Shown piece after piece: positions 1 through 64,000 of a stretch of DNA of 64,000 nt. The notes below the pieces were generated by a model. The model worked only from the letters and a program-made list of their open reading frames with translations. It searched no databases and was not told the origin of the DNA. This DNA comes from Rhodothermales bacterium (GTDB lineage: Bacteria; Bacteroidota; Rhodothermia; Rhodothermales; Bin80). The DNA is taken from contig OZ242302.1 of assembly GCA_965208025.1 (NCBI GenBank), forward strand, positions 2,797,980 through 2,861,979. The letters are read 5' to 3'. Every line of letters starts with the position of its first letter. Position 1 is the stretch's first letter. The position numbers were made by a program, and so were the translations under genes.

Positions 1-1134
1 GCGGGAGCGGCTTCTATCGGATGTTTTGCTTCGGTCCCTCTGTGGTTGGTCCCGCTCGTGTGATGTGCCGAGTGCGCCCACGTTTTCTCGTGCGTTTCAG
101 GAGTTTGCGTTGGCGAAGTTACCGACTCGGATCCATGAAGCCTTGATCAAACAGGGGTACGCGGGGGAGTTCGTGGGGCATATTTCACGGGATTCAACGG
201 CGATTGAAGCACGGGAGCGTCCGGTTCCGAAGGCTGACATGTCCACCCCCGTGAAGCCACGCAAGCGGGGGCGTCCGAAGAAGGGGGAGGCCCGTCCCAA
301 GGTGCCTCGTCGCTTGGAGCAGCAGTTGAAGATGGAGTTAGGCGAGATGTTGGACGCATTACCGAAGGATTGTACGGTGGGCTGCAAGCGGAACGCGAAG
401 GGGCATACGCAACGATGGACGGGCTATAAGCTACACATGGATACGGCGGACGGAGGGGTTCCGATCAGCTGTTTGGTGACCTCTGCCTCGTTGCATGATA
501 GTCAGGCCGCGCTTCCCTTGGCGCACTTGACGCAGCAGCGGGTGGACAACTGTTACGATCTCATGGACAGCGCCTATGACGCGAAGGAGATTGTCGCACA
601 TCGGAGCGCCTCGGGGCGTGTACCGATCATTGATCCGAATCCGCGCAACAAAAAAGCGGCGGATCGTCGCGAGCAAAAGGCACAACGTACGGCCGGATTC
701 ATTCCTGCGGAGCGGGTTCGCTACCGGGAGCGTTCCACCGTGGAGCGGGCCTTTGGGCGGCTCAAAGATGAGTTCGGTGGACGCAATATCCGAGTCCGTG
801 GGCACGAGAAAGTCCTCTGTCATTTGATGTTCAGCGTGGTGGTGCTCACGGTGGACCAAATGCTGCGGATGGTGCAGTAAACCGGCCATCCAACCCCTGC
901 ATAACAGAATTTGGGCGCTCTGAACCACAGATGCCGTGGGAGGGGGGTGTGAAATCTACACGGATCGTGGACGAAATTCACCAAACAGAGACCTCCGTGC
1001 AGGCAAAACACTGGTTGAATCCACAAAACACCGAACCCCCGCCGATGATTCGCGTAGTCCGACCAGATTGAACCAGTTTAAGCCGCAATTCAGCCGGGAC
1101 AACAGGAGAAAATAAAGAGTTTTGAAAGAGGCTC
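1..1134 (+). mobile_element. IS element copy A (left end outside the window); right terminus ...GAGTTTTGAAAGAGGCTC
   Basis: It contains the transposase. The right boundary is where similarity stops to the inverted partial copy at 29374-29836 and to the solo end at 26827-26844. Confidence 0.7.
2..880 (+). CDS. DDE transposase of an IS4/IS5-superfamily element (DDE_Tnp_1-like), 5' end cut by the window edge
   Basis: The frame is open from position 2; the track start at 26 is an internal TTG. Motifs HISRDSTAIEA, YKLHMDTADGGVPISCLVTSASLHDSQ, LMDSAYDA and RSTVERAFGRLKDEFG fit the D..D..E core and C-terminal signature of IS4/IS5-type transposases as I remember them. Confidence 0.85.
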   Translation, partial: RERLLSDVLLRSLCGWSRSCDVPSAPTFSRAFQEFALAKLPTRIHEALIKQGYAGEFVGHISRDSTAIEARERPVPKADMSTPVKPRKRGRPKKGEARPKVPRRLEQQLKMELGEMLDALPKDCTVGCKRNAKGHTQRWTGYKLHMDTADGGVPISCLVTSASLHDSQAALPLAHLTQQRVDNCYDLMDSAYDAKEIVAHRSASGRVPIIDPNPRNKKAADRREQKAQRTAGFIPAERVRYRERSTVERAFGRLKDEFGGRNIRVRGHEKVLCHLMFSVVVLTVDQMLRMVQ

Positions 1135-1612
1135 TAATAATTTATATTTTCGCCGACAGGAACTAGTTCCTAGCGTTTATGAGATACAAATAGGATCATC
1201 ATCCAAAAGGTATGAGAAATTATTGCCTCGGTTCAACTATGATGTAAACAGAGGGTATTTTGCCTCGTTTCTGGTTGTTCGTCCGGTGCTGCAGGATGGA
1301 GAACTCATGCTCAGCCATTGCAACCTAATAACATATAATCTCCCCTTATAGCAAAGGGAATGGAAGGATAGCCGTATGATGAGTCGAGGCAAAGTGACGT
1401 TTGTCCATGTTTGAGAGCAATGGATCCTGAAACCCAACGAGTCTTGGCGATCCACCCAGAGGATCTATCCTTAGACTTGGCGAAGCCTGATAATCTCGAA
1501 TCCAGAATCTACCTTACCTACTGTGAGAAGAATTAATCATATATTCCCTTGATTAATAGCTTATCCAGTGAAGCTATCCCTATCTTAAAGACCTTAGATA
1601 TCTATTTGAATC

Positions 1613-4600
1613 ATGCCAAGATGTTCTCTTTCACGTCTGGGATTTGCAGCGAGTTTCATTCTGACGTCCTTTGTACTGAATGTGGCGGCGCAAACGGTGA
1701 ATATTTGCGGTCGATCTCAGGACGTAAGAGATAGAATTCTTCGAAATATTCCGAATCAAAGCAACTGTGCAACCGTCACGTCTGACCAATTATCAGCCAT
1801 CACGGAGTTGAACTTTAGGATTGGGGATCTCAGAGCTCTACAAGAGGGCGACTTTGCCGGGCTCACCAACTTGCATAAATTGGATTTGGGCAATATGGAT
1901 CTACCCTCCGAGTCTATACCTGCGAATCTTTTTGCCGGTCTTTCCAACCTGAAAATATTGGTGATGGACAATGGTGCTCTTCGCACCCTGCCTGAGACTA
2001 TCTTTGCCCCTCTCACCAGTCTGGAAAACTTGGCACTAAACCAGAATCCAAACTTAGCTTTACCCTCAAATCTGTTTAACGGCCTCTCCAGCCTGAAAAG
2101 ACTGGACTTATGGAATGCGAATGTTAGAAGCTCAGTTTCTCCAGATCTCTTTTCCAGTCTATCCAGCCTGGAAACGCTGCTCCTGGGCTCGAATGGGGTC
2201 GGCAGCTTACCTGCGAATCTTTTTGCCAGTCTCAATAGTCTAAAAAACATGAACTTGGCCTTTAATTCTTTCAGCAGATTACCTGACGATTTTTTAGCGG
2301 ATCTTCCTAAGCTGGAATTTCTGGATCTTCAGTTTAATGAGCTCACCCGATTGCCTGCGGATCTTTTTGATGGCATTACAGGAGTACTGGAGGTCAATCT
2401 TAATCAGAATCCCATTAATTGTCTGCCTCAAAAGATCCTTGATCTGATAGATCGGGGGAAGATCATAATTACGGCTGCTCGTGGTGATCCGATAAATGTA
2501 AGTGCTTGTGCGATTCCGTTAGTGACGCTGGTACTATCCGAAGATAGAATTTCGGAGGATGGTGGGAGCACAACGGTTACAGCGAGTGTGGATATTACCT
2601 CAGACGAGGAGACGGAGGTCACGGTGACGGTCACTCCCAATTCGCCTGCACGCGAGAGCGACTACATGTTGAGTGACAACGTCACGCTTACGATTGCGGC
2701 GGACGCACTGACTAGTACGGGGGAGGTGACCATTACCGCGGTCAACAATAATGATTATACGGGGAACAAGACCGTACGGGTTGGCGGGACGGCAATGAAT
2801 TCGTTGGGGATCATTAACCCAGATAACGTGAACTTGACGATTGTGGAAGACGAACCGATCCCCACCATCACACTGTCGGTCGTGCCAGACGAGGTACGTG
2901 AAGATGATGATCCAATGAGTGTCACCGTGACGGCGATGCTGAATGCTGCGCAGAAGACGGACACCGAGGTGAGGGTTTCGGTGGAATCCGGGACCGCGAC
3001 TGCGGGGGTAGACTTTGAGCGCGTCTCCCCGCTCTTTATGACCATTGTGGCAGGTGAGACGGTTTCGTTCTCTCAGGGGTTTCGCTTTGTACCAATTCAG
3101 GATACGGATGTGGACGAGGGAGATGAGACGGTTCAGCTTATCCCGGCGAGTCCGATTCAAATTAACACCCCGGCGACGCTTACGATCCTTGATGTGCCTC
3201 CTCCTTCGGTGGTCTCGCTGGAGTTGGATGAAGAGAGGATTTCGGAAAACGGCGGCCGCGCGCTGGTAACGGCAACGCTGAGTCCCGCCTCCACCGCCGT
3301 AACCACCGTCGAAGTCTCTGTAACACCTGTTTCGCCTGCGACCGAGGGCGATTACGTACCTCTCACCACCACCAAGCTCACGATTGCTGTAGGGGAGACC
3401 TCCAGCACTGGAGCGGTGACGATCACGGCGGTAGACAATGATGTGGATGCGCCGGACAAAATGTTGCGGGTAAGGGGGGAGGCAACGAGTGTGGAAAGCG
3501 TGGTCAGTCCTCCGCCAAGGGAGCTGACCATTGAGGATGATGATCAGGCAACCGAGGTCACGCTTACGATTTCTCCTGAGGAAGTACTCGAGGACGCAGG
3601 AAGTGTACCCATCACGGTCACGGCAGAGCTGGATGTTCTGCGCGGTGAGGACACGGAGGTGAATGTTTCGCTCGCAGACGGGACGGCAAATGTGGGCGAC
3701 GATTTTACTGCCGTCCCCACATTTACGATCACGATTCCCGGGGGAGAGTCCGAGGCTTCGGAGACGTTTAGGTTCATGCCGACCAATGACAATGTGGATG
3801 AGCCGGATGAGACGGTTCAGGTCACGGGAACGACGCCGGTGGATGGTCTCGCGGTGGCCCCCGCGGAAGTTACGATTCTGGATGCGACCGAGATGCCCAT
3901 CGTGACGCTGGCATTAGCCCAACCAATGATTGAAGAAAATGGCGGGAGTACGACCGTGACTGCACATCTGGATGCCGCGTCCAGCACGCCGACGGAGATT
4001 ACGGTCTCGGTGATGCCAAATGCCCCTGCCACTCCAGCGGATTATAACCTGAGTACCAATCGCACATTGACGATTCCCCCTGAGGCAATCGAGAGCACGG
4101 GGCTGGTCACGATCACGGCGCGGGATAACAATATTGATGCGATGGACAAGACGGTTCGGGTCCAAGGGCGCGCGATGAACGCGCAACCGGTGACGGATCC
4201 TGCGGATGAGACGCTTACGATCACGGATGATGATGATGTCTCCGAGATCACGCTTTCGGTTCTTCCTGAGGAAGTGAACGAAGAGGATGGGCCTACGACG
4301 GTCAGGGTCACGGCGTCCATTGAGAATCCGCGGGCCGAGGCTACGACGGTCACGATTACGGTACGCTCGGGCACGGCGACTTCGGGAGAGGATTTTGCCG
4401 CAGTGAACTCGTTTCCCTTGACGATTCCGATCAGTGCGACAAGCGAAATGGGGGCGTTTACATTGAACCCGACCCCGGACGAGATTCACGAGAGGGACGA
4501 GACGATCCTCATTACGGGGAGCAGCGCTCTGGGGACCGATTCCCAGACCCTCCTCTACCTCCGGGACAGGAATTCCCCACCCCAGGTGACGTTGAATCTG

Positions 4601-7600
4601 TCTCCGCCATCTATTTCAGAAAATGGCGGGAGTTCGACAGTCAGGGCAAGTCTGAGCGCTTCCTCCAGTGAACCGACCGAGATCATAATCTCAGCCGATC
4701 CTATCTTCCCCGCAACGGATGAGGATTATCTGCCGATTGTGGATCATATCCTGACGATTCCAGCACTTGCGACTGCGAGTGAGGGAGGGGTGACGATCAC
4801 GGCCGTAGACAATGCCATTGATGCGCCGGACAAGAGGGTTACCCTAAGGGGCAGCGCAATGAATGATTTGGACGTTACGGGCCCCTCGGAGCGGACGCTC
4901 ACGATCACAGATGACGACAATCTGTCAGGGATTCAACTTACGGTGACGCCTTCCTCCAATGTGAGTGAAGACGGTGGCACCACGCAGATCACGGTGACGG
5001 CAACCTGGGAGGTGGCGCGGAGCGAAGACACACAAGTGACGATTGCGCTGGAGTCCGGCACGGCGATCTTGGGGGTTGACTTTGCCCCGGTGGATCCCTT
5101 TCCCCTCACCATTCTTGCAAATGCGACGAACGGGACCGCGCGCTTTGAATTTACACCGCTCCCCGATGATCTGCATGAGCCCGAGGAGACGATCCATGTG
5201 ACGGGATCCAGTCCGCTGGTGCCGGTGGAGCCGGGCACGCTCACGCTCTTTGATTCTGATCTGACGCCGGAGGTGATCCTGGAACTGGTTCCGAGCGTCA
5301 TTGAGGAAGACGGCGGCGAATCAAGGATCTCCGCTCGTTTGACGGGCAAGTCCAGCGAGGCAACGGTCATCACGGTCTTGGCAAGCCATGATCTGCCCGT
5401 TACGGAGGAAGACTATGTGTTGAGTCCCGCCCGTACGCTGACCATTGCGGCGGGGGAGTTTACCAGTACGGGAGCGGTCATGATCACCGCCGCGGGCAAT
5501 GCCATTGATGCGCCGGACAAGAGGGTCACCGTAAGCGGAACGGCAACGAATCAGAATGGCGTCACGGGGCCTGCGGATCAGGCGCTCACGATCATGGATG
5601 ACGATGAAGCGACGGGCATCACGCTTGCGGTGAATCCTACCGAGGTTGATGAAGATGCAGAAAGCGTACCGATCACGGTGACCGCAACGCTGGAGGGTGC
5701 GCAGCGGAGCACGCCCACGGAGGTGACGATTATGGTAGAAGATGCAACCGCCACCGCAGGAGAGGACTATGAAGCCGTGGAGTCCTTTGAGCTTATGATT
5801 CCGGCCAATGCCTCCGAAGGGACAGGCACGTTTACGTTCGTGCCGACCGCGGATGAGACTCATGAGCCAGAGGAAACGGTGCACGTGACGGGGCGGAGCA
5901 GTTTGGGCGCCGCAGCGCCAGCCCTGCTCACGATCACGGATACAAATGACATACCGGAGGTGACGCTAGTGCTGGATCCTGAAAGTATTCAGGAGAATGC
6001 GGAATCTTCAAGCGTGAGGGCGCATCTGAATGTGGCATCAAGCGAAGTGACGGTGGTGACGATCTCTGCCGCGGCCATCCCCCCGGCGCGGGAGTCGGAT
6101 TATAGGCTGATTGAACCCACTACACTTGCGATTGAGGCGGGCGAGATGGAGAGTGCGGGGGCGGTCACGATCACGGCGGTGGATAATGTGGTCTTCTCGT
6201 CGGAGCCCAAGAAGGTGACGGTGAGCGGCCAAGCGTCCAATCCATTGGAGGTAAAGGATCCAGAAGACAAAGAGCTGACAATAACCGATAATGAAGATCC
6301 GCCGACGTTCACGCTTGAGGTGGACCCTCCTGTGGTGAACGAAGGCGAGGGACCCCAGTCCGTCAAGGTGAGCGTAATACTCAACGCTCCGCGAGCTACC
6401 GAAACCATTGTGACGATCACGGTAGCGGATGGCTCGGCTGTGGCGGGAGAGGACTATACAGCTGTGCCAGCATCCATTGACATGGGGATTGCCCCGGATC
6501 AGACCACTGGCGAAGGAATGTTTGCGTTGACGCTAAGGGACGATGCGCTCTACGAGCCCGATGAAACCATCATCCTCACGGGCACCAGTTCGGAACTCGG
6601 AACGGTCGAGACCTCCCTCACCATTGAGGATAACGATGATTTGATTCAGCTGGCGATTCAGGATACAACGGTAGCCGAAGAGGTCGGGATGGCCCGAGTC
6701 CGAATCACGGTGACTCCGGCGGCCCCGGCCGATCTGACGGTGCACTACCAAACGGCGGACGGGAGTGCCACCGAGGGAGCGGATTATACAGGCGTGGAGA
6801 AGGTCCTGACGATCGAAGAGGGGAGCGAGGAGGCATTCATTGAGATTCCGATCCTGGGCGATGACTTATCGGAGGAAGACGAAACATTCCGGATTCAGCT
6901 CTCGGATCCTACGGGTGCAGTACTGGGCCGAGATCAGGCAACGGTGACCATTGAGGATGATGATGTGTACCGTTTACGTGTGGAAGATGCTTCGGCGCAG
7001 GAGCGCGATCCGGAGATGATCTTCAAGGTCACACTGGACCCTCCGAACCCCGCGCAGAGAGTATCGGTCCGGTATGAGACGCTGGACGGGACCGCGATCG
7101 CGGATGTGGATTATATGTCCCAAAGTGGGGAGCTGGAATTTATGCCCAACCAGCCGAGCCGTGAGGTCAAAGTGCCTCTGGTGCCGGATGATGACCAGGA
7201 GGAAATGGACAAGTACTTTTTCCTGCAACTGTCCGATCCCACCCATGCGGTGGTAGACAACGAACAGGTCCGAGGCACGATTCTGGATGATGACGGGCTG
7301 CCGGTAGTCAACATCACGCCAGTGGTCTCCGTAGGGGAAGGGGACGGGATGGTCCGCGTTGAGGTCTCCCTAACGGATCCGATCCCCGACCAGACGGTCA
7401 GTGTTGACTTTCGAGTCACTGAAGAAAGTGCCAAGCCCGCGCAGGATTATGAGGTACAGACCCGAACGCCCCTCCGTTTTTCTTCGGGACAGAGGGTGCA
7501 GTTCATTGAGATCACGATCAATGACGACGAACTCTTTGAAGGCGATGAGACGTTTCGGATTGCGCTCACGAATGCAATGCATGGGAGGCGTGGAGAGTCC

Positions 7601-9820
7601 ACCAGTCGCGTCACCATTGAGGATAATGAACGGCCCGTCACCGTGCGCATGGAGGGGGTGACGGTTGACGAGTCGGCTATGGAGGCCGTCCTCCCGGTAA
7701 TCCTGAGCGGCAAGGATGGCCGCGTGCGGACATTCAACTACCAGACGGAGGATGGATCTGCGGTAGCTGGGGAGGACTACACCGCCGGCATGGCCACTGT
7801 CACGATCCCGGCGGGTGAATTGCGTCGAGAGATCCGGGTTCCGATCCTGGACGATGAAATCCCCGAACCGACCGAAACGTTTCGGGTGGTTCTACAGGGA
7901 GGAGAGGACATTCCGGAGGTGAGCGCACAGGTCACGATTCTGGACAATGAGGGGGCGCTCACGGTGGATCTTGATGATGCGCGTGCCTCAGAGGGAGATG
8001 GGGCGATCCTGCTCCCCATTCGCCTCAGCCGGCCAAGCCTGCAAGCGGTCATGGTAGAGTTTGCCTCGTCGGATGGGAGTGCAACCGAGGGATCCGATTA
8101 TGTCTCTTCCAAAGGGATTGTCATCTTTGAGGCGGGGAGTACGAACGGGAAGATCCGCATCCAGATCCTGGAGGATACGGAGGAAGAACCCGAGGAGACC
8201 TTTGCGGTGACGCTTTCCAATGCACGACATGCGGCACTTGGCAAAGGCACCGGGATCGGAACGATTGTGGACAATGACGGGGGCTCTAATGTCTCGGTCC
8301 AAAGCGTCACGGTCTCGCGAAGCGCCGCCATCTTTGAAATGAACCTGTCCAAGCCCTCCACCCTGCCTGTGCTGGTCAGCTATGCCACCGAAGACGGGAC
8401 AGCGCTGGCGGGAGAGGATTATGAACCCACCGCCGGGCAGGTGACCTTTGCACCAAGCGAGGTCTCCAAGACGATTGACGTGAAGCTACTCTCGGGTGAG
8501 CGCATCTGGGAGGCGAAGACGTTTGCACTGGTCGTGCTCTCGGCCGTGAATGCAGAGGTCGCGCAGGCGCGCACGGAAGCGGTGATGGAAGAGGAGAGCG
8601 AGGAGAGCATCCAGAATGCGTATGTGGCCCGCGTGCTTCGGACCTGGGCATCCCAACTTGTGGATGCATTGTCCCGGCGGATGGAGGGGATGGCGCAGTG
8701 CCAGATCCCGGACCTGACATGGCTGCGTGATGGGAGAGCGCGTTGGTCGCTCGGCGAAATCTTTCGCGGGTGTGGGGCCGAATTTACGCAGGGAGGATGG
8801 AGCGTCTGGGGGCAGGGTGCCTATTCGCGTATGCGTGGACAAGATGGTGCGCTCTCGTTGCGTTCGGATGTCACGACCATGCTCCTGGGCGCTGACTATG
8901 CATGGGATCAGGGATGGATGGCGGGACTCGTCGCCGCACAAAGTTGGGACCAAGGCACCTATGAGACGCCAGCGCGCGCTGGCACAGCATCCTCACGATT
9001 GACCGGCTTCTATCCCTATGTCAGTTATCAAACGGGAGCGGGCATGCGTGCGTGGATGCTCTTGGGATTGGGACGAGGGGAGTCTGAACTGGAAGCCCTG
9101 GAAACGGAACTGGATGCAGCGCTGGTTGCGCTCGGACTGACAGGAACCCTGACGGGCAGTACCACGGGGCGGTTGGGCTACGAAGTGGATGCCTTCTGGG
9201 CGACGGCGGACATGGAGACGGGAACGGATCTAGGCGTCCGGCGGGTCCGGGCAGGTGTGGAAGGGAGTCTGCGATTGGGAGCGGGCATGGAGCCCTATCT
9301 GGAAACTGCGCTTCGGCAGGATGGAGGCGATGCCGAGACAGGACTGGGCATAGAGCTCGGGGGAGGCATGCGCTGGTCAGCGAGTCAGTTGCGCGCGGAG
9401 GTTGGGGGTCGGACCCTGGTGCTGCATACCGATGAAGGACTGCGCGAATGGGGACTGATGGGATCCGTTGAGTATGGAACGCCGGGCGGGCTGGGCCCCT
9501 CTATGCGGGTACGTCCGCTCTGGGGGAATGTGTACGGGGGAGATCTATGGCGCGAAGCACCGCTGCATACCATGGGTGTGGGAAGCGCGGATCAACGCGT
9601 TGAGATGGAACTGGGGTATGGGGCGCCGATCCAGAAAAGCATTGGGCAATCCATTGTGGGAATGACAGTGGATCCGAGTGGACGCGCTTATCGGGTTGGA
9701 TACAACGTGCGCATGCGCCAAGGACTGCAAGTCTCGGTCGCGACGACCGCACGCACGATGGAGGCAAATGAGGCCCCACCCTCGTACGGACTCAGTGCAC
9801 GCATGGATCTGAAATGGTGA
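1613..9820 (+). CDS. Giant secreted adhesin-like protein (2735 aa): signal peptide, LRR block, Calx-beta-like array, C-terminal autotransporter-like beta-barrel
   Basis: The signal peptide is MPRCSLSRLGFAASFILTSFVLNVAAQ. About 9-10 LRRs (NLFxGLSxLxxLxLxxN) lie at roughly 1790-2480. Six alternating pairs of ~115-aa modules lie at roughly 2510-6640: type A (ENGGxxxVTAxL...SDYxL...LTIxAxxxxSTGxVTITAVDNxxDAPDK) and type B (GTAxxGxDF...DExDETV). About 10 canonical Calx-beta domains (DGSAxxGxDY...DDxxxExxETF) lie at roughly 6640-8590. A helical linker and a ~330-aa C-terminal region follow (WSVWGQGAYSRMRG..LLGADYAW.., ending MDLKW), which resembles an autotransporter beta-domain. Confidence 0.85.
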   Translation: MPRCSLSRLGFAASFILTSFVLNVAAQTVNICGRSQDVRDRILRNIPNQSNCATVTSDQLSAITELNFRIGDLRALQEGDFAGLTNLHKLDLGNMDLPSESIPANLFAGLSNLKILVMDNGALRTLPETIFAPLTSLENLALNQNPNLALPSNLFNGLSSLKRLDLWNANVRSSVSPDLFSSLSSLETLLLGSNGVGSLPANLFASLNSLKNMNLAFNSFSRLPDDFLADLPKLEFLDLQFNELTRLPADLFDGITGVLEVNLNQNPINCLPQKILDLIDRGKIIITAARGDPINVSACAIPLVTLVLSEDRISEDGGSTTVTASVDITSDEETEVTVTVTPNSPARESDYMLSDNVTLTIAADALTSTGEVTITAVNNNDYTGNKTVRVGGTAMNSLGIINPDNVNLTIVEDEPIPTITLSVVPDEVREDDDPMSVTVTAMLNAAQKTDTEVRVSVESGTATAGVDFERVSPLFMTIVAGETVSFSQGFRFVPIQDTDVDEGDETVQLIPASPIQINTPATLTILDVPPPSVVSLELDEERISENGGRALVTATLSPASTAVTTVEVSVTPVSPATEGDYVPLTTTKLTIAVGETSSTGAVTITAVDNDVDAPDKMLRVRGEATSVESVVSPPPRELTIEDDDQATEVTLTISPEEVLEDAGSVPITVTAELDVLRGEDTEVNVSLADGTANVGDDFTAVPTFTITIPGGESEASETFRFMPTNDNVDEPDETVQVTGTTPVDGLAVAPAEVTILDATEMPIVTLALAQPMIEENGGSTTVTAHLDAASSTPTEITVSVMPNAPATPADYNLSTNRTLTIPPEAIESTGLVTITARDNNIDAMDKTVRVQGRAMNAQPVTDPADETLTITDDDDVSEITLSVLPEEVNEEDGPTTVRVTASIENPRAEATTVTITVRSGTATSGEDFAAVNSFPLTIPISATSEMGAFTLNPTPDEIHERDETILITGSSALGTDSQTLLYLRDRNSPPQVTLNLSPPSISENGGSSTVRASLSASSSEPTEIIISADPIFPATDEDYLPIVDHILTIPALATASEGGVTITAVDNAIDAPDKRVTLRGSAMNDLDVTGPSERTLTITDDDNLSGIQLTVTPSSNVSEDGGTTQITVTATWEVARSEDTQVTIALESGTAILGVDFAPVDPFPLTILANATNGTARFEFTPLPDDLHEPEETIHVTGSSPLVPVEPGTLTLFDSDLTPEVILELVPSVIEEDGGESRISARLTGKSSEATVITVLASHDLPVTEEDYVLSPARTLTIAAGEFTSTGAVMITAAGNAIDAPDKRVTVSGTATNQNGVTGPADQALTIMDDDEATGITLAVNPTEVDEDAESVPITVTATLEGAQRSTPTEVTIMVEDATATAGEDYEAVESFELMIPANASEGTGTFTFVPTADETHEPEETVHVTGRSSLGAAAPALLTITDTNDIPEVTLVLDPESIQENAESSSVRAHLNVASSEVTVVTISAAAIPPARESDYRLIEPTTLAIEAGEMESAGAVTITAVDNVVFSSEPKKVTVSGQASNPLEVKDPEDKELTITDNEDPPTFTLEVDPPVVNEGEGPQSVKVSVILNAPRATETIVTITVADGSAVAGEDYTAVPASIDMGIAPDQTTGEGMFALTLRDDALYEPDETIILTGTSSELGTVETSLTIEDNDDLIQLAIQDTTVAEEVGMARVRITVTPAAPADLTVHYQTADGSATEGADYTGVEKVLTIEEGSEEAFIEIPILGDDLSEEDETFRIQLSDPTGAVLGRDQATVTIEDDDVYRLRVEDASAQERDPEMIFKVTLDPPNPAQRVSVRYETLDGTAIADVDYMSQSGELEFMPNQPSREVKVPLVPDDDQEEMDKYFFLQLSDPTHAVVDNEQVRGTILDDDGLPVVNITPVVSVGEGDGMVRVEVSLTDPIPDQTVSVDFRVTEESAKPAQDYEVQTRTPLRFSSGQRVQFIEITINDDELFEGDETFRIALTNAMHGRRGESTSRVTIEDNERPVTVRMEGVTVDESAMEAVLPVILSGKDGRVRTFNYQTEDGSAVAGEDYTAGMATVTIPAGELRREIRVPILDDEIPEPTETFRVVLQGGEDIPEVSAQVTILDNEGALTVDLDDARASEGDGAILLPIRLSRPSLQAVMVEFASSDGSATEGSDYVSSKGIVIFEAGSTNGKIRIQILEDTEEEPEETFAVTLSNARHAALGKGTGIGTIVDNDGGSNVSVQSVTVSRSAAIFEMNLSKPSTLPVLVSYATEDGTALAGEDYEPTAGQVTFAPSEVSKTIDVKLLSGERIWEAKTFALVVLSAVNAEVAQARTEAVMEEESEESIQNAYVARVLRTWASQLVDALSRRMEGMAQCQIPDLTWLRDGRARWSLGEIFRGCGAEFTQGGWSVWGQGAYSRMRGQDGALSLRSDVTTMLLGADYAWDQGWMAGLVAAQSWDQGTYETPARAGTASSRLTGFYPYVSYQTGAGMRAWMLLGLGRGESELEALETELDAALVALGLTGTLTGSTTGRLGYEVDAFWATADMETGTDLGVRRVRAGVEGSLRLGAGMEPYLETALRQDGGDAETGLGIELGGGMRWSASQLRAEVGGRTLVLHTDEGLREWGLMGSVEYGTPGGLGPSMRVRPLWGNVYGGDLWREAPLHTMGVGSADQRVEMELGYGAPIQKSIGQSIVGMTVDPSGRAYRVGYNVRMRQGLQVSVATTARTMEANEAPPSYGLSARMDLKW

Positions 9821-9836
9821 TCCGGGGAGGATCACC
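9816..9836 (+). terminator. Possible stem-loop terminator overlapping the stop codon of the 2735-aa gene
   Basis: GGTGATCC-GGGGA-GGATCACC forms a perfect 8-bp stem with a 5-nt loop. No U-tract follows, so this is only a candidate. Confidence 0.3.
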
Positions 9837-10385
9837 AGTCGCTGTTGGATCAAACATCTTCATTCCGATCCCCAGTCCTCGGGGTAGAACCAAAAATTTT
9901 CTTGTGCGGTTATTTGTGGTTGTAATAATTTGCGGAACCAGTACAATGCTTTGTTTGAATAGGGATGTTTCAAGGTTTAATCTTCATGTGAATCCCTATT
10001 CAACAATATGACCGGTTCCACTACCACAAGGAGGAAAAGCAAATTGTGGGGTGGGTATCAAAGCCAATGAAGCAGTGGGAATGATCTTGGGGCTAGTCCA
10101 AGATTCTGAATGAGCACTCCACGGTAGCGCAGTAATGGCGCAAGATCAGGAACAGTCCATCACGCCATGCCAAACTCTTATATAGACTCCAGCAATTCCC
10201 ACTAAGTCATTAATTTCTTAAAATTGGGGAATTTCTTTTTTGTTTTCGCAAACGTTTGGCTTATTTTTCGGTCAGACTGTTTTGCTTTAGCCTTGTTTTG
10301 TTGAGAACTTCTCCTGATTGGAGCGTCCATCTTCTTCCTGCCCAGAGATTTGTCTGTGTTTTTCCATAAAACTTGCTGATCAACC

Positions 10386-11715
10386 ATGAAAAAGAAGTCA
10401 CTTCATCAAGCCCCCAAGCGTTTGAGAAAACCGTTTCTGCTTGAAGCTGTCCGGGAGTGTTTTGCCTCCATTGCGGACCCGATTGCGGGGCGGGGCTTCG
10501 TGCTTACGGATTCCCTCATGTCGGGGCTTGCCATCTTTTCGCTCAAGGATTCTTCGTTGCTTCAATTTGATCAAGCGGTGAGGGATGAAGCCCTCCCTGT
10601 CCATCGTAATCTACAAACTCTGTTCGGTGTCGCGCGGGTTCCTTCGGACTCTGGATTGCGGAAGCGTCTGGATGGGTTGGATCCACGAAGTTTGCGGGAT
10701 GCGTTCAAGAGACTGTTTTCCTTGGTGCAACGGGGGAAAGTTCTTGAGGACTACAAGTATATGGACGGGCATCTTCTTCTATCGTTGGACGGAACGGGTT
10801 ATTTTTCTTCCAAGACGGTCCATTGTGTACACTGTTGCGAGAAGCATCATCGGGATGGGAGCACGACGTATTATCATCAGATGCTCTGTGGAGCGATTGT
10901 GAGTCCAGATCAAAAGGAAGTGATTCCATTGGCACCGGAGCCGATCTTGAACACGGAATGGGGCCAAGAAAAACGATTGTGAGCGAAACGCATCCAAGCG
11001 GTTTATTGAGGATTTCAGGCGGGAGCCCCCGCACTTGAAGGTGATCTTTCTTGAAGATGGGATTGCATCGAATGCCCCGCATATCCGAGAGTTAGAGGCA
11101 AAGAATCTTCGGCGAGGGGCAAAGCCGGGCGATCATAAGTTTTTGTTTCAGGAACTGGAGAGCAAGGCCCAGACATGGGAGACGAAGGAAGACGACGGCA
11201 CCGTTCACCAATTCAGCTATCTCAACCATGTTCCGCTGAACGCATCCAATCCAGATGTAAAGGTGAATCTGCTTGCGTATCATGAGATCAAACCTGGAAC
11301 AAAGAAGCGTCCAACTCCCAAGATGAAACGGTTTTCATGGGTAACGGATTTAGCGCTAACCAAAGACACGCTCATGAAGATAATGCGAGCAGGACGGGCA
11401 AGATGGAGGATTGAGAACGAGACGTTTCACACATTAAAGAACCAAGGCGATCACTTTGAGCATAACTTTGGACATGGTCATCAGTATCTATCCAGCGTGC
11501 TCGGATCCCTGATGCTCCTTGCATTTTTGGTGGATCAGATTGAGATGCGGTGCGATGAATACTTCAGGATCGCTCTGGCGAAGATGACGCGACTCCTGTA
11601 CGTCCGAGAGAGAGTACGGGGAATACTTCGGGAGTTTGTGGTAGAGAGTTGGGATTTTTTGTACAAAGGGATTGCAGAGGGATTCAAGATTACCGTACAA
11701 ATTGATTCATCGTAG
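10386..11715 (+). pseudogene. DDE transposase of a second IS type, split by a frameshift near 10955-10985
   Basis: ORFs 10386-10982 and 11035-11715 are two halves of one protein. A frame shifted by one base reads NGAKKNDCERNASKRFIEDFRREPPHLKVIFLEDGIASNAPHI across the break. Candidate DDE residues are in LSLDGTGYF, FLEDGIASN and RWRIENETFHTLKNQG. Possible imperfect terminal repeats are TTTTCGCAAACGTTT (10243-10257) and the reverse complement of AAACCTGTTTGAGAAAAAG (11835-11853). The IS limits are low confidence. Confidence 0.65.
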
Positions 11716-12239
11716 CCAAATCAGACCTGAGGGCGGCGAGGCAGCAAAAGTGATTTTAGGTGCCATGGGATAGCTGTCTCCACGCGTGAGCAGATGGGCG
11801 AAACTAGGGACAGCTTGAACCTTAATTGAAGAAAAAACCTGTTTGAGAAAAAGGGAAATGCAATCACGTTACAGAAAACTACTTCATAAAACCAAATCTG
11901 GTGATTTGAACAGAGTTAGTGGGAGCATCTGTATAGACTATAAAGTTTTTACTAACAATAGATCGTGAATTTCTGGTGGGATCTTGTGAGATTCTGTTAG
12001 AATGTATTGGAATAACGACACTTAGGTTCTTGGGAACATAATATATATATTTATTTATATAAATCATAAATGATAAGTTACAGAAAACAAATTTTTTGAA
12101 TTTTTGGATGAATTTATTTGAACATCATTTTAATGTCATTATTACGATCATTATCCGAATTTTTTTTATATATTGTGGAAAGTTTGCTCTTTCAAAATAG
12201 CCTATTCGGCATCTATACCATTTTTCAATAACCTATTCA

Positions 12240-15200
12240 ATGAAAACTCCACCAACTGATCTATTTCCAACGTCCTCACCTGATCAAACGATTCAGAGTG
12301 GACTTACGATTGAACGTGTTTTTTCCGCCGAGCATGAAAATCCACTTGATTCAGTTGAATGGGAGCAGCGGGATGCTGTGATCAAAAACCCGCAGGGCGA
12401 GGCTATATTTGATCAGAGGAATGTAGAGTTTCCGAAAAACTGGAGCGCTTTGGCCTCCAATGTGGTTGCCTCAAAGTATTTCTATGGCGATCAGGCGAAC
12501 ACACATTTAGAGCCAGACGAAGGAGGGCGTGAGCATTCCCTACGTCAATTGATTCATCGTGTAACGCATACAATTACAGAATGGGGACATGAACAAGATT
12601 ATTTTGCTTCCCGAGAAGATGCAGAGCGATTCTATGATGAGTTGACTTGGCTTTGCGTTAACCAGTATGGTGCCTTTAACTCCCCCGTATGGTTCAACGT
12701 CGGTCTGCACGGTCGATATGGAATCATAGACTCTGGTGGAAGAACGATCTGGGGCTGGGACAGAGAGAAACAGGAGGTCGTGGACGTCGATCCGTATGAA
12801 TATCCGCAGGGCTCCGCCTGTTTTATCATCTCTGTTGAGGACTCCATTGATGATATTTGGCAACTCATGAGTGAGAGTGCCCGGTTATTCAAGTTTGGTT
12901 CCGGTGTTGGGGCAGATTGGTCAACTCTCCGGTCAAGCCACGAAAAATTATCGGGGGGGGGGGCACCCAGCGGCCCCGTAAGCTTCATGCGGGTTCAAGA
13001 TGCAACCGGGGGAACCATTAAGAGTGGAGGCAAGACACGTCGGGCGGCGATCATGCAGACCTTGAAGATCTGGCATCCAGATGTGATGGAGTTTATTGAA
13101 GCAAAAAAAGAGGAGGAGAAAAAAGCTTGGGCACTCATTGAGCAGGGCTATGATGGATCATTCAACGGCCCGGCTTACGGATCCGTGGCATTCCAGAATG
13201 TGAACCAGTCGGTGCGGGTCACCGATGAGTTCATGCAGGCGGTTGAAGCCGGCGTCCCATTCGGACTTCGTGAAGTCACTACGGGAGAAGTCGTCAGACA
13301 GCTGGATGCCAAAATGCTTCTGGATCAGATTGCTGATGGAACCTATATTTGCGGAGATCCCGGGGTACAGTACGAAGATATCATTCAGAAATGGCACACC
13401 TGTAGTACGACCGGACCCATCAACTCGAGCAATCCATGCTCTGAGTACATGTTTTTGGATAACTCCGCGTGTAATCTTGCCAGTCTGAACCTTCGGAAAT
13501 TTCAACTTGAAGATGGTTCATTTGATGTTGAACGCTACCGAGCAGCAGCGCGGATTTTTATCACCGCGATGGAAATTATTGTAGATAATGCCGGATACCC
13601 CAGCGAAAGCATTGCCAGAAATAGTCATCTCTTCCGTCCATTGGGACTCGGGTTTGCGAATTTAGGGGCTCTCCTGATGGCAATGGGCTTGCCCTATGAT
13701 AGTGATCAAGGACATGCAGTGGCCGGAGCAGTGATGGCAATCCTGCACGCCGAAGCTTATGCACGGAGTGCTGAGATTGCCGCGAATCCGAAAATTGGAC
13801 CCTTCGCTGGTTTTGAAGAGAACCGTGAGAGCATGCTGAATGTTATGCGAATGCATCAGAATGCTGCCACCGAGATTGACGATAGTTGCCCCGAAGATCT
13901 ACTTCTTGCTGCCAAAGAGTCCCTGGATCGTATGGTCACGCTCGGCGAGCAGTATGGCTACCGCAATTCACAGGTGACAGTCCTTGCCCCCACCGGAACG
14001 ATCGCATTCATGATGGACTGTGATACAACAGGGATTGAACCAGATATTGCACTGGTGAAATACAAACTGCTGGCAGGGAAAGGTGATGGTATGCTTAAAA
14101 TTGTAAATCGTACAGTACCTGAGGCGCTCACCAGGCTGGGATACGATGAGGGGCAGATTGAAAGGATCCTTGCTTATATCAATGAGCATGACACGATTGA
14201 AGGTGCACCAGATTTGAATGAGGCAGATTTGCCAGTGTTTGATTGTGCATTCAAACCATTCAAGGGAATCCGTAGTGTACGCTCTATGGGACATATTCGC
14301 ATGATGGCTGCTTGTCAACCCTTTGTATCTGGTGCGATCTCCAAGACCGTGAATATGCCTGAGGATGTGACTCGTGATGAGATCAGCGATGCGTATGTGG
14401 AGGGCTGGCGCCTCGGATTGAAAGCATTAGCGATTTACAGAGAAAATTCCAAGCGAAGTCAGCCCTTGTCTACATCTGAAGGAGGCAATACAAAGGATAC
14501 TGCTTCCGGAGATGGACTACCGGCGGAGCCCGGTCTCGTGACTCCCCGGGTTATCTATAAGTCTATACGCAAGCGCCTTCCTGACGAACGAAAGTCTATT
14601 ACCCACAAGTTTAGCGTGAGTGGACATGAAGGATATTTACATGTAGGACTCTATCCAGATACAGATCTTCCAGGTGAGATCTTCATCACGATGGCAAAGG
14701 AAGGGTCAACAATCTCTGGACTGATGGATGCCTTTGCTACAGGCATTTCCATTGCTTTGCAGTATGGAGTTCCGCTGGAAGACCTATGTGCCAAGTTCAG
14801 CTTCATGCGTTTTGAACCAAGCGGGCGTACGAATAGCCGAAGGATTCCTATGGCTATGTCCATCATGGATTACATCTTCCGTTATTTATCTATCAAGTTT
14901 CTGGAGACGCCCGTCATGCCAGATGTGATCAAAGATGCCGTTCAAGATATTGAAGCAGATGTTAGGGAAACGTGGCAAGTAGAAGATGCTGACGAAGCTC
15001 CCGCGAAATTGAAGCTCGCTCCAATGAATTCTCCGCAAGCAGCGGTGGTGACCTCCTCCGTAGGGGAAACCACCTCGGAAAATGGTACTTATCAGAATCA
15101 GGATGATGCACCGATCTGCTCAGCCTGTGGGGCAATTACCATACGGAGCGGGGCCTGCTATGTTTGTTCACAGTGCGGGAGTTCAAGTGGCTGCGGGTAA
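12240..15200 (+). CDS. nrdJ: Adenosylcobalamin-dependent (class II) ribonucleotide reductase
   Basis: The protein is 986 aa. It carries class II RNR motifs: QGSACFI, SGGGAPSGPVSFM, NPCSEYMFLDNSACNLASLNL, VLAPTGTIAFMMDCDTTGIEPD and ISKTVNMPED. The C-terminal Cys-rich tail is CSACGAITIRSGACYVCSQCGSSSGCG. Confidence 0.93.
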   Translation: MKTPPTDLFPTSSPDQTIQSGLTIERVFSAEHENPLDSVEWEQRDAVIKNPQGEAIFDQRNVEFPKNWSALASNVVASKYFYGDQANTHLEPDEGGREHSLRQLIHRVTHTITEWGHEQDYFASREDAERFYDELTWLCVNQYGAFNSPVWFNVGLHGRYGIIDSGGRTIWGWDREKQEVVDVDPYEYPQGSACFIISVEDSIDDIWQLMSESARLFKFGSGVGADWSTLRSSHEKLSGGGAPSGPVSFMRVQDATGGTIKSGGKTRRAAIMQTLKIWHPDVMEFIEAKKEEEKKAWALIEQGYDGSFNGPAYGSVAFQNVNQSVRVTDEFMQAVEAGVPFGLREVTTGEVVRQLDAKMLLDQIADGTYICGDPGVQYEDIIQKWHTCSTTGPINSSNPCSEYMFLDNSACNLASLNLRKFQLEDGSFDVERYRAAARIFITAMEIIVDNAGYPSESIARNSHLFRPLGLGFANLGALLMAMGLPYDSDQGHAVAGAVMAILHAEAYARSAEIAANPKIGPFAGFEENRESMLNVMRMHQNAATEIDDSCPEDLLLAAKESLDRMVTLGEQYGYRNSQVTVLAPTGTIAFMMDCDTTGIEPDIALVKYKLLAGKGDGMLKIVNRTVPEALTRLGYDEGQIERILAYINEHDTIEGAPDLNEADLPVFDCAFKPFKGIRSVRSMGHIRMMAACQPFVSGAISKTVNMPEDVTRDEISDAYVEGWRLGLKALAIYRENSKRSQPLSTSEGGNTKDTASGDGLPAEPGLVTPRVIYKSIRKRLPDERKSITHKFSVSGHEGYLHVGLYPDTDLPGEIFITMAKEGSTISGLMDAFATGISIALQYGVPLEDLCAKFSFMRFEPSGRTNSRRIPMAMSIMDYIFRYLSIKFLETPVMPDVIKDAVQDIEADVRETWQVEDADEAPAKLKLAPMNSPQAAVVTSSVGETTSENGTYQNQDDAPICSACGAITIRSGACYVCSQCGSSSGCG

Positions 15201-15399
15201 ATAGGAATAGTATCAGCGTGTATCCTGACTGTCCGCCTACATTCCCTGTTCCAAGTGAAGAATGAGTTGATTGGTCAGGTTTTGGCTTGAATACCAGGCA
15301 CGGGCTGTAAGCGGTTACTCCCTCGTCTTGTTGTTCCTCAAGATCACCGTAGCAATGGTCCGTGTCTATAAAACGGAAAGGGCTTCAAGATTCAGATGT

Positions 15400-15749
15400 C
15401 TTGATATTTTGTAAGGTTGAAACACCAGTTTTCAATATTTTTGGCATCTCATCCCAAGTGCGCTTGGCAAGAATTCTGCCTGTTCACTTCTTGACAGTGC
15501 CACCCCATTGCTTGAAGAACAAAGCGATTTTGCTTCGCAGGCAGTTATCGCGCATTTCTCGCACCCAGTCCAGATTCGCCTCCAACGATTACCCAGTTAA
15601 TTCCTTTCAGGTTAAGACCCGTTAAAGGTCCCAGTAGTGGCTCGAGCGACAGGAATTTTACCCAGACACCTGTCTGTTTCGGTGCGCCCAGTGGGTAACT
15701 CCATCGATCTGTTTCAATGCTCACACCCAGCCAAATATTTGGAGTCCAG
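15400..15749 (-). pseudogene. Remnant (C-terminal ~115 codons) of a phage Gp37/Gp68-family (DUF5131-like) gene
   Basis: The minus strand reads PNIWLGVSIETDRWSYPLGAPKQTGVWVKFLSLEPLLGPLTGLNLKGINWVIVGGESGLGARNAR*. After a frameshift it reads ALFFKQWGGTVKK*TGRILAKRTWDEMP. This fits the remembered family signature (WLGVSxE, SxEPLLG, DWVIVGGESG, FFFKQWG, GRxxDGRxWDExP). The N-terminal half is missing, cut at ~15750 where the istB remnant starts. Confidence 0.55.
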
Positions 15750-16121
15750 ATGAGATCCCGACTGATCTCCCGACTGCTGGAAACCCCGCAAACCGCGCGC
15801 GAGGAAAGAACCTACTTGAACGAATTGTAACAGCTTACGCGGATAGATGTATTGGTGCTGGATGACTGGGGACTCCATCGGATTGATGCGCGTTCGCAAC
15901 GCGACCTTATGGAACTGCTTGATGATCGCCATACCGTACGATCTACCATTGCGACGAGTCAGTATCCCTTGGAAAAATAGTATGAGACCATGGAAGATCC
16001 CACACTGGCAGATGCGATCTTAGATTGACTGGTGAACAACGCACACAAAATTGAACGAACTGGCGAGTCCATGCGCAAAGTGCAGGGACATCAAGAATTG
16101 AATAACGAATCAACCTCGTGA
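15750..16121 (+). pseudogene. istB: IS21-family IstB (helper ATPase) C-terminal remnant with three in-frame stops
   Basis: A single frame reads [109 protein letters not shown]. This matches the IstB Walker B/sensor region (LLILDDxG, STIxTSQ, DPTxADAILDRLVHNAH). The Walker A region is absent. Confidence 0.75.
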
Positions 16122-16700
16122 TGCAATCCGTCTTGCATACATACGGTGCACGACTACGTCGTCCATTTGGGTGGTTCACTTCGCTCGGAATTTGCATCCT
16201 GAATCGGGTAGGTCTGCGGACAAGTCGCCTCGCCACGATTTTCTTGCCGCATCCTCCAATGCCTATCAACTTATTCAGATAGACAAATCCTTTCCGTGAA
16301 GGAATATTTCAATTCGGTGGCAGAGCACAGTCCAGTTCAATTCTTAGATAGAGAAGGATTTTCCCGACTCGGAAGATTTGTCTATTTCACTTGTGTGATA
16401 GGGGGACATAATGGACGAGGTGGAACCCTTAGCAGGCGATAAATCCGTCTTTCATGGTCTGGATAAACATGCTTGGGATAATCCCAAAGAAGGGAAAGAA
16501 AAACCATTGAAAAATGCTTTCAATAGCATCGGAATAACAATTACAAAAAAATGATTGAATGGAATAATTAAGGGAAAAAGTGAATAATTATTGAATTATT
16601 AAGGTATTTTATGTATAATTACTGAATAAAGTCTGTGAAGGTCTTGATGTTTATTGTTTGTAAATAGTGTTCACGAACCATTGACCATTCCATTGATCAG

Positions 16701-19700
16701 ATGTATTTATCAAACTTTCAAAGCATATATCCCCTATTTTTTGTTCAAATCTTTTTGCTGTCATTCGTATTCTCAGTGAAATCTATTGGGGATCGGGTCA
16801 GCGGACAGGATAGATCTGAGCAAGGATTCCAAATATTTTGGATTACCAAAGTTTTTCTGTCATGCAGGAATTCACGAATAAAATGGAGACATTTTTCTCC
16901 CATTGGTCTGTTCCTTGTTCTAGTCTCATTTTTTCCGAGTTTGGTATGGGCACAGGATACCACACCCCCTACCGTTTCTTCTGCAACGGTGGATGAGACT
17001 ACTCTGGTGGTCGTCTTTAGTGAGGAATTGGTTTCTGTCAGCGGTCTGACTAACTCAGCTTTCACGGTCAAGAAAAGGCCGAGTAGAGGATCCGAAGAAG
17101 ACCAATCACTCATCGGCACCCCGACCGTCAGCGGGGAAACAGTGACCCTCACATCAAGCAGTCCTGTGATCGCATCTGATAGGGGAACGGTAAAGGTGAG
17201 CTACACGGCTCCAACTGAGTCGGATGCCAAGCTTCGGGATGCAGCGGGGAATAATGTGGTGGATTTTATGGATCTAAAAGTGCTCAATTTGAGGAGCGGA
17301 ATTTGTTCTCGGACCGAGGTCGTGAAAGATCTGATTTTAAATGAGATCACGAGGACTGAGTTTTGTGATGAGGTCACGAGTAACGATTTAAGCAATATTC
17401 CTTATTTAAGTTTTAGTGAGATGGGTATTACTGAACTGAAGTCCGGTGATTTCAATGGACTCTCCAACTTAGCGAGCCTCAATCTTGCTACCAATTCTCT
17501 CACGAGTCTACCTCAAGATCTGTTTGATGGACTCACCAACTTAGACCTTCTCAATCTTTTTGCCAATTCACTCACGAGTCTACACGAAGATCTGTTTGAT
17601 GGACTCACCAAGTTGGAGACTCTCGGCCTTGGGGAAAACCCTCTCACGAGTTTACATCAGGATCTGTTTGATGGACTCACCAGCTTAAATCGGCTTCAAC
17701 TTCGTACCAACTCTCTCACGGATCTACATCCAGATCTGTTTGATGGACTCACCAGCCTTACTCGACTTGAACTTCATACCAACGCTCTCACGAATCTACA
17801 TCAAGATCTGTTTGATGGACTCACCAGCTTAGAGTGGCTTGAACTTGATAACAACGCTCTCACGGATCTACATCCAGATCTGTTTGATGGACTCACCAGC
17901 TTAAGTCGGCTTGAACTTCAGAACAACTCTCTCAAGAGTCTACATCCAGATCTATTTGATGGACTCACCAGCTTGGAGGAGATCCTCCTTGATAACAACT
18001 CTCTCACCTGTGTCCCTGCCAAAATATTTAGTCGGGCGAGTATCCGTATTTCCCCTTCCAGTCTTGCTGCCTGCCCTGCCCTCTCGGTCACGTTAAGTAC
18101 GAACCCGAGTACCATTGGGGAAGAGGATGAAGCCACCGAAGTAGCGGTAACAGGCACATTAAACGTCCTTCAGTCGACTGCCACACCGGTGACGGTCTCT
18201 GTGGGATCGGGTACCGCGACCTCAGGAACGGACTTTACTGCGGTCTCCGATTTTACGATCAGCATTCTGGGGAACACCTTGTCTGCCACTGGGACATTCA
18301 CGCTGACGCCTACTTCGGATACTGTAGATGAGCCGGATGAGACCGTGATGATCACCGGAACCAGCGTGGTGGAGGATGTGACGGTCAACGGAACCAGTCT
18401 CACGATCACGGACAATGATGCTACGCCGACGGTAACCCTCCATCTTTCCCCTACCTCCATCGGCGAAAACGCAGGTAGTTCTATGGTGACGGCAACCCTT
18501 AACCACCCCTCCAGTGAGGAGACCACGGTCACGATCTCGCTGGACCCAACCTTGCCAGCCACTGATTCAGACTATACACTGAGTGGGAGCACGCTCACGA
18601 TTGCAGCGGGCGCAACCGAAAGCACGGAGACCGTAACGATTGCGGCAGAGGATAATAATGTGATTGCCCCCGACAAGATCGTGACCGTGCAAGGGACAGC
18701 TTCAAATACCCAAGGAATCATTGATCCGACGGATGTGGAACTGACAATCACCGATGACGATTTGGAACTGATCGTGACGCTGATTCTTTCGCCCGCCTCC
18801 ATCGGCGAAAATGCCGGTACGACGACGGTGACCGCGAGACTGAATCAGGCTTCCAGCGAGGTAACCACGGTCACGGTGACCACCCTTCCCGATGCACCGG
18901 CGGTAAATTCGGATTATACGATGAGTCCGAACCCGACGCTCATCATTGCGGCGGGGTCAACCGAGAGCACGGGGCTGGTAACGATCACGGCGGCGGATAA
19001 TCTGGTAGATGCTCCAGATAAGACGGTACAGGTGCAGGGCACGGCGACAAATGCGCAGGGGGACATCAGTCCAGTGAACGTGGAGCTTACGATCATGGAT
19101 GACGAGGAGGCACCGACGGTGACGCTTACGCTCGAGCCCGCGTCCATCACAGAAAATGCGGGGATTGCAACCGTGACTGGGGTGCTGAATCGTCCCTCCA
19201 GTGCGGTGACGACGATCCTGGTCTCGGCTCTCCCTGACGCGCCAGCAGCGGCGACGGACTTTGCACTGGGCGGGAACCTGAGACTGACGATTGCGGCAGG
19301 GGAGACGAACAGTACTGGGCTTGTGACGATCACGTCGGTGGACAATGCAGTGGATGGTCCGGACAAGACCGTACAGGTGCAGGGGACCGCGACGAATATT
19401 CAAGGCGTGACCGGGCCGGAGGCAGTGGATCTCACAATCACGGATGACGATCTGGCACCAGCGGTGACGCTCTCTCTCTCTCCAGCTTCCATTACCGAAA
19501 ACAATGGAGTTACGACGATCACCGCAACGCTGGATCGTCCTTCAAGTGAGGGGACCACGGTCACGATCACCACCCTACCTGACGCGCCAGCAACCGAGTT
19601 AGATTATACGCAGGATGGGGATCTACTCACGATTGCGGCAGGGGAGACTGAGAGTACGGGACTTGTGACGATCACGGCCGTGGATAATGCGATGAATGCG

Positions 19701-22700
19701 CCGAACAAGACTGTGTTGGTACAGGGCATCGCAACAAATACGCAAGGGCTGACGGGGCCCGAAGATGTAGAGTTGACAATCCTGGATGACGATTTGACGC
19801 CAACGGTGGCCCTGGAGCTCTCGCAAGTTTCGATTGGCGAAAATGGAGGACAGACCACCATCACAGCTACCCTCAGCCGTCCTTCCAGTGAAATAACTAT
19901 AATTGAAGTAACGGTGTTTCCCGAAGCGCCTGCCACGGAGTCAGATTATACGCTGAGTGGTCGCACGCTGACGATTGTAGCAGGGGAAACGGGCAGTTCG
20001 GAAGTGATGACGATCACGGCCGTGGACAATACGACCGATACGCCAGACAAGACGGTACAGGTGCAAGGGGAAGTCACCAGTTCGTTGGGGGTAACCAGCC
20101 CGCCTCCAGTGCAACTGACGATCACCGATGACGAACTGACCCCAACGGTGACGCTCATGCTGGATCCTCCCATAATCAGCGAGAATGGAGGCAGGACCAC
20201 GGTCACGGCAATGCTCAACCATCCTTCCAGTGCCATGACAACGGTCGTGGTCTCGGCACTTGCCAATCCGCCGGCGATGGCATCGGACCTGATGCTGAGT
20301 CAGAACACGATCCTGACCATGGCGGCGGGAGAGACCGAAAGTACGAGGATCGTGACCATCACTGCCGTAGATAATGCCGTGGATGCGCCAGACAAGACCG
20401 TGCAGGTGCAGGCCGTTGCCACGAACCCGCAGGGGGTGACCGTGCCTGCAGATGTTGTTCTGACCATTACCGATGACGAAGAGGTGAATCCGGCAGTATC
20501 GCTGATCCTCACTCCTGCCTCCATCGGAGAAAATGGCGGTCAAACAACGGTAACCGCAACAATGGATCCTCCCTCCAGTTTCGTAACCATGATCGTAGTG
20601 TCAGTCCTACCTAACGCACCAGCCACCGAGTCGGATTGTCAAATCAGCGATAACTCAACGCTCACCATTGCGGCAGGGGAGACCGAAAGTACGGGGCTCG
20701 TAACCATTACAGCGGTGGATAACGAAGTGAGTGCACCAGCCAAGACAATGCAGGTGCAGGGTACTGTGACGAATCCGCAGGACGTAACAGGCCCAATAGG
20801 GGTAGAGCTTACGATCACGGATGATGAGGCGCTTCCCACCGTCATGCTGATGCTGGATCCCTCTACGATTGAGGAGAATGGAGGCAGGACGACGGTTACG
20901 GCATCTTTGAATCGGGTCTCTGGGATGGTGACCACCATTGAAGTGACGGTGCTCCCCGATGCGTCGGCCACGGAGTCGGATTATCAAATCAGCGCGAACC
21001 CGACGCTCACCATTGCAGCAGGGGAGATCAAGAGTACGGGGCTGGTGACCATTACAGCGATTGATAACGAGGTGGATGCACCAGACAAGACGGTCCAGGT
21101 TCAGGGGATCGCGACGAATGCACAGGGAATCACAGGGCCGGCGGAGGTGGAACTTACGATCACCGATGACGAGGAGATGCCACAGGTGAAGTTACAGCTG
21201 GATCCTCCTACGATTGCGGAGAATGGAGGCATGACGACCGTCACAGCAACTCAGGACAGGGCTTCCAGCGAGGAGACCACGATCACGATCTCAGTTTTTC
21301 CCACCGCGCCAGCTACTGAGTCAGATTATACGTTGAGTATCTATAGGATTCTCACCATTGCTGCAGGAGATACAGAGAGTACGGGGCTGGTGACCATTAC
21401 AGCGGTTGATAACAAGGTGGATGCACCGGACAAAACGGTGCAGGTACAAGGGAAAGTTACCAGTTCGTTGGGGGTAACCAGCCCGCCGACAGTGCAGCTG
21501 ACGATCACCGATGACGAAGCGGTACCAGCAGTGACGCTACAGCTGGATCCCGCCACGATCGCGGAAAATGGAGAGAGCACGACCGTCACAGCAACCTTGG
21601 ACAGAGCATCTGATGAGGAGACCTCAATTGCGGTGTCGGTGCTCCCTGACGCGCCCGCCACAGCGTCGGATTATGTATTGAGCGATCACTTGACGCTCAC
21701 GATTTCGGCGGGCGAACTCACCAGTGCCGGGCTGGTTACGATCACGGCGGTGGACAACGAAGTGGATGCACCGGACAAGACGGTGGAGGTGCGGGGCATG
21801 GCGACGAATGCGCAGGGCGTGACTGATCCAGCGGATGCGACCCTCACGATCACTGATGATGAAGAAGCCCCTGTCGTCACGCTGGTATTGGATCCCTCCA
21901 CGATTGGGGAGAATGAAGGGAGGACGACGGTCACGGCCATCCTGAACAGGCCTTCAAGTGCGGTGACGACGATCGCAGTGACGGCGCTTCCCGATGCGCC
22001 CGCCACGGAGTCGGATTATCAACTGAGTGACAATCAAATACTGACGATTGCAGCGGGCGAGACGGAGAGTATGGGGTGCATGACCATCACGGCGGTAGAC
22101 AACGAAGTAGATGCGCCAAATAAGATCATACAGGTGCAAGGCATGGCCACGAATACGCAGGGCATGACGGATCCAGCAGCTGTAACCCTCACGATCACCG
22201 ATGACGATGAATCGTTTCCGGTGGCCCAAGATGCAACGGTCACCACGGAGGAAGATACGCCGCACCCGTTTGGCATATCCGACTTTGGGTACAACGATCC
22301 CGAGGGAGATCCACTGGCGGCCGTTCGGATTGAGCGGCATCCAGATGCGGGAACATTGACCTTGGGCGGAATCGGGTTCGCCGCCGGGACACAGATTTTA
22401 GTAGCCCAGATCTCGGCGGGAGAGCTCGTCTTTACGCCAGTCGCCAATGCATATGGCCCGGCGTACACGAGCTTTGACTTCAAGGTTAGCGATGGGACAT
22501 CAGAGAGTCCATCGGCCGCCCGGATGACCATTGACGTAACGCCGGTGAACGATGTGGCAACCGGAAGGCCCCAGATCATTGGGTCTATGCAGTTGGGACA
22601 GGTGCTTCGGGTTTCAGTGGAGGAGATTCAGGATCTAGATGGATTGCGCCGTGCACAGGCTGGGGAGACGGGATATGGGTATCGCTATCAGTGGCTCCGC

Positions 22701-24290
22701 ATAGAGGAAGGACATCCGAGTGAACAGGTTGGGGAGGGAGATACCTATGTCCCCGTAGATACCGATGCAGGGGCAAGTCTTAGGGTTCGGGTTGCATTCG
22801 TGGACGACGCAGAGTTTGAGGAGAGGTTGGAAAGTCCTCCCCGACAGGTTCGCTACACGAGTCGAATCCGTACGGCATGGATGGGACGTCTAGGACGGAC
22901 GGTGGCGGATCAGGTCTTGCGGGCAACGCAGTGTGAAGGGCGTGTACAGCGGTCCCGGCGCAATGAAGTCTATCTGGCGGGGCAGCCCTTGACATTGGCT
23001 TCGTTGCCGAATTATGTGCATGTGCAAGAGGTCAAGCCGGACCGGCATGCTTTACTCCTTGGAACGACCGACCCGGTGTACCGGCTTGGCCATACGCTGA
23101 CGCGGGAGCGCCTATTGCAGGGCAGTTCATTCCGGCATGGGATGCAGGACGAAAGTGGAGTTTCTCTCTGGGGACATGGAGCGGTATCTCGCGTTCAGGG
23201 TTCGGAAGGGGCCTTGAACCTGGAGGGACGCATATCCAGTGGAATGCTGGGGGCAGACTGGATCGGAGACAAAGGGGGACTGAGCGTACTGGTAGCTCAT
23301 ACACGCTCCGAGGGCGAGTATGCGATGGCAGATGATAAAGGTTTGCATTCCGCCTATCTGACCGGAGTATACCCTAATGGGTGTTATGCGCTCACGCCGG
23401 GGCTCACGGCGTGGGGTGTGGTCGGATATGGTCATGGATCCATGACCGTGGAACAGGTTCCCGCCCCTATAGATCTGCGGATGGTCGGTGGGGGAATTTA
23501 TGGGCGAGTCCGTACGGTGACGAAGCGAGGACTGGAGCTTGGGATTCGTTCGGATGCTTTGCTGGTACAGATGGCCGCGAGTGGGACCGAGGAGTTGTCA
23601 GAAGATCAGGTGCAGGTATCTCGGTTGCGGCTGGGATTGCAAGGAACCATACGGGGGATCCATTTGGGAAAACGATCTACGATAGAGCCAGCAGCGGAGT
23701 TGGCCCTCCGTCATGATGGCGGCGATGCAGAGACAGGATTCGGGGTAGACATGCAGGTCGGGTTCATACTTTCGGCGCCAGCGAGTGGTCTGAGCATGGA
23801 GGTGAGCACGCGTGCAATACTGACGCACCAAGACAGCGGACTTCAGGAGCAGGGGCTTGCTGGAGCGGTGACTTGGGATTCTCGGCCCCACTCCAACGAG
23901 GGATTCCAAATCCGAATGGAGCACACTATTGGGGCAGATGTCCTCGGTAGTACAGAGCGGTTGCTACGAGCTGAAACGATCCAGCCACCATATGCAATCT
24001 ATCAAGCGGGAGACCTGCGAGTGCAGGCAGGCTACGGGTTTGCCCTGTTCTCCAAGGCACTAACCCTGAAACCAGAAGTTAGCTTCAGCGGATGGGGACA
24101 GCAGCGCAGGTATGAGATGGGATGGAACCTTGCAAGGGCAGATGAGCATCCGACCAATGTGCAACTCTTTGTCGGCACAACTGGGCAAACGCAGCAAGAT
24201 GCTCCTCTGCAACTCCAGCATCTGATCCGCCTGCAACTCAAAAACAGTTCAAATAGACTCGCGAAGTCCAAGCGGAGGCATGAGGATTAA
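16701..24290 (+). CDS. Giant adhesin-like protein (2529 aa), paralogous in architecture to 1613-9820: Ig-like domain, LRR block, 11 tandem Calx-beta-like modules, cadherin-like domain, autotransporter-like barrel
   Basis: A signal-peptide-like segment FSPIGLFLVLVSFFPSLVWA|QD lies at residues ~65-83, so the start is uncertain. An Ig-like domain (DTTPPTVSSATVDETTLVVVFSE..) lies at ~16950-17290. About 8-9 LRRs of 24 aa (LTSLHxDLFDGLTSLxxLxLxxNx) follow. One type-B module and 11 type-A ~115-aa modules lie at 18423-22206. A cadherin-like domain (EEDTPHPFGISDFGYNDPEGDPL...FDFKVSDGTSES...VTPVNDV) lies at ~22215-22540. The C-terminal barrel-like region contains VSLWGHGAVSRVQG..MLGADWIG... Confidence 0.82.
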   Translation: MYLSNFQSIYPLFFVQIFLLSFVFSVKSIGDRVSGQDRSEQGFQIFWITKVFLSCRNSRIKWRHFSPIGLFLVLVSFFPSLVWAQDTTPPTVSSATVDETTLVVVFSEELVSVSGLTNSAFTVKKRPSRGSEEDQSLIGTPTVSGETVTLTSSSPVIASDRGTVKVSYTAPTESDAKLRDAAGNNVVDFMDLKVLNLRSGICSRTEVVKDLILNEITRTEFCDEVTSNDLSNIPYLSFSEMGITELKSGDFNGLSNLASLNLATNSLTSLPQDLFDGLTNLDLLNLFANSLTSLHEDLFDGLTKLETLGLGENPLTSLHQDLFDGLTSLNRLQLRTNSLTDLHPDLFDGLTSLTRLELHTNALTNLHQDLFDGLTSLEWLELDNNALTDLHPDLFDGLTSLSRLELQNNSLKSLHPDLFDGLTSLEEILLDNNSLTCVPAKIFSRASIRISPSSLAACPALSVTLSTNPSTIGEEDEATEVAVTGTLNVLQSTATPVTVSVGSGTATSGTDFTAVSDFTISILGNTLSATGTFTLTPTSDTVDEPDETVMITGTSVVEDVTVNGTSLTITDNDATPTVTLHLSPTSIGENAGSSMVTATLNHPSSEETTVTISLDPTLPATDSDYTLSGSTLTIAAGATESTETVTIAAEDNNVIAPDKIVTVQGTASNTQGIIDPTDVELTITDDDLELIVTLILSPASIGENAGTTTVTARLNQASSEVTTVTVTTLPDAPAVNSDYTMSPNPTLIIAAGSTESTGLVTITAADNLVDAPDKTVQVQGTATNAQGDISPVNVELTIMDDEEAPTVTLTLEPASITENAGIATVTGVLNRPSSAVTTILVSALPDAPAAATDFALGGNLRLTIAAGETNSTGLVTITSVDNAVDGPDKTVQVQGTATNIQGVTGPEAVDLTITDDDLAPAVTLSLSPASITENNGVTTITATLDRPSSEGTTVTITTLPDAPATELDYTQDGDLLTIAAGETESTGLVTITAVDNAMNAPNKTVLVQGIATNTQGLTGPEDVELTILDDDLTPTVALELSQVSIGENGGQTTITATLSRPSSEITIIEVTVFPEAPATESDYTLSGRTLTIVAGETGSSEVMTITAVDNTTDTPDKTVQVQGEVTSSLGVTSPPPVQLTITDDELTPTVTLMLDPPIISENGGRTTVTAMLNHPSSAMTTVVVSALANPPAMASDLMLSQNTILTMAAGETESTRIVTITAVDNAVDAPDKTVQVQAVATNPQGVTVPADVVLTITDDEEVNPAVSLILTPASIGENGGQTTVTATMDPPSSFVTMIVVSVLPNAPATESDCQISDNSTLTIAAGETESTGLVTITAVDNEVSAPAKTMQVQGTVTNPQDVTGPIGVELTITDDEALPTVMLMLDPSTIEENGGRTTVTASLNRVSGMVTTIEVTVLPDASATESDYQISANPTLTIAAGEIKSTGLVTITAIDNEVDAPDKTVQVQGIATNAQGITGPAEVELTITDDEEMPQVKLQLDPPTIAENGGMTTVTATQDRASSEETTITISVFPTAPATESDYTLSIYRILTIAAGDTESTGLVTITAVDNKVDAPDKTVQVQGKVTSSLGVTSPPTVQLTITDDEAVPAVTLQLDPATIAENGESTTVTATLDRASDEETSIAVSVLPDAPATASDYVLSDHLTLTISAGELTSAGLVTITAVDNEVDAPDKTVEVRGMATNAQGVTDPADATLTITDDEEAPVVTLVLDPSTIGENEGRTTVTAILNRPSSAVTTIAVTALPDAPATESDYQLSDNQILTIAAGETESMGCMTITAVDNEVDAPNKIIQVQGMATNTQGMTDPAAVTLTITDDDESFPVAQDATVTTEEDTPHPFGISDFGYNDPEGDPLAAVRIERHPDAGTLTLGGIGFAAGTQILVAQISAGELVFTPVANAYGPAYTSFDFKVSDGTSESPSAARMTIDVTPVNDVATGRPQIIGSMQLGQVLRVSVEEIQDLDGLRRAQAGETGYGYRYQWLRIEEGHPSEQVGEGDTYVPVDTDAGASLRVRVAFVDDAEFEERLESPPRQVRYTSRIRTAWMGRLGRTVADQVLRATQCEGRVQRSRRNEVYLAGQPLTLASLPNYVHVQEVKPDRHALLLGTTDPVYRLGHTLTRERLLQGSSFRHGMQDESGVSLWGHGAVSRVQGSEGALNLEGRISSGMLGADWIGDKGGLSVLVAHTRSEGEYAMADDKGLHSAYLTGVYPNGCYALTPGLTAWGVVGYGHGSMTVEQVPAPIDLRMVGGGIYGRVRTVTKRGLELGIRSDALLVQMAASGTEELSEDQVQVSRLRLGLQGTIRGIHLGKRSTIEPAAELALRHDGGDAETGFGVDMQVGFILSAPASGLSMEVSTRAILTHQDSGLQEQGLAGAVTWDSRPHSNEGFQIRMEHTIGADVLGSTERLLRAETIQPPYAIYQAGDLRVQAGYGFALFSKALTLKPEVSFSGWGQQRRYEMGWNLARADEHPTNVQLFVGTTGQTQQDAPLQLQHLIRLQLKNSSNRLAKSKRRHED
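17455..18020 (+). repeat. In-frame 72-bp tandem repeats (LRR units), ~8 copies
   Basis: The motif ctcacgNNtctacatcNagatctgtttgatggactcaccagctta... recurs every 72 bp and encodes LT(S/D/N)LH(P/Q/E)DLFDGLT(S/K/N)L. Confidence 0.85.
18423..22206 (+). repeat. In-frame ~345-bp tandem repeats (Calx-beta-like type-A modules), 11 copies
   Basis: The module starts are PTVTLHLSP, LIVTLILSP, PTVTLTLEP, PAVTLSLSP, PTVALELSQ, PTVTLMLDP, PAVSLILTP, PTVMLMLDP, PQVKLQLDP, PAVTLQLDP and PVVTLVLDP. Each is followed by ..ENGGxTTVTAxL..SS..TT..V..LPDAPATESDY..LTIAAGETESTGLVTITAVDNxVDAPDKTVQVQG. Confidence 0.85.
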
Positions 24291-24563
24291 CTCAATCCAA
24301 AAAATAATTATTTGAGATAAGGTTATGGAGTTGTCTCTAGAATCTGTCCAGACGATCAGAGGATCAACTCTGCTGAAGTGCACCCATTTCCCCGAGGACT
24401 CTACATGGGAATTCGGGGGAATGAATGGGTTTGCCCAGCGAAAGGTTCGTTTATCAATCTTTAAAAGTTTAGCCTTTGAACAGTCTCCTATCTCTGAACC
24501 TCAAAGAGTCCCATGTATGAATCAAGAACGAATCGCCTCCTGAACTGGATTTATGGGTGGGTT

Positions 24564-24646
24564 CAGAGATTTCCAAGATCTCTAACCAAATAGGTGACAG
24601 AATTTTAGAATTGGGTATTGCGGAAAAATAGCATCCCCCCCTCCGA
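24564..24646. repeat. Left copy of an ~83-bp imperfect direct repeat (partner at 30698-30780)
   Basis: cagagatttccaagatctctaaccaaataggtgacagaattttagaattgggtattgcggaaaaatagcatccccccctccga aligns to catagatctccaagattctcttaccaaataggttacagaattttagaactgggtattgcggaaaaatagcatcccccctccga. By eye there are about 7 differences, including 2 single-base indels. Confidence 0.85.
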
Positions 24647-25035
24647 CCTGACTTCGACGGTTTGCAATTCTCTAAAAACAAAGAAAGCCTTATTTTTCAG
24701 TGGGTATAGGTCTTCTGAAAAGAGTGTTCAGACAAGTTTGAACACTACAAACACCGTCGGTTCTGCCGCTTTTTGCGGTCTGAATACCAGACGTTAAGCA
24801 ATCACTTGGGAGGCGGGTTACGGGTCGTCTTTCGTTTGAGTTTGCGGACGAACATGATACAGGTAAGATACGACACACGGTTCAAATATCTAAATCTCAA
24901 AAATAGACTGAACACTACATATTGGGAACTCGGAAAACAGGGCTAAAATGGCCCCAAATACTCCAAAAAGGCCCCAGAATCACTCAAGAATGACTATTTT
25001 GCCCTTCAAGTCAACACCTACCTGTCGAAGTCAGG
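24647..25035. mobile_element. MITE-like 389-bp element with 14-bp terminal inverted repeats CCTGACTTCGAC(G/A)G
   Basis: The left end is cctgacttcgacgg (24647-24660). The right end ctgtcgaagtcagg (25022-25035) is the reverse complement with 13/14 matches. No credible ORF lies inside. The same CCTGACTTCG motif forms the end of the IS21-like remnant at 29943. Confidence 0.55.
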
Positions 25036-25041
25036 AATTTC

Positions 25042-25290
25042 TTTCCACTCAGGGACGAGCGCTTTACCGTAGTGACAGATGACGGATTCTCGTTTATATC
25101 TGTGCGAGCACAAAATGGTGCAAAAGGACTACATACAACGTTTGGTAATAGTGAAATAGGATCTTATGCCCGGAACAGATTAGGGGTGCCTTCTATTACA
25201 TAGAAAGAAAGACAACATCTACTTAATTACAGTAGATTAGACATTGGATTTACGAAGATTGATGACGAAACCTACCTTCCGGAATTCAGC
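25042..25290 (+). pseudogene. Possible remnant of the C-terminal DNA-binding domain of a PLD/NgoFVII-type restriction endonuclease
   Basis: One frame reads FPLRDERFTVVTDDGFSFISVRAQNGAKGLHTTFGNSEIGSYARNRLGVPSIT*KERQHLLNYSRLDIGFTKIDDETYLPEF, with an in-frame stop. The pattern (xTDDGxS..., LGxYxRxRLGV..., YGRxxIxFxKIDDETY) resembles C-termini of that family as I remember them. No N-terminal catalytic part is present. Confidence 0.3.
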
Positions 25291-25823
25291 CCCAACCTTT
25301 CACCAGTCAAACAAGAAATACTTGAACCGCTCATTCAAAGTGTTCTCGGATCAACACAGTATCGACAATCTGGATATAGTGTAGCAGATGCAACAGATGG
25401 TCGCCTGCATAGTCTGGGACGTCTGAGGTACAGGGACTTGACCCACTAAACTAGGGATTGATCTTATCCTTGTAATCAAGTTTTTCTAAATAATCTTCTA
25501 GCCGACCTCTCGATTCTTGGAATTTATGGCATACCTCTGAAATTGATTTAATCACCGCATGAATTTCTTCTTGCAATTTTATTGGTGCTCATACAAAATT
25601 AGTCAAAGCTTCTCATAACTTATCAGGTGCTTTTGGGAGATCGCCCAATGATTTCCATAATCCAATTAGGTCATCTCTAAAAGTACGAGATTCGTTGTTG
25701 GCATTTTCTTTGAGGTCTGTGTTGCGTGATAACTATCTGCCTCACCTATTTTCTTGCAGAGGCGATTCATCCAGCAAAGCTACACCGATTTTTTTGAAGT
25801 CATTAAGACACGGTCAAACCGCC

Positions 25824-26168
25824 TCAAAAGTCCATGCCCAACAAAATCACGTTAGACGTCATTGACACTAATGATACACCTGTTTCTGTCCTGTCAGCCA
25901 GTGTCACATCTGCCAATCCTGTAATCATCATCAAAGCTGAATTGTTGGCCAATGCTACCTTCTGCACACCTTCAAGGGGCAAGGAAAGAGCAACAGCTTC
26001 GTGAAAAGGCAACTGAAGGAATCCAGTAAAACCAGTGTCAATTATGCCTTCATATCTCACGCCTAGATGCTCATGCTTTGTCCCACAGATATGTAAATAA
26101 ACACACGCATTGCCATATCGATCATGGTGACCAACCGTAACTTGACCAGTGTTATTGTGATCCGACAT
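25824..26168 (-). CDS. Retropepsin-like (clan AA) aspartic protease, DTGF type
   Basis: The protein is ~115 aa and has the active-site motif IIDTGFTGFLQLP and a C-terminal LLGMDF. Size and motif fit the AF_0612/TIGR03698-type bacterial/archaeal retropepsin-like family. The start could be ATG 26180 or 26168. Confidence 0.7.
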   Translation of the reverse strand: MSDHNNTGQVTVGHHDRYGNACVYLHICGTKHEHLGVRYEGIIDTGFTGFLQLPFHEAVALSLPLEGVQKVALANNSALMMITGLADVTLADRTETGVSLVSMTSNVILLGMDF

Positions 26169-26418
26169 ACCGTACCCCAAGCGAGACTGGTTGACCTATT
26201 CTAACCAAATAGAATACACCATGGGGGCACTTCTCTCGTGCTTCCATTAGGGCAATCTCTCCATATTTTCCCAAGTAAGATTTTCCTGTTAAGACATCTA
26301 TTGCAACATATTCTCCCATGTTTGAGGATTCAAGTTTTTCTTTCAGAGTTTTACGATAAATCTCCTCCCCTACTTCGCCAATTTGTTCTGGTCTGACAGG
26401 AACTGCTTTAGTAGACAT
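26152..26418 (-). CDS. Small protein (88 aa) immediately upstream of, and overlapping, the retropepsin-like gene; DUF5678-like
   Basis: It is co-directional and overlaps the protease ORF by 17-29 nt. The segment GEYVAIDVLTGKSYLGKYGEIALMEAREKCPHGVFYLVRIG resembles the small partner proteins often found next to such proteases. That assignment is from memory, not verified. Confidence 0.5.
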   Translation of the reverse strand: MSTKAVPVRPEQIGEVGEEIYRKTLKEKLESSNMGEYVAIDVLTGKSYLGKYGEIALMEAREKCPHGVFYLVRIGQPVSLGVRYVGSQ

Positions 26419-26826
26419 GGTTATTCTCTATTTGGTTGATGTAATACGTGAAAATTTTTAATTCTCCCTCTAAGATTTACACGCTGAGCAGAAGTTCTGC
26501 CTAATCCGTAGATCGGTCAGGAGATCACCGAGCGGCAAAGGACGGCTCATAGGCTTGGCAATAGAGCATGGTTGCTAGTTGTTGGTTAAGGATACAGTAA
26601 GTTTACGAAAGCTCCATAATAAGTTATGCCGGTTCATGCGAAAAGATCTAAACTGATTCAGCAGGCTCTTTTGAAATGTCTCATCAATTGCGTGGAATAA
26701 TGGGGTAGCGATTCGGGTTTGTTTGTGACCCAAAAAAGATACCTCCCAGAGCAGATCAGTTCCCTGATATTCTCAATACAAAAATCCGCCAATCATGAAA
26801 ATACCTCAAAAAATCATCCAATTGAG

Positions 26827-26844
26827 GAATTTTGAAAGAGGCTC
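26827..26844 (+). mobile_element. Solo terminal repeat of the IS family seen at 1-1134
   Basis: gaattttgaaagaggctc matches the copy A terminus gagttttgaaagaggctc (1117-1134) at 17 of 18 positions. No further similarity lies to the left. Confidence 0.5.
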
Positions 26845-27224
26845 CTACGTCAGGAAAATGTTCTCAACAATATCGTGAGAATATCATTGGTAAATCAAGC
26901 TTAAATTCTGCTATCAAAGAGCCATTATCTATTACACTGTCCAATTGTCCGGCACCTGCATAGGTGAGGGGGCTGTCCAAAGGGAAGATTCGGGTGCTCC
27001 TAAATTGCACGCCCGTTTCAAGTATAGAGGGCTGGATTGTAACCGGAGATGATTTGAAGTTTACGGGAAACAGAGGAAGGGAAAACAAAAGAACTCCCAA
27101 TTCTAAATAAAATCACCCTGCCTCTGGACTAAAGATTATTCATCAAAAATTGACACAAATTATATTGATATTCAGCTGCAGATTTCATAGGCTAAATTTA
27201 CTAATCCATATCACAACAGTTCCC

Positions 27225-27473
27225 ATGAAAAAAGTCGGTTATGTCTCAGCAGGTGTATTGTGTGCCGTGTTGGTCTTCGTATTCGTGCTGTTACCATCCT
27301 TGGAGATTGTGCGGGCTGCTAGTGTACCTAATCTTAGGTACTCCGAGAGTAGAAACGAAGGGTGTTTCTCTCCATGTGGTACATATGTATCGTGTGGTGG
27401 TGATTGTGGGGGTGGCGGCGATTGTTGCTCCCCTGGTGCTCCGCAAGGTTCTTCTTGCTTATACTGTGAATAG
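27225..27473 (+). CDS. Small secreted or membrane-anchored Cys/Gly-rich peptide (82 aa)
   Basis: ATG at 27225 gives MKKVGYVSAGVLCAVLVFVFVLLPSLEIVRA|AS.., a signal/TM segment with an AxA-like site. The C-terminal 36 aa are CFSPCGTYVSCGGDCGGGGDCCSPGAPQGSSCLYCE (8 Cys, 9 Gly). The track ORF start at 27150 adds an unlikely N-terminal extension. Confidence 0.55.
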   Translation: MKKVGYVSAGVLCAVLVFVFVLLPSLEIVRAASVPNLRYSESRNEGCFSPCGTYVSCGGDCGGGGDCCSPGAPQGSSCLYCE

Positions 27474-28527
27474 AAGCTTGCATTTTTTTTCTGTTTTTGC
27501 ATGTGTACTTTGGTTGTTATTCATTTCGGCATGTCAATCTGAGGCACCCAATAACCATAGCTATCGTGTGGTAGATTCTGGCTACATGAAATTTGAAGAT
27601 CTTTTCATTCCGGTAGATACTATTCGTTTTGCTCCCTCGGTGCTTGTCGGTAACAGGAGTTTTGTGGATCTATCCGATCAGGGTGAGTTTTTAGTGACTG
27701 ACGATGTGATGCGGAAAATTCATCTGTTCACAGCCTCGGGACTTCATATCCGTTCGTTGAAGATCTCACAGTGCAATCCAGAAGACACCGGGCTCCTCCT
27801 GAGCACACGATTCTTGGGCAATGGTAGCATGATTGCTACTACGATAAACGGTGTCTATGTCTTAGATTCCGATGGATCTTGTAAGCAACGACTCATGGAG
27901 TTGCCTCCAAATTGTCCATCCTTCTGTGAACGGCAAGACACGGTCTATTTTCTAGATCAATTTGTTCAGCCCCCTCAAGTTCTTGCTCTTTCCATTGAAT
28001 CGGGTATCGTTAGGAACTATGATCTCAGAACTCCTGAATTTCCAAGGACAACGAGTATCAAAAAGGGATATACGGGGAGGCAGATTGCCTGTTTTGATCA
28101 TGGTATATTTTATCGGTATTCTGAGAGCAGTGACGGGGAATTACTTCGTCCCAGTAGCAATCAAGTAATGCATCAACCAGTATCCTATCGTCCGCCCAGA
28201 CGGGATCTGACCTCTTGGGGTAGTGAGCGTATGAGGGAACTGAGGGAACTTTCGCGGGAGTTTACTTATTCGGACGGGATTTTTGAACTAGATGCAAGCT
28301 ACAGAATGGTGACGTTTCAGTATCCTTCCGACCCTAATGTTAATATAATTAACATGACCACAGAGACCAGCATAAGTACTTCAACGGGTCGGTTCATCAT
28401 GCTGGCCAAAAATGGCCTTTTGTATGTGTCGGGAGATTACGAGCGACTTCCCTCGGGTGAGACGGGCAATCGAACACTTGAGGTATGGAAATTCCAACCA
28501 TTTGAGTCGTCATCGTATACTGACTGA
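27466..28527 (+). CDS. Lipoprotein, probably beta-propeller fold (BF3164-like 6-bladed propeller?)
   Basis: GTG at 27466 gives MNRSLHFFSVFACVLWLLFISAC|QSE, a lipoprotein signal with lipobox ISAC. This start overlaps the stop of the peptide gene by 8 nt (GTGAATAG). Upstream of 27466 the track ORF (from 27241) runs through the peptide gene in another frame. The body is ~330 aa and beta-rich with repeated hydrophobic/Gly/Asp blade-like segments. The family call is tentative. Confidence 0.6.
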   Translation: MNRSLHFFSVFACVLWLLFISACQSEAPNNHSYRVVDSGYMKFEDLFIPVDTIRFAPSVLVGNRSFVDLSDQGEFLVTDDVMRKIHLFTASGLHIRSLKISQCNPEDTGLLLSTRFLGNGSMIATTINGVYVLDSDGSCKQRLMELPPNCPSFCERQDTVYFLDQFVQPPQVLALSIESGIVRNYDLRTPEFPRTTSIKKGYTGRQIACFDHGIFYRYSESSDGELLRPSSNQVMHQPVSYRPPRRDLTSWGSERMRELRELSREFTYSDGIFELDASYRMVTFQYPSDPNVNIINMTTETSISTSTGRFIMLAKNGLLYVSGDYERLPSGETGNRTLEVWKFQPFESSSYTD

Positions 28528-28610
28528 GTTGGTGAAGTATATTTTCACTTGAAATGTTTCTGATCTTGCGGATGAAGCGATGAGACAAATCTGACTTTCA
28601 AGAGAAAGAT

Positions 28611-29153
28611 ATGAAAAAGATTTTCTGGTTTGTCGGTCCCTTTATGTGTACATTGATCATCTGCATCGGCGCCTGGTGGGTAATATTTTCCCAAATCGTT
28701 ATACCGAGTGAAAATGTTGCAGCGCCTTCAAGTAGTTTACTTTTGAATATGCAGTTTCCTACATCTGACATCACGGATGCGAGGAGTGGTGAACCAGTGT
28801 CCCTGCCAGCGGATACATTGTCTAATGCGGTAGTCATTTTACTTGGCGGGATCGGATGCTCTCGTAACCAAGTAGAGGTGCTCCGATGGTGGAAAGAGAA
28901 TGAGAGGGTATTACATACAACAGGGCAGAGCATTCTGACTCTGTATGCCGATCCTCTAATGGGGGTGGATAGGAGTCGGCATGAGTCTCTTCTGCTGCGA
29001 CGAGCAAGCGAGGTGAATTATCCTGCTTTGGTGTATGGGGGCGGGAAGTTCAATCCTCGTTCTATGGGAATTCAAACTCCCCAGACGGTGCATGTACAGG
29101 ATGGGCGTATAGTGGAGGTAATTCCCTATAAGCATTCTATGGGGATACAATAG
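28611..29153 (+). CDS. Membrane-anchored thioredoxin-fold (TlpA/ResA-like) protein with a single Cys in place of CxxC
   Basis: The N-terminal TM helix is MKKIFWFVGPFMCTLIICIGAWWVIF. The layout F.T.D..G.PVSL......AVVILLGGIGCSRNQVEVLRWW ... YPALVYGG ... GIQTPQTVHVQDGRIVEVIP follows the TlpA-like pattern (FWAxWCxPC ... fPvl ... P.tflid.dG.iv). GCSRN replaces WCxPC. Confidence 0.55.
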   Translation: MKKIFWFVGPFMCTLIICIGAWWVIFSQIVIPSENVAAPSSSLLLNMQFPTSDITDARSGEPVSLPADTLSNAVVILLGGIGCSRNQVEVLRWWKENERVLHTTGQSILTLYADPLMGVDRSRHESLLLRRASEVNYPALVYGGGKFNPRSMGIQTPQTVHVQDGRIVEVIPYKHSMGIQ

Positions 29154-29373
29154 TACTTCTAGGAATATAGAATTCGAGAGGCGTTTCGGGTTAGAAACTG
29201 AGGTATACTACTCCATAATTGATGTCCAGAGTGCGTCAAAGAACATAAAGCGTGATTCTGGCTTTTAGCACTGGATTACAGTCTTGACGAAATGATTTTA
29301 TAATTCTTGGTTCTACTACAGTTGTCTTGAATGATTAACTCTGGTTGAACCAAACTTATTCATCTTCATGTAT

Positions 29374-29836
29374 GAGCCTCTTTCAGAATTCTTTATTCTC
29401 CCCTGTTGCCCCCCGCTGATTTAGGGCTTAAACTGGTTCAGTTTCGTCAGATTACGCGAATCCTTGGTACGGGTTCGCCGTTTTGTGGAGTCGATCGGTT
29501 CTTTGCCTGCACGGATGTCTCTGTTTGGTGAATTTTGTCCATGATCCGTGTAGATTTCACACACCCCTCCCACGGCTTCTGTGGTTCAAAGCACCCAAAT
29601 TCTGTTATGTTAGGTGTTAGATGGCCGGTTTACTGGACCATCCGTAGCAGTTGGTCCACCGTGAGTACCACCACGCTGAACATCAAATGACAGAGGACTT
29701 TCTCGTGCCCACGGGCGCGGATATTGCGTCCACCGAACTCATCTTTGAGCCGCCCAAAGGCCCGCTCCACGGTCGAACGTTCCCGGTAGCGAACCCGCTC
29801 AGCAGGAATGAATCCGGCCGTCCGTTGCGCCTTTTC
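29374..29836 (-). mobile_element. Truncated inverted copy (3' ~460 bp) of the IS at 1-1134
   Basis: 29374-29836 aligns to the reverse complement of ~676-1134 at roughly 85-90% identity by eye. This covers the terminus gagcctctttca(g/a)aa and the last ~70 transposase codons (..FIPAERVRYRERSTVERAFGRLKDEFG..). Similarity ends abruptly at ~29836. Confidence 0.8.
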
Positions 29837-29942
29837 ACAAGTTTGTCATTTCCCCTCTGGTGGATTAATATTTAGCTCTGATTTGGGGTTTTTTTGCTCT
29901 GGACTCCCTGTTTTCCTCTGATTTTCGCCTGTTTTTCAGGTT

Positions 29943-30665
29943 CCTGACTTCGTATATATTCAGATGAAATTGCCAGTCTATTCAGGTATAATGGAAAAAA
30001 CGGGCGCATACTTTCTCCGTTCAAGTGCTATTCATCCATTATACCTGAATATACAGTCGAAGTCAGAAATTATGCCTTTACCCCGATTATTCATGCGTAC
30101 ACTATTCCGAATTTTAGAGCTTCACTTCGTCGAGAAGTTCTCAATCCGTGCGATTGCACGGACCGTGGGATGTAGTCAAAGTTCCGTTGCTCGGATTCTT
30201 GAACGCGCGAAGATTGCCAAGCTTTCATGGCCACTTCCCGAGGGAATGACCGATTCGGATGTGGAGCGGATCCTGTATCCGGCCCGTATGTCTTCGGTTG
30301 AACGTCCACTCCCGAATTGGATGGAGGTCTACAAGGAACTGTCCCAACACCGATCGCTAACCTTACATCAGGTATGGACGGAATAGATAGAACAGAATCC
30401 CAACGGATATCTGTATAGCCATTTGTGTGATCTCTATCGCCAGTGGCGTCGCGCGCATAAAGATGCTGTTGTGCATCTGGACCGCAAAGCCGGCGAACGT
30501 TTGTATGTGGATTATTCAGGAAAGAACCTGTGGATCACGGATCGCCGGACAAGAGCGAAGCGATCGGTGACTCTTTTGTTCGGAATACGCACCAGTGAAT
30601 CCGCCATGGAACAACTTAGATCAGTGTTACCGTTGAGTTGTGATGGGAGTGGTAGAGACGGATAA
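29943..30665 (+). mobile_element. istA: IS21-family left end plus istA pseudogene (in-frame stop, 3'-truncated)
   Basis: The terminal motif cctgacttcg is at 29943-29952, and an inverted copy (ctgaatatacagtcgaagtcag) is at 30045-30066, just before ATG 30072. IstA reads MPLPRLFMRTLFRILELHFVEKFSIRAIARTVGCSQSSVARILERAK..LTLHQVWTE*IEQNPNGYLYSHLCDLYRQWRR..KAGERLYVDYSGK. It has an HTH, a TAG where Tyr is expected, and loses similarity by ~30600. No istB follows. Confidence 0.7.
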
Positions 30666-30697
30666 ACATCTCAATCGGTTAAATGCAAGGACGGACT

Positions 30698-30780
30698 CAT
30701 AGATCTCCAAGATTCTCTTACCAAATAGGTTACAGAATTTTAGAACTGGGTATTGCGGAAAAATAGCATCCCCCCTCCGA
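30698..30780. repeat. Right copy of the ~83-bp imperfect direct repeat (partner at 24564-24646)
   Basis: It covers the last 13 codons, the stop, and ~42 nt downstream of the FG-GAP/VCBS gene (minus strand). See the alignment under 24564-24646. Confidence 0.85.
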
Positions 30781-32569
30781 GGCCGCCACTGAATAAATCA
30801 AGGTCTCCGTCACGGTCAATATCTATGAATGCAGGGACGGCAAGGATTGGGAAAGAAGCGGGCAGGGGAATAGATTCAACAAATCGTGGTTGAGTGGGGG
30901 TACCCTCGTTCATGTAGACGACCACTCCATCAATCTCTCGTCCCAAAATTAGATCCTGATCTCCATCTCCATCCAAGTCAGCAAAACGGGGAACGCTTCG
31001 CCGCCCAACATCAATATCCTCAAATTTGTCGCTGATCAGGTCAAATTGAGGTGAACCGAGAGAACCATTGTTGCGATAAAAATTCAGATCTCCCGAAGAT
31101 TCGCCAATAAATAGGTCCAGATCACCATCCGCATCAATATCCACCAAAGCCGGAGTACTGTTGCTGCCCCGAGTCAAAACCACCGTTTTGCTCTCATCCT
31201 GTACAAAATTCGGCACCTGTGGGGTTCCATCATTCCTGAAATAGAGACTTCCCTTGTTCCATGTCCCCACCAACATATCCAGATCCCCGTCCGCATCCAG
31301 GTCAGCCACCGCAGGTGCTAAGTTGTAATATCCTACAATATCAAGTGGATCCCGCTCCTGCCAACTCAATTGTCCAGAAACCGATACATTTTCAAAATAA
31401 TAAATCGTCCCAGTATTAAAATCCTGCGTCGAAATCTTGTTGGAAATCAAGAGATCATGATCCCCGTCACCATCCAAGTCCGCGAATACAGGATAAGAGT
31501 CTGCTCCAACATCAATTCCAGAAAGTAGGGTTTTTGTTCTGACTTCAAACCCCTCCGGTGTAGGATCTATATGATAGAGATTCTCTACTGCGGACTTACT
31601 TGGGTTAAATGCGCCACCTAAGACCCCAAAGATCAATTCCGAAATCCCATCTCCGTCAAGATCGGCAAACTGGACCGAGTTGTAACCACTGGTCTTGATC
31701 GGGTTGTTGGGAGGATAAGCAATTGGTTCATTCCGAAGATTTGGTTCCGTACAGCTTCCAGTATTGGAAATAAGCAAGATCCCCGCCTCAAAAAAATCCC
31801 CCCAAAAAAGATCCTGATCTCCGTCCTGATCAATATCATGGAAGGATAGGGCATTCGCGCCGTGTAGGGTTGCAAACATCCCAACAATCTCTATATCCTC
31901 AAACCGGTCGGTCACCAGTTGAAATCTGGGAAGCCCCGATTCATCCGCACCAACTGATTCATAATGCAACACTGTACCACTTACGCGTCCAATAAACAGG
32001 TCTAGTAATCCATCACAATCCAAATCCGTAATCGCTGGTATATTCTGACGGTCCATGAAGAGTGGAACTCCCTCGGCGTCTCGGAGCGAGTCCATGGGAG
32101 TAGCGAAGGATGGAGAGGTTGGTGTTCCCTCGTTACGGAAGAGCCGCACATAACTGAATGTTGTTTCGCCAAGCAAATCATAGTCGCCATCCTGATCCAG
32201 ATCCAAGAACCGATACCATTCGCCGACATCCAGATCCAAGTATTGGTCGCTACGCCAGATAAAGGAAGGGGCAAGGGGGGTGCCTGTATTTTCAAAGAAT
32301 TTGACATGACCTGTCAACTCCTGAATGAATAGATCCAGATCCAGATCTCCATCAATATCCACCAGTTGGGGTCTGGGAAGGTTAAATCCGCCATGGAACG
32401 GATGATCAAGGCGATCACCGTCTCTGCCGATTACTTCAATCCCATAGACTTCTTGCGTGTAAGACGGGGGAAAGGACGGCAGGTCCAGACTCGTCGTTTG
32501 CGTACTTGCGCAGCCTGTCAAAAATAGGAAGACAAGACCCAGAAAGGCACGGCCTCTAACGAGTCCCAA
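30740..32569 (-). CDS. FG-GAP/VCBS-repeat lipoprotein
   Basis: It has many repeats of the type D(L/I)DGDGDxDL(F/L/I)..G, for example VDIDADGDLDLFIGES and FADLDGDGDQDLILG. The likely start is TTG at 32569, giving MGLVRGRAFLGLVFLFLTGC|AST (lipobox). The longer track ORF (to 32800) runs through the 3' end of the upstream gene. Confidence 0.75.
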   Translation of the reverse strand: MGLVRGRAFLGLVFLFLTGCASTQTTSLDLPSFPPSYTQEVYGIEVIGRDGDRLDHPFHGGFNLPRPQLVDIDGDLDLDLFIQELTGHVKFFENTGTPLAPSFIWRSDQYLDLDVGEWYRFLDLDQDGDYDLLGETTFSYVRLFRNEGTPTSPSFATPMDSLRDAEGVPLFMDRQNIPAITDLDCDGLLDLFIGRVSGTVLHYESVGADESGLPRFQLVTDRFEDIEIVGMFATLHGANALSFHDIDQDGDQDLFWGDFFEAGILLISNTGSCTEPNLRNEPIAYPPNNPIKTSGYNSVQFADLDGDGISELIFGVLGGAFNPSKSAVENLYHIDPTPEGFEVRTKTLLSGIDVGADSYPVFADLDGDGDHDLLISNKISTQDFNTGTIYYFENVSVSGQLSWQERDPLDIVGYYNLAPAVADLDADGDLDMLVGTWNKGSLYFRNDGTPQVPNFVQDESKTVVLTRGSNSTPALVDIDADGDLDLFIGESSGDLNFYRNNGSLGSPQFDLISDKFEDIDVGRRSVPRFADLDGDGDQDLILGREIDGVVVYMNEGTPTQPRFVESIPLPASFPILAVPAFIDIDRDGDLDLFSGGLGGGMLFFRNTQF

Positions 32570-33911
32570 GACCCGTGGGATTGGGTCCCACTTCAAGCAT
32601 CCTTGTGATTTCACGTGTGTTGGTGTCAATGACCGCAATGACGCCTGGAAGATATCCATCCTGCCACATGTAGCGACCATGATAGGCTCCCTTAAGATTA
32701 TTGTTGGAAATATACACGGTACGTCCATCCGGTGAGATAGCAGCCCCATGGGGCTCAGAAAGCCCATCAATCGTTGCAGCAACGGCGCGCTGAGCAACAT
32801 CTACAACGGTTGCCCGATTCCCCATTTTATTACCGAACCACACGAAGTTGCCATCTGGACTGAAGACAGGATGCCAAGGTGCCATTCCGACTTGAATGGA
32901 TCCATCCAAAGTTGGATCGGAAGGATCGGATGTATCAAAGAAGAAAAATTCTCCAGTAAGCTGTCCTCCAACTACCATCGTTTGACCATCTGGAGAGACG
33001 GCAAATTGCACCAGTGTGTGCGTATCTCCTTCAATAGATTGCAATTCAGGAATTTCAGCTGCATGATCTACGGTAGCCATGCGATTTTCTGCGAGACTGG
33101 CCACATAGACGTACGTTCCCGTCAGATCTGTGGCAAGTGCGTGAGGGCGCGGAAAAAATACGTCCAACTCCTCTATGTTCATCCCATCACGTTCAACAAT
33201 CCCAATTCGTTGAGGTGGGTTCACGGCTTTCATGGAACGTCCAACAAATAAGAGACTATCGGTAGGGCTGACGACTAACATGCCCGGCCGCTCAAATGCA
33301 ATCTGATCAATCAGTTCATTCTGCTGATTGAACTTAAGCACTCTGTCATCCCCAATCAGAGATACATAGAATGCAGAGCCATCAGGTTCAACGGCAACAT
33401 GATGCGGACGAGAGTCAGCGGTGAATCCAAGCTCCTGCAAGTCAATCGTACGAATGATTAGGTTCGTGTCCATATCAATGACAGCAATCTTAGCGGCACC
33501 TTGGATGCAGGCATACAAAAGGTTGAAGGCATCGGAGTAGGCAATGCGGCCGTCATCATTCGGCGCTCCTTGTTCAATCCATGAACGGATCAGGGAGAGA
33601 TCTTCTTCGGATACATGTGCAGCATGGACGCTCAGCGAGTCCTCGGCAGAGAGCTTGGTCGCAAGACGGATGAGTAAACTACCTTCTGGGTCGTAGGGAA
33701 TTACAACTTCCCCATGATCCGACCCTGCAAGGATTGTATCCCATGATTCAAGGGATAGACCAGTCTCCCGTTCAAGAAGAGGTACAAATTTTTCCTGAAT
33801 GATCGGCAGTACATGATCACTGAAACGCAGCGATGCGGATTGCGCCTGAATATTCCCCACTACAACAATGAGAAATAGCGCAACACATGACAGATGTCTC
33901 ATCATCCTCAT
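32556..33911 (-). CDS. Secreted protein: heme-less PSCyt1-like N-terminal domain plus YncE/YVTN-type beta-propeller
   Basis: The signal peptide is MRMMRHLSCVALFLIVVVGNIQAQ. The N-domain FSDHVLPIIQEKFVPLLERETGLSLESWDTILAGSDHGEVVIPYDPEGSLLIRL...SEEDLSLIRSWIEQGAP follows the Planctomycete-cytochrome-c (PSCyt1) pattern without the CxxCH. The remainder has YVSLIGDD/YVYVASL/VYISNNN-type blade repeats. Confidence 0.65.
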   Translation of the reverse strand: MRMMRHLSCVALFLIVVVGNIQAQSASLRFSDHVLPIIQEKFVPLLERETGLSLESWDTILAGSDHGEVVIPYDPEGSLLIRLATKLSAEDSLSVHAAHVSEEDLSLIRSWIEQGAPNDDGRIAYSDAFNLLYACIQGAAKIAVIDMDTNLIIRTIDLQELGFTADSRPHHVAVEPDGSAFYVSLIGDDRVLKFNQQNELIDQIAFERPGMLVVSPTDSLLFVGRSMKAVNPPQRIGIVERDGMNIEELDVFFPRPHALATDLTGTYVYVASLAENRMATVDHAAEIPELQSIEGDTHTLVQFAVSPDGQTMVVGGQLTGEFFFFDTSDPSDPTLDGSIQVGMAPWHPVFSPDGNFVWFGNKMGNRATVVDVAQRAVAATIDGLSEPHGAAISPDGRTVYISNNNLKGAYHGRYMWQDGYLPGVIAVIDTNTREITRMLEVGPNPTGLGTR

Positions 33912-33925
33912 ACGTTGTCCCTCTT

Positions 33926-36319
33926 CTAAATGTCAATATTCTGTCTTTGAACAATGAATAGCCCCTCATTGATACTGGTGACAATGATGGTACCACTGGG
34001 AAAATAGGGGTAATTACTCCATGATCCTTCAAAGCCAGGCTTATCTGTACCTTCAGGATAGGTGTCAAAAAAGCCAATCTCTACGGGATTTGAACGATCG
34101 CTGATATCAAAAATGCGCAGACCACTTTTATAATTTGACTGGTACATTACATCTCCCTGAATGTACAGGTTATGATCACTGGAGAGATTTTCGGACATGA
34201 ACTCATTCACCAATTGGGGATCGTCCAAATCCGTGATGTCCCAAATGAGGGTGCGAGTTCCAACCACTTTTTCCTGCAATTCATCTAGTTCATCATTCAT
34301 GTAAAAGTACTCAAAGTCATCCGTGATCCAGCCTTGGTGTGAGTAAGCAACATTCGGGTACTCAGCGGCAGCTAAAGCAATCGTATTTTCTTTGTCCGTG
34401 ACGTCTGAGATGCTCAGCGCGGTCTCATTTGAGTTAAAGCAAATCTCTTTGCCTGTGTGTTCAGTATCTGGCCCATCATAGATGACGCACTGCGCATCAT
34501 GCGAATAGCCAGTACCTTGACGTCCTGTAGATACATCTGCAAAGCAACCTGCAAATGCTGGTGCAAGAGGATCACGAATGTCAACCATATGGAGGCCTCC
34601 ACCACAGGTATCACCACCACCACTGCTTCCCACCACATAGGCGAACCCGGACTCTTCGTTGATCACTACATTATGAGCACTTGCGATGCCGTCATAGTGG
34701 GCATCATGTAAATAGGTGATTGGGCCATCACTCTCTTGCCTCAGATGGGTCAAGTCAAAGACCTGCATTCCATGCTCTCCCGCATTATCCGCAACAATAA
34801 ATGCGTGGTTTGAATAGACTTTGATATCACGCCAAGGGGCTGGATTGGCCCCCTCAGTAAGTGGCAGATCCCCTTTCAAGACCGGATTGGACGGATCGGT
34901 AATATCCACGAATGAAGTCCCGTTCGTACGACCCACCAAGGCATATTCACGATTCGTTTCGGGATCTACCCAGCCCCAAACATCATTGGTATGGACTCCC
35001 TCGGTTCCGCCAAGATCTTCCACGGTCATAAAGGATAAGAGATCTACATTCCCACAATCAAACTGACCAGCGACTCCATCGGTACAGTCCATGGATCCGC
35101 TCGAGAGAAGAACGAGCTCTTTTCCTGTTTTCAAGGCACTACTCAGGCTCCACTCTCCGGATTCAGCGTCACGTTGGATCACACGAACCACCCCTTTGCC
35201 AAGGTTGGAGGCTGGAGCACTCACAATTCCCAGTTGGTCAGAGAAAGAAATGATCATCCCGAAGAGGGTATCCCCGTCGCCAGAACTAATCTCGCCCGTT
35301 TTGCTCCATTGCAATGAATCTCCGTCAAGTTCATAGATGGAGATGGATCCTGCTTGGCTATTTTCAAGAGGGGTGCCGGCCAACAGGGTTGAGTGATGAG
35401 CACTAAATCCGAGGCCAAAAAAATCGGGGCCAGTGGAATCGGATTCAACTACTTGCAACACTTCAATCGCGGCGGGTCCAGCCAGCGCCCAGACCAGCTT
35501 ACCAGAAGGAGGGGGACCGGTAGGCTGCACATTGGGGATGATCCCAGGGGCGCCAATCAGGAGCTTGGAGTCGTCAACGACCTGCATAAGAGTGCCCAAG
35601 GCAACCCCATTGATGCGCTCATCACTCCCGCTAAGAAATTGCTGACCGTGCCAACCATCTTCATGCTCCGCAAAATGATAAATCGCTCCAGCACCTTCAT
35701 TGGAACCAGGAGCGCCAACGTAGATGGCTTCATTTCCCCCAATTCCGACCGTTGCACCGAATAAGTCATTAGGCTGTGGCTCATCAGGTGTCAGGGTACC
35801 AGAGGGTACAAATCCCTCGTCCGCACGTCTGAAAACTGTAACGGTACTTGTAGAGTCAAGACCAACCATGCCACCCGAAACTAACAAGGATCCCGAAAAA
35901 GCAACACTCCCACCAATGGGAGATTCGGTCGTTCCTGACAACTTGGCGATTTCTTCCCAGTTCCCAGATTCCTGATTGTGGGCAAAGAGGTAGATGGCTC
36001 CGCCATTGCCTTCCATGGATGGAGAACCAACTGCCAGATGGTCTCCGCTCGCAACAATCTGATAACCGAACATATCTCCGACCGTCGCATCGGATGCCAT
36101 GAGTTCGCCGACAACTTCCCAACTTTCGCCATCCTCGGATCTGGCATAAATGTAGACCACTCCGGGATCTTCATCCGATGGTGCAGGATGTCCGACAAAC
36201 AAGGCATGATCGGCGATCTCGGAGGAGAGACCGAACGCATTGATTTGCGCATGAGCGGCTGCAATGGGAAGGGCCAAAAGCAACAAAAGGAACGAATAAT
36301 TTATTGTGAAACGGTTCAT
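33926..36319 (-). CDS. Secreted protein: FG-GAP-like N-terminal repeats plus a choice-of-anchor-B/LVIVD-like beta-propeller C-terminal half
   Basis: The likely start is ATG 36319 (MNRFTINYSFLLLLLALPIAAAHAQ). The N-half has repeats such as GDMFGYQIVASGDHLAVGSP and GGAIYLF. The C-half has HTNDVWGWVDPETNREYALVG, FVDITDPSNPV, WRDIKVYSNHAFIVAD, GLHMVDIRDP, YSHQGWITDD and GLRIFDISD, which are typical of the choice-of-anchor B family as I remember it. Confidence 0.6.
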   Translation of the reverse strand: MNRFTINYSFLLLLLALPIAAAHAQINAFGLSSEIADHALFVGHPAPSDEDPGVVYIYARSEDGESWEVVGELMASDATVGDMFGYQIVASGDHLAVGSPSMEGNGGAIYLFAHNQESGNWEEIAKLSGTTESPIGGSVAFSGSLLVSGGMVGLDSTSTVTVFRRADEGFVPSGTLTPDEPQPNDLFGATVGIGGNEAIYVGAPGSNEGAGAIYHFAEHEDGWHGQQFLSGSDERINGVALGTLMQVVDDSKLLIGAPGIIPNVQPTGPPPSGKLVWALAGPAAIEVLQVVESDSTGPDFFGLGFSAHHSTLLAGTPLENSQAGSISIYELDGDSLQWSKTGEISSGDGDTLFGMIISFSDQLGIVSAPASNLGKGVVRVIQRDAESGEWSLSSALKTGKELVLLSSGSMDCTDGVAGQFDCGNVDLLSFMTVEDLGGTEGVHTNDVWGWVDPETNREYALVGRTNGTSFVDITDPSNPVLKGDLPLTEGANPAPWRDIKVYSNHAFIVADNAGEHGMQVFDLTHLRQESDGPITYLHDAHYDGIASAHNVVINEESGFAYVVGSSGGGDTCGGGLHMVDIRDPLAPAFAGCFADVSTGRQGTGYSHDAQCVIYDGPDTEHTGKEICFNSNETALSISDVTDKENTIALAAAEYPNVAYSHQGWITDDFEYFYMNDELDELQEKVVGTRTLIWDITDLDDPQLVNEFMSENLSSDHNLYIQGDVMYQSNYKSGLRIFDISDRSNPVEIGFFDTYPEGTDKPGFEGSWSNYPYFPSGTIIVTSINEGLFIVQRQNIDI

Positions 36320-36380
36320 CTGTGTGGTTAGTAAATTGTTAAGTTGGTACTGTGTTGATTCGAATAGGATGCATGATGAA

Positions 36381-38273
36381 TCATGAGTCTTTCTGCAACA
36401 CAAGGAATGCGAGTGGAGGTAGGACTACGACGATACTTGCAGGGCGATCATGGTAGGGAACAGGCATACTCTGAACCTTTCCCATGTTTCCCATGCCGCT
36501 CCCCCCATAGAGGGATGCGTCACTGTTAAGGCGTTCACTCCACTTCCCCTCTTCGTGGACCCCAATGCGGAAATTATGGCGTGGAACTGGAGTCAAATTG
36601 AGGGCGAATACAATGCTCTCGGAGCCCTGCTTACGTTCATAGATCAGGATTGAATCATCAATATGTTCGCCGACCCATGCCCAGCCCTCGGGCCTGTCAT
36701 TCCAGAGCGTCGGACATTCCAGATACAAAGAGTTTAGATCCTTAACGAGGCGGAGGATCCCTTGATGCAATGGTTGGCTGGCTAGGTCCCAATTCAAGGG
36801 CTGGTCATGATTCCATTCCTGTGTTGAGGCAAATTCACACCCCATGAAGAGCATCTTTTTGCCAGGATGACCAAACATGTGTCCCAGAAGAAGGCGATAG
36901 TTGGCCGCTTTTTGCCATTCATCCCCAGGCATCCGATCCCATAAAGACCCCTTACCATGTACCACTTCGTCGTGCGAAAGCGGGAGAATATAATGCTCAC
37001 TGAAGGCATATACAAACGAGAAGGTCAGCAGGTTGTGGTGATACTTGCGATGCACCGGATCTTCTCCCATGTAAGAGAGCACATCATTCATCCAACCCAT
37101 GTTCCATTTGTACATGAAGCCCAATCCATGATCATAGGTTGGGGCCGAAACCCCGCGAAAAGCGGTGGATTCCTCTGCAATCGTGAAGGCACCTGGAAAA
37201 TGGGAGTAAACCGCCTCATTCGTTCGTTTGAGAAGATCGATTGCTTCCAGATTTTCCCGCTCCCCGTAGATGTTTGGTGACCATTCATTGCGCGAATAAT
37301 CGCGATAGAGCATTGAGGCAACGGCATCAACTCGCAACGCATCAACATGATACTTGTCAATCCAAAAGAGTGCATTTGAGATGAGAAAATTTTGTACGCC
37401 AGCCCTGCCATAGTCAAAGATATAGGTCCCCCAGTCGGGATGGTACCTCATGACCGGGTCATCATATTCATACAGAGTGTCCCCATCATAGAAGACCAAC
37501 CCCTGCGGATCTGTAGCAAAGTGAGCAGGAACCCAATCCACAATGACCCCAATTCCCCGCTGATGCAGGGTATCAATCAGGAACATCAGATCTTCCGGGG
37601 AGCCGAACCGATACGTTGGAGAATAGTACCCGATCACCTGATATCCCCAGGATCCATAGAATGCGTGTTCAGCCACGGGGAGAAGTTCAATATGCGTGAA
37701 TCCCAGATTGCTCACATGATCCGCGAGCTGAGTGGCAATCTCTTGATAGGATAAAGACGATCCATAGCCTTTGTGTCTCCAGGATCCAAGGTGGACCTCA
37801 TAGATGGAAATGGGTTGACCGAGCGTGGCAGTTCCATCACGCTGCTCCATCCACTCGTGGTCACTCCATTCGTATTGTAAGGGATTCAGGATAGCAGAGA
37901 GCCCTTGTACACTGGATCCCTGAGATGCGGGAGGTTCCATCTGAACTGCATAAGGGTCGCACTTGTCGGCGACATACAATCCGCGACGAATCCGGTACTT
38001 GTACCGCTGCCCCGAGGATGCACCGGGCACAAAACATTCCCAGCAACCGCCTCCAGTATGCTGCATCGGATGTGTTTCCTGATTCCACTCATTGAAATCC
38101 CCGATCACATGAACCGAATCTGCATTGGGTGCCCAGACAGCAAACCACGCGCCATCTTTTTGCAAATGCCCACCTAACCGATCATAGCTTTTGATCAGGG
38201 TTCCATGATCCCAAAAATAAAGATCCTCATCGGAGAGCCAGCGACTCGTTTTTGTTTTAGATTTGCGGGACAT
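36381..38273 (-). CDS. glgB: 1,4-alpha-glucan branching enzyme
   Basis: The protein is 630 aa. It has GH13 motifs [33 protein letters not shown] and [12 protein letters not shown], and an N-terminal CBM48-like region ([22 protein letters not shown]). Confidence 0.92.
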
Positions 38274-38278
38274 AAAGG

Positions 38279-40252
38279 TTAGACGTAATAATCAAAATCT
38301 GCCTCGGTTCGTACGCGGCGGAGAACCTGAAAAATTCTTGCCGGCATCACATGGGGATCTACCCGAATGCTGTGACGATTTCCCTGCCAAATGTAGCGCT
38401 CTCCTCCAAGCAAATCAAGCATTTGGAAGGGAGCGGCCCTGGGAAGCTTCAATTCTTCCAGCGGAAGTTGTAACTCTCCCTCTTGAACCTGGAATGGATC
38501 CAGACTCACGATGCAAACAATTGAATTTTCACCTGACTTCTTCCAGTAGGCAAGCATCAGAGGGTTGTGGATTTCCAGAAATTGAAGGTTTCGTAACTCC
38601 TGTAAGGCAGGATTATTTTTTCTGATTCGGTTGATGGACTGAAATAAGCTCTGCAGGGAACTGGGGTCATTCCAATTCCAGCTACGGATTTCGTACTTCT
38701 CATTATCAGCGTACTCCTCCCGATCGGGGTGCTGATTCGCTTGCATATGTTCATACGGGGGGCCATACACACCATAGACAGGTGAGAGGGTTGCCGCGAG
38801 TACATATCGTATGATATGTGCAGGCCGGCCACCACTGGTCAAGAATTCGTGGAGAATATCTGGGGAATTTGGCCAGAAGCTTGGACGAAAAAACTCCGCA
38901 ATGTTCGTCGTACTCAATTCTTGTAAATAATTCGTAAGCTCCTCTTTGGTATTACGCCAAGTGAAGTAGGTATAGGAATTATTGAACCCAAGCTTGGCAA
39001 GGGTATACATGATTTTGGGACGTGTAAAGGCTTCGGCAAGGAAGATGAGATCAGGATGCTTCGCCCGAAGTCGCCCCAGGCACCATGTCCAAAAGGCCAG
39101 AGGTTTTGTGTGTGGGTTATCTACCCGAAAGATATAGACTCCTCGCTCAATCCAGAATTCAAATATATTTTTGAGTGCTTCCCAAAGTGCCCGCCAATCT
39201 TCACATTCAAAATTGAGTGGGTAAACATCCTGATATTTCTTCGGGGGATTTTCTGCATATCGGATGCTACCATCCGCTCGCATCTTGAACCATTCGGGAT
39301 GCTCTTTGACCCATGGATGATCGGGAGAGCATTGGAATGCAATATCAAGTGCGATTTCCAACCCATGGGTCTTCGCTTTCTTGACAAAGCGATCAAATGC
39401 AGGGAGTCCACCTAAATCTCTATGGACACTGGTATGTCCTCCATCAGCGTCGCCGACGGCCCATGGGCTTCCTGGCTCGCTAGGCCGTGCTTCGGGATGG
39501 TTGTCTTTCCCTTTTCGGAATGTCGTTCCAATTGGATGGATTGGAGGGAGGTATACAATATCAAATCCAAGCTCCTTGATCCTCTCAAGACGTAAGGCCG
39601 CATCATCCAGTGTTCCATGTATCCCGGGTACGCTGGCGCTCGACCGAGGGAAAAATTCGTACCAAGCCGCAAATGTGGCAAGCTTACGGTCAACCTCTAC
39701 GGTGAAAGAACTACTTTGAACAGCAGCTTTCTGTGGGTCATTCTGTTGGGCAAGTAACAGGGAATCTTCATCAAGGGGGGCTTGGATATCGCCTTTTGTG
39801 TACCGTTTAGCCAAAGATAAGAGCTGTTCACGCACATTGAGCGGGGCATTTACGGCATACTCTTTTAGAAGAGCTGCACCATCCTGAAGTTCCACGTTCA
39901 ATTCAGGCTCAGGAATATTCGCCTCAAGGCGGCGGACATACTGTTCCTGCCAGGATCCATACCGATTGATCCATGCACGTACGTAGTAAGTATAAAGGCC
40001 CGGGGTATCAGCAACAAACTCACCAAAAAATTCATCGTTATAGGTCGGCTCCATCGGGATTTCTTCGGTCGCCCCGCCGAGGCGTGTCACATTGAGGCTA
40101 GCACAAAGCAGGTCGTGACCATCCACGATGACGCCAGCATTCACATGGATGGGTTCTCCAACGGTCCGTTTAATATGCCAGTCGCCATCATGGACACGGG
40201 GGGAAACAGATGTGATAAACACACGCGACCAGCGGTCAGATGCAGATTTCAT
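38279..40252 (-). CDS. glgE: Alpha-1,4-glucan:maltose-1-phosphate maltosyltransferase
   Basis: The protein is 657 aa. The N-terminal DUF3416-type domain reads [38 protein letters not shown]. The GH13_3-like core has [30 protein letters not shown] and [10 protein letters not shown]. The gene ends 5 nt before the glgB start, which suggests an operon. Confidence 0.88.
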
Positions 40253-40357
40253 GAATGTGCAAACAAATTCTTATTCTCGAGCGCAGTTAATTGCATTCTC
40301 TACTCCCTCTGGAAAATTCATTATTGAATAGCACATTTTCTGCGTACAAATATAACC

Positions 40358-42409
40358 ATGAATCATAAAATCTCATTAGGAGCACATCTTGACCAACACG
40401 GAGGGCATTTCTCAATTTTCAGCGCAAATGCTGAACGGGTTGAACTGATCCTGCTGGATAGAGAGCATCAAGTAGAGCATACAATAGACGTAAACGGACG
40501 TACAGGAGATGTGTGGCATGTTTTTGTGCCTGGGATCCGATCGGGGCAACGTTATTCCTATCGTGTCTATGGGGCTTGGGCTCCGGAGGAAGGACATCGG
40601 TTTAACGGTGCAAAGTTGCTTTTGGACCCCTATGCACGTTCCATCAGCCGAATGCCGCAATGGAATAACAGCCTGTTTGGATACGACCGTGACCGAGATG
40701 ATCGAGTTCAGAGTTATTCGGATAGCCTGTCCTATGCACCGATAGGTATGGTCACTCGTGCAGATCATTCAGAAAGATCTGTACAAGGCCCAGATATTCC
40801 GTGGGTAGATACGGTGATCTACGAAACGCATGTGAAAGGGCTCAGCTTTCAGAATCCCGATGTACCCCCCGAACGTCGAGGGACCTATTTGGGAGCGGCA
40901 TCGGATGCTGTGTTAGAGCACCTCAAGGGGTTGGGCGTCACAACCATTGAGTTTTTGCCAATCCATGCGGCCGTGCAGGATGAGCGTCTCGTCCGTCATG
41001 GGTTGTCGCAATATTGGGGATACAATCCCCTTTCATACTTTATGCCTGATCCTCGTTTCTCCGTTGGTGGTTGCGAAACGGCGGCTGAAGAATTCAAGAC
41101 CATGATAGATATTATGCATGATCATGGATTCGAAATCATACTTGATGTAGTCTACAACCATACGGGCGAGGGAGACCATTTGGGGCCAACCTTATCCTGG
41201 CGGGGCATTGATAATGCGTCCTACTATGTCGCAAATCCTGAACAGCCTCGCTATCTGTATGACGGTACGGGGTGTGGAAACACCCTGCGCACAGAACATA
41301 CTTTTGTCCGCCGCCTCATCATGGACAGTCTTCGCTACTGGGTTGAGGTGATGAACGTAGACGGTTTTCGGTTTGATTTGGCAAGTGTATTACTTCGCGA
41401 AAATGGTAAGGTCAATCCCCAAAGTGGGTGGTTGCATATGATTCAACAGGATCCTGTTTTATCCAAGGTCAAATTGATCGCTGAACCCTGGGATCTGGGA
41501 TCTGGCGGGTATCAATTGGGTACTTACCCGTCCCCGTGGAGAGAGTGGAATGATCAGTACCGGGATGTTGTACGGCGCTATTGGCGAGGGGAGCGAGGGG
41601 TCACTGGTCAGTTTGCCACTCGGATTGCAGGTTCAAGTGATTTATTTTCTGCGGGGCATCGACGTCCCTCTTCGTCCATCAATTATGTAACTTCGCATGA
41701 CGGGTTCACGCTTCAAGATCTTGTATCGTATGAGAGAAAGTACAATGACGCAAATCTGGAAGAAGGCCGAGATGGGACATCCACAAATTACAGTCAGAAT
41801 TGTGGACAGGAAGGATCCTCTACGGATCCGGTGATTTTGGCGCAACGGGATCGGATCCGCCGCAGCTTACTTACCACCTTATTTGTATCTCAGGGCGTTC
41901 CAATGCTCTTGGGAGGAGATGAGTTCGGACGCACCCAGAGAGGGAATAATAACCCTTACTGTCAGGATAACGAGATATCGTGGTATGACTGGGAGCGAGG
42001 AGGATCCGATATGGAGCATCTGGAATTTGTACGTGAACTGATTGCATTCCGCAAAGCACATCCATCTCTGCGGCATAACCGTTTCTTGAATGGACACTCA
42101 GAAACGAATGGGTTACCCGACGCAATTTGGTGGCATCCAGAGGGGCGGATCATGCAATCGGAAGACTGGGTGCACACCCATGCAATCGGCTTATGGCTCT
42201 GTGCACCCGATGGGTTACTAATCTGTTTTAATCCAACGAGTCAGACGGTCCGATTCAAGCTCTCGGACACCTATGCCTGGGGGTATGGACTGGGCTGGGG
42301 AGAGAGCACATTATCGACGGACTCATGCGGCGGGGACGCAAAGGTTGGCCCCCAATCCGTGTTCATCCTGCGGGCTAAGGCGGTTACTCTTGATCGTCAT
42401 GCGGTGTAA
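40358..42409 (+). CDS. glgX: Glycogen debranching enzyme
   Basis: The protein is 683 aa. Motifs are FSIFSANAERVELILL, VIYETHVKG, EIILDVVYNHTGEG, GFRFDLASVL, LIAEPWDLG and INYVTSHDGFTL. Confidence 0.9.
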   Translation: MNHKISLGAHLDQHGGHFSIFSANAERVELILLDREHQVEHTIDVNGRTGDVWHVFVPGIRSGQRYSYRVYGAWAPEEGHRFNGAKLLLDPYARSISRMPQWNNSLFGYDRDRDDRVQSYSDSLSYAPIGMVTRADHSERSVQGPDIPWVDTVIYETHVKGLSFQNPDVPPERRGTYLGAASDAVLEHLKGLGVTTIEFLPIHAAVQDERLVRHGLSQYWGYNPLSYFMPDPRFSVGGCETAAEEFKTMIDIMHDHGFEIILDVVYNHTGEGDHLGPTLSWRGIDNASYYVANPEQPRYLYDGTGCGNTLRTEHTFVRRLIMDSLRYWVEVMNVDGFRFDLASVLLRENGKVNPQSGWLHMIQQDPVLSKVKLIAEPWDLGSGGYQLGTYPSPWREWNDQYRDVVRRYWRGERGVTGQFATRIAGSSDLFSAGHRRPSSSINYVTSHDGFTLQDLVSYERKYNDANLEEGRDGTSTNYSQNCGQEGSSTDPVILAQRDRIRRSLLTTLFVSQGVPMLLGGDEFGRTQRGNNNPYCQDNEISWYDWERGGSDMEHLEFVRELIAFRKAHPSLRHNRFLNGHSETNGLPDAIWWHPEGRIMQSEDWVHTHAIGLWLCAPDGLLICFNPTSQTVRFKLSDTYAWGYGLGWGESTLSTDSCGGDAKVGPQSVFILRAKAVTLDRHAV

Positions 42410-43861
42410 CCACTGAACGGCTATTTCCCTGAGCCGCGCTAGGTCCTTGGGTCGAAGCGTCCAGCGCCAGTTCCCATGCGCGGTACCCGGGAAATTCATC
42501 CGTGCTTCACTTCCCAGACTGAGAATATCCTGGACGGGTAAGATTACCAGTCCTGCTTCGGAATCAAGGCACTGTTCCGCCGCGTGAGGACATACATCTC
42601 CTTCGGATTGGATACTCAGATACTCTTGGGCAAACGTATGCTCATATTCGGTAAGGGTGGACCACCAGCCGAGAAGCGTATCATTGTCATGGGTTCCCGT
42701 ATACACGCACTGGTTGGGATGATAGTTGTGTGGTAGGTGAGGATTATCCATTTCCGCATCAAATCCAAACTGGATGACTGCCATGCCGGGGAATGCGTTG
42801 GTTTCCATCAGTTGGGTTACATCCGGGGTAATCACCCCGAGATCTTCGGCGATCAGTGGCAGGGGGCCGAGGGTTTCTTTGATCCGGTCAAAAAAGGATT
42901 GTCCTGGGCCTGAAACCCAGCGACCATGAACGGCGGTTTTTTCGGGTGCTGGAATTTCCCAGTACCCTGCAAAGCCCCTGAAATGATCCAGACGTATGTG
43001 ATCATAGAGACTGAGCGCCCGTTTCATTCGGCGGATCCACCAGTCAAATCCCTGCGCTTCCATCACCGTCCAATTGTAGATTGGATTGCCCCAACGCTGC
43101 CCTGTTTCGCTGAAAAAGTCCGGGGGAACGCCAGCAACCACTCGAGGCTCGCCTGAGGAGTCTAATTCAAATAACTCTGGTTGAGCCCATACATCTACAC
43201 TATCATGTGCGACATAGATGGGGAGATCGCCCATGATTTTGATGCCCTTACGGCGGCAGTGCTCCCAAAGCCGATTCCATTGGAGGTCAAAAATATATTG
43301 CTCGAAGAGATAAAACTGAATTTCGGGTAGATCTAGGGTTAGATCATGAGAGGACAGTGTCCGGTCGTCAACGGACCAACTAGTCCAGATTCGGTTCCGG
43401 TATTTTTTCTTTCGTTGCTGGAAGCATGCATATGGCAAAAGCCAATCCTTTTCTCGGTCAACGAAGGACTTGAATTCATCCGTTGGCGAGTGCTCTTCAA
43501 ATCTCGTGAACGCTTGGCGAAGGAGGGTAGACTTATAGTTTGAAACACTCGGATAGTCAACGCTCCGTTCACGGTGGGGATAGTAGGCATTCATTTCGGC
43601 TTCGGTGGACCAGCCATCCTGAACCATCAGTTCGGGACTGATGAGGAGCGGACTCCCTGCAAAGGAAGCGGGGCTTGCATAAGGTGAGTCTCCGAGTCCA
43701 ACCGGGCAGACTGGCAGGACCTGCCACCAAACTTGTCCAGCATCAGAAAGGATATCTACAAATTCCCATGCCACTGGGCCCAAGTCTCCAATCCCGAAGC
43801 GGGTAGGCAGAGAGGTCAAATGTAACAGAAGTCCACTGGATCGCATATGATGTATATTCAT
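42323..43861 (-). CDS. malQ: 4-alpha-glucanotransferase (amylomaltase)
   Basis: Motifs are RSSGLLLHLTSLPTRFGIGDLG, SPYASPASFAGSPLLISPE, IKIMGDLPIYVAHDSVDVW, IRLDHFRGF, IAEDLG and TGTHDNDT. The start is uncertain (ATG at 43903, 43861 or 43846). Confidence 0.88.
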   Translation of the reverse strand: MNIHHMRSSGLLLHLTSLPTRFGIGDLGPVAWEFVDILSDAGQVWWQVLPVCPVGLGDSPYASPASFAGSPLLISPELMVQDGWSTEAEMNAYYPHRERSVDYPSVSNYKSTLLRQAFTRFEEHSPTDEFKSFVDREKDWLLPYACFQQRKKKYRNRIWTSWSVDDRTLSSHDLTLDLPEIQFYLFEQYIFDLQWNRLWEHCRRKGIKIMGDLPIYVAHDSVDVWAQPELFELDSSGEPRVVAGVPPDFFSETGQRWGNPIYNWTVMEAQGFDWWIRRMKRALSLYDHIRLDHFRGFAGYWEIPAPEKTAVHGRWVSGPGQSFFDRIKETLGPLPLIAEDLGVITPDVTQLMETNAFPGMAVIQFGFDAEMDNPHLPHNYHPNQCVYTGTHDNDTLLGWWSTLTEYEHTFAQEYLSIQSEGDVCPHAAEQCLDSEAGLVILPVQDILSLGSEARMNFPGTAHGNWRWTLRPKDLARLREIAVQWLHRMTIKSNRLSPQDEHGLGANLCVPAA

Positions 43862-43897
43862 TCTATTCCGCAAACTTCTATCCGTCCATTTCGTGCC

Positions 43898-44353
43898 ATG
43901 CAAGTGAAGATTACCATCCAGACCGCAACGCTCCAGGATCTACCCGGTCTAGTTCACCTTTTTGACGGTTACAGACAATTTTACAGGAAGAGTTCAGACC
44001 TTGAAGGAGCGCATCGATTTCTTTCCGAGCGCTTCCAGCACCAGGATTCTGTCATTTTCGTAGCGAAAACAGACGATTTACTAGTCGGATTTGTACAGTT
44101 GTATCCTTCATTTTCATCGGTGCGCATGTCTCCGATTTGGATTTTGAATGATTTATATGTTCAGCCGGATCGTCGTGGTCAGGGAATTGGGAAACGACTC
44201 ATGGAGGAGGCTGGACGTCATGCAGCATATACTGGATACTCGGTGATAGAATTAGCAACTGAAAACACAAATACACATGCTCAGCAACTCTACGAGAAGT
44301 TGGGGTATTCAAAAATCACAGACTGGACGTACTATGCTCTCAATCTCGGATGA
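43898..44353 (+). CDS. GNAT-family N-acetyltransferase
   Basis: The protein is ~151 aa from ATG 43898 (MQVKITIQTATLQDL..). The acetyl-CoA motif A is LYVQPDRRGQGIGKRLMEEA, and QQLYEKLGY is near the C-terminus. Confidence 0.8.
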   Translation: MQVKITIQTATLQDLPGLVHLFDGYRQFYRKSSDLEGAHRFLSERFQHQDSVIFVAKTDDLLVGFVQLYPSFSSVRMSPIWILNDLYVQPDRRGQGIGKRLMEEAGRHAAYTGYSVIELATENTNTHAQQLYEKLGYSKITDWTYYALNLG

Positions 44354-45166
44354 TCTAACAAAGACTGTTTTTATGAGCCGAATCGTATGCTCCCCCAACA
44401 TCTCGGACGGATAGGACAAAATCTTTGGTGATGTAGCTACGGATACACCTGTGAGTTGTTATTGATCAACCAGACAAACTGCACTTCAAAATCTTGTGAA
44501 CCTTGGGACGGTCGTGCCGTCGTCTGGAGATCACGACAGAGGATCAAGGACTACAACGGTTGCCTAAATTATGCCAGGCGGTTGGTCAATCCAGAGGGCA
44601 AAATCTTAGTCTGGAAATAAGTGGAGCGCAAGGAATAGAAGGCCAGCTACAACTAAAATCGTCCCAATCGCCCAGCGAACGAGGCGTGCCTCAAAGGCAG
44701 TCATTTTTGCATTTAATTTAGCAATATCAATATTAAGCTACAAATGAGTTCGTCACAAAGTCCACTGATCTCAGTCTTAAGTTCGCTGCGAACAAAATTC
44801 TCCGTTACAGGGTTGTCATATTGTTATTCTACAGCGTCAGCAATAATTTGGGTATGCACCTAAGCCTGAGTCCGCTTAGGCCTCAACTACGGAAAGATTG
44901 CGGCAAATTGTAAGAGTATCTATCCATATCACTAAAAATTTTGGTGCTGCACACCGTTGCATGACTTCGGTCCCTTACTTCCCCTGATGATCTCTGTACA
45001 TTCAGACTACAGGAAAATTTCTTTTCACACCCTGTTCGTTAACTATCTATGCTTGATATTCCCGTAACTTTCCGCGGGGCATGATAGCTTGATACTGGGC
45101 AAAATCATCTTGAACCACAATTGATTTCCCATCAGAGGGAACAAGAATTCCAGCCACTGTATTGGA

Positions 45167-48100
45167 CTACTTCACGAGTGTCATTCGGCCTTTGGCAAGC
45201 TGGACTCCTGTATCTTGCCTAGCAACGACATGATAAACATAGACACCAGATGGCAGGTTGGGAACCGTAAGCATCAATGATCTTGATGGGCCCGCCGAGA
45301 TACCATAGAATTCTTCTACATGCACTCTTTGCCCCAACAGATTGAATACTTCAACAGACACATCTGCGGCTGTCGGTAAGTCCACCAAGATATTCGTTGA
45401 TGGATTGAATGGATTCGGATAATTTCCCAACAGGACGAAGTCTGTTACCGTGTGACCTGCTTCAAGAGATGTTGCCCCGACTACTTCAATTGCAAAGTCT
45501 GCACTGACAGTGCCCCCTGCGTTATCCGTTACTGTAAATGTATATGCGGTTTGTGCAGTAATCTCCTGAGGTGTACCCGAGATGTACGGACCCGAGGGAA
45601 CGAACGTCAGTCCAGAGGGCAGCTCGGGAGTTAGTGTGTACATGTACGGCGACAGCCCTCCTGAAGCGCTAGGCAAATTCAATTGATCAATGGGCTGGGA
45701 TACGGTATAGGTCTGGTCTTCTATTGTACCTGTCAGCGTGAGTGCGCTGAGACAATTGGAGCCCATTACCTCGGATACAGTTTGTAACCAGTTCTGGAAC
45801 TCATCCTGAATTGGCGCACAGAGCGACTGACCATCAAAGTGGAAAATCTCCAGATTCTCCAAGTTTGTCATCTCTCCGGGGAGTGCACCTTCCAGATGGT
45901 TCTGACCGATTCTCAGTTCAATGAGTCCAGTCAAGTCTCCCACCGTTTTAGGCAAGCTTCCAAGCATCCCAACCCCATTGAGATTCAACTCTGCAACGCG
46001 CCCCTGATAGACCTCTACCCCACTCCAAGCATCTAACTCCTCAATCTGAGGGAGATCGGATTCCGCAACTGACCAGTTTTCCTGCGTAGTCCATTGGGCA
46101 CCTGCAGTCTCTTCGTATAGATTTTTGAGAGCATTCCAGTCCTTCTCCAACTCCGCAGAGGGAGAGGTGGTCGCTGAGCGGGTTACGTAGGGACTCATCC
46201 CTTCCTCGTTCAATGCTGCCACCTGCACTTCATACAATGTTCCCGAGAGGAGTTCGCTCAAACTCGCTTCGTTGGATGGAGCATTGATTTCCACCCATTC
46301 ACTTGGTTGAAAGCCTTCCAGACGCCGATCTGCATCGGATTCTCGATAACGTACTGTGTATCGCAGGATCTCTGAACCACCATCTCGTTCGGGCGACTGC
46401 CAACGTAGGTCAAGTTCGGAGTCCGAACCCGGTTGAATGAAGAAATCCAAAGGGACCGATGGAATCGTTGCATCCTGCGTGGAAACTGCCCCAGTATAAA
46501 TCGTCTCTGTATCGTCTACAAAATGACGGAACTCAATCTCATAGGCCGTTTCAGGAGAAAGGTCATAAATTCGTGCATGGCCTTCAGTTCCGAGGTTCAG
46601 CACCTGTTCCCACTGGGAAGCAGATTGCTCCCTGTAGTACAATTTATATATATCATCAGATGCGGGGCTGGATGCCTCTGGATCTTTTCCTGTACGACAA
46701 GTTGCTTCTATCCAGAAGACCTCCAACTCGGTCGGACTTTGTCCACATATCGTCAGCGTTAAGGGGGCATTGGTCTGATCCGATGACGGCGTGGAGGCGG
46801 CCCCATTCGCATAGGATCCTCTCCCCGCACTATTCACTGCTGCAACCTGAACCTCGTAGAGCGTGGATTCACGGAGTCCACGAATCGTCTCTTGCAAGCC
46901 GGTCTCCTCACGAGTCCATAGAGTCCATTCACTATTCTCGGTAGTTTTGTAGCCAATCTCATAGTCGGTGATCGGAGCGCCCCCGTGGTCAGAGGGGGCA
47001 AGCCATGAAAGACGGAGCGCATCATCACTACTCCCATTCACCACCAGATTTTCTGGCGAACTCGGAAGAGTCGCCCGGGTAGTGGCGGACTGCTGAACGA
47101 ATTCTCCATGTCCAGCGTCAATCTGTCCTCGAACGCGAACCTGATAGGTGGTCCCAGCCATGAGCCCTATGATCGTAGCCTGGGTGGATAATCCTGTATG
47201 CGCGATCTGGTGCCAAGTCCCTGAATGCTGCTCCCTGCGATACTCCACACGATAGCCAGTTACATCAGGACCCGAAGAAGGAGCGGCCCATGTGGCCTGA
47301 ATGCGAGTGGCAGACGAAACAGTCAGTGTTAAGGAAGAGGGCGGAGCGGGTATGTCCGTTCCATTCAATGTTTGCCCGGTGCTCTGAACAAACGATCCCT
47401 CAGAGACGGCATTGATCGCGGCAACCCGAACGTCGTAGCCTGTTCCTGCATCAAGATTTTGAATGACAATGGAGGTCCTCTCCGAGCTCTGTTCCTCCCA
47501 ATCTCCAGGTTGCCGTCCTGTTTGGGTTTCATCCTCGTCTGAGAGACGGTAGTCAACACGATACCGAAGAATGGGGATTCCTCCCGGGTCAACTGGTGCC
47601 GTCCACGATACCTCCAGATCCATAGCAGAAGTCCCGGTAACCATCAAGGCGCGGGGTGGGAAAGGAGCGGTTGCCAGCGGAGTCGTCACGGTAGCGGATT
47701 CAAATTCACTTCTCCCCAATGCATTGATCGCGGCAATACTGACTTGGTATTCTGTTTCGGGCAGAAGACCAGTCAAGATCACTGCCGAAGCCTCCGCGTG
47801 ACGGGTAAGAGACATTGGATCAGAATCCGCAGGGGCATTGGCGGGGGCATACTCAACCGCAAACGACCGCAGGGCCAGCCCTCCAGTCTCAGTGGGTTTT
47901 GTCCAAGTTGCTTGGACCTCGGTTGGAGATAGAGATGTCAGAACCACATTTGTGGGCGCATTAGGTAGAGATACTGCTTCGGTCGTGGTTGCCGAGCCAA
48001 GATCAGTAAATTCCCCCCGTCCAGCTTCGTTCACCGCTGCAACCCGCACATCATAGGATGTATTTGCAAGCAGATCGGTTAATTCGACCGTGGTAGCCGT

Positions 48101-51100
48101 GGTGGAACGTTCCTCCCAGTCTCCCGCTGTTTCCGTACCCTCCCCATCGGGATCGGAAGTCCGATACGCAACAATGTAGGATAATGGAACAGCTATTTCC
48201 GCTCCGAGATCTTCGGGAGCTTCCCAAGTCGCACATAAAGACGAAGAAGAGGAAACGGTCACTGCCAGAGTTTTCGGGACTCCGGGAAGCGTCACCAGAA
48301 CAGAGGATGCTTCCCCTGAGTAGGCACCTGTCCCGACCGAGTTGATCGCGGCAACCCGGACCAAGTACTCTTTCCCTGCCGTGAGTCCAGTAATCGTCGT
48401 CTCAGTGTCTGTGGGATTCGGAGTAACAGAGGTCCATGAGATTGGAGACTCACTTGCGTCCCGGTACTGAACATCATAGCCAGTGATCTCGGCTCCACCG
48501 GTGTTCGTGGGTGCATCCCATGAGACGCTCAAGGTGGTTTCTGATTCTTTCTCTACCGTCACCCCCGTCGGTGCAGCAGGAACCGTAGCAACAAATTCAG
48601 GTGCTGTGGATCCAGCGCCCGTCAGCCATGCCCCCCTGCCTTCTTGATTGACCGCAGCAACCCTGACATCGTATTGAGTACCAGATTCTAACCCTGTAAT
48701 TGTGGTAGTGGTAGTAATCAAGGAAATAGACGATGTTGGATAATCAGCCTCTGTGGCTAACTTATGCTGTACCCTATATCCTGTGATTTCCATCCCACCG
48801 GTTTCCACGGGGGCTTCCCAAGTCAGCGTCAACTCATCCATCTCGGTTGCATCTACAATAAGATTCGTCGGGATATCGGGCACAGTTGCCGGCAGAGTCA
48901 ACTGTCTATTTCGAAGTGGAAGCACGGCCCAATCAGATTTACCCACCGCATTTTCTGCACGAATCCGAACGATATAATTTCTCGCCGCACGAAGATTTGT
49001 GAAGGTGTGACGAAGCACAGATGCGCGAACTATCGCGGTAGCTTCTTCATCCCAACCAATTACGATAAGGTGTTGTCTCTGAATTTCATATCTCAGGATT
49101 GGACTTCCTCCATCGTCTGGGGCACTCCATTCTACGGTGAGTTGGGATGGTGTGGTAGCAATTACTCTTATGTCACTCGGATTCGGAGCGGCGGGCACCA
49201 TGGCAGGAACCGCATCCATCCACTCGGAGTCCACCTCTTCATCCGTACCATCATCGTCCCGATAAAACACACGAGCCTTGATCCTCGTCCCCCGATCCAT
49301 ATCCTGAATAATGTATTGCGTATTGCCTGCCAATGGAAGACGGGTAGCAGTCCCACCTTGCTCGGTGGGAAGAGTACGCAACACTTCAGCACCGTTTTCC
49401 TCTGCGATCCACGAAACTTCGGGGGCAAACCCATCAGGAGGGGATTGGCTACGCGCCTTCGTCAATCCATCAGGTTCAGTAATACCAATTTCTCCATCTC
49501 CCAAAAAATCAACTTCAAATGCCCCAGAGGGTGCTTCCTGAGAATTAGCTATGCGCGTCAGCGTCAAAAGGCCCTCAGGGGCATCATTCACAGGATCAAC
49601 ATGAAACCAAAACCTTTCCTTCGGTGGATCATTCCCGCCGTAGTTGTGTCTAAAATTAAAACCGCTGTAATAAGTACCGTGACCGTGTTCATTAGGAATG
49701 TATACCAACTTCCCAATATCTGCCTTTTGAATTGTGACAATTTCGTTTAGAGTCGTTACAGGCACTCCATCAAATTCAAATTTTCCCCGTTGGTGTTGGT
49801 CAAAATCTACGACTCCAATGTCAACCAGTCTGTCAGGATCAAGGGTAAACTCACTCGCCTTGAATGTGTAACGTTCATCCTCCATAATTCTCTTCTCAAC
49901 AGGATAAAAATCTGAAGGAATTATGTCGGACCAGTTGGATTCAATTATTTCATTTGTACCCTCATCATCTCTGTAAAACACACGGGCCTTGATCCTAGCG
50001 CCCTCATCCGTATCCCTGATCATGTATTGGGTGTTGCCCACCAGTGGAAGACGTGTTGTAGTCCCGCCTTGTGGGGGGAAAGTACGCTCCAGTGTAAGTG
50101 CGTTTCTCGCTGCAATCCATGAAATCTCAGGAGCAAATCCACCAGGCGGTGATTGACTGCGCGCCTTCGTCATTCCGTCGGGATCACTCACGCCGATATC
50201 CTCATCTCCAAAAAAAACGATCTCAAAGGATTCGCCAGTTTCCAACAGCATAGGGTTCATGATGGTCAAATTTCCAGTCGGAGTGTCATTCTCCGAATCT
50301 ACATCGAACGTAAACCGATACGTATCCTCGCTATCTGATGTGCCGTCGTTGACCCTAAACAGAAAACTACTATAATCGTCGCCGTGTTCATGTTCACCCG
50401 GTGTGAAAATTGCCCTGTCAGAATTGAAGATGCCCACTCCTGCTGTAAAAACTTCTGAAAGTATTTCGATTCCGTTTATGGTCAAAGTTCCCTGCCCCGA
50501 GAACTCACTAACTTTCACATTTACAAGCACATCGCCTTCGTCGGCATCTGTAAAGGGAAAATCATTCGCCGAGAATGTGTAAGGGGTATCTTCGTTAATG
50601 GTCTTCTCCACATTATCAGAAGTTGGAAGGTCATTCACCGCATCTACATCGAACGTAAACCGATACGTATCCTCGCTATCTGATGTGCCGTCGTTGACCC
50701 TAAACAGAAAACTACTATAATCGTCGCCGTGTTCATGTTCACCCGGTGTGAAAATTGCCCTGTCAGAATTGAAGATGCTCACTGCTGCTGTAAAAATTTC
50801 AGTATCTGTTGAAAGTATTTCTCTTCCGCCTATGATCAAAGTTCCATTCCCCGAGAACTCACTAATTTTCACACTTACAAGCACATCGCCATCGTCGGTA
50901 TCTGAAAATGGGAAATCATCAGCCATGATGGTGTAAGGTGTATCCTCCTCAATAGTCTTCTCCACATTGTCAGATGTAGGAGAAGCTAATTTTTTGTCCT
51001 CAGATACCCTCCCTGCACTTTCCTCAACCTCAGGATTTTTCTCAGGCGAGTGAGGGTATGGAGATAATGAAAGAAACGCCTCACCTATCCCCGAAAAGAT

Positions 51101-51229
51101 TGGCACTCCATACTCGGACTTATCAGATCCACTTGCATCAGTGGCAAGAAGTGTAGCTGGAATGATGAACGCCAACAGTAAGGAAATGAAAAATCGGGGG
51201 GGGGCAAATTTATAGGTTGATTGAGGCAT
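45167..51229 (-). CDS. Giant T9SS-secreted surface protein (2020 aa): cadherin-like repeats, ~10 Fn3 domains, LRR segment, He_PIG/Ig-like domain, T9SS C-terminal sorting domain
   Basis: The signal peptide is MPQSTYKFAPPRFFISLLLAFIIPATLLA. There are two to three cadherin-like modules (EEDTPYT..DDFPF(S/T)D(T/A)D(D/E)GDVLV..FRVNDGTSDSEDTYRFTFDVDxxND). The Fn3 series (PxxPxxL..W.AP...GG..I..Y.V.YR...W...) lies at roughly 46300-49300. An LRR-like block reads VAELNLNGVGMLGSLPKTVGDLTGLIELRIGQNHLEGALPGEM. The Ig-like domain contains GGLSPYMYTLTPELPSGLTFVPSGPYISGTP. The C-terminus NYPNPFNPSTNILVDLP...VEVFNLLGQRV...PSGVYVYHV...KGRMTLVK (~45170-45410) is a typical Por/T9SS CTD. Confidence 0.88.
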   Translation of the reverse strand: MPQSTYKFAPPRFFISLLLAFIIPATLLATDASGSDKSEYGVPIFSGIGEAFLSLSPYPHSPEKNPEVEESAGRVSEDKKLASPTSDNVEKTIEEDTPYTIMADDFPFSDTDDGDVLVSVKISEFSGNGTLIIGGREILSTDTEIFTAAVSIFNSDRAIFTPGEHEHGDDYSSFLFRVNDGTSDSEDTYRFTFDVDAVNDLPTSDNVEKTINEDTPYTFSANDFPFTDADEGDVLVNVKVSEFSGQGTLTINGIEILSEVFTAGVGIFNSDRAIFTPGEHEHGDDYSSFLFRVNDGTSDSEDTYRFTFDVDSENDTPTGNLTIMNPMLLETGESFEIVFFGDEDIGVSDPDGMTKARSQSPPGGFAPEISWIAARNALTLERTFPPQGGTTTRLPLVGNTQYMIRDTDEGARIKARVFYRDDEGTNEIIESNWSDIIPSDFYPVEKRIMEDERYTFKASEFTLDPDRLVDIGVVDFDQHQRGKFEFDGVPVTTLNEIVTIQKADIGKLVYIPNEHGHGTYYSGFNFRHNYGGNDPPKERFWFHVDPVNDAPEGLLTLTRIANSQEAPSGAFEVDFLGDGEIGITEPDGLTKARSQSPPDGFAPEVSWIAEENGAEVLRTLPTEQGGTATRLPLAGNTQYIIQDMDRGTRIKARVFYRDDDGTDEEVDSEWMDAVPAMVPAAPNPSDIRVIATTPSQLTVEWSAPDDGGSPILRYEIQRQHLIVIGWDEEATAIVRASVLRHTFTNLRAARNYIVRIRAENAVGKSDWAVLPLRNRQLTLPATVPDIPTNLIVDATEMDELTLTWEAPVETGGMEITGYRVQHKLATEADYPTSSISLITTTTTITGLESGTQYDVRVAAVNQEGRGAWLTGAGSTAPEFVATVPAAPTGVTVEKESETTLSVSWDAPTNTGGAEITGYDVQYRDASESPISWTSVTPNPTDTETTITGLTAGKEYLVRVAAINSVGTGAYSGEASSVLVTLPGVPKTLAVTVSSSSSLCATWEAPEDLGAEIAVPLSYIVAYRTSDPDGEGTETAGDWEERSTTATTVELTDLLANTSYDVRVAAVNEAGRGEFTDLGSATTTEAVSLPNAPTNVVLTSLSPTEVQATWTKPTETGGLALRSFAVEYAPANAPADSDPMSLTRHAEASAVILTGLLPETEYQVSIAAINALGRSEFESATVTTPLATAPFPPRALMVTGTSAMDLEVSWTAPVDPGGIPILRYRVDYRLSDEDETQTGRQPGDWEEQSSERTSIVIQNLDAGTGYDVRVAAINAVSEGSFVQSTGQTLNGTDIPAPPSSLTLTVSSATRIQATWAAPSSGPDVTGYRVEYRREQHSGTWHQIAHTGLSTQATIIGLMAGTTYQVRVRGQIDAGHGEFVQQSATTRATLPSSPENLVVNGSSDDALRLSWLAPSDHGGAPITDYEIGYKTTENSEWTLWTREETGLQETIRGLRESTLYEVQVAAVNSAGRGSYANGAASTPSSDQTNAPLTLTICGQSPTELEVFWIEATCRTGKDPEASSPASDDIYKLYYREQSASQWEQVLNLGTEGHARIYDLSPETAYEIEFRHFVDDTETIYTGAVSTQDATIPSVPLDFFIQPGSDSELDLRWQSPERDGGSEILRYTVRYRESDADRRLEGFQPSEWVEINAPSNEASLSELLSGTLYEVQVAALNEEGMSPYVTRSATTSPSAELEKDWNALKNLYEETAGAQWTTQENWSVAESDLPQIEELDAWSGVEVYQGRVAELNLNGVGMLGSLPKTVGDLTGLIELRIGQNHLEGALPGEMTNLENLEIFHFDGQSLCAPIQDEFQNWLQTVSEVMGSNCLSALTLTGTIEDQTYTVSQPIDQLNLPSASGGLSPYMYTLTPELPSGLTFVPSGPYISGTPQEITAQTAYTFTVTDNAGGTVSADFAIEVVGATSLEAGHTVTDFVLLGNYPNPFNPSTNILVDLPTAADVSVEVFNLLGQRVHVEEFYGISAGPSRSLMLTVPNLPSGVYVYHVVARQDTGVQLAKGRMTLVK
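50298..50990 (-). repeat. Intragenic tandem duplication (~345 bp x2) of the cadherin-like module
   Basis: 50298-50640 and 50641-50990 align with each other. The first ~160 bp of each unit (catctacatcgaacgtaaaccgatacgtatcctcgctatctgatgtgccgtcgttgaccctaaacagaaaactactataatcgtcgccgtgttcatgttcacccggtgtgaaaattgccctgtcagaattgaagatgc) are essentially identical. The rest is clearly more diverged. Confidence 0.85.
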
Positions 51230-51394
51230 TTGATCATTGGAATAACCATAGTCAAGGGAATAAGAGGTTTACCAAAACAATTACTTACAATTTGTGAATT
51301 AATCATGAACGAATATAGCAAATTTCTTTCATAATCTACTACATCTCTCTGCTCAGGAATAGGAGATAGTGCTTGACTGCCCCCCCCGATTTTC
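51188..51394 (-). promoter_or_regulatory. Inverted repeat with G/C homopolymers enclosing the start codon and 5' region of the 2020-aa gene
   Basis: Arm A at 51188-51204 is GAAAAATC+G9 on the plus strand, inside codons ~9-14 (..FAPPRFF..). Arm B at 51380-51394 is C8+GATTTTC, the reverse complement of GAAAATC+G8. The arms are 175 bp apart, and ATG 51229 lies between them. Confidence 0.5.
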
Positions 51395-51564
51395 ACTGAA
51401 CAGGGTATTTTGACAGGTTTTGGATCAAAATGGTTGGATTGATTCACTTTTAGGGTTCCCCCTCTCCCATTTTCTTAATATCTCCCTTGCGATGAGTCAA
51501 AAAATAGGGGATAAATTAGTGCGATTGGGGTGCTATTTGTGTTGAAAAAGCCTGCTCAGGCGCA

Positions 51565-51635
51565 GATTTCCATCCCACCGGTTTCCACGGGTGCTTCCCA
51601 AGTCAGCGTCAACTCATCAATCTCGGTTTCATCTA
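51565..51635. repeat. Displaced ~71-bp copy of an internal Fn3-coding segment of the giant gene (source 48785-48855)
   Basis: gatttccatcccaccggtttccacgg(g/t)gcttcccaagtcagcgtcaactcatc(c/a)atctcggtt(g/t)catcta matches at about 68 of 71 positions. The copy lies in non-coding DNA upstream of the giant gene. Confidence 0.8.
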
Positions 51636-51693
51636 TTCCAAGCCCAAGTTCGTAACTTTATGGCACCAAAAAATGGCGAACTTGGACTAGGAT

Positions 51694-51939
51694 CTTCGTC
51701 CGTCCATGAAAATACTTTGCATGTCCACGATCGGGGATAAAATTAGATTGGAAGGGTGCAGGCATGATACAGTTCGGTTACAATCAATTAGAAAAACCTA
51801 TGGATGGATAGGTTCCGTCGGTTTCTATGTGAAAAAGCGCCAGTTTACCCCTGCCCATTTTGTCTTAAGCGTACTTAGAATACGATCAGACGTCATAAAC
51901 ACGCCCAGATTTGATGCTTGGAACGGGAAATTGGTGCAG
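51694..51939. repeat. Direct repeat copy 1 (~246 bp): duplicate of the 5' end and upstream region of the AAA+ ATPase gene
   Basis: It aligns with 53096-53342 at roughly 85-90% identity by eye. This includes the first ~25 codons (..FHGRTEI.. / MSTPFQSNFIPDRGHTKYFHG) and ~170 bp upstream. Confidence 0.8.
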
Positions 51940-51983
51940 TCAGTGAAACGTTTCTGGCGCACGATAAGGTGCGACCGCGAAAA

Positions 51984-53168
51984 TCACCGCTCAAATCTCG
52001 AACCTCTTCCACGCTCCACTCGGCTTTTCTGCGGCTCCCCGGGCATTTCAATTTTCTCTCGGGTATAGGTCTCCTTTAACCAGGTGTGCATGGAAGGGAT
52101 GGGGACGACAAACCCCATTCCACGTTCCTCCACTATTCCCTTTTCTATAAAGCGTTGAAACAGATCTTTCGCCTCACTGGCACCATAGTTACTTGTCAAC
52201 GCAGACATTATTTCAATACGTGGAGCAGGATGTTCTGGCGGATGATCTGGAATGGAGTTCACTAAGCACTGTATCTGGTCAGCAAAAAAATCAACCAATC
52301 GTTGCTTGTAATACACCTTACGAGCTTCGTGCCCCGCTTCCAGTACAGAACTTAATCCGTCCGGCGTCATGACACCAACATTTGCTTTCAGGTACTCCGA
52401 AGCAAGTCCTGCATAGCATTGAATATGTTGGGCCCATCCATGCGTCTCCTGCGCGATCGCATCTATCCACGCCGATGGATCCCCCTGCCCCCTCCCCTCC
52501 TTTTTGATCCAGTCTTCAATCACTGAGCGCTCAGACTCTTTGCCTAACGCCCCCAACTCTACAACACAGTTGCGCCCAAACCTTGAAATCCCCAGTTTCC
52601 CAAAAGAGGCCTTTGTCGGCCCCAATCCCGCTGCCAGAAGGATTGCCGGTTTACCCAATTTGCCATTATGGAGTCTTTCCAATAAACTTATTACCTCAGA
52701 CTCTACGGGTTTACCAACAAAAACATCAACCTTTTGAGCTTCATCAAGAATCAGCACCACGCCAGAATCAGAAATGTAATTTTTCAGTACCTGAATCACG
52801 CCTGAGTCCCCCGAAACTTCTTTTACGTACTCTCTGGATACCACCTTAGCGTCTAAGTTCGTAGCAGTTTGTTTCCGAGTAACATAGGACTCCCCAAAGG
52901 TCTGGGCCAGATGGGCAGGGTCGCACAGGTCTTGCACATTAATGTAAACGACCTCCCACCGACTCCTTGAAGCTATTTTGTTCAATTCAAACAATAGGGC
53001 AGTCTTTCCCACCCCAGGTGCTCCCTGAATTAAAAAGGTGGTTCCCCATGTATTTTGGGACGAGTACCGAAGAACTCCTTGAAAATTCTCCAGTATCTCC
53101 GTCCGTCCATGAAAATACTTTGTATGTCCACGATCGGGGATAAAATTAGATTGGAAGGGGGTGGACAT
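51984..53168 (-). CDS. AAA+ ATPase (ORC/Cdc6-like or AAA_16/AAA_22-like) with a probable C-terminal winged-helix
   Basis: Walker A is LIQGAPGVGKTALLFEL and Walker B is VVLILDEAQ. An N-terminal FHGRTEILENF is typical of this ATPase class. The C-terminal FIEKGIVEERGMGFVVPIPSMHTWL looks like a wHTH. No effector domain is recognisable. Confidence 0.7.
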   Translation of the reverse strand: MSTPFQSNFIPDRGHTKYFHGRTEILENFQGVLRYSSQNTWGTTFLIQGAPGVGKTALLFELNKIASRSRWEVVYINVQDLCDPAHLAQTFGESYVTRKQTATNLDAKVVSREYVKEVSGDSGVIQVLKNYISDSGVVLILDEAQKVDVFVGKPVESEVISLLERLHNGKLGKPAILLAAGLGPTKASFGKLGISRFGRNCVVELGALGKESERSVIEDWIKKEGRGQGDPSAWIDAIAQETHGWAQHIQCYAGLASEYLKANVGVMTPDGLSSVLEAGHEARKVYYKQRLVDFFADQIQCLVNSIPDHPPEHPAPRIEIMSALTSNYGASEAKDLFQRFIEKGIVEERGMGFVVPIPSMHTWLKETYTREKIEMPGEPQKSRVERGRGSRFER

Positions 53169-53342
53169 GATGCAACTCGGTTATAGTCAATTATAACAGG
53201 ACTGTGGATGGATCGGTTCCGTCGGTTTCTATTTGAAAAAGCACCCGTTTACCCCTACCCATTTTGTCCTAAGCGTGCTTAATCTGCGATCAGACGTCAT
53301 GAACACGCCCAGATTTGATGCCTGGAACGGGAAATTGGAGCA
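53096..53342. repeat. Direct repeat copy 2 (authentic 5' end and promoter region of the ATPase gene)
   Basis: See 51694-51939. Confidence 0.8.
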
Positions 53343-53710
53343 ATTTGGTGCGTTTGAGGGGAATTTAGCCCGTTTGTGCTGTTTTCCTGTCTAAGGAGGC
53401 ATCCATAAATAATTTACCCATCTTTTGTCATTTATTGAGTCTCCAAATGTTAGGATGATCCCAGTCGGTCGTATTATCTTGGCAATCTGACCTTTACACG
53501 TTGGTGATGGCCGTTTCTTCCTTATTGGTGACAACATATCCATGCGGATAGATGTCATAATTCCATTATGAGAAGGAAGCGTAAGAGAGCCAGAGATGAC
53601 ATGAACAGAAACCAGAATGACGAAAGACATGAGCACTCCAGACTCAATTACACAGGGCTGGACCTTCACTGAGTTGTCTTGCAAAACTAAAACAAATTAA
53701 AGGAGCGAAC

Positions 53711-54361
53711 TTAAATCCCATAAATAAAACCAAATTTATAGGCTCCTCGACTTCCAGAGAGTGGAAGAATTTTTTGGTTCATGAATTGACCCGAAATTGA
53801 GACTCCTAATTTTTCCAAGATTCGGATACCAACCTCAATTCCATGCTCCCATTGCATCTGTGTTTCACGGTATTCGGCAGGAAGAACAGTAATGCGTGTT
53901 ACGAAGGGGTTGTTATCTCCTTTTACATACACGGACTGTATCATATGTAGAGAACTTCCGATGAAATAGCTGATCAAAATACGAGGATGCTTTTGCGAGT
54001 TACGATGATACTGACGCTGGAGATGTAGGCGAATGCCAATCAGATGTCTTGATTCATTATACAAGTTGCATCCAACAGAACAATCAACTATTTGCGGATC
54101 GTCCCATGTATTTCCATTATTCCAGTGTCCCCAGTAAAGGGTCCCCTTAGTATATAAATTTCGGGCTTCATTGATGGGGGTAGGTTTGGTGGAAAGTTGA
54201 ATTTCAAGATAGTCTGCAACTTTCGGAGAAATCCAAGCGCGTTGAGGCTGTAGAGTCTGAATTTTTCCAAATTGCGCATTCACACTCAATGGAGATGATT
54301 GACCGAACGAGAGTGAGACCCATAGTAGATTAATTACTAAGACGAAAACAAGACGATTCAT
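53711..54361 (-). CDS. Hypothetical secreted protein, possibly a small outer-membrane beta-barrel
   Basis: The likely start is ATG 54361 (MNRLVFVLVINLLWVSLSFGQ, a signal peptide). The sequence has alternating hydrophobic patterns and a C-terminal YKFGFIYGI. No family is recognised. Confidence 0.45.
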   Translation of the reverse strand: MNRLVFVLVINLLWVSLSFGQSSPLSVNAQFGKIQTLQPQRAWISPKVADYLEIQLSTKPTPINEARNLYTKGTLYWGHWNNGNTWDDPQIVDCSVGCNLYNESRHLIGIRLHLQRQYHRNSQKHPRILISYFIGSSLHMIQSVYVKGDNNPFVTRITVLPAEYRETQMQWEHGIEVGIRILEKLGVSISGQFMNQKILPLSGSRGAYKFGFIYGI

Positions 54362-54637
54362 ACAGATTCCCAGTTGGTGAGCAATTACTTTACACATGTA
54401 CATATAGCAAGTGTTCAACGGGAATCAGAATCGCCTGATTTTCGTTGAAATCTTCACGAATTCTTCACCTCGAAATTACGAAATCTGGAGGGTTCCACAC
54501 CTTGTTCTTCAACCGCTCGGGACGGAAACAAGCCGCGGAAAGTCTCGCCGATCCGCCCCAATCTTACCTACCAAAATCACAAGCCTCTATAAAACCAAAG
54601 TGCAAAACTTCCCCCGATTTGGATTGTTGCAAGAGGC

Positions 54638-55459
54638 TTGATGGATACCGTAAAAGAGAATATCACTTCAACATGGGCTGAGGAATCCAGCACCCGAATG
54701 AGCCAGTCAATGCAGGATCTATTGTTGGGACTTTCCTATGAGGATTATTCCTACCTCATTCAGATCATCCAAGGGCCGCTTGATCGATGTACGAATCTGA
54801 AAGAGCATCTGGAGAATATTGAATCGTCCGATCGGCGGGATGCATTATGTGCGGAACTTGAGCGAAAAATTCGCTATCTGGGCAGCAGCGATATTGTCTA
54901 TCAAATTCGGAGATTTACTGGATCCGAACAAGGTACCAAATTTCGTACCATTATTCGCGATACCGCGCGGTTTCTTAAAGTCCCTTTGGCAGATCGTGGG
55001 ACAGAACGTGAGTTGCTCATCCGCCTAGCCCAAGAGTATGCCGTAGACGTATTCTCAACGTTTACTCAGGAACAGCAACTGCAAATTCTGGAGTCCCTTG
55101 GTGTGGAGCGCAAGCGTGCCATTGCATTCCTAAAAAAAGCAGGTGGATTCATTGCTGCACCTGCTCTGCTACATGCATTTGGGATCATTGTCGTTCAAGG
55201 ATTGATCAAGACCGTTCTGTTCGGGTGGACTGTCCGACTGATTGGCACCAAACTGGCCACCGCCCTGTTTGCCTTTCTCTTTGCCCGCGTACCGTGGTGG
55301 GCCAATGCAATCATTCCCGGGATGTGGACAGTCTCCATTGGGTTGACTGCGCTAAATCTGCAAGGTCCGGCACGGCGCAAGACAGTCCCCATCCTACTCT
55401 ATCTGGGGATGACATGTATTCGCCAAGATCAAGAATGTGCAGCCGTAGCGAAGCATTGA
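54638..55459 (+). CDS. YaaW/UPF0174-like membrane-associated protein
   Basis: The pattern LLLGLSYEDYSYLIQII ... YLGSSDIVYQIRRFTGSEQGTKFRTIIRDTARFLKVPL ... EQQLQILESLG ... hydrophobic C-terminal third ... GPARRKTVPILLYLGMTCIR parallels E. coli YaaW as I remember it (GGDSIANKLRG.G..Y..IL.DV...LK.., ..AYRVTIPAVLQIA.LRR). Confidence 0.45.
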   Translation: MMDTVKENITSTWAEESSTRMSQSMQDLLLGLSYEDYSYLIQIIQGPLDRCTNLKEHLENIESSDRRDALCAELERKIRYLGSSDIVYQIRRFTGSEQGTKFRTIIRDTARFLKVPLADRGTERELLIRLAQEYAVDVFSTFTQEQQLQILESLGVERKRAIAFLKKAGGFIAAPALLHAFGIIVVQGLIKTVLFGWTVRLIGTKLATALFAFLFARVPWWANAIIPGMWTVSIGLTALNLQGPARRKTVPILLYLGMTCIRQDQECAAVAKH

Positions 55460-55467
55460 AGGTTTGA

Positions 55468-56931
55468 TCAGATTGAAGTGATCCGCTGGTGACCTAATTG
55501 CCCCTGAAACGACCCATACAATCTTTCGAAAAGCTGGATCGCATCTTCCCGCTTCAGGTCAATAATTTTCGGATAACGAACCCCGCCAGCACCTGCCGTG
55601 TCCACAATCAAGGAGCACAGCCCAAGGCGTCGCTGAAAGAACGTAGCCGAGAGTTCAAAGGCCTGAAAGCGTTCCACAGGAATAATCCAGAACTGCTGGC
55701 TGAAAACACGCCGTCGAATCAGCAGATTCCCATCATGGAAGGCCCAATGGTGACACCGATATTGCAGCCAGGCGAATCCCCATCCAACGGGCAGAAGAGC
55801 AAATCCCCAGAGGGCACTCAAGGACCATACCTGCGACAAAATGATGGAGGCAATTGTAATCAGTGCACTGTACCGAAGTGAATGTCTTCGAATCGTGAGT
55901 GGACTCACATCCGTGTAAGTCTCTGGCAGAGTGAAGGGGCGGATCTGAGGGGCGAGTGCAATAATTTCGGACCACTTCGCAAAGGGCATTGCAGGCTGGA
56001 ATCCCTGCTCCCCACTCTGAAGTCCCAGCGTTTGAAGATCAAGCCGATGCCAATGTCGGAGTCGCATGAACGGGTTGGATCGAATCAGAAAGGACTGAAC
56101 ACGCTTATACGGGAGGGCTCCCTCGCGAATCGTGAGTAGCCCGAATCTGCGTTGAATCTTTAACGGGGCAAGCACCATCCTGAAGTTATAATAACGAATC
56201 AGATTTTGAATAAAGCCCAAAGCCCACCCCGAAACGAGGGTGATCAACAGGGCAACAAAACCCAGCAGTAGCCAAGAATTCTCAATACGTCCCCAAAAGA
56301 AATCCTCTTCAATTAACCAATCTACGACCTCTGTGGTATCAACGATCCCTAAGGAGTCTAACTGAAAATAGAGTCCGATCAGGAGTGCGAAGAGTCCGAG
56401 AGAGAATTGGTAAATACTTGATAGCAAGACGCGACGCACAGGCATCCTGAACCCTGGGAGTGCAGCCGAAGTCTCCTCTGGTTGATCTGCGGATTGAAGG
56501 GACTGGAACAGGCTTCGCAGGCGCTCGGCTTCCTGAATCCCAACATAGGAGAGCACCCCCTCTGCACTGGCAGATCCTGCGGTCTCCACTCGCACGACCG
56601 CCGTCCCGAGGATACGGGAAAGCATATTTCGCTTGATTGCAACGTTCTGGATCCGATCCGCAGGGATATTGCGTCGGATGCGCTGGAAGACACCGTAATA
56701 GATGATGAGTTCTTCGCTAGTGGCATGGTAACGGAATCGGATGTACTTGGCAATCACATAGGGACCCGCAAAGACAGTATAGATGATCGAAAAGATCAAC
56801 GAGTAAGTCCGCATCCCCATCTCCCCTCCTGACGATAACCATGCGATCCCGAATCCGACAACTCCCAGAAACACATAATGCACAAAGGTGAGTGGGTGCA
56901 ATCGCCGAAAATCCGCGGTGGGTTCCTCCAT
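55468..56931 (-). CDS. YdbT-like membrane protein with three bacterial PH (bPH_2) domains
   Basis: The protein is 487 aa, has TM hairpins, and contains repeated R(I/V)Q..... motifs (IPADRIQNVAIKRNMLSRILGTAVVRVETAG; LPYKRVQSFLIRSNPF; IPVERFQAFELSATFFQRRLGLCSLIVDTAG). Its start overlaps the stop of the upstream YdbS-like gene. Confidence 0.75.
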   Translation of the reverse strand: MEEPTADFRRLHPLTFVHYVFLGVVGFGIAWLSSGGEMGMRTYSLIFSIIYTVFAGPYVIAKYIRFRYHATSEELIIYYGVFQRIRRNIPADRIQNVAIKRNMLSRILGTAVVRVETAGSASAEGVLSYVGIQEAERLRSLFQSLQSADQPEETSAALPGFRMPVRRVLLSSIYQFSLGLFALLIGLYFQLDSLGIVDTTEVVDWLIEEDFFWGRIENSWLLLGFVALLITLVSGWALGFIQNLIRYYNFRMVLAPLKIQRRFGLLTIREGALPYKRVQSFLIRSNPFMRLRHWHRLDLQTLGLQSGEQGFQPAMPFAKWSEIIALAPQIRPFTLPETYTDVSPLTIRRHSLRYSALITIASIILSQVWSLSALWGFALLPVGWGFAWLQYRCHHWAFHDGNLLIRRRVFSQQFWIIPVERFQAFELSATFFQRRLGLCSLIVDTAGAGGVRYPKIIDLKREDAIQLFERLYGSFQGQLGHQRITSI

Positions 56932-57398
56932 TAGTCCATGTACCGAGCGATAAAGTCGCGTACCGTATCACGGAGACGAACCGCCTCTTCGTAGGGCAAA
57001 CCTGGAACAATCACATCCGTACTCCGAGTGCCAGCGGTATGGACCACTAATCGAGCAAGATCATAATTACTTTCAATCAAGTCTTGGGCTACATCAAGAT
57101 GCTGAATACGACGAAGAGGGACGGTTGTCTGCACACGATTCCAGATCCCACGCACGGCGTAAAGTTCTTCTTCACGCAACTCATAGCGCCAGAACCGGTA
57201 ACGCAAAGGAGGGATGATGAAGATCCACAGAGTACTGATCAACACTAAAAGACCTGTCCAGAGACCGGGGAGAAAGGAATCATTCTCGGAGAAAAACAGC
57301 GTTACATCTGCGATCGCGCAAGCGGGGAGCAGGATGGCCCATCCCAGCATCCCCTTGATCATCCAAACTCGTCTGACGAGTGGATCAAGTAGTTCCAT
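56931..57398 (-). CDS. YdbS-like membrane protein with one bPH_2 domain
   Basis: The protein is 155 aa with two N-terminal TM helices, then YELREEELYAVRGIWNRVQTTVPLRRIQHLDVAQDLIESNYDLARLVVHTAG. Size and pairing match the B. subtilis ydbS-ydbT arrangement. Confidence 0.75.
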   Translation of the reverse strand: MELLDPLVRRVWMIKGMLGWAILLPACAIADVTLFFSENDSFLPGLWTGLLVLISTLWIFIIPPLRYRFWRYELREEELYAVRGIWNRVQTTVPLRRIQHLDVAQDLIESNYDLARLVVHTAGTRSTDVIVPGLPYEEAVRLRDTVRDFIARYMD

Positions 57399-57456
57399 TA
57401 GAATTTATAAGAGAGATGGATGGGTACGCTCCTTCGCTTCACTTGTTACATCACTC

Positions 57457-58275
57457 ATGTCGAACACAATCAGTATTCTGGGATGCGGATATGTCGGATT
57501 TCCGCTTGCAAAATTACTTCTCACACACAACTGGCGAGTCCGTGGGGCTACCACCACGGAATCAAAATTGACGCGCCTACTGTCTGAAGGAATCGAACCA
57601 TTTCTTCTCAAATTGATGCCCGACTTGCAAGGTCATGGTCAACAGGATTTTTTTGATTCGGATGTGCTGATCATCAATTTCCCCCCCGGCCGTAAGCGTA
57701 CTGATGTGGGAGAGTTCATGAAGGGTACAATGGAATCTATTCTAAGTTGTGTCAACCAAGGGCTCGTAAAGAACGTGTTATTCATCAGTTCCACCAGCGT
57801 ATACAGTCACGGGCATGTCCGTGAGGAGGATGCAGGCAAGCATCCTCCTGTGAGCCCGTCGGGTGCTGCACTCCTTGAGGCCGAAGAGTTACTGAACAAT
57901 TCAACTGGTTTCCAAACAACTATTTTGCGGTATGGCGGACTGTACGGCTATCAGCGACGACCTGGGCGATTTTGGTCGGGACGTCCATTACGGAATCCAC
58001 AGAATGCGGTGAATCTGCTACACAGGGATGATGCAGTGGGAGTTGCATTGGCGGTCATTACCCAAAACTGTTGGGGAGAGACCTTCAATGTGTGTGCGGA
58101 TCAGCATCCCTCCCGAGCCGAATTCTATACCCATGCCGCCACGAATCTGGGATTACCACCCCCAAGACCTTCGTCCGATGCGTCAGAGCCAGACAAGATT
58201 GTCATCAACGAGAAAGTGATTAGATGTCTGGGGTACCAATTCAAATATCCCGATCCCATGATGCCTGCTCCTTGA
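57457..58275 (+). CDS. NAD(P)-binding Rossmann-fold protein (atypical SDR/epimerase-like)
   Basis: ATG 57457 gives [22 protein letters not shown]..., a GxGxxG dinucleotide fold at the N-terminus. The track ORF from 57214 would overlap the divergent ydbS-like gene. Confidence 0.7.
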
Positions 58276-58327
58276 TCGGCAACATTACGGCAGGGGCCAA
58301 GTAGCAAATGAAAACTCGGAAATCAAG

Positions 58328-58696
58328 ATGAATGAACTGACAGCCGAAGAAGCCTACATCATTCAGGGGAAAGGGACCGAGCGCCCATTTACGGGAGAAT
58401 ATTATAACCACTCTGCCCAAGGGACTTACCTTTGCAGGCAGTGCGAGGCCCCATTGTATCGGTCAGAGGACAAGTTTCACTCCGGGTGCGGTTGGCCAAG
58501 CTTTGATGATGAGATCCCGGGTCAAGTCCGCCGCGTACCAGACGCAGATGGCCGCCGCATAGAGATTATCTGTGCCAGTTGTGATGGACACCTGGGGCAC
58601 GTATTTACGGGCGAAATGTTTACCGCCAAGAATACGCGCCACTGCGTTAACTCTCTGTCCATGAAATTTTTGGCAAGTGCAGAAGAAGACTCCTGA
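58328..58696 (+). CDS. msrB: Peptide-methionine (R)-S-oxide reductase
   Basis: Motifs are [48 protein letters not shown] and RHCVNS. These cover the two Zn CxxC pairs and the catalytic Cys. Confidence 0.92.
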
Positions 58697-58714
58697 TCAT
58701 GCATTCACAGCCAG

Positions 58715-58797
58715 TGCCGGAGGTGGGACTCGAACCCACACATCCTAAGGACACAGGTTCCTAAGACCTGCGCGTCTACCAATTCCGCCACTCCGGC
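58715..58797 (-). tRNA. tRNA-Leu (anticodon UAG)
   Basis: The reverse complement is GCCGGAGTGGCGGAATTGGTAGACGCGCAGGTCTTAGGAACCTGTGTCCTTAGGATGTGTGGGTTCGAGTCCCACCTCCGGCA. It has a 7-bp acceptor stem (GCCGGAG/CTCCGGC), an anticodon stem CAGGT/ACCTG with loop CTTAGGA, a long variable arm, and a GGTTCGAGTCC T-loop. CCA is not encoded. Confidence 0.9.
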
Positions 58798-58824
58798 AAA
58801 TCAACCGGCTATGGATATATATTT

Positions 58825-59919
58825 ATGAGAAATTGTTCCATCTTATCTTGGGGGTTTGGCCTAGTCCTGCTCACTTCCTCGGCCCAAGCGCAAGAGAATG
58901 ATTCAAATCGTGACCCTCTTCGAGTGAGGCATACAGAGTTTGTTGAAATCAATTCAGCATCGCCCAGCGGGATGAATCAAGAATGGATAGAGCAGGTTCG
59001 CCTTGGGACTCTTCGTCTATCTGGATGTGCGGCGGCATTGGTCAGTTCGGACGGGCTGGCCGCAACCAGTGCAGGATGTTTGCGCTCACTGGAATCATGG
59101 ATTCGTCCGAATGATTCCCCATTTGTGGCGGAAGACTTGTCGCAGGAACAGCGATTAGCGGGGCTGACCGTAAATCAGCTTGTGGATATTCAAGAAGTTT
59201 CGGGAATCCATGGATCAAATGGAAGTCCCGCCTCTGGTCAGCGAACAGAAATCATCGTGGATGAAGATCGTAGGAGATTCTGGGAATATTCTTGGAATGT
59301 CTATGATGATGTGAGAATTGTGGTGATTCCTCCAGTTGAAGTGACAAAGTTTGGAAGTGAGGATGGAGTTTATCCCAGGTTTACGGTGGACTTTGCACTG
59401 GTGAGAATTTATGATCAGGAGGGACAACCTTTGGATACGGAGAGTTACTTCGCATGGAGTGACCGTCCCCCATACAGTCGTGAAAAACTGTTCATGACCG
59501 CCTATGATGGGAGCGAGATGTTCACTCTTGTGACGCAATCCAGTACGTACCGGTATAACGGTACCCTTGCTCCACTCTATACCACCCTGTATGGTATGCT
59601 CGATCAGTATCATTCGCATGGCGCAACTGGATTCTGGGCATTGCCGCCAGAGTGGGACACTGGAATCCGGCAAGGCAATTTGTCTGCCGCACTGAATTTT
59701 TCGGTATCAGGTGAATGTGCCCAGATCGGGAGTGCAATCATAGACATTGATATGGAGATTTTGGGAATTGCCTTTGATTCTGCCAATACCGAGGTAGGAA
59801 GCCGGTGTGTCGCGGTGTCAACCGCTGGAATTCTATCAATACTGGAGTCTGTATTCAATGCGCATGGAGTCATAGAGGAATTGGCCAATCAGTCCTTGGA
59901 TGAGAGCGATGACAGATAA
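58825..59919 (+). CDS. Short, probably catalytically inactive S46-peptidase-like protein
   Basis: The signal peptide is MRNCSILSWGFGLVLLTSSAQAQ. The protein aligns with the N- and C-terminal chymotrypsin-fold parts of the downstream S46 peptidase (GCAAALVSSDGLAATSAGC vs GCSASFVSGQGLILTNHHC; VYPRFTVDFALVRIYD vs FTFPRYTLDMAFFRAYD; SGECAQIGSAIIDIDMEILGIAFDS vs TGGNSGSPLLNQDLEIVGLVFDG). The catalytic His and Ser are replaced, and the ~300-aa helical domain is absent. Confidence 0.65.
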   Translation: MRNCSILSWGFGLVLLTSSAQAQENDSNRDPLRVRHTEFVEINSASPSGMNQEWIEQVRLGTLRLSGCAAALVSSDGLAATSAGCLRSLESWIRPNDSPFVAEDLSQEQRLAGLTVNQLVDIQEVSGIHGSNGSPASGQRTEIIVDEDRRRFWEYSWNVYDDVRIVVIPPVEVTKFGSEDGVYPRFTVDFALVRIYDQEGQPLDTESYFAWSDRPPYSREKLFMTAYDGSEMFTLVTQSSTYRYNGTLAPLYTTLYGMLDQYHSHGATGFWALPPEWDTGIRQGNLSAALNFSVSGECAQIGSAIIDIDMEILGIAFDSANTEVGSRCVAVSTAGILSILESVFNAHGVIEELANQSLDESDDR

Positions 59920-62131
59920 ACGATCCTTCTGGCGAGTCGTAGGGTTTTTGTCTCTGGTAGCCCTACTTTCAGGTTGCGCACCTGCTACACTGGAAGTGGT
60001 GCAAGTGATTAATCAACCTCTGGTTGTAGAAGAAGCATCACCCTCATCGGTGAATGCCATGGAAGAAATCATCTCCTCCCCAAGTACAGTGGACAGATTT
60101 GATGTGGATCTTGGCAGATTTGATGGTGGAAAGATGTGGACCTTTGACAGCCCTCCCAAGGAGTGGCTTTCTGAGGCCTACGGAATTCAGGCAGATTCCA
60201 CTTGGTTTGCCAAGGCCATGCTCGGAGCCTTGCGGTTCGGAACGGGATGTTCTGCCAGCTTTGTTTCTGGTCAGGGATTAATTCTTACTAATCACCATTG
60301 TGCACGTGAGTATATTACGGAGGTATTCCAAGAGGGGGAAGACCTGATTGATGAGGGATTCTCAACGAGGGAGAAGTCAGAGGAGCGCCGAGTCCCTGAC
60401 TTGTATGTGGAACAACTCAGACAGATCACAGATGTGACTCGGCGAGTCCATAGTGCCAGCCGTGTTGTACGGGGAGATAATGAACGTGTACAGGCGCGTC
60501 GGGCAAAAGCGGATGAGATTGCGAGTGAGTTGACGGAAAAAGCCATGATGCGTGACTCCACTCTCCGCGTGGAAATCGTTGAAATCTATAGCGGTGAGAA
60601 ATATGTTGCGCATACGTATCGGCGTTATGAGGATGTACGTCTAGTGATGGCCCCCGAAAAAAGCATTGGATATTTTGGAGGGGAGGAGGACAACTTTACA
60701 TTCCCTCGTTATACCCTTGATATGGCGTTCTTCCGTGCTTATGATCGAAACGGGAACCCGGCCCTCACGCCTGATCACTACCGATGGAGCATGGAAGGGG
60801 CAACCGCCGAGGATGTGGTATTTGTCGTGGGGAACCCCGGATCAACAAGTCGGCTCGGGAGCGTGTCGCAACTGGAGTTTGAGAGAGATTATATCTTGGT
60901 TCAACAGGTGGATGCCTTGCGCCGGCGGGCGGAAGTGTTACGTCCACTTACGGGAATGGATGTCCCGCATGGAGACGCGCTGGACAACATGTGGTTTGGC
61001 ATTAGCAATACGCTCAAGGCATTAACAGGCCAGTTGGCTGGGCTTCGCAATGATACGCTGATTGCCCGCCGCAGTGCAGCGGATTTTCAGATTCGGGAAG
61101 ATCTATTCAAGTCCGATTCTCTCTCTACCCTCTATGGGACATTGTTTCAGGAATTGGATGAACTCCAGCTGTCCAAGCGTGCGGAGGCAGATCGAATGGC
61201 AGCATTCACCTTCTTTGGATCCTCCTTCGGATCACGGATCCTGACACGAGCGCTCTATGGATATTATTTGGGAAACCTTGAACGTCGAGGGTTTGTAGAT
61301 CCAGAAGTGATCAAGGAGATTCGTAGGGATGCATTAGCCCTTGAAGATATTCCTTTGGAGGCGGATCAGGCGATGATCACGCTTCGCCTCAATGAACTTC
61401 GGGAAGCACTTGGAGATCAAGATCCAACGATTCGTAGCCTTTTGGGAGGCCTCCCCATAGATAGTTTGGTCGCAGGCATGGTTGGAATGACTGCACTTTC
61501 GGATTCCGCCCGATTCGCCACCCTCCTGGATAAGGGTTTCCTGACCAGTGAGGATCCACTGGTTCCCATGATCAGTGCGTTGGCACCGTTATATTTTACC
61601 GCGCAACAGCAGGCAGAAAGCTTTAAGAATAGAGAAGATCTGCTGGTTGGCGAATTGGCCTCGCTCAGATTTGCACTCTATGGGACGGATACTCCTCCCG
61701 ATGCTTCGTTCTCTCTCCGAATTTCTGACGGACAGGTTCGGGGCTATTCATATAACGGAACCCAAGCACCAGCATTCACCACATTCTATGGATTGTATGA
61801 CCACTACTATGCTTATCGGAGCATGAGTGGATCATGGGATCTTCCCGAGCACTGGCAAGATCCTCCAGAATCACTGGATCTCTCCACACCACTCAACTTG
61901 GTGAGCACAAATGATATTACAGGAGGTAACTCAGGATCGCCTTTATTGAACCAAGACCTTGAGATCGTCGGCCTCGTCTTTGATGGAAATATTGAGTCCT
62001 TACCCAATGTGTATATTTTTTCAGATCATGCTGCGCGTACGGTTTCTGTTGATGCTCGAGCAATTCTTGCTTCCCTGCAAAACATCTACAAGTTGGAGGA
62101 TCTGGTGACCGAAATCACCAAGGTAGAGTAA
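59900..62131 (+). CDS. S46-family dipeptidyl-peptidase (DPP7/DPP11/DAP BII-like), lipoprotein
   Basis: The protein is 743 aa with the lipoprotein signal FLSLVALLSGC. The catalytic motifs are LTNHHCA (His), FPRYTLDMAFFR (Asp region) and TGGNSGSPLL (Ser). A long helical insertion lies between them. Confidence 0.88.
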   Translation: MRAMTDKRSFWRVVGFLSLVALLSGCAPATLEVVQVINQPLVVEEASPSSVNAMEEIISSPSTVDRFDVDLGRFDGGKMWTFDSPPKEWLSEAYGIQADSTWFAKAMLGALRFGTGCSASFVSGQGLILTNHHCAREYITEVFQEGEDLIDEGFSTREKSEERRVPDLYVEQLRQITDVTRRVHSASRVVRGDNERVQARRAKADEIASELTEKAMMRDSTLRVEIVEIYSGEKYVAHTYRRYEDVRLVMAPEKSIGYFGGEEDNFTFPRYTLDMAFFRAYDRNGNPALTPDHYRWSMEGATAEDVVFVVGNPGSTSRLGSVSQLEFERDYILVQQVDALRRRAEVLRPLTGMDVPHGDALDNMWFGISNTLKALTGQLAGLRNDTLIARRSAADFQIREDLFKSDSLSTLYGTLFQELDELQLSKRAEADRMAAFTFFGSSFGSRILTRALYGYYLGNLERRGFVDPEVIKEIRRDALALEDIPLEADQAMITLRLNELREALGDQDPTIRSLLGGLPIDSLVAGMVGMTALSDSARFATLLDKGFLTSEDPLVPMISALAPLYFTAQQQAESFKNREDLLVGELASLRFALYGTDTPPDASFSLRISDGQVRGYSYNGTQAPAFTTFYGLYDHYYAYRSMSGSWDLPEHWQDPPESLDLSTPLNLVSTNDITGGNSGSPLLNQDLEIVGLVFDGNIESLPNVYIFSDHAARTVSVDARAILASLQNIYKLEDLVTEITKVE

Positions 62132-62313
62132 ATGCGGAACCTGTCAGCAATCCCCTACTTTCTCATCTCGGGGAGGTTGTGATCCTCTTACCGCCCGTCA
62201 CGGTGAAGGGCAAACTGCTAAATCTGGGATGCCTATATTGGAGATATTACAGATTACCAGCGCGGAGAGAATGCAGTGAAAGAATCGGAGGGGCAAAATG
62301 ACTGTTATTCGGA

Positions 62314-63465
62314 ATGGAAGAGAGTACACAGAATAGAGAATTGGCGCTAGTATTGGGAGGTGGAGGAGCCAGATCTGCGTATCAGGCAGGTGTAATTTGC
62401 TGTATGCGTGAGTTAGCTCCAGAGGTCTCTTATCCGATCATTTCTGGAGTCTCTGCAGGTGCAATCAATGCGGTATATCTTGCCGGGAATCCGGGGCGCG
62501 CAGGTGCAGAGGCACTGGTTCAATGTTGGAAGAAGATTCATCGCAACCGAGTCTACAAGCCTGAATCGGCCATGAGTGTCATTCGGCGAATTCTGCCGAC
62601 TATTCCACTCGCGAATGCAGTGATCCAACTTCAGGAAGGAGAGGCAATCCTTGATACCAAGCCCCTGCGCAAATACCTGTCCCAGCAATTACCGACTTCG
62701 CTGGACGGAACCTTGCCACAAGTTCACCGAAATTTGAGTGAGGGGGAACTGTCAGCGGTCTGTGTTACGACCACCAGTTTCACTACGGGACAATCTGTGA
62801 CCTGGGTTCAGGGGCGCGAACTCAAAGGATGGCAGCGCCCGAACCGGATTGCTCATCAAACGGAGATCACCCTGGATCATGTCATGGCATCCTCCGCTTT
62901 ACCCCTTTTGTTTCCAGCGGTTCAGATCGGTAGTCAATGGCACGGCGATGGAGGGATTCGTTTGATTGCTCCATTGGCACCAGCACTCCACTTGGGGGCA
63001 ACAGATATCATCTGTATCTCGCCTAAATACCCACGTACGCAAATGGAAGCAGCCGTGCCCGCAATTACAGGTTATCCACCTGCTGCCCAGATTATGGGAA
63101 TCATGCTGAATGCCACTTTTCTGGATGCGTTTGACCATGATGTCCGCATGGCAAATCGAATCACTCGATTGGCGAGGCATACACCTGAGGCGGAACGAGG
63201 TGGAATACGTCCAGTGAATATTCTCTTAATTCAGCCTTCGAGAGATGTTGCCAAGTTAGCCCAAGGATTAGAGGGAAAGACACGGGGGATCCTACGCATG
63301 CTCACCAAAGGGTTGGGAAGTGCGGATACGCTAAGTCCCGATTGGCTGAGTGTTATGCTTTTTGAACCCGAATTTATTGAGCGGGTGCTGGAACTCGGGT
63401 ACGAGGACGGTAGGCGTCAGGCCTCCGAGATCATGAAGTTTCTTGGAAGGGCAATGAATGAATAG
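62314..63465 (+). CDS. Patatin-like phospholipase
   Basis: The oxyanion motif is VLGGGGARSAYQAGV, the nucleophile elbow is GVSAG, and the catalytic Asp is in HGDGGIR. Confidence 0.88.
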   Translation: MEESTQNRELALVLGGGGARSAYQAGVICCMRELAPEVSYPIISGVSAGAINAVYLAGNPGRAGAEALVQCWKKIHRNRVYKPESAMSVIRRILPTIPLANAVIQLQEGEAILDTKPLRKYLSQQLPTSLDGTLPQVHRNLSEGELSAVCVTTTSFTTGQSVTWVQGRELKGWQRPNRIAHQTEITLDHVMASSALPLLFPAVQIGSQWHGDGGIRLIAPLAPALHLGATDIICISPKYPRTQMEAAVPAITGYPPAAQIMGIMLNATFLDAFDHDVRMANRITRLARHTPEAERGGIRPVNILLIQPSRDVAKLAQGLEGKTRGILRMLTKGLGSADTLSPDWLSVMLFEPEFIERVLELGYEDGRRQASEIMKFLGRAMNE

Positions 63466-64000
63466 ACGTCAGTTGGTAAGAGGGTTGAGTCTGATTGGGC
63501 TGGCATTCCTTTTTTTCTTGCCAGAGACAGGTGCTCAAATTGTTCGCGGCCGTGTAACGGATCAATCAACCAATGAACCCTTACCAGCTGCAACGGTCCA
63601 GATTGCAGGCACATATAAGGGTACTATTACGAATCGCGAAGGCGTGTATGAAATTGCAGTAGATCAACTGCCCGTGAAGGTGGTCGTGCGATACATTGGG
63701 TATCGTACGGACACGCTCACCGCGCATACTGTAATGCCCCTGGAGTTCCAACTGGTGCCCGTCACAATAGAAATGGAGCAGATGGTTGTGACCGATGAGA
63801 ATCCCGCGATCTGGATCATGCGTCAGGTGATTGAGCGAAAGCAAGTCTGGCGCAAGCGGATCCAGACCTTTGAGGCTCAGGCCTATGCCCGCTATACCTT
63901 TTCAAATGATTCGGGGATTGTGGCCATTACGGAATCCGCTGCAACTGCATGGTGGGATCATGACCGGGGTCTGCGCGAGGAAGTAACGGGAACTCGTAAT
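63458..64000 (+). CDS. CarboxypepD_reg-like domain protein (DUF5686-like), 3' end beyond the window
   Basis: This ORF is not in the track because no stop falls in the window. ATG 63458 overlaps the patatin stop by 8 nt. It reads MNRRQLVRGLSLIGLAFLFFLPETGAQ|IVRGRVTDQSTNEPLPAATVQIAGTYKGTITNREGVYEI..IGYRTD, a signal peptide plus a typical carboxypeptidase-regulatory-like beta-sandwich. The frame is open to position 64000. Confidence 0.75.
   Translation, partial: MNRRQLVRGLSLIGLAFLFFLPETGAQIVRGRVTDQSTNEPLPAATVQIAGTYKGTITNREGVYEIAVDQLPVKVVVRYIGYRTDTLTAHTVMPLEFQLVPVTIEMEQMVVTDENPAIWIMRQVIERKQVWRKRIQTFEAQAYARYTFSNDSGIVAITESAATAWWDHDRGLREEVTGTRN

What the first reader, a model, noticed from the sequence alone, without database searches (positions are those of the whole stretch)
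27225..29153. IS-bracketed three-gene cassette: 8-Cys/Gly-rich secreted peptide, translationally coupled beta-propeller-like lipoprotein, membrane-anchored 1-Cys thioredoxin-fold protein
Seen in the sequence:
- An 82-aa ORF has an N-terminal signal/TM segment and a 36-aa C-terminus, CFSPCGTYVSCGGDCGGGGDCCSPGAPQGSSCLYCE. Its Cys pattern is C-x3-C-x5-C-x3-C-x5-CC-x9-C-x2-C.
- Its stop overlaps by 8 nt (GTGAATAG) the GTG start of a lipoprotein with a clean lipobox (LLFISAC).
- 83 nt further on lies a TM-anchored TlpA-like thioredoxin-fold protein whose CxxC is reduced to GCSRN.
- The three genes are co-directional and sit in visibly AT-richer DNA.
- They lie between two inward-facing termini of the same IS family (26827-26844 and 29374-29836).

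Established knowledge: in Bacteroidota, small N-terminally anchored peptides (NVEALA family) co-occur with BF3164-type 6-bladed propeller lipoproteins in loci of unknown function. Thioredoxin-fold partners are typical of oxidative peptide maturation or immunity.

Inference: this could be a mobile peptide-production or peptide-handling module (bacteriocin-like, metal-binding or signalling peptide) of a type I cannot place in any described RiPP or bacteriocin class. No radical-SAM, protease-ABC exporter or GG-leader is present.
Basis: partly seen in the sequence, partly recalled or inferred. Interest (0 to 1): 0.7.

Follow-up and report, generated by a model that had tools for sequence, protein, structure and literature searches.

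The report
Mobile three-gene envelope cassette, Rhodothermales
A real, conserved and mobile three-gene cassette from uncultured marine Rhodothermales, probably sponge-associated, encodes a small exported 8-cysteine protein, a six-bladed propeller lipoprotein and a membrane-anchored one-cysteine thioredoxin-like protein; none matches a curated family model and their function is unknown.

Summary

**The three genes**
- **A (27225-27473):** a genuine gene. Intact copies lie directly upstream of B in 12 other places. All 8 Cys are invariant. dN/dS is 0.26 in its frame, against 1.0 and 1.4 in the other two frames. The 428-aa gene call that overlaps it is wrong.
- **B (27466-28527):** a lipoprotein with a confident six-bladed, NHL-like propeller model. 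It is only a remote relative of Pfam DUF5128.
- **C (28611-29153):** a TM-anchored thioredoxin fold in which CxxC is reduced to C-S-x-[N/D]-Q.

**Conservation and mobility**
- The A-stop/B-start junction lies within a few bases in 13 of 14 units examined.
- The A-B-C order recurs in at least four other genomic contexts. One is an [A-B]x3-C array plus an ISL3 transposase inserted between nuoC and nuoD.
- A and C are kept or lost together: 8 of 8 loci with a complete C have an intact A, and 0 of 13 loci without one do. B persists alone under purifying selection.

**What is absent:** no maturase, exporter or GG leader is present, and A is not an NVEALA protein.

**Best reading (confidence about 0.4):** an envelope module. 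B is the binding core, A is a coupled disulfide-rich partner, and C handles A's thiols. A bacteriocin/immunity reading remains open. I rate this a new variant of a known kind, of moderate interest.

The parts
26827..26844 (-). Solo terminal inverted repeat of a DDE_Tnp_1 (IS4/IS5-type) insertion sequence. Its outer end faces the cassette.
   Evidence: 17/18 match to 29374-29391 and 16/18 to the IS end at 1117-1134. Three matches against 0.09 expected. Inverted pair I2.
27225..27473 (+). Gene A: 82-aa exported small protein. Residues 1-31 are a signal peptide or signal anchor (MKK + 20 hydrophobic residues + P-x-L-E-x-x-x-A). Residues 32-46 are a variable polar linker. Residues 47-82 are the 8-Cys domain.
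   Evidence: Twelve other intact copies. All 8 Cys plus Y6, G10, C13, L16, F18, V19, L23, P24, A31 and G71 are invariant. NG86 dN/dS is 0.26 in this frame versus 1.00 and 1.36 in the others.
27363..27470 (+). Cys-rich domain of A, C47 to E82 (C-x3-C-x5-C-x3-C-x5-CC-x9-C-x2-C). It is acidic and Gly-rich.
   Evidence: No Pfam, NCBIfam or PDB relative.
27466..27473 (+). GTGAATAG: the B start codon (GTG) overlaps the A stop codon (TAG) by 8 nt, a translational-coupling junction.
   Evidence: The same ctGTGaaTAG junction occurs in 7 units, TTGaaTAG in 2, and TGAcATG in 3. An in-frame B start within a few bases of the A stop was found in 13 of 14 units.
27466..28527 (+). Gene B: 353-aa lipoprotein (lipobox I-S-A-C, Cys23 at 27532-27534) with a six-bladed NHL-like beta-propeller. 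Four conserved Cys (103, 139, 154, 209).
   Evidence: 78 homologues at 49-66% identity. AF2 pLDDT 91.5, pTM 0.85. Foldseek: 4raa BF0058 E 2.5e-9, then Brat/TRIM2 NHL domains. Profile versus PDB NHL E 1.2e-7.
27241..28527 (+). Erroneous 428-aa gene call (P0001). It runs B upstream through A in another frame.
   Evidence: That frame has dN/dS 1.0 and 1-6 stops across the A region in every homologue.
28611..29153 (+). Gene C: 180-aa protein with an N-in TM helix (residues 4-27) and a periplasmic thioredoxin-fold domain. It has a single active-site Cys83 (28857-28859) in the invariant motif C-S-x-[N/D]-Q, and a cis-Pro loop T156-P157-Q158.
   Evidence: 14 homologues. AF2 pLDDT 82. Foldseek: FetE 8t4c E 6e-7, then ResA, Bcp and TlpA-like proteins.
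29374..29836 (-). Truncated 3' end of the same IS: terminal repeat 29374-29391 and a transposase C-terminal fragment at 29630-29770. Its outer end faces the cassette.
   Evidence: Inverted copies of window 675-898 (94%) and 900-1098 (85%). The 46-aa fragment hits DDE_Tnp_1 and DDE_Tnp_1_6.
24579..24640 (.). Left copy of a 62-nt direct repeat that bounds the 6.1-kb low-GC island (44.2% GC) holding the cassette and the IS debris.
   Evidence: 95% identical to 30714-30775. GC values.
30714..30775 (.). Right copy of the 62-nt direct repeat. It overlaps the 3' end of the FG-GAP gene at 30740-32800 (-).

Best explanation
The cassette is a mobile, lineage-restricted cell-envelope module made of three exported proteins.

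**B, the core.** B is a lipid-anchored six-bladed NHL-type propeller, a binding scaffold.

**A, the partner.** A is a small protein carried across the inner membrane by its N-terminal hydrophobic segment. That segment is either cleaved after the invariant Ala31 or kept as an anchor. Its 36-residue, 8-Cys acidic domain folds into a disulfide-rich knot. A is made together with B because its stop codon overlaps B's start. I infer that A docks onto the propeller as a small subunit or ligand.

**C, the thiol handler.** C is an inner-membrane-anchored thioredoxin-like protein. It keeps the nucleophilic Cys but lacks the resolving Cys. I infer that it forms mixed disulfides with A, and possibly with B, to guide or check their disulfide pattern.

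**Shown versus inferred**
- Shown: the genes are real, the folds and topology signals are supported, the coupling junction is conserved, A and C are retained together, the cassette is mobile, and B can persist without A and C.
- Inferred: physical A-B binding, C acting on A, and any role at the interface with the animal host.
For: - A is a real gene under purifying selection. dN/dS is 0.26 against about 1 in the other frames, all 8 Cys are invariant, and the -1 Ala is conserved.
- The junction is tight. An in-frame B start lies within a few bases of the A stop in 13 of 14 units.
- B's lipobox is invariant. Its propeller model is confident and it has NHL profile matches.
- C has a TM helix plus a thioredoxin fold and an invariant C-S-x-[N/D]-Q motif.
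- A and C are co-retained. A complete C accompanies an intact A in 8 of 8 arrays: the window, L002, L003, L154, L004, L155, L157 and L159. A complete C is present in 0 of 13 loci where A is broken or absent and there is room to see it.
- Within arrays A is more conserved than B. In L003 the A Cys domains are 89-97% identical and the B copies 75-91%. This fits a constant small partner with diversifying propellers.
- A second, unrelated small Cys-rich ORF has its stop overlapping the start of another propeller gene in L010 and L030. The 'small Cys protein + propeller' arrangement therefore recurs.
- The same gene order appears in at least four other genomic contexts.
Against: - There is no direct evidence that A binds B or that C acts on A. 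No complex model could be run.
- B stays intact and constrained where A is a pseudogene or absent (median dN/dS 0.21 versus 0.14), so A is not needed for B to be kept.
- Distant B-C pairs exist without any A-like ORF (L021, L161-163).
- I cannot tell whether A's N-terminus is cleaved or retained. It is 58% identical on average, against 47% for B's cleaved signal peptide.
- No expression data are available.
- No promoter or terminator signal stands out above shuffled controls.
Confidence: 0.4

Rival explanations
1. Bacteriocin/immunity cassette. A is a Sec-exported, disulfide-rich antimicrobial peptide. C is its dedicated maturation oxidoreductase, by analogy with the Bdb proteins and sublancin (from memory). 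B is a lipoprotein immunity factor made by translational coupling whenever A is made.
For: - The putative toxin (A) and its maturation partner (C) decay together while the putative immunity gene (B) persists: 8/8 versus 0/13, with B under purifying selection. This is the classic orphan-immunity pattern.
- Tandem [A-B]n arrays occur.
- The cassettes sit among IS elements, a relaxase and transposases, and in several contexts.
- The A-to-B junction is tight.
- One A homologue gives a weak AtDEF-like defensin hit (E 0.0013).
Against: - No exporter, lysis gene or outer-membrane route for a periplasmic peptide lies in any of the neighbourhoods read.
- Paralogous A copies within one array are nearly identical while the B copies diverge. 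This is the opposite of toxin diversification.
- dN/dS of the Cys domain is 0.30, with no sign of diversifying selection.
- As far as I recall, a 330-aa propeller is unlike known microcin or bacteriocin immunity proteins.
- A's hydrophobic N-terminus is as well or better conserved than a typical cleaved signal peptide.
Confidence: 0.2
2. Thiol-based metal or redox buffer. The 8 Cys of A stay reduced and bind a soft metal (Cu, Zn, Cd), or they act as a redox relay. C keeps them reduced or loads them, and B is the receiving or docking protein.
For: - The paired Cys motifs (C-x3-C twice, CC, C-x2-C) in a Gly- and acid-rich 36-residue stretch recall metallothionein-like sites.
- C's best fold match is FetE, which the PDB entry calls a membrane-associated thioredoxin oxidoreductase. 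From memory, it belongs to an iron-uptake system.
- A distant C homologue sits beside a canonical CPWC thioredoxin, which suggests a redox relay.
Against: - Exported Cys-rich domains are normally oxidised in the periplasm (general knowledge).
- No metal transporter, regulator or chaperone is nearby.
- No His or Met ligands are conserved in A.
Confidence: 0.12
3. RiPP-like pathway. A is a precursor peptide and the propeller B is an enzyme that modifies it, helped by C.
For: - Some six-bladed propellers of NHL or SGL type are enzymes (general knowledge). Two remote B relatives hit SGL.
- The genes are tightly linked.
Against: - No recognised maturase, protease or exporter is present, and there is no GG leader.
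- B is kept where A is dead.
- Only two His are conserved in B (H94, H279). No recognisable catalytic motif was seen in the alignment, though none was searched for.
Confidence: 0.08
4. A is spurious and the true gene is the 428-aa ORF from ATG 27241, as the gene caller had it.
For: - The long ORF is open in the window and was called (P0001).
- Several homologues were called at 395-415 aa.
Against: - The extension frame has dN/dS 1.0 and 1-6 stops in every homologue.
- The A frame has dN/dS 0.26 and invariant Cys.
- The lipobox sits 22 residues after the conserved GTG.
- A was called as a separate gene in other records.
Confidence: 0.02

Closest known systems
Pfam DUF5128 (PF17170), '6-bladed beta-propeller' of Bacteroidota (the BF3164/BF0058 type).
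   Same: - Lipoprotein or exported six-bladed propeller of unknown function.
- B's best PDB fold match is BF0058 (4raa; E 2.5e-9, TM 0.58).
- 20 of 94 remote relatives found with the B profile hit PF17170.
- A distant C homologue sits in one cluster with a bona fide PF17170 lipoprotein.
- A small N-terminally hydrophobic ORF of about 80 aa lies directly upstream.
   Different: - B itself gives no PF17170 hit.
- hhalign of the B profile against a PF17170 member is not significant.
- A has no NVEALA motif or hit and instead carries an 8-Cys domain.
- The thioredoxin-like third gene is not part of the recalled NVEALA/BF3164 pairing.
- I could not verify that pairing here.
NHL-repeat six-bladed propellers (TRIM2/3/71, Brat). 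NHL repeats are counted among the 'eukaryotic-like proteins' of sponge symbionts.
   Same: - Sequence-profile similarity: E 1.2e-7 with the B profile and 2e-20 with the wider superfamily profile.
- Fold match.
- NHL repeats are listed among eukaryotic-like proteins thought to help sponge symbionts avoid phagocytosis (PMC10947273).
   Different: - B alone does not reach the Pfam NHL model.
- B is a lipoprotein with two probable disulfides.
- No partner like A or C is known for the eukaryotic NHL domains (from memory).
TlpA/ResA/DsbE/FetE-type membrane-anchored thioredoxin-like oxidoreductases
   Same: - N-terminal TM anchor plus a periplasmic thioredoxin fold.
- Cys83 sits at the N-terminus of helix 1, where the first Cys of CxxC lies.
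- A cis-Pro loop (TPQ) is present.
   Different: - The resolving Cys is replaced, giving an invariant C-S-x-[N/D]-Q motif.
- No Pfam or NCBIfam thioredoxin model is matched.
- The PDB sequence-profile search finds nothing.
Methylamine dehydrogenase gene set (MauB propeller heavy subunit, MauA small disulfide-rich light subunit, MauD membrane thioredoxin-like protein). This is an analogy recalled from the literature.
   Same: A propeller protein, a small exported Cys-rich protein and a membrane-bound thioredoxin-like helper, all encoded together.
   Different: - No sequence match to Mau families.
- A has no Trp, so it cannot form a TTQ cofactor.
- No MauG or MauE-like genes are present.
- The B model is six-bladed. 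The MADH heavy subunit has seven blades (from memory).

Membership tests
Pfam PF17170 DUF5128 / BF3164-type propeller lipoprotein | Match to the PF17170 model at or above its gathering score | tested here: not met
   No Pfam family at E<=1 for B.
Pfam PF17170 DUF5128 / BF3164-type propeller lipoprotein | Six-bladed beta-propeller fold | tested here: met
   AF2 pLDDT 91.5. Top PDB match is BF0058 4raa, followed by six-bladed NHL domains.
Pfam PF17170 DUF5128 / BF3164-type propeller lipoprotein | Detectable homology to family members | tested here: inconclusive
   The B profile finds 318 proteins, and 20 of 94 full-length remote hits match PF17170. hhalign against one PF17170 member is not significant.
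Pfam PF14055 NVEALA | Match to the model, or presence of the NVEALA motif | tested here: not met
   No hit for A or for 8 homologues at E<=1. The motif is absent from the alignment.
Pfam PF14055 NVEALA | Protein of about 80 aa with an N-terminal hydrophobic segment, next to a propeller lipoprotein | tested here: met
NHL-repeat propellers | Sequence-profile similarity to NHL domains | tested here: met
   E 1.2e-7 to 8suc with the B profile. E 2e-20 to TRIM2 with the superfamily profile. The single-sequence Pfam NHL scan was negative.
Bacterial lipoprotein | Lipobox [LVI][ASTVI][GAS]C after a hydrophobic segment | tested here: met
   I-S-A-C at residues 20-23. A22 and C23 are invariant. Hydrophobic stretch at residues 5-23. 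LipoP was not available.
TlpA/ResA/DsbE thioredoxin-like oxidoreductases | Thioredoxin fold with an N-terminal membrane anchor | tested here: met
TlpA/ResA/DsbE thioredoxin-like oxidoreductases | CxxC active site | tested here: not met
   Only Cys83 is present. The invariant motif is C-S-x-[N/D]-Q.
RiPP / class II bacteriocin loci | Maturase (rSAM, YcaO, Lan), peptidase-ABC exporter, or GG leader | tested here: not met
   None in the island or in the neighbour gene lists of six related loci. A has a Sec-type N-terminus.
Methylamine dehydrogenase (MauA/B/D) | Matches to Mau family models, and Trp residues for the TTQ cofactor in the small subunit | tested here: not met
   No Pfam or NCBIfam hits. 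A contains no Trp.
Composite-transposon-like IS bracket | Two ends of the same IS flanking the cargo with their outer ends facing it | tested here: met
   The left IS is reduced to its 18-nt terminal repeat, so present-day mobility is doubtful.

The most novel reading that the evidence does not exclude
A, B and C form a previously undescribed class of mobile envelope system in marine, probably sponge-associated, Rhodothermales. It centres on a Sec-exported cystine-knot-like mini-protein that depends on its own one-Cys thioredoxin-like partner and works with an NHL propeller lipoprotein. The system would act either as a peptide toxin with propeller immunity or as a host-interaction factor whose propellers diversify while the small subunit stays constant.
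Probability: 0.2. Interest if true: 0.7.

Novelty: new variant of a known kind. Interest (0 to 1): 0.5.

Why it matters
- **Uncovered families.** None of the three families matches a Pfam or NCBIfam model, and A and C have no sequence relative among solved structures.
- **Annotation errors.** The small gene is often mis-annotated. In the window's own genome it is swallowed by a false 428-aa call, and elsewhere it is skipped.
- **Distribution.** So far the cassette is seen only in uncultured Rhodothermales genomes and metagenome contigs, several of which, to judge from record names only, come from sponges. It recurs in at least five genomic contexts, among IS elements, and forms arrays.
- **If A binds B with C's help:** this would be a bacterial example of a small disulfide-rich subunit paired with an NHL propeller. 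It would also give a first functional handle on the uncharacterised DUF5128-like propeller lipoproteins of Bacteroidota.
- **If A is a toxin:** this would be a new Sec-dependent peptide class with a new kind of immunity protein.
- **Either way:** the co-loss of A and C makes a clear, testable prediction.

Tried and rejected
1. **Protein search with A.** It found nothing. This was a limit of the word index, not true absence. Exact look-up later showed that four A homologues are in the collection as unnamed or 'hypothetical' proteins.
2. **Metagenome scan with the 8-Cys DNA skeleton.** It was swamped by poly-TGY simple repeats. None of the 120 loci holds an A relative.
4. **Family and structure searches for A.** Pfam, NCBIfam, PADLOC and PDB-sequence searches gave nothing usable.
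5. **PDB sequence-profile search for C.** Nothing. The fold call rests on AF2 plus Foldseek.
6. **hhalign comparisons.** The B profile against a PF17170 protein, and the C profile against a CxxC thioredoxin, were both not significant.
7. **RNA and signal scans.** Rfam found no match in 24000-31000. The only tRNA in the window is tRNA-Leu at 58714-58797, far from the cassette. Promoter and terminator scans were not above shuffled controls.
8. **Viral contigs.** No B relative.
9. **The 428-aa fused ORF.** Rejected.
10. **Literature searches for NVEALA, DUF5128 and BF3164.** No paper that describes these families.
Full report
**1. What is in the window**

Three co-directional ORFs lie at 27225-29153.

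*Gene A (27225-27473, 82 aa)*
- It starts MKK, followed by a 20-residue hydrophobic stretch with mean Kyte-Doolittle score 2.77.
- A Pro and the sequence ...IVRA|AS follow, then a polar linker.
- It ends in a 36-residue domain with eight Cys, spaced C-x3-C-x5-C-x3-C-x5-CC-x9-C-x2-C.

*Gene B (353 aa)*
- A's TAG stop lies inside GTGAATAG. The GTG at 27466 opens B.
- B's N-terminus ends in the lipobox I-S-A-C.

*Gene C (28611-29153, 180 aa)*
- It starts 83 nt after B ends.
- It has an N-terminal TM helix and the motif GGIGCSRNQ.

*Base composition.* The cassette is 45.6% GC against 50.2% for the window. That is only the 18th percentile of equal-sized windows.

*IS elements*
- The cassette is flanked by an 18-nt inverted repeat, 26827-26844 and 29374-29391 (17/18 match).
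- A third copy of the repeat (1117-1134) ends a DDE_Tnp_1 transposase gene at 26-880.
- 29411-29835 is an 85-94% inverted copy of that IS's 3' end.
- Both outer IS ends face the cassette, which is the geometry of a composite transposon. The left IS is reduced to its terminal repeat.

**2. Is the small ORF real?**

The gene caller for this genome did not call A. It called a 428-aa ORF from ATG 27241 that runs through A in another frame (P0001). A word-indexed protein search with A found nothing.

I therefore fetched 30 genomic loci encoding B relatives. All are from Rhodothermales, Rhodothermaceae or Bacteroidota MAGs. I searched their DNA directly. A-like coding sequence lies immediately upstream of B in most loci where B is at least 54% identical.

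Evidence from the intact copies:
- In an alignment of nine copies with canonical start codons, all eight Cys are invariant, as are Y6, G10, C13, L16, F18, V19, L23, P24, A31 and G71.
- Nei-Gojobori dN/dS, computed on eleven full-length copies, is 0.26 in the A frame.
- The frame of the 428-aa call gives 1.00 and the third frame 1.36.
- The 428-aa frame carries 1-6 stops in every homologue.

A is therefore a genuine gene under purifying selection, and the 428-aa call is wrong. Exact-sequence look-up later showed that four A homologues are in public collections, unnamed or labelled 'hypothetical protein' (for example MYD18185.1). Some records call them as 83-94-aa genes.

**3. The junction**

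I examined 14 units with a full-length A:
- ctGTGaaTAG, an 8-nt overlap, in 7 units;
- TTGaaTAG in 2;
- TGAcATG in 3;
- an 11-nt overlap in one;
- an unresolved junction in one.

An in-frame B start within a few bases of the A stop was found in 13 of the 14. This is the signature of translational coupling.

**4. B**

- B has 78 homologues at 49-66% identity. None is named, and several genomes hold more than one.
- Ala22-Cys23 of the lipobox is invariant, and four further Cys (103, 139, 154, 209) are conserved.
- B matches no Pfam or NCBIfam model.
- The AlphaFold2 model is confident (pLDDT 91.5, pTM 0.85) and all-beta.
- Its best PDB match is the Bacteroides fragilis exported protein BF0058 (4raa; E 2.5e-9, TM 0.58). 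Six-bladed NHL domains of Brat and TRIM2 follow.
- A B profile matches an NHL-domain protein in the PDB at E 1.2e-7.

A profile search of 1.84 billion representative proteins found 318 relatives. Of 94 full-length remote relatives:
- 20 hit PF17170 (DUF5128, '6-bladed beta-propeller');
- 31 hit the NCBIfam ScyF NHL model.

A profile of that wider set hits TRIM2, TRIM3, TRIM71 and Brat NHL domains at E 2e-20 to 4e-13. Direct hhalign of the B profile against one bona fide PF17170 protein is not significant.

B is thus a divergent NHL-type six-bladed propeller lipoprotein. It is a remote relative of DUF5128, not a demonstrable member.

**5. C**

- C has 14 homologues and no Pfam, NCBIfam or PDB-sequence hit.
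- The AF2 model (pLDDT 82) shows a TM helix at residues 4-27 and a thioredoxin fold.
- Foldseek matches FetE, ResA, Bcp and many TlpA/DsbE-like proteins (E 6e-7 and weaker, TM 0.5-0.65).
- Cys83 lies between strand 73-78 and helix 85-96, where the first Cys of CxxC sits.
- The family motif is the invariant C-S-x-[N/D]-Q. A TPQ cis-Pro loop is also invariant.

The defining CxxC is absent.

**6. How the three genes travel together**

I counted 31 B units at 50% identity or more. The state of A in each:

| State of A | Units |
|---|---|
| Intact, with a start codon | 12 |
| Full-length but lacking ATG/GTG/TTG | 2 |
| Broken by nonsense, frameshift or deletion | 13 |
| No trace | 4 |

B remains full-length and constrained either way. 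Median dN/dS is 0.14 among A-intact pairs and 0.21 among the rest.

C follows the last B of an array.
- In some searches, a complete C was present in all five assessable arrays with intact A. It was present in none of 13 loci with broken or absent A that had at least 3.6 kb of sequence after B. Remnants of C remain in L007, L011 and L018.
- I then tested the prediction on new data. Three more loci fetched through C homologues all carry an intact 8-Cys A upstream of B.
- The final tally is 8 of 8 against 0 of 13. The loci are not phylogenetically independent, so this is not a formal probability.

Further patterns:
- Arrays exist: A-B-A-B-A-B-C in L003 and L154, and A-B ... A-B-C-psiA-B in L002.
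- Within L003 the A Cys domains are 89-97% identical while the B copies are 75-91% identical.
- Distant B-C pairs occur without any A-like ORF. L021 has B at 41% and C at 41%.
- L161-163 form a cluster made of a PF17170 lipoprotein, a 27% B-like protein, a 42% C-like protein and a canonical CPWC thioredoxin. It sits beside a Mob_Pre relaxase and a Tn5-like transposase.

**7. Mobility**

The A-B-C order is found in at least five contexts:
- the window, between a giant LRR protein gene and an FG-GAP gene, inside a 6.1-kb island of 44% GC bounded by a 62-nt direct repeat;
- OZ244823, among ISL3 and IS66 genes;
- two MAGs in which [A-B]x3-C plus an ISL3 transposase sits between nuoC and nuoD of the NADH dehydrogenase operon;
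- three MAGs with the cassette between a Band_7 gene and an nSTAND-like NTPase gene, one of them with a DDE_Tnp_1 transposase nearby;
- a short contig, L004.

No relative was found on viral contigs. The cassette therefore moves as a unit and tends to sit among IS elements. The IS families differ between genomes.

**8. Source organisms**

All loci are from MAGs or metagenome contigs labelled Rhodothermales, Rhodothermaceae, Bacteroidota or Bacteroidetes.

The sponge origin is inferred from record names, not shown:
- Isolate and record names include SB0661_bin, IRC3_bin, RHO1_bin and 'PetF'.
- The 'SB0661' prefix also appears in two papers on sponge symbionts.

The window also encodes giant LRR and Calx-beta proteins and FG-GAP proteins. 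NHL repeats are listed among the 'eukaryotic-like proteins' thought to help sponge symbionts avoid phagocytosis (PMC10947273).

**9. Mechanism**

*Shown*
- All three products carry export or anchor signals.
- A and B are coupled.
- A and C are kept or lost together.
- B can stand alone.

*Inferred best reading (confidence 0.4)*
- B is the binding core.
- A is a small disulfide-rich partner that docks on B.
- C, which has a nucleophilic Cys but no resolving Cys, forms mixed disulfides with A to guide or check its four disulfides.

Two observations fit a constant small subunit with diversifying propellers. A is more conserved than B within arrays. A second, unrelated small Cys-rich ORF is coupled to another propeller gene in L010 and L030.

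*Main rival (0.2): a Sec-exported bacteriocin (A) with a maturation partner (C) and a lipoprotein immunity factor (B)*
- For: it explains the co-loss of A and C with retention of B, the arrays and the mobility.
- Against: no export route is encoded, the A paralogues within an array are near-identical, and A shows no diversifying selection.

*Lesser rivals.* A thiol-based metal or redox role (0.12) and a RiPP-like substrate-enzyme relation (0.08) are less supported.

**10. Comparison with known systems and novelty**

The nearest described things are:
- DUF5128/BF0058-type propeller lipoproteins of Bacteroidota, whose function is unknown;
- NHL propellers;
- TlpA/ResA-type membrane thioredoxins.

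The recalled NVEALA/BF3164 pairing could not be verified here, and A is not an NVEALA protein. The methylamine dehydrogenase gene set (propeller, small disulfide-rich subunit, MauD) is an architectural analogy only. There are no model hits, and A has no Trp.

I class the cassette as a new variant of a known kind and rate interest at about 0.5. The reasons for that score:
- It is a solid, previously unrecognised gene family set with a clear evolutionary signal.
- It corrects an annotation error.
- It has no established function.

Noticed in passing
window 24579-24640 and 30714-30775: A 62-nt direct repeat (95% identical) brackets a 6.1-kb island of 44% GC. The island holds the cassette, IS debris and about 1.5 kb with no ORF longer than 72 aa (24300-25800). 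The right copy is the 3' end of the FG-GAP gene at 30740-32800 (-). This looks like an old insertion or att-like duplication.
   Followed up: partly
window 27241-28527: The gene caller's 428-aa product (P0001) fuses B to an out-of-frame read-through of A. Many B homologues in public data are likewise called 395-415 aa long, or from a downstream start, so A is hidden or skipped.
   Followed up: yes
L153 8249-13986 and L154 5815-12078: In two MAGs an [A-B]x3-C array plus an ISL3 transposase is inserted between nuoC (Complex1_30kDa) and nuoD (Complex1_49kDa) of the NADH dehydrogenase operon.
   Followed up: partly
L010 4537-5915; L030 12274-11031 (-): A different small Cys-rich ORF (six conserved Cys, ...SECSFW...) has its stop overlapping the ATG of a 370-aa propeller protein by 4 nt. 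The pair is conserved in two MAGs (44% and 82% identity) and matches no Pfam family. In L030 the small ORF appears frameshifted.
   Followed up: partly
L161 1103-7322 (also L162, L163): Cluster on a metagenome contig named 'PetF': Mob_Pre relaxase, PF17170 DUF5128 lipoprotein, B-like protein (27% identity, TM-anchored), C-like protein (42%, 8-nt overlap with the preceding gene), a canonical CPWC thioredoxin and a Tn5-like transposase. A 49-aa signal-peptide ORF with two Cys lies upstream of the DUF5128 gene.
   Followed up: partly
window 29964-30665: Two ORF fragments in one direction. The first carries an HTH (Sigma70_r4_2 / HTH_38, E about 1e-5). From its N-terminal sequence it looks like a truncated IS21-type transposase.
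   Followed up: partly
window 25824-26418 (-): Overlapping pair of small genes. One is a 118-aa retropepsin-like aspartyl protease (weak Asp_protease_2 hit, E 0.0012). The other is an 88-aa ORF with no family.
   Followed up: no
window 1613-9820 and 16701-24290: Two giant proteins (2735 and 2529 aa) with N-terminal leucine-rich repeats. Both genes hold long arrays of 345-nt (115-aa) repeats. In the first protein the repeats match Calx-beta. By eye, the C-terminus of the second resembles an autotransporter-type barrel.
   Followed up: partly
window 30740-40252 (-): A run of large minus-strand genes. The first (686 aa) is an FG-GAP/VCBS repeat protein with nine FG-GAP_3 stretches.
   Followed up: partly
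window 51689-51938 and 53092-53342; 48785-48855 and 51565-51635: Further dispersed repeats at 88-96% identity around the 2020-aa gene at 45167-51229. They were not examined.
   Followed up: no
L155-L160, downstream of C: In three MAGs the cassette is followed by an 1151-1156-aa protein with faint nSTAND NTPase hits, then P-II and ammonium transporter genes. A 190-aa gene on the opposite strand always precedes the cassette.
   Followed up: no
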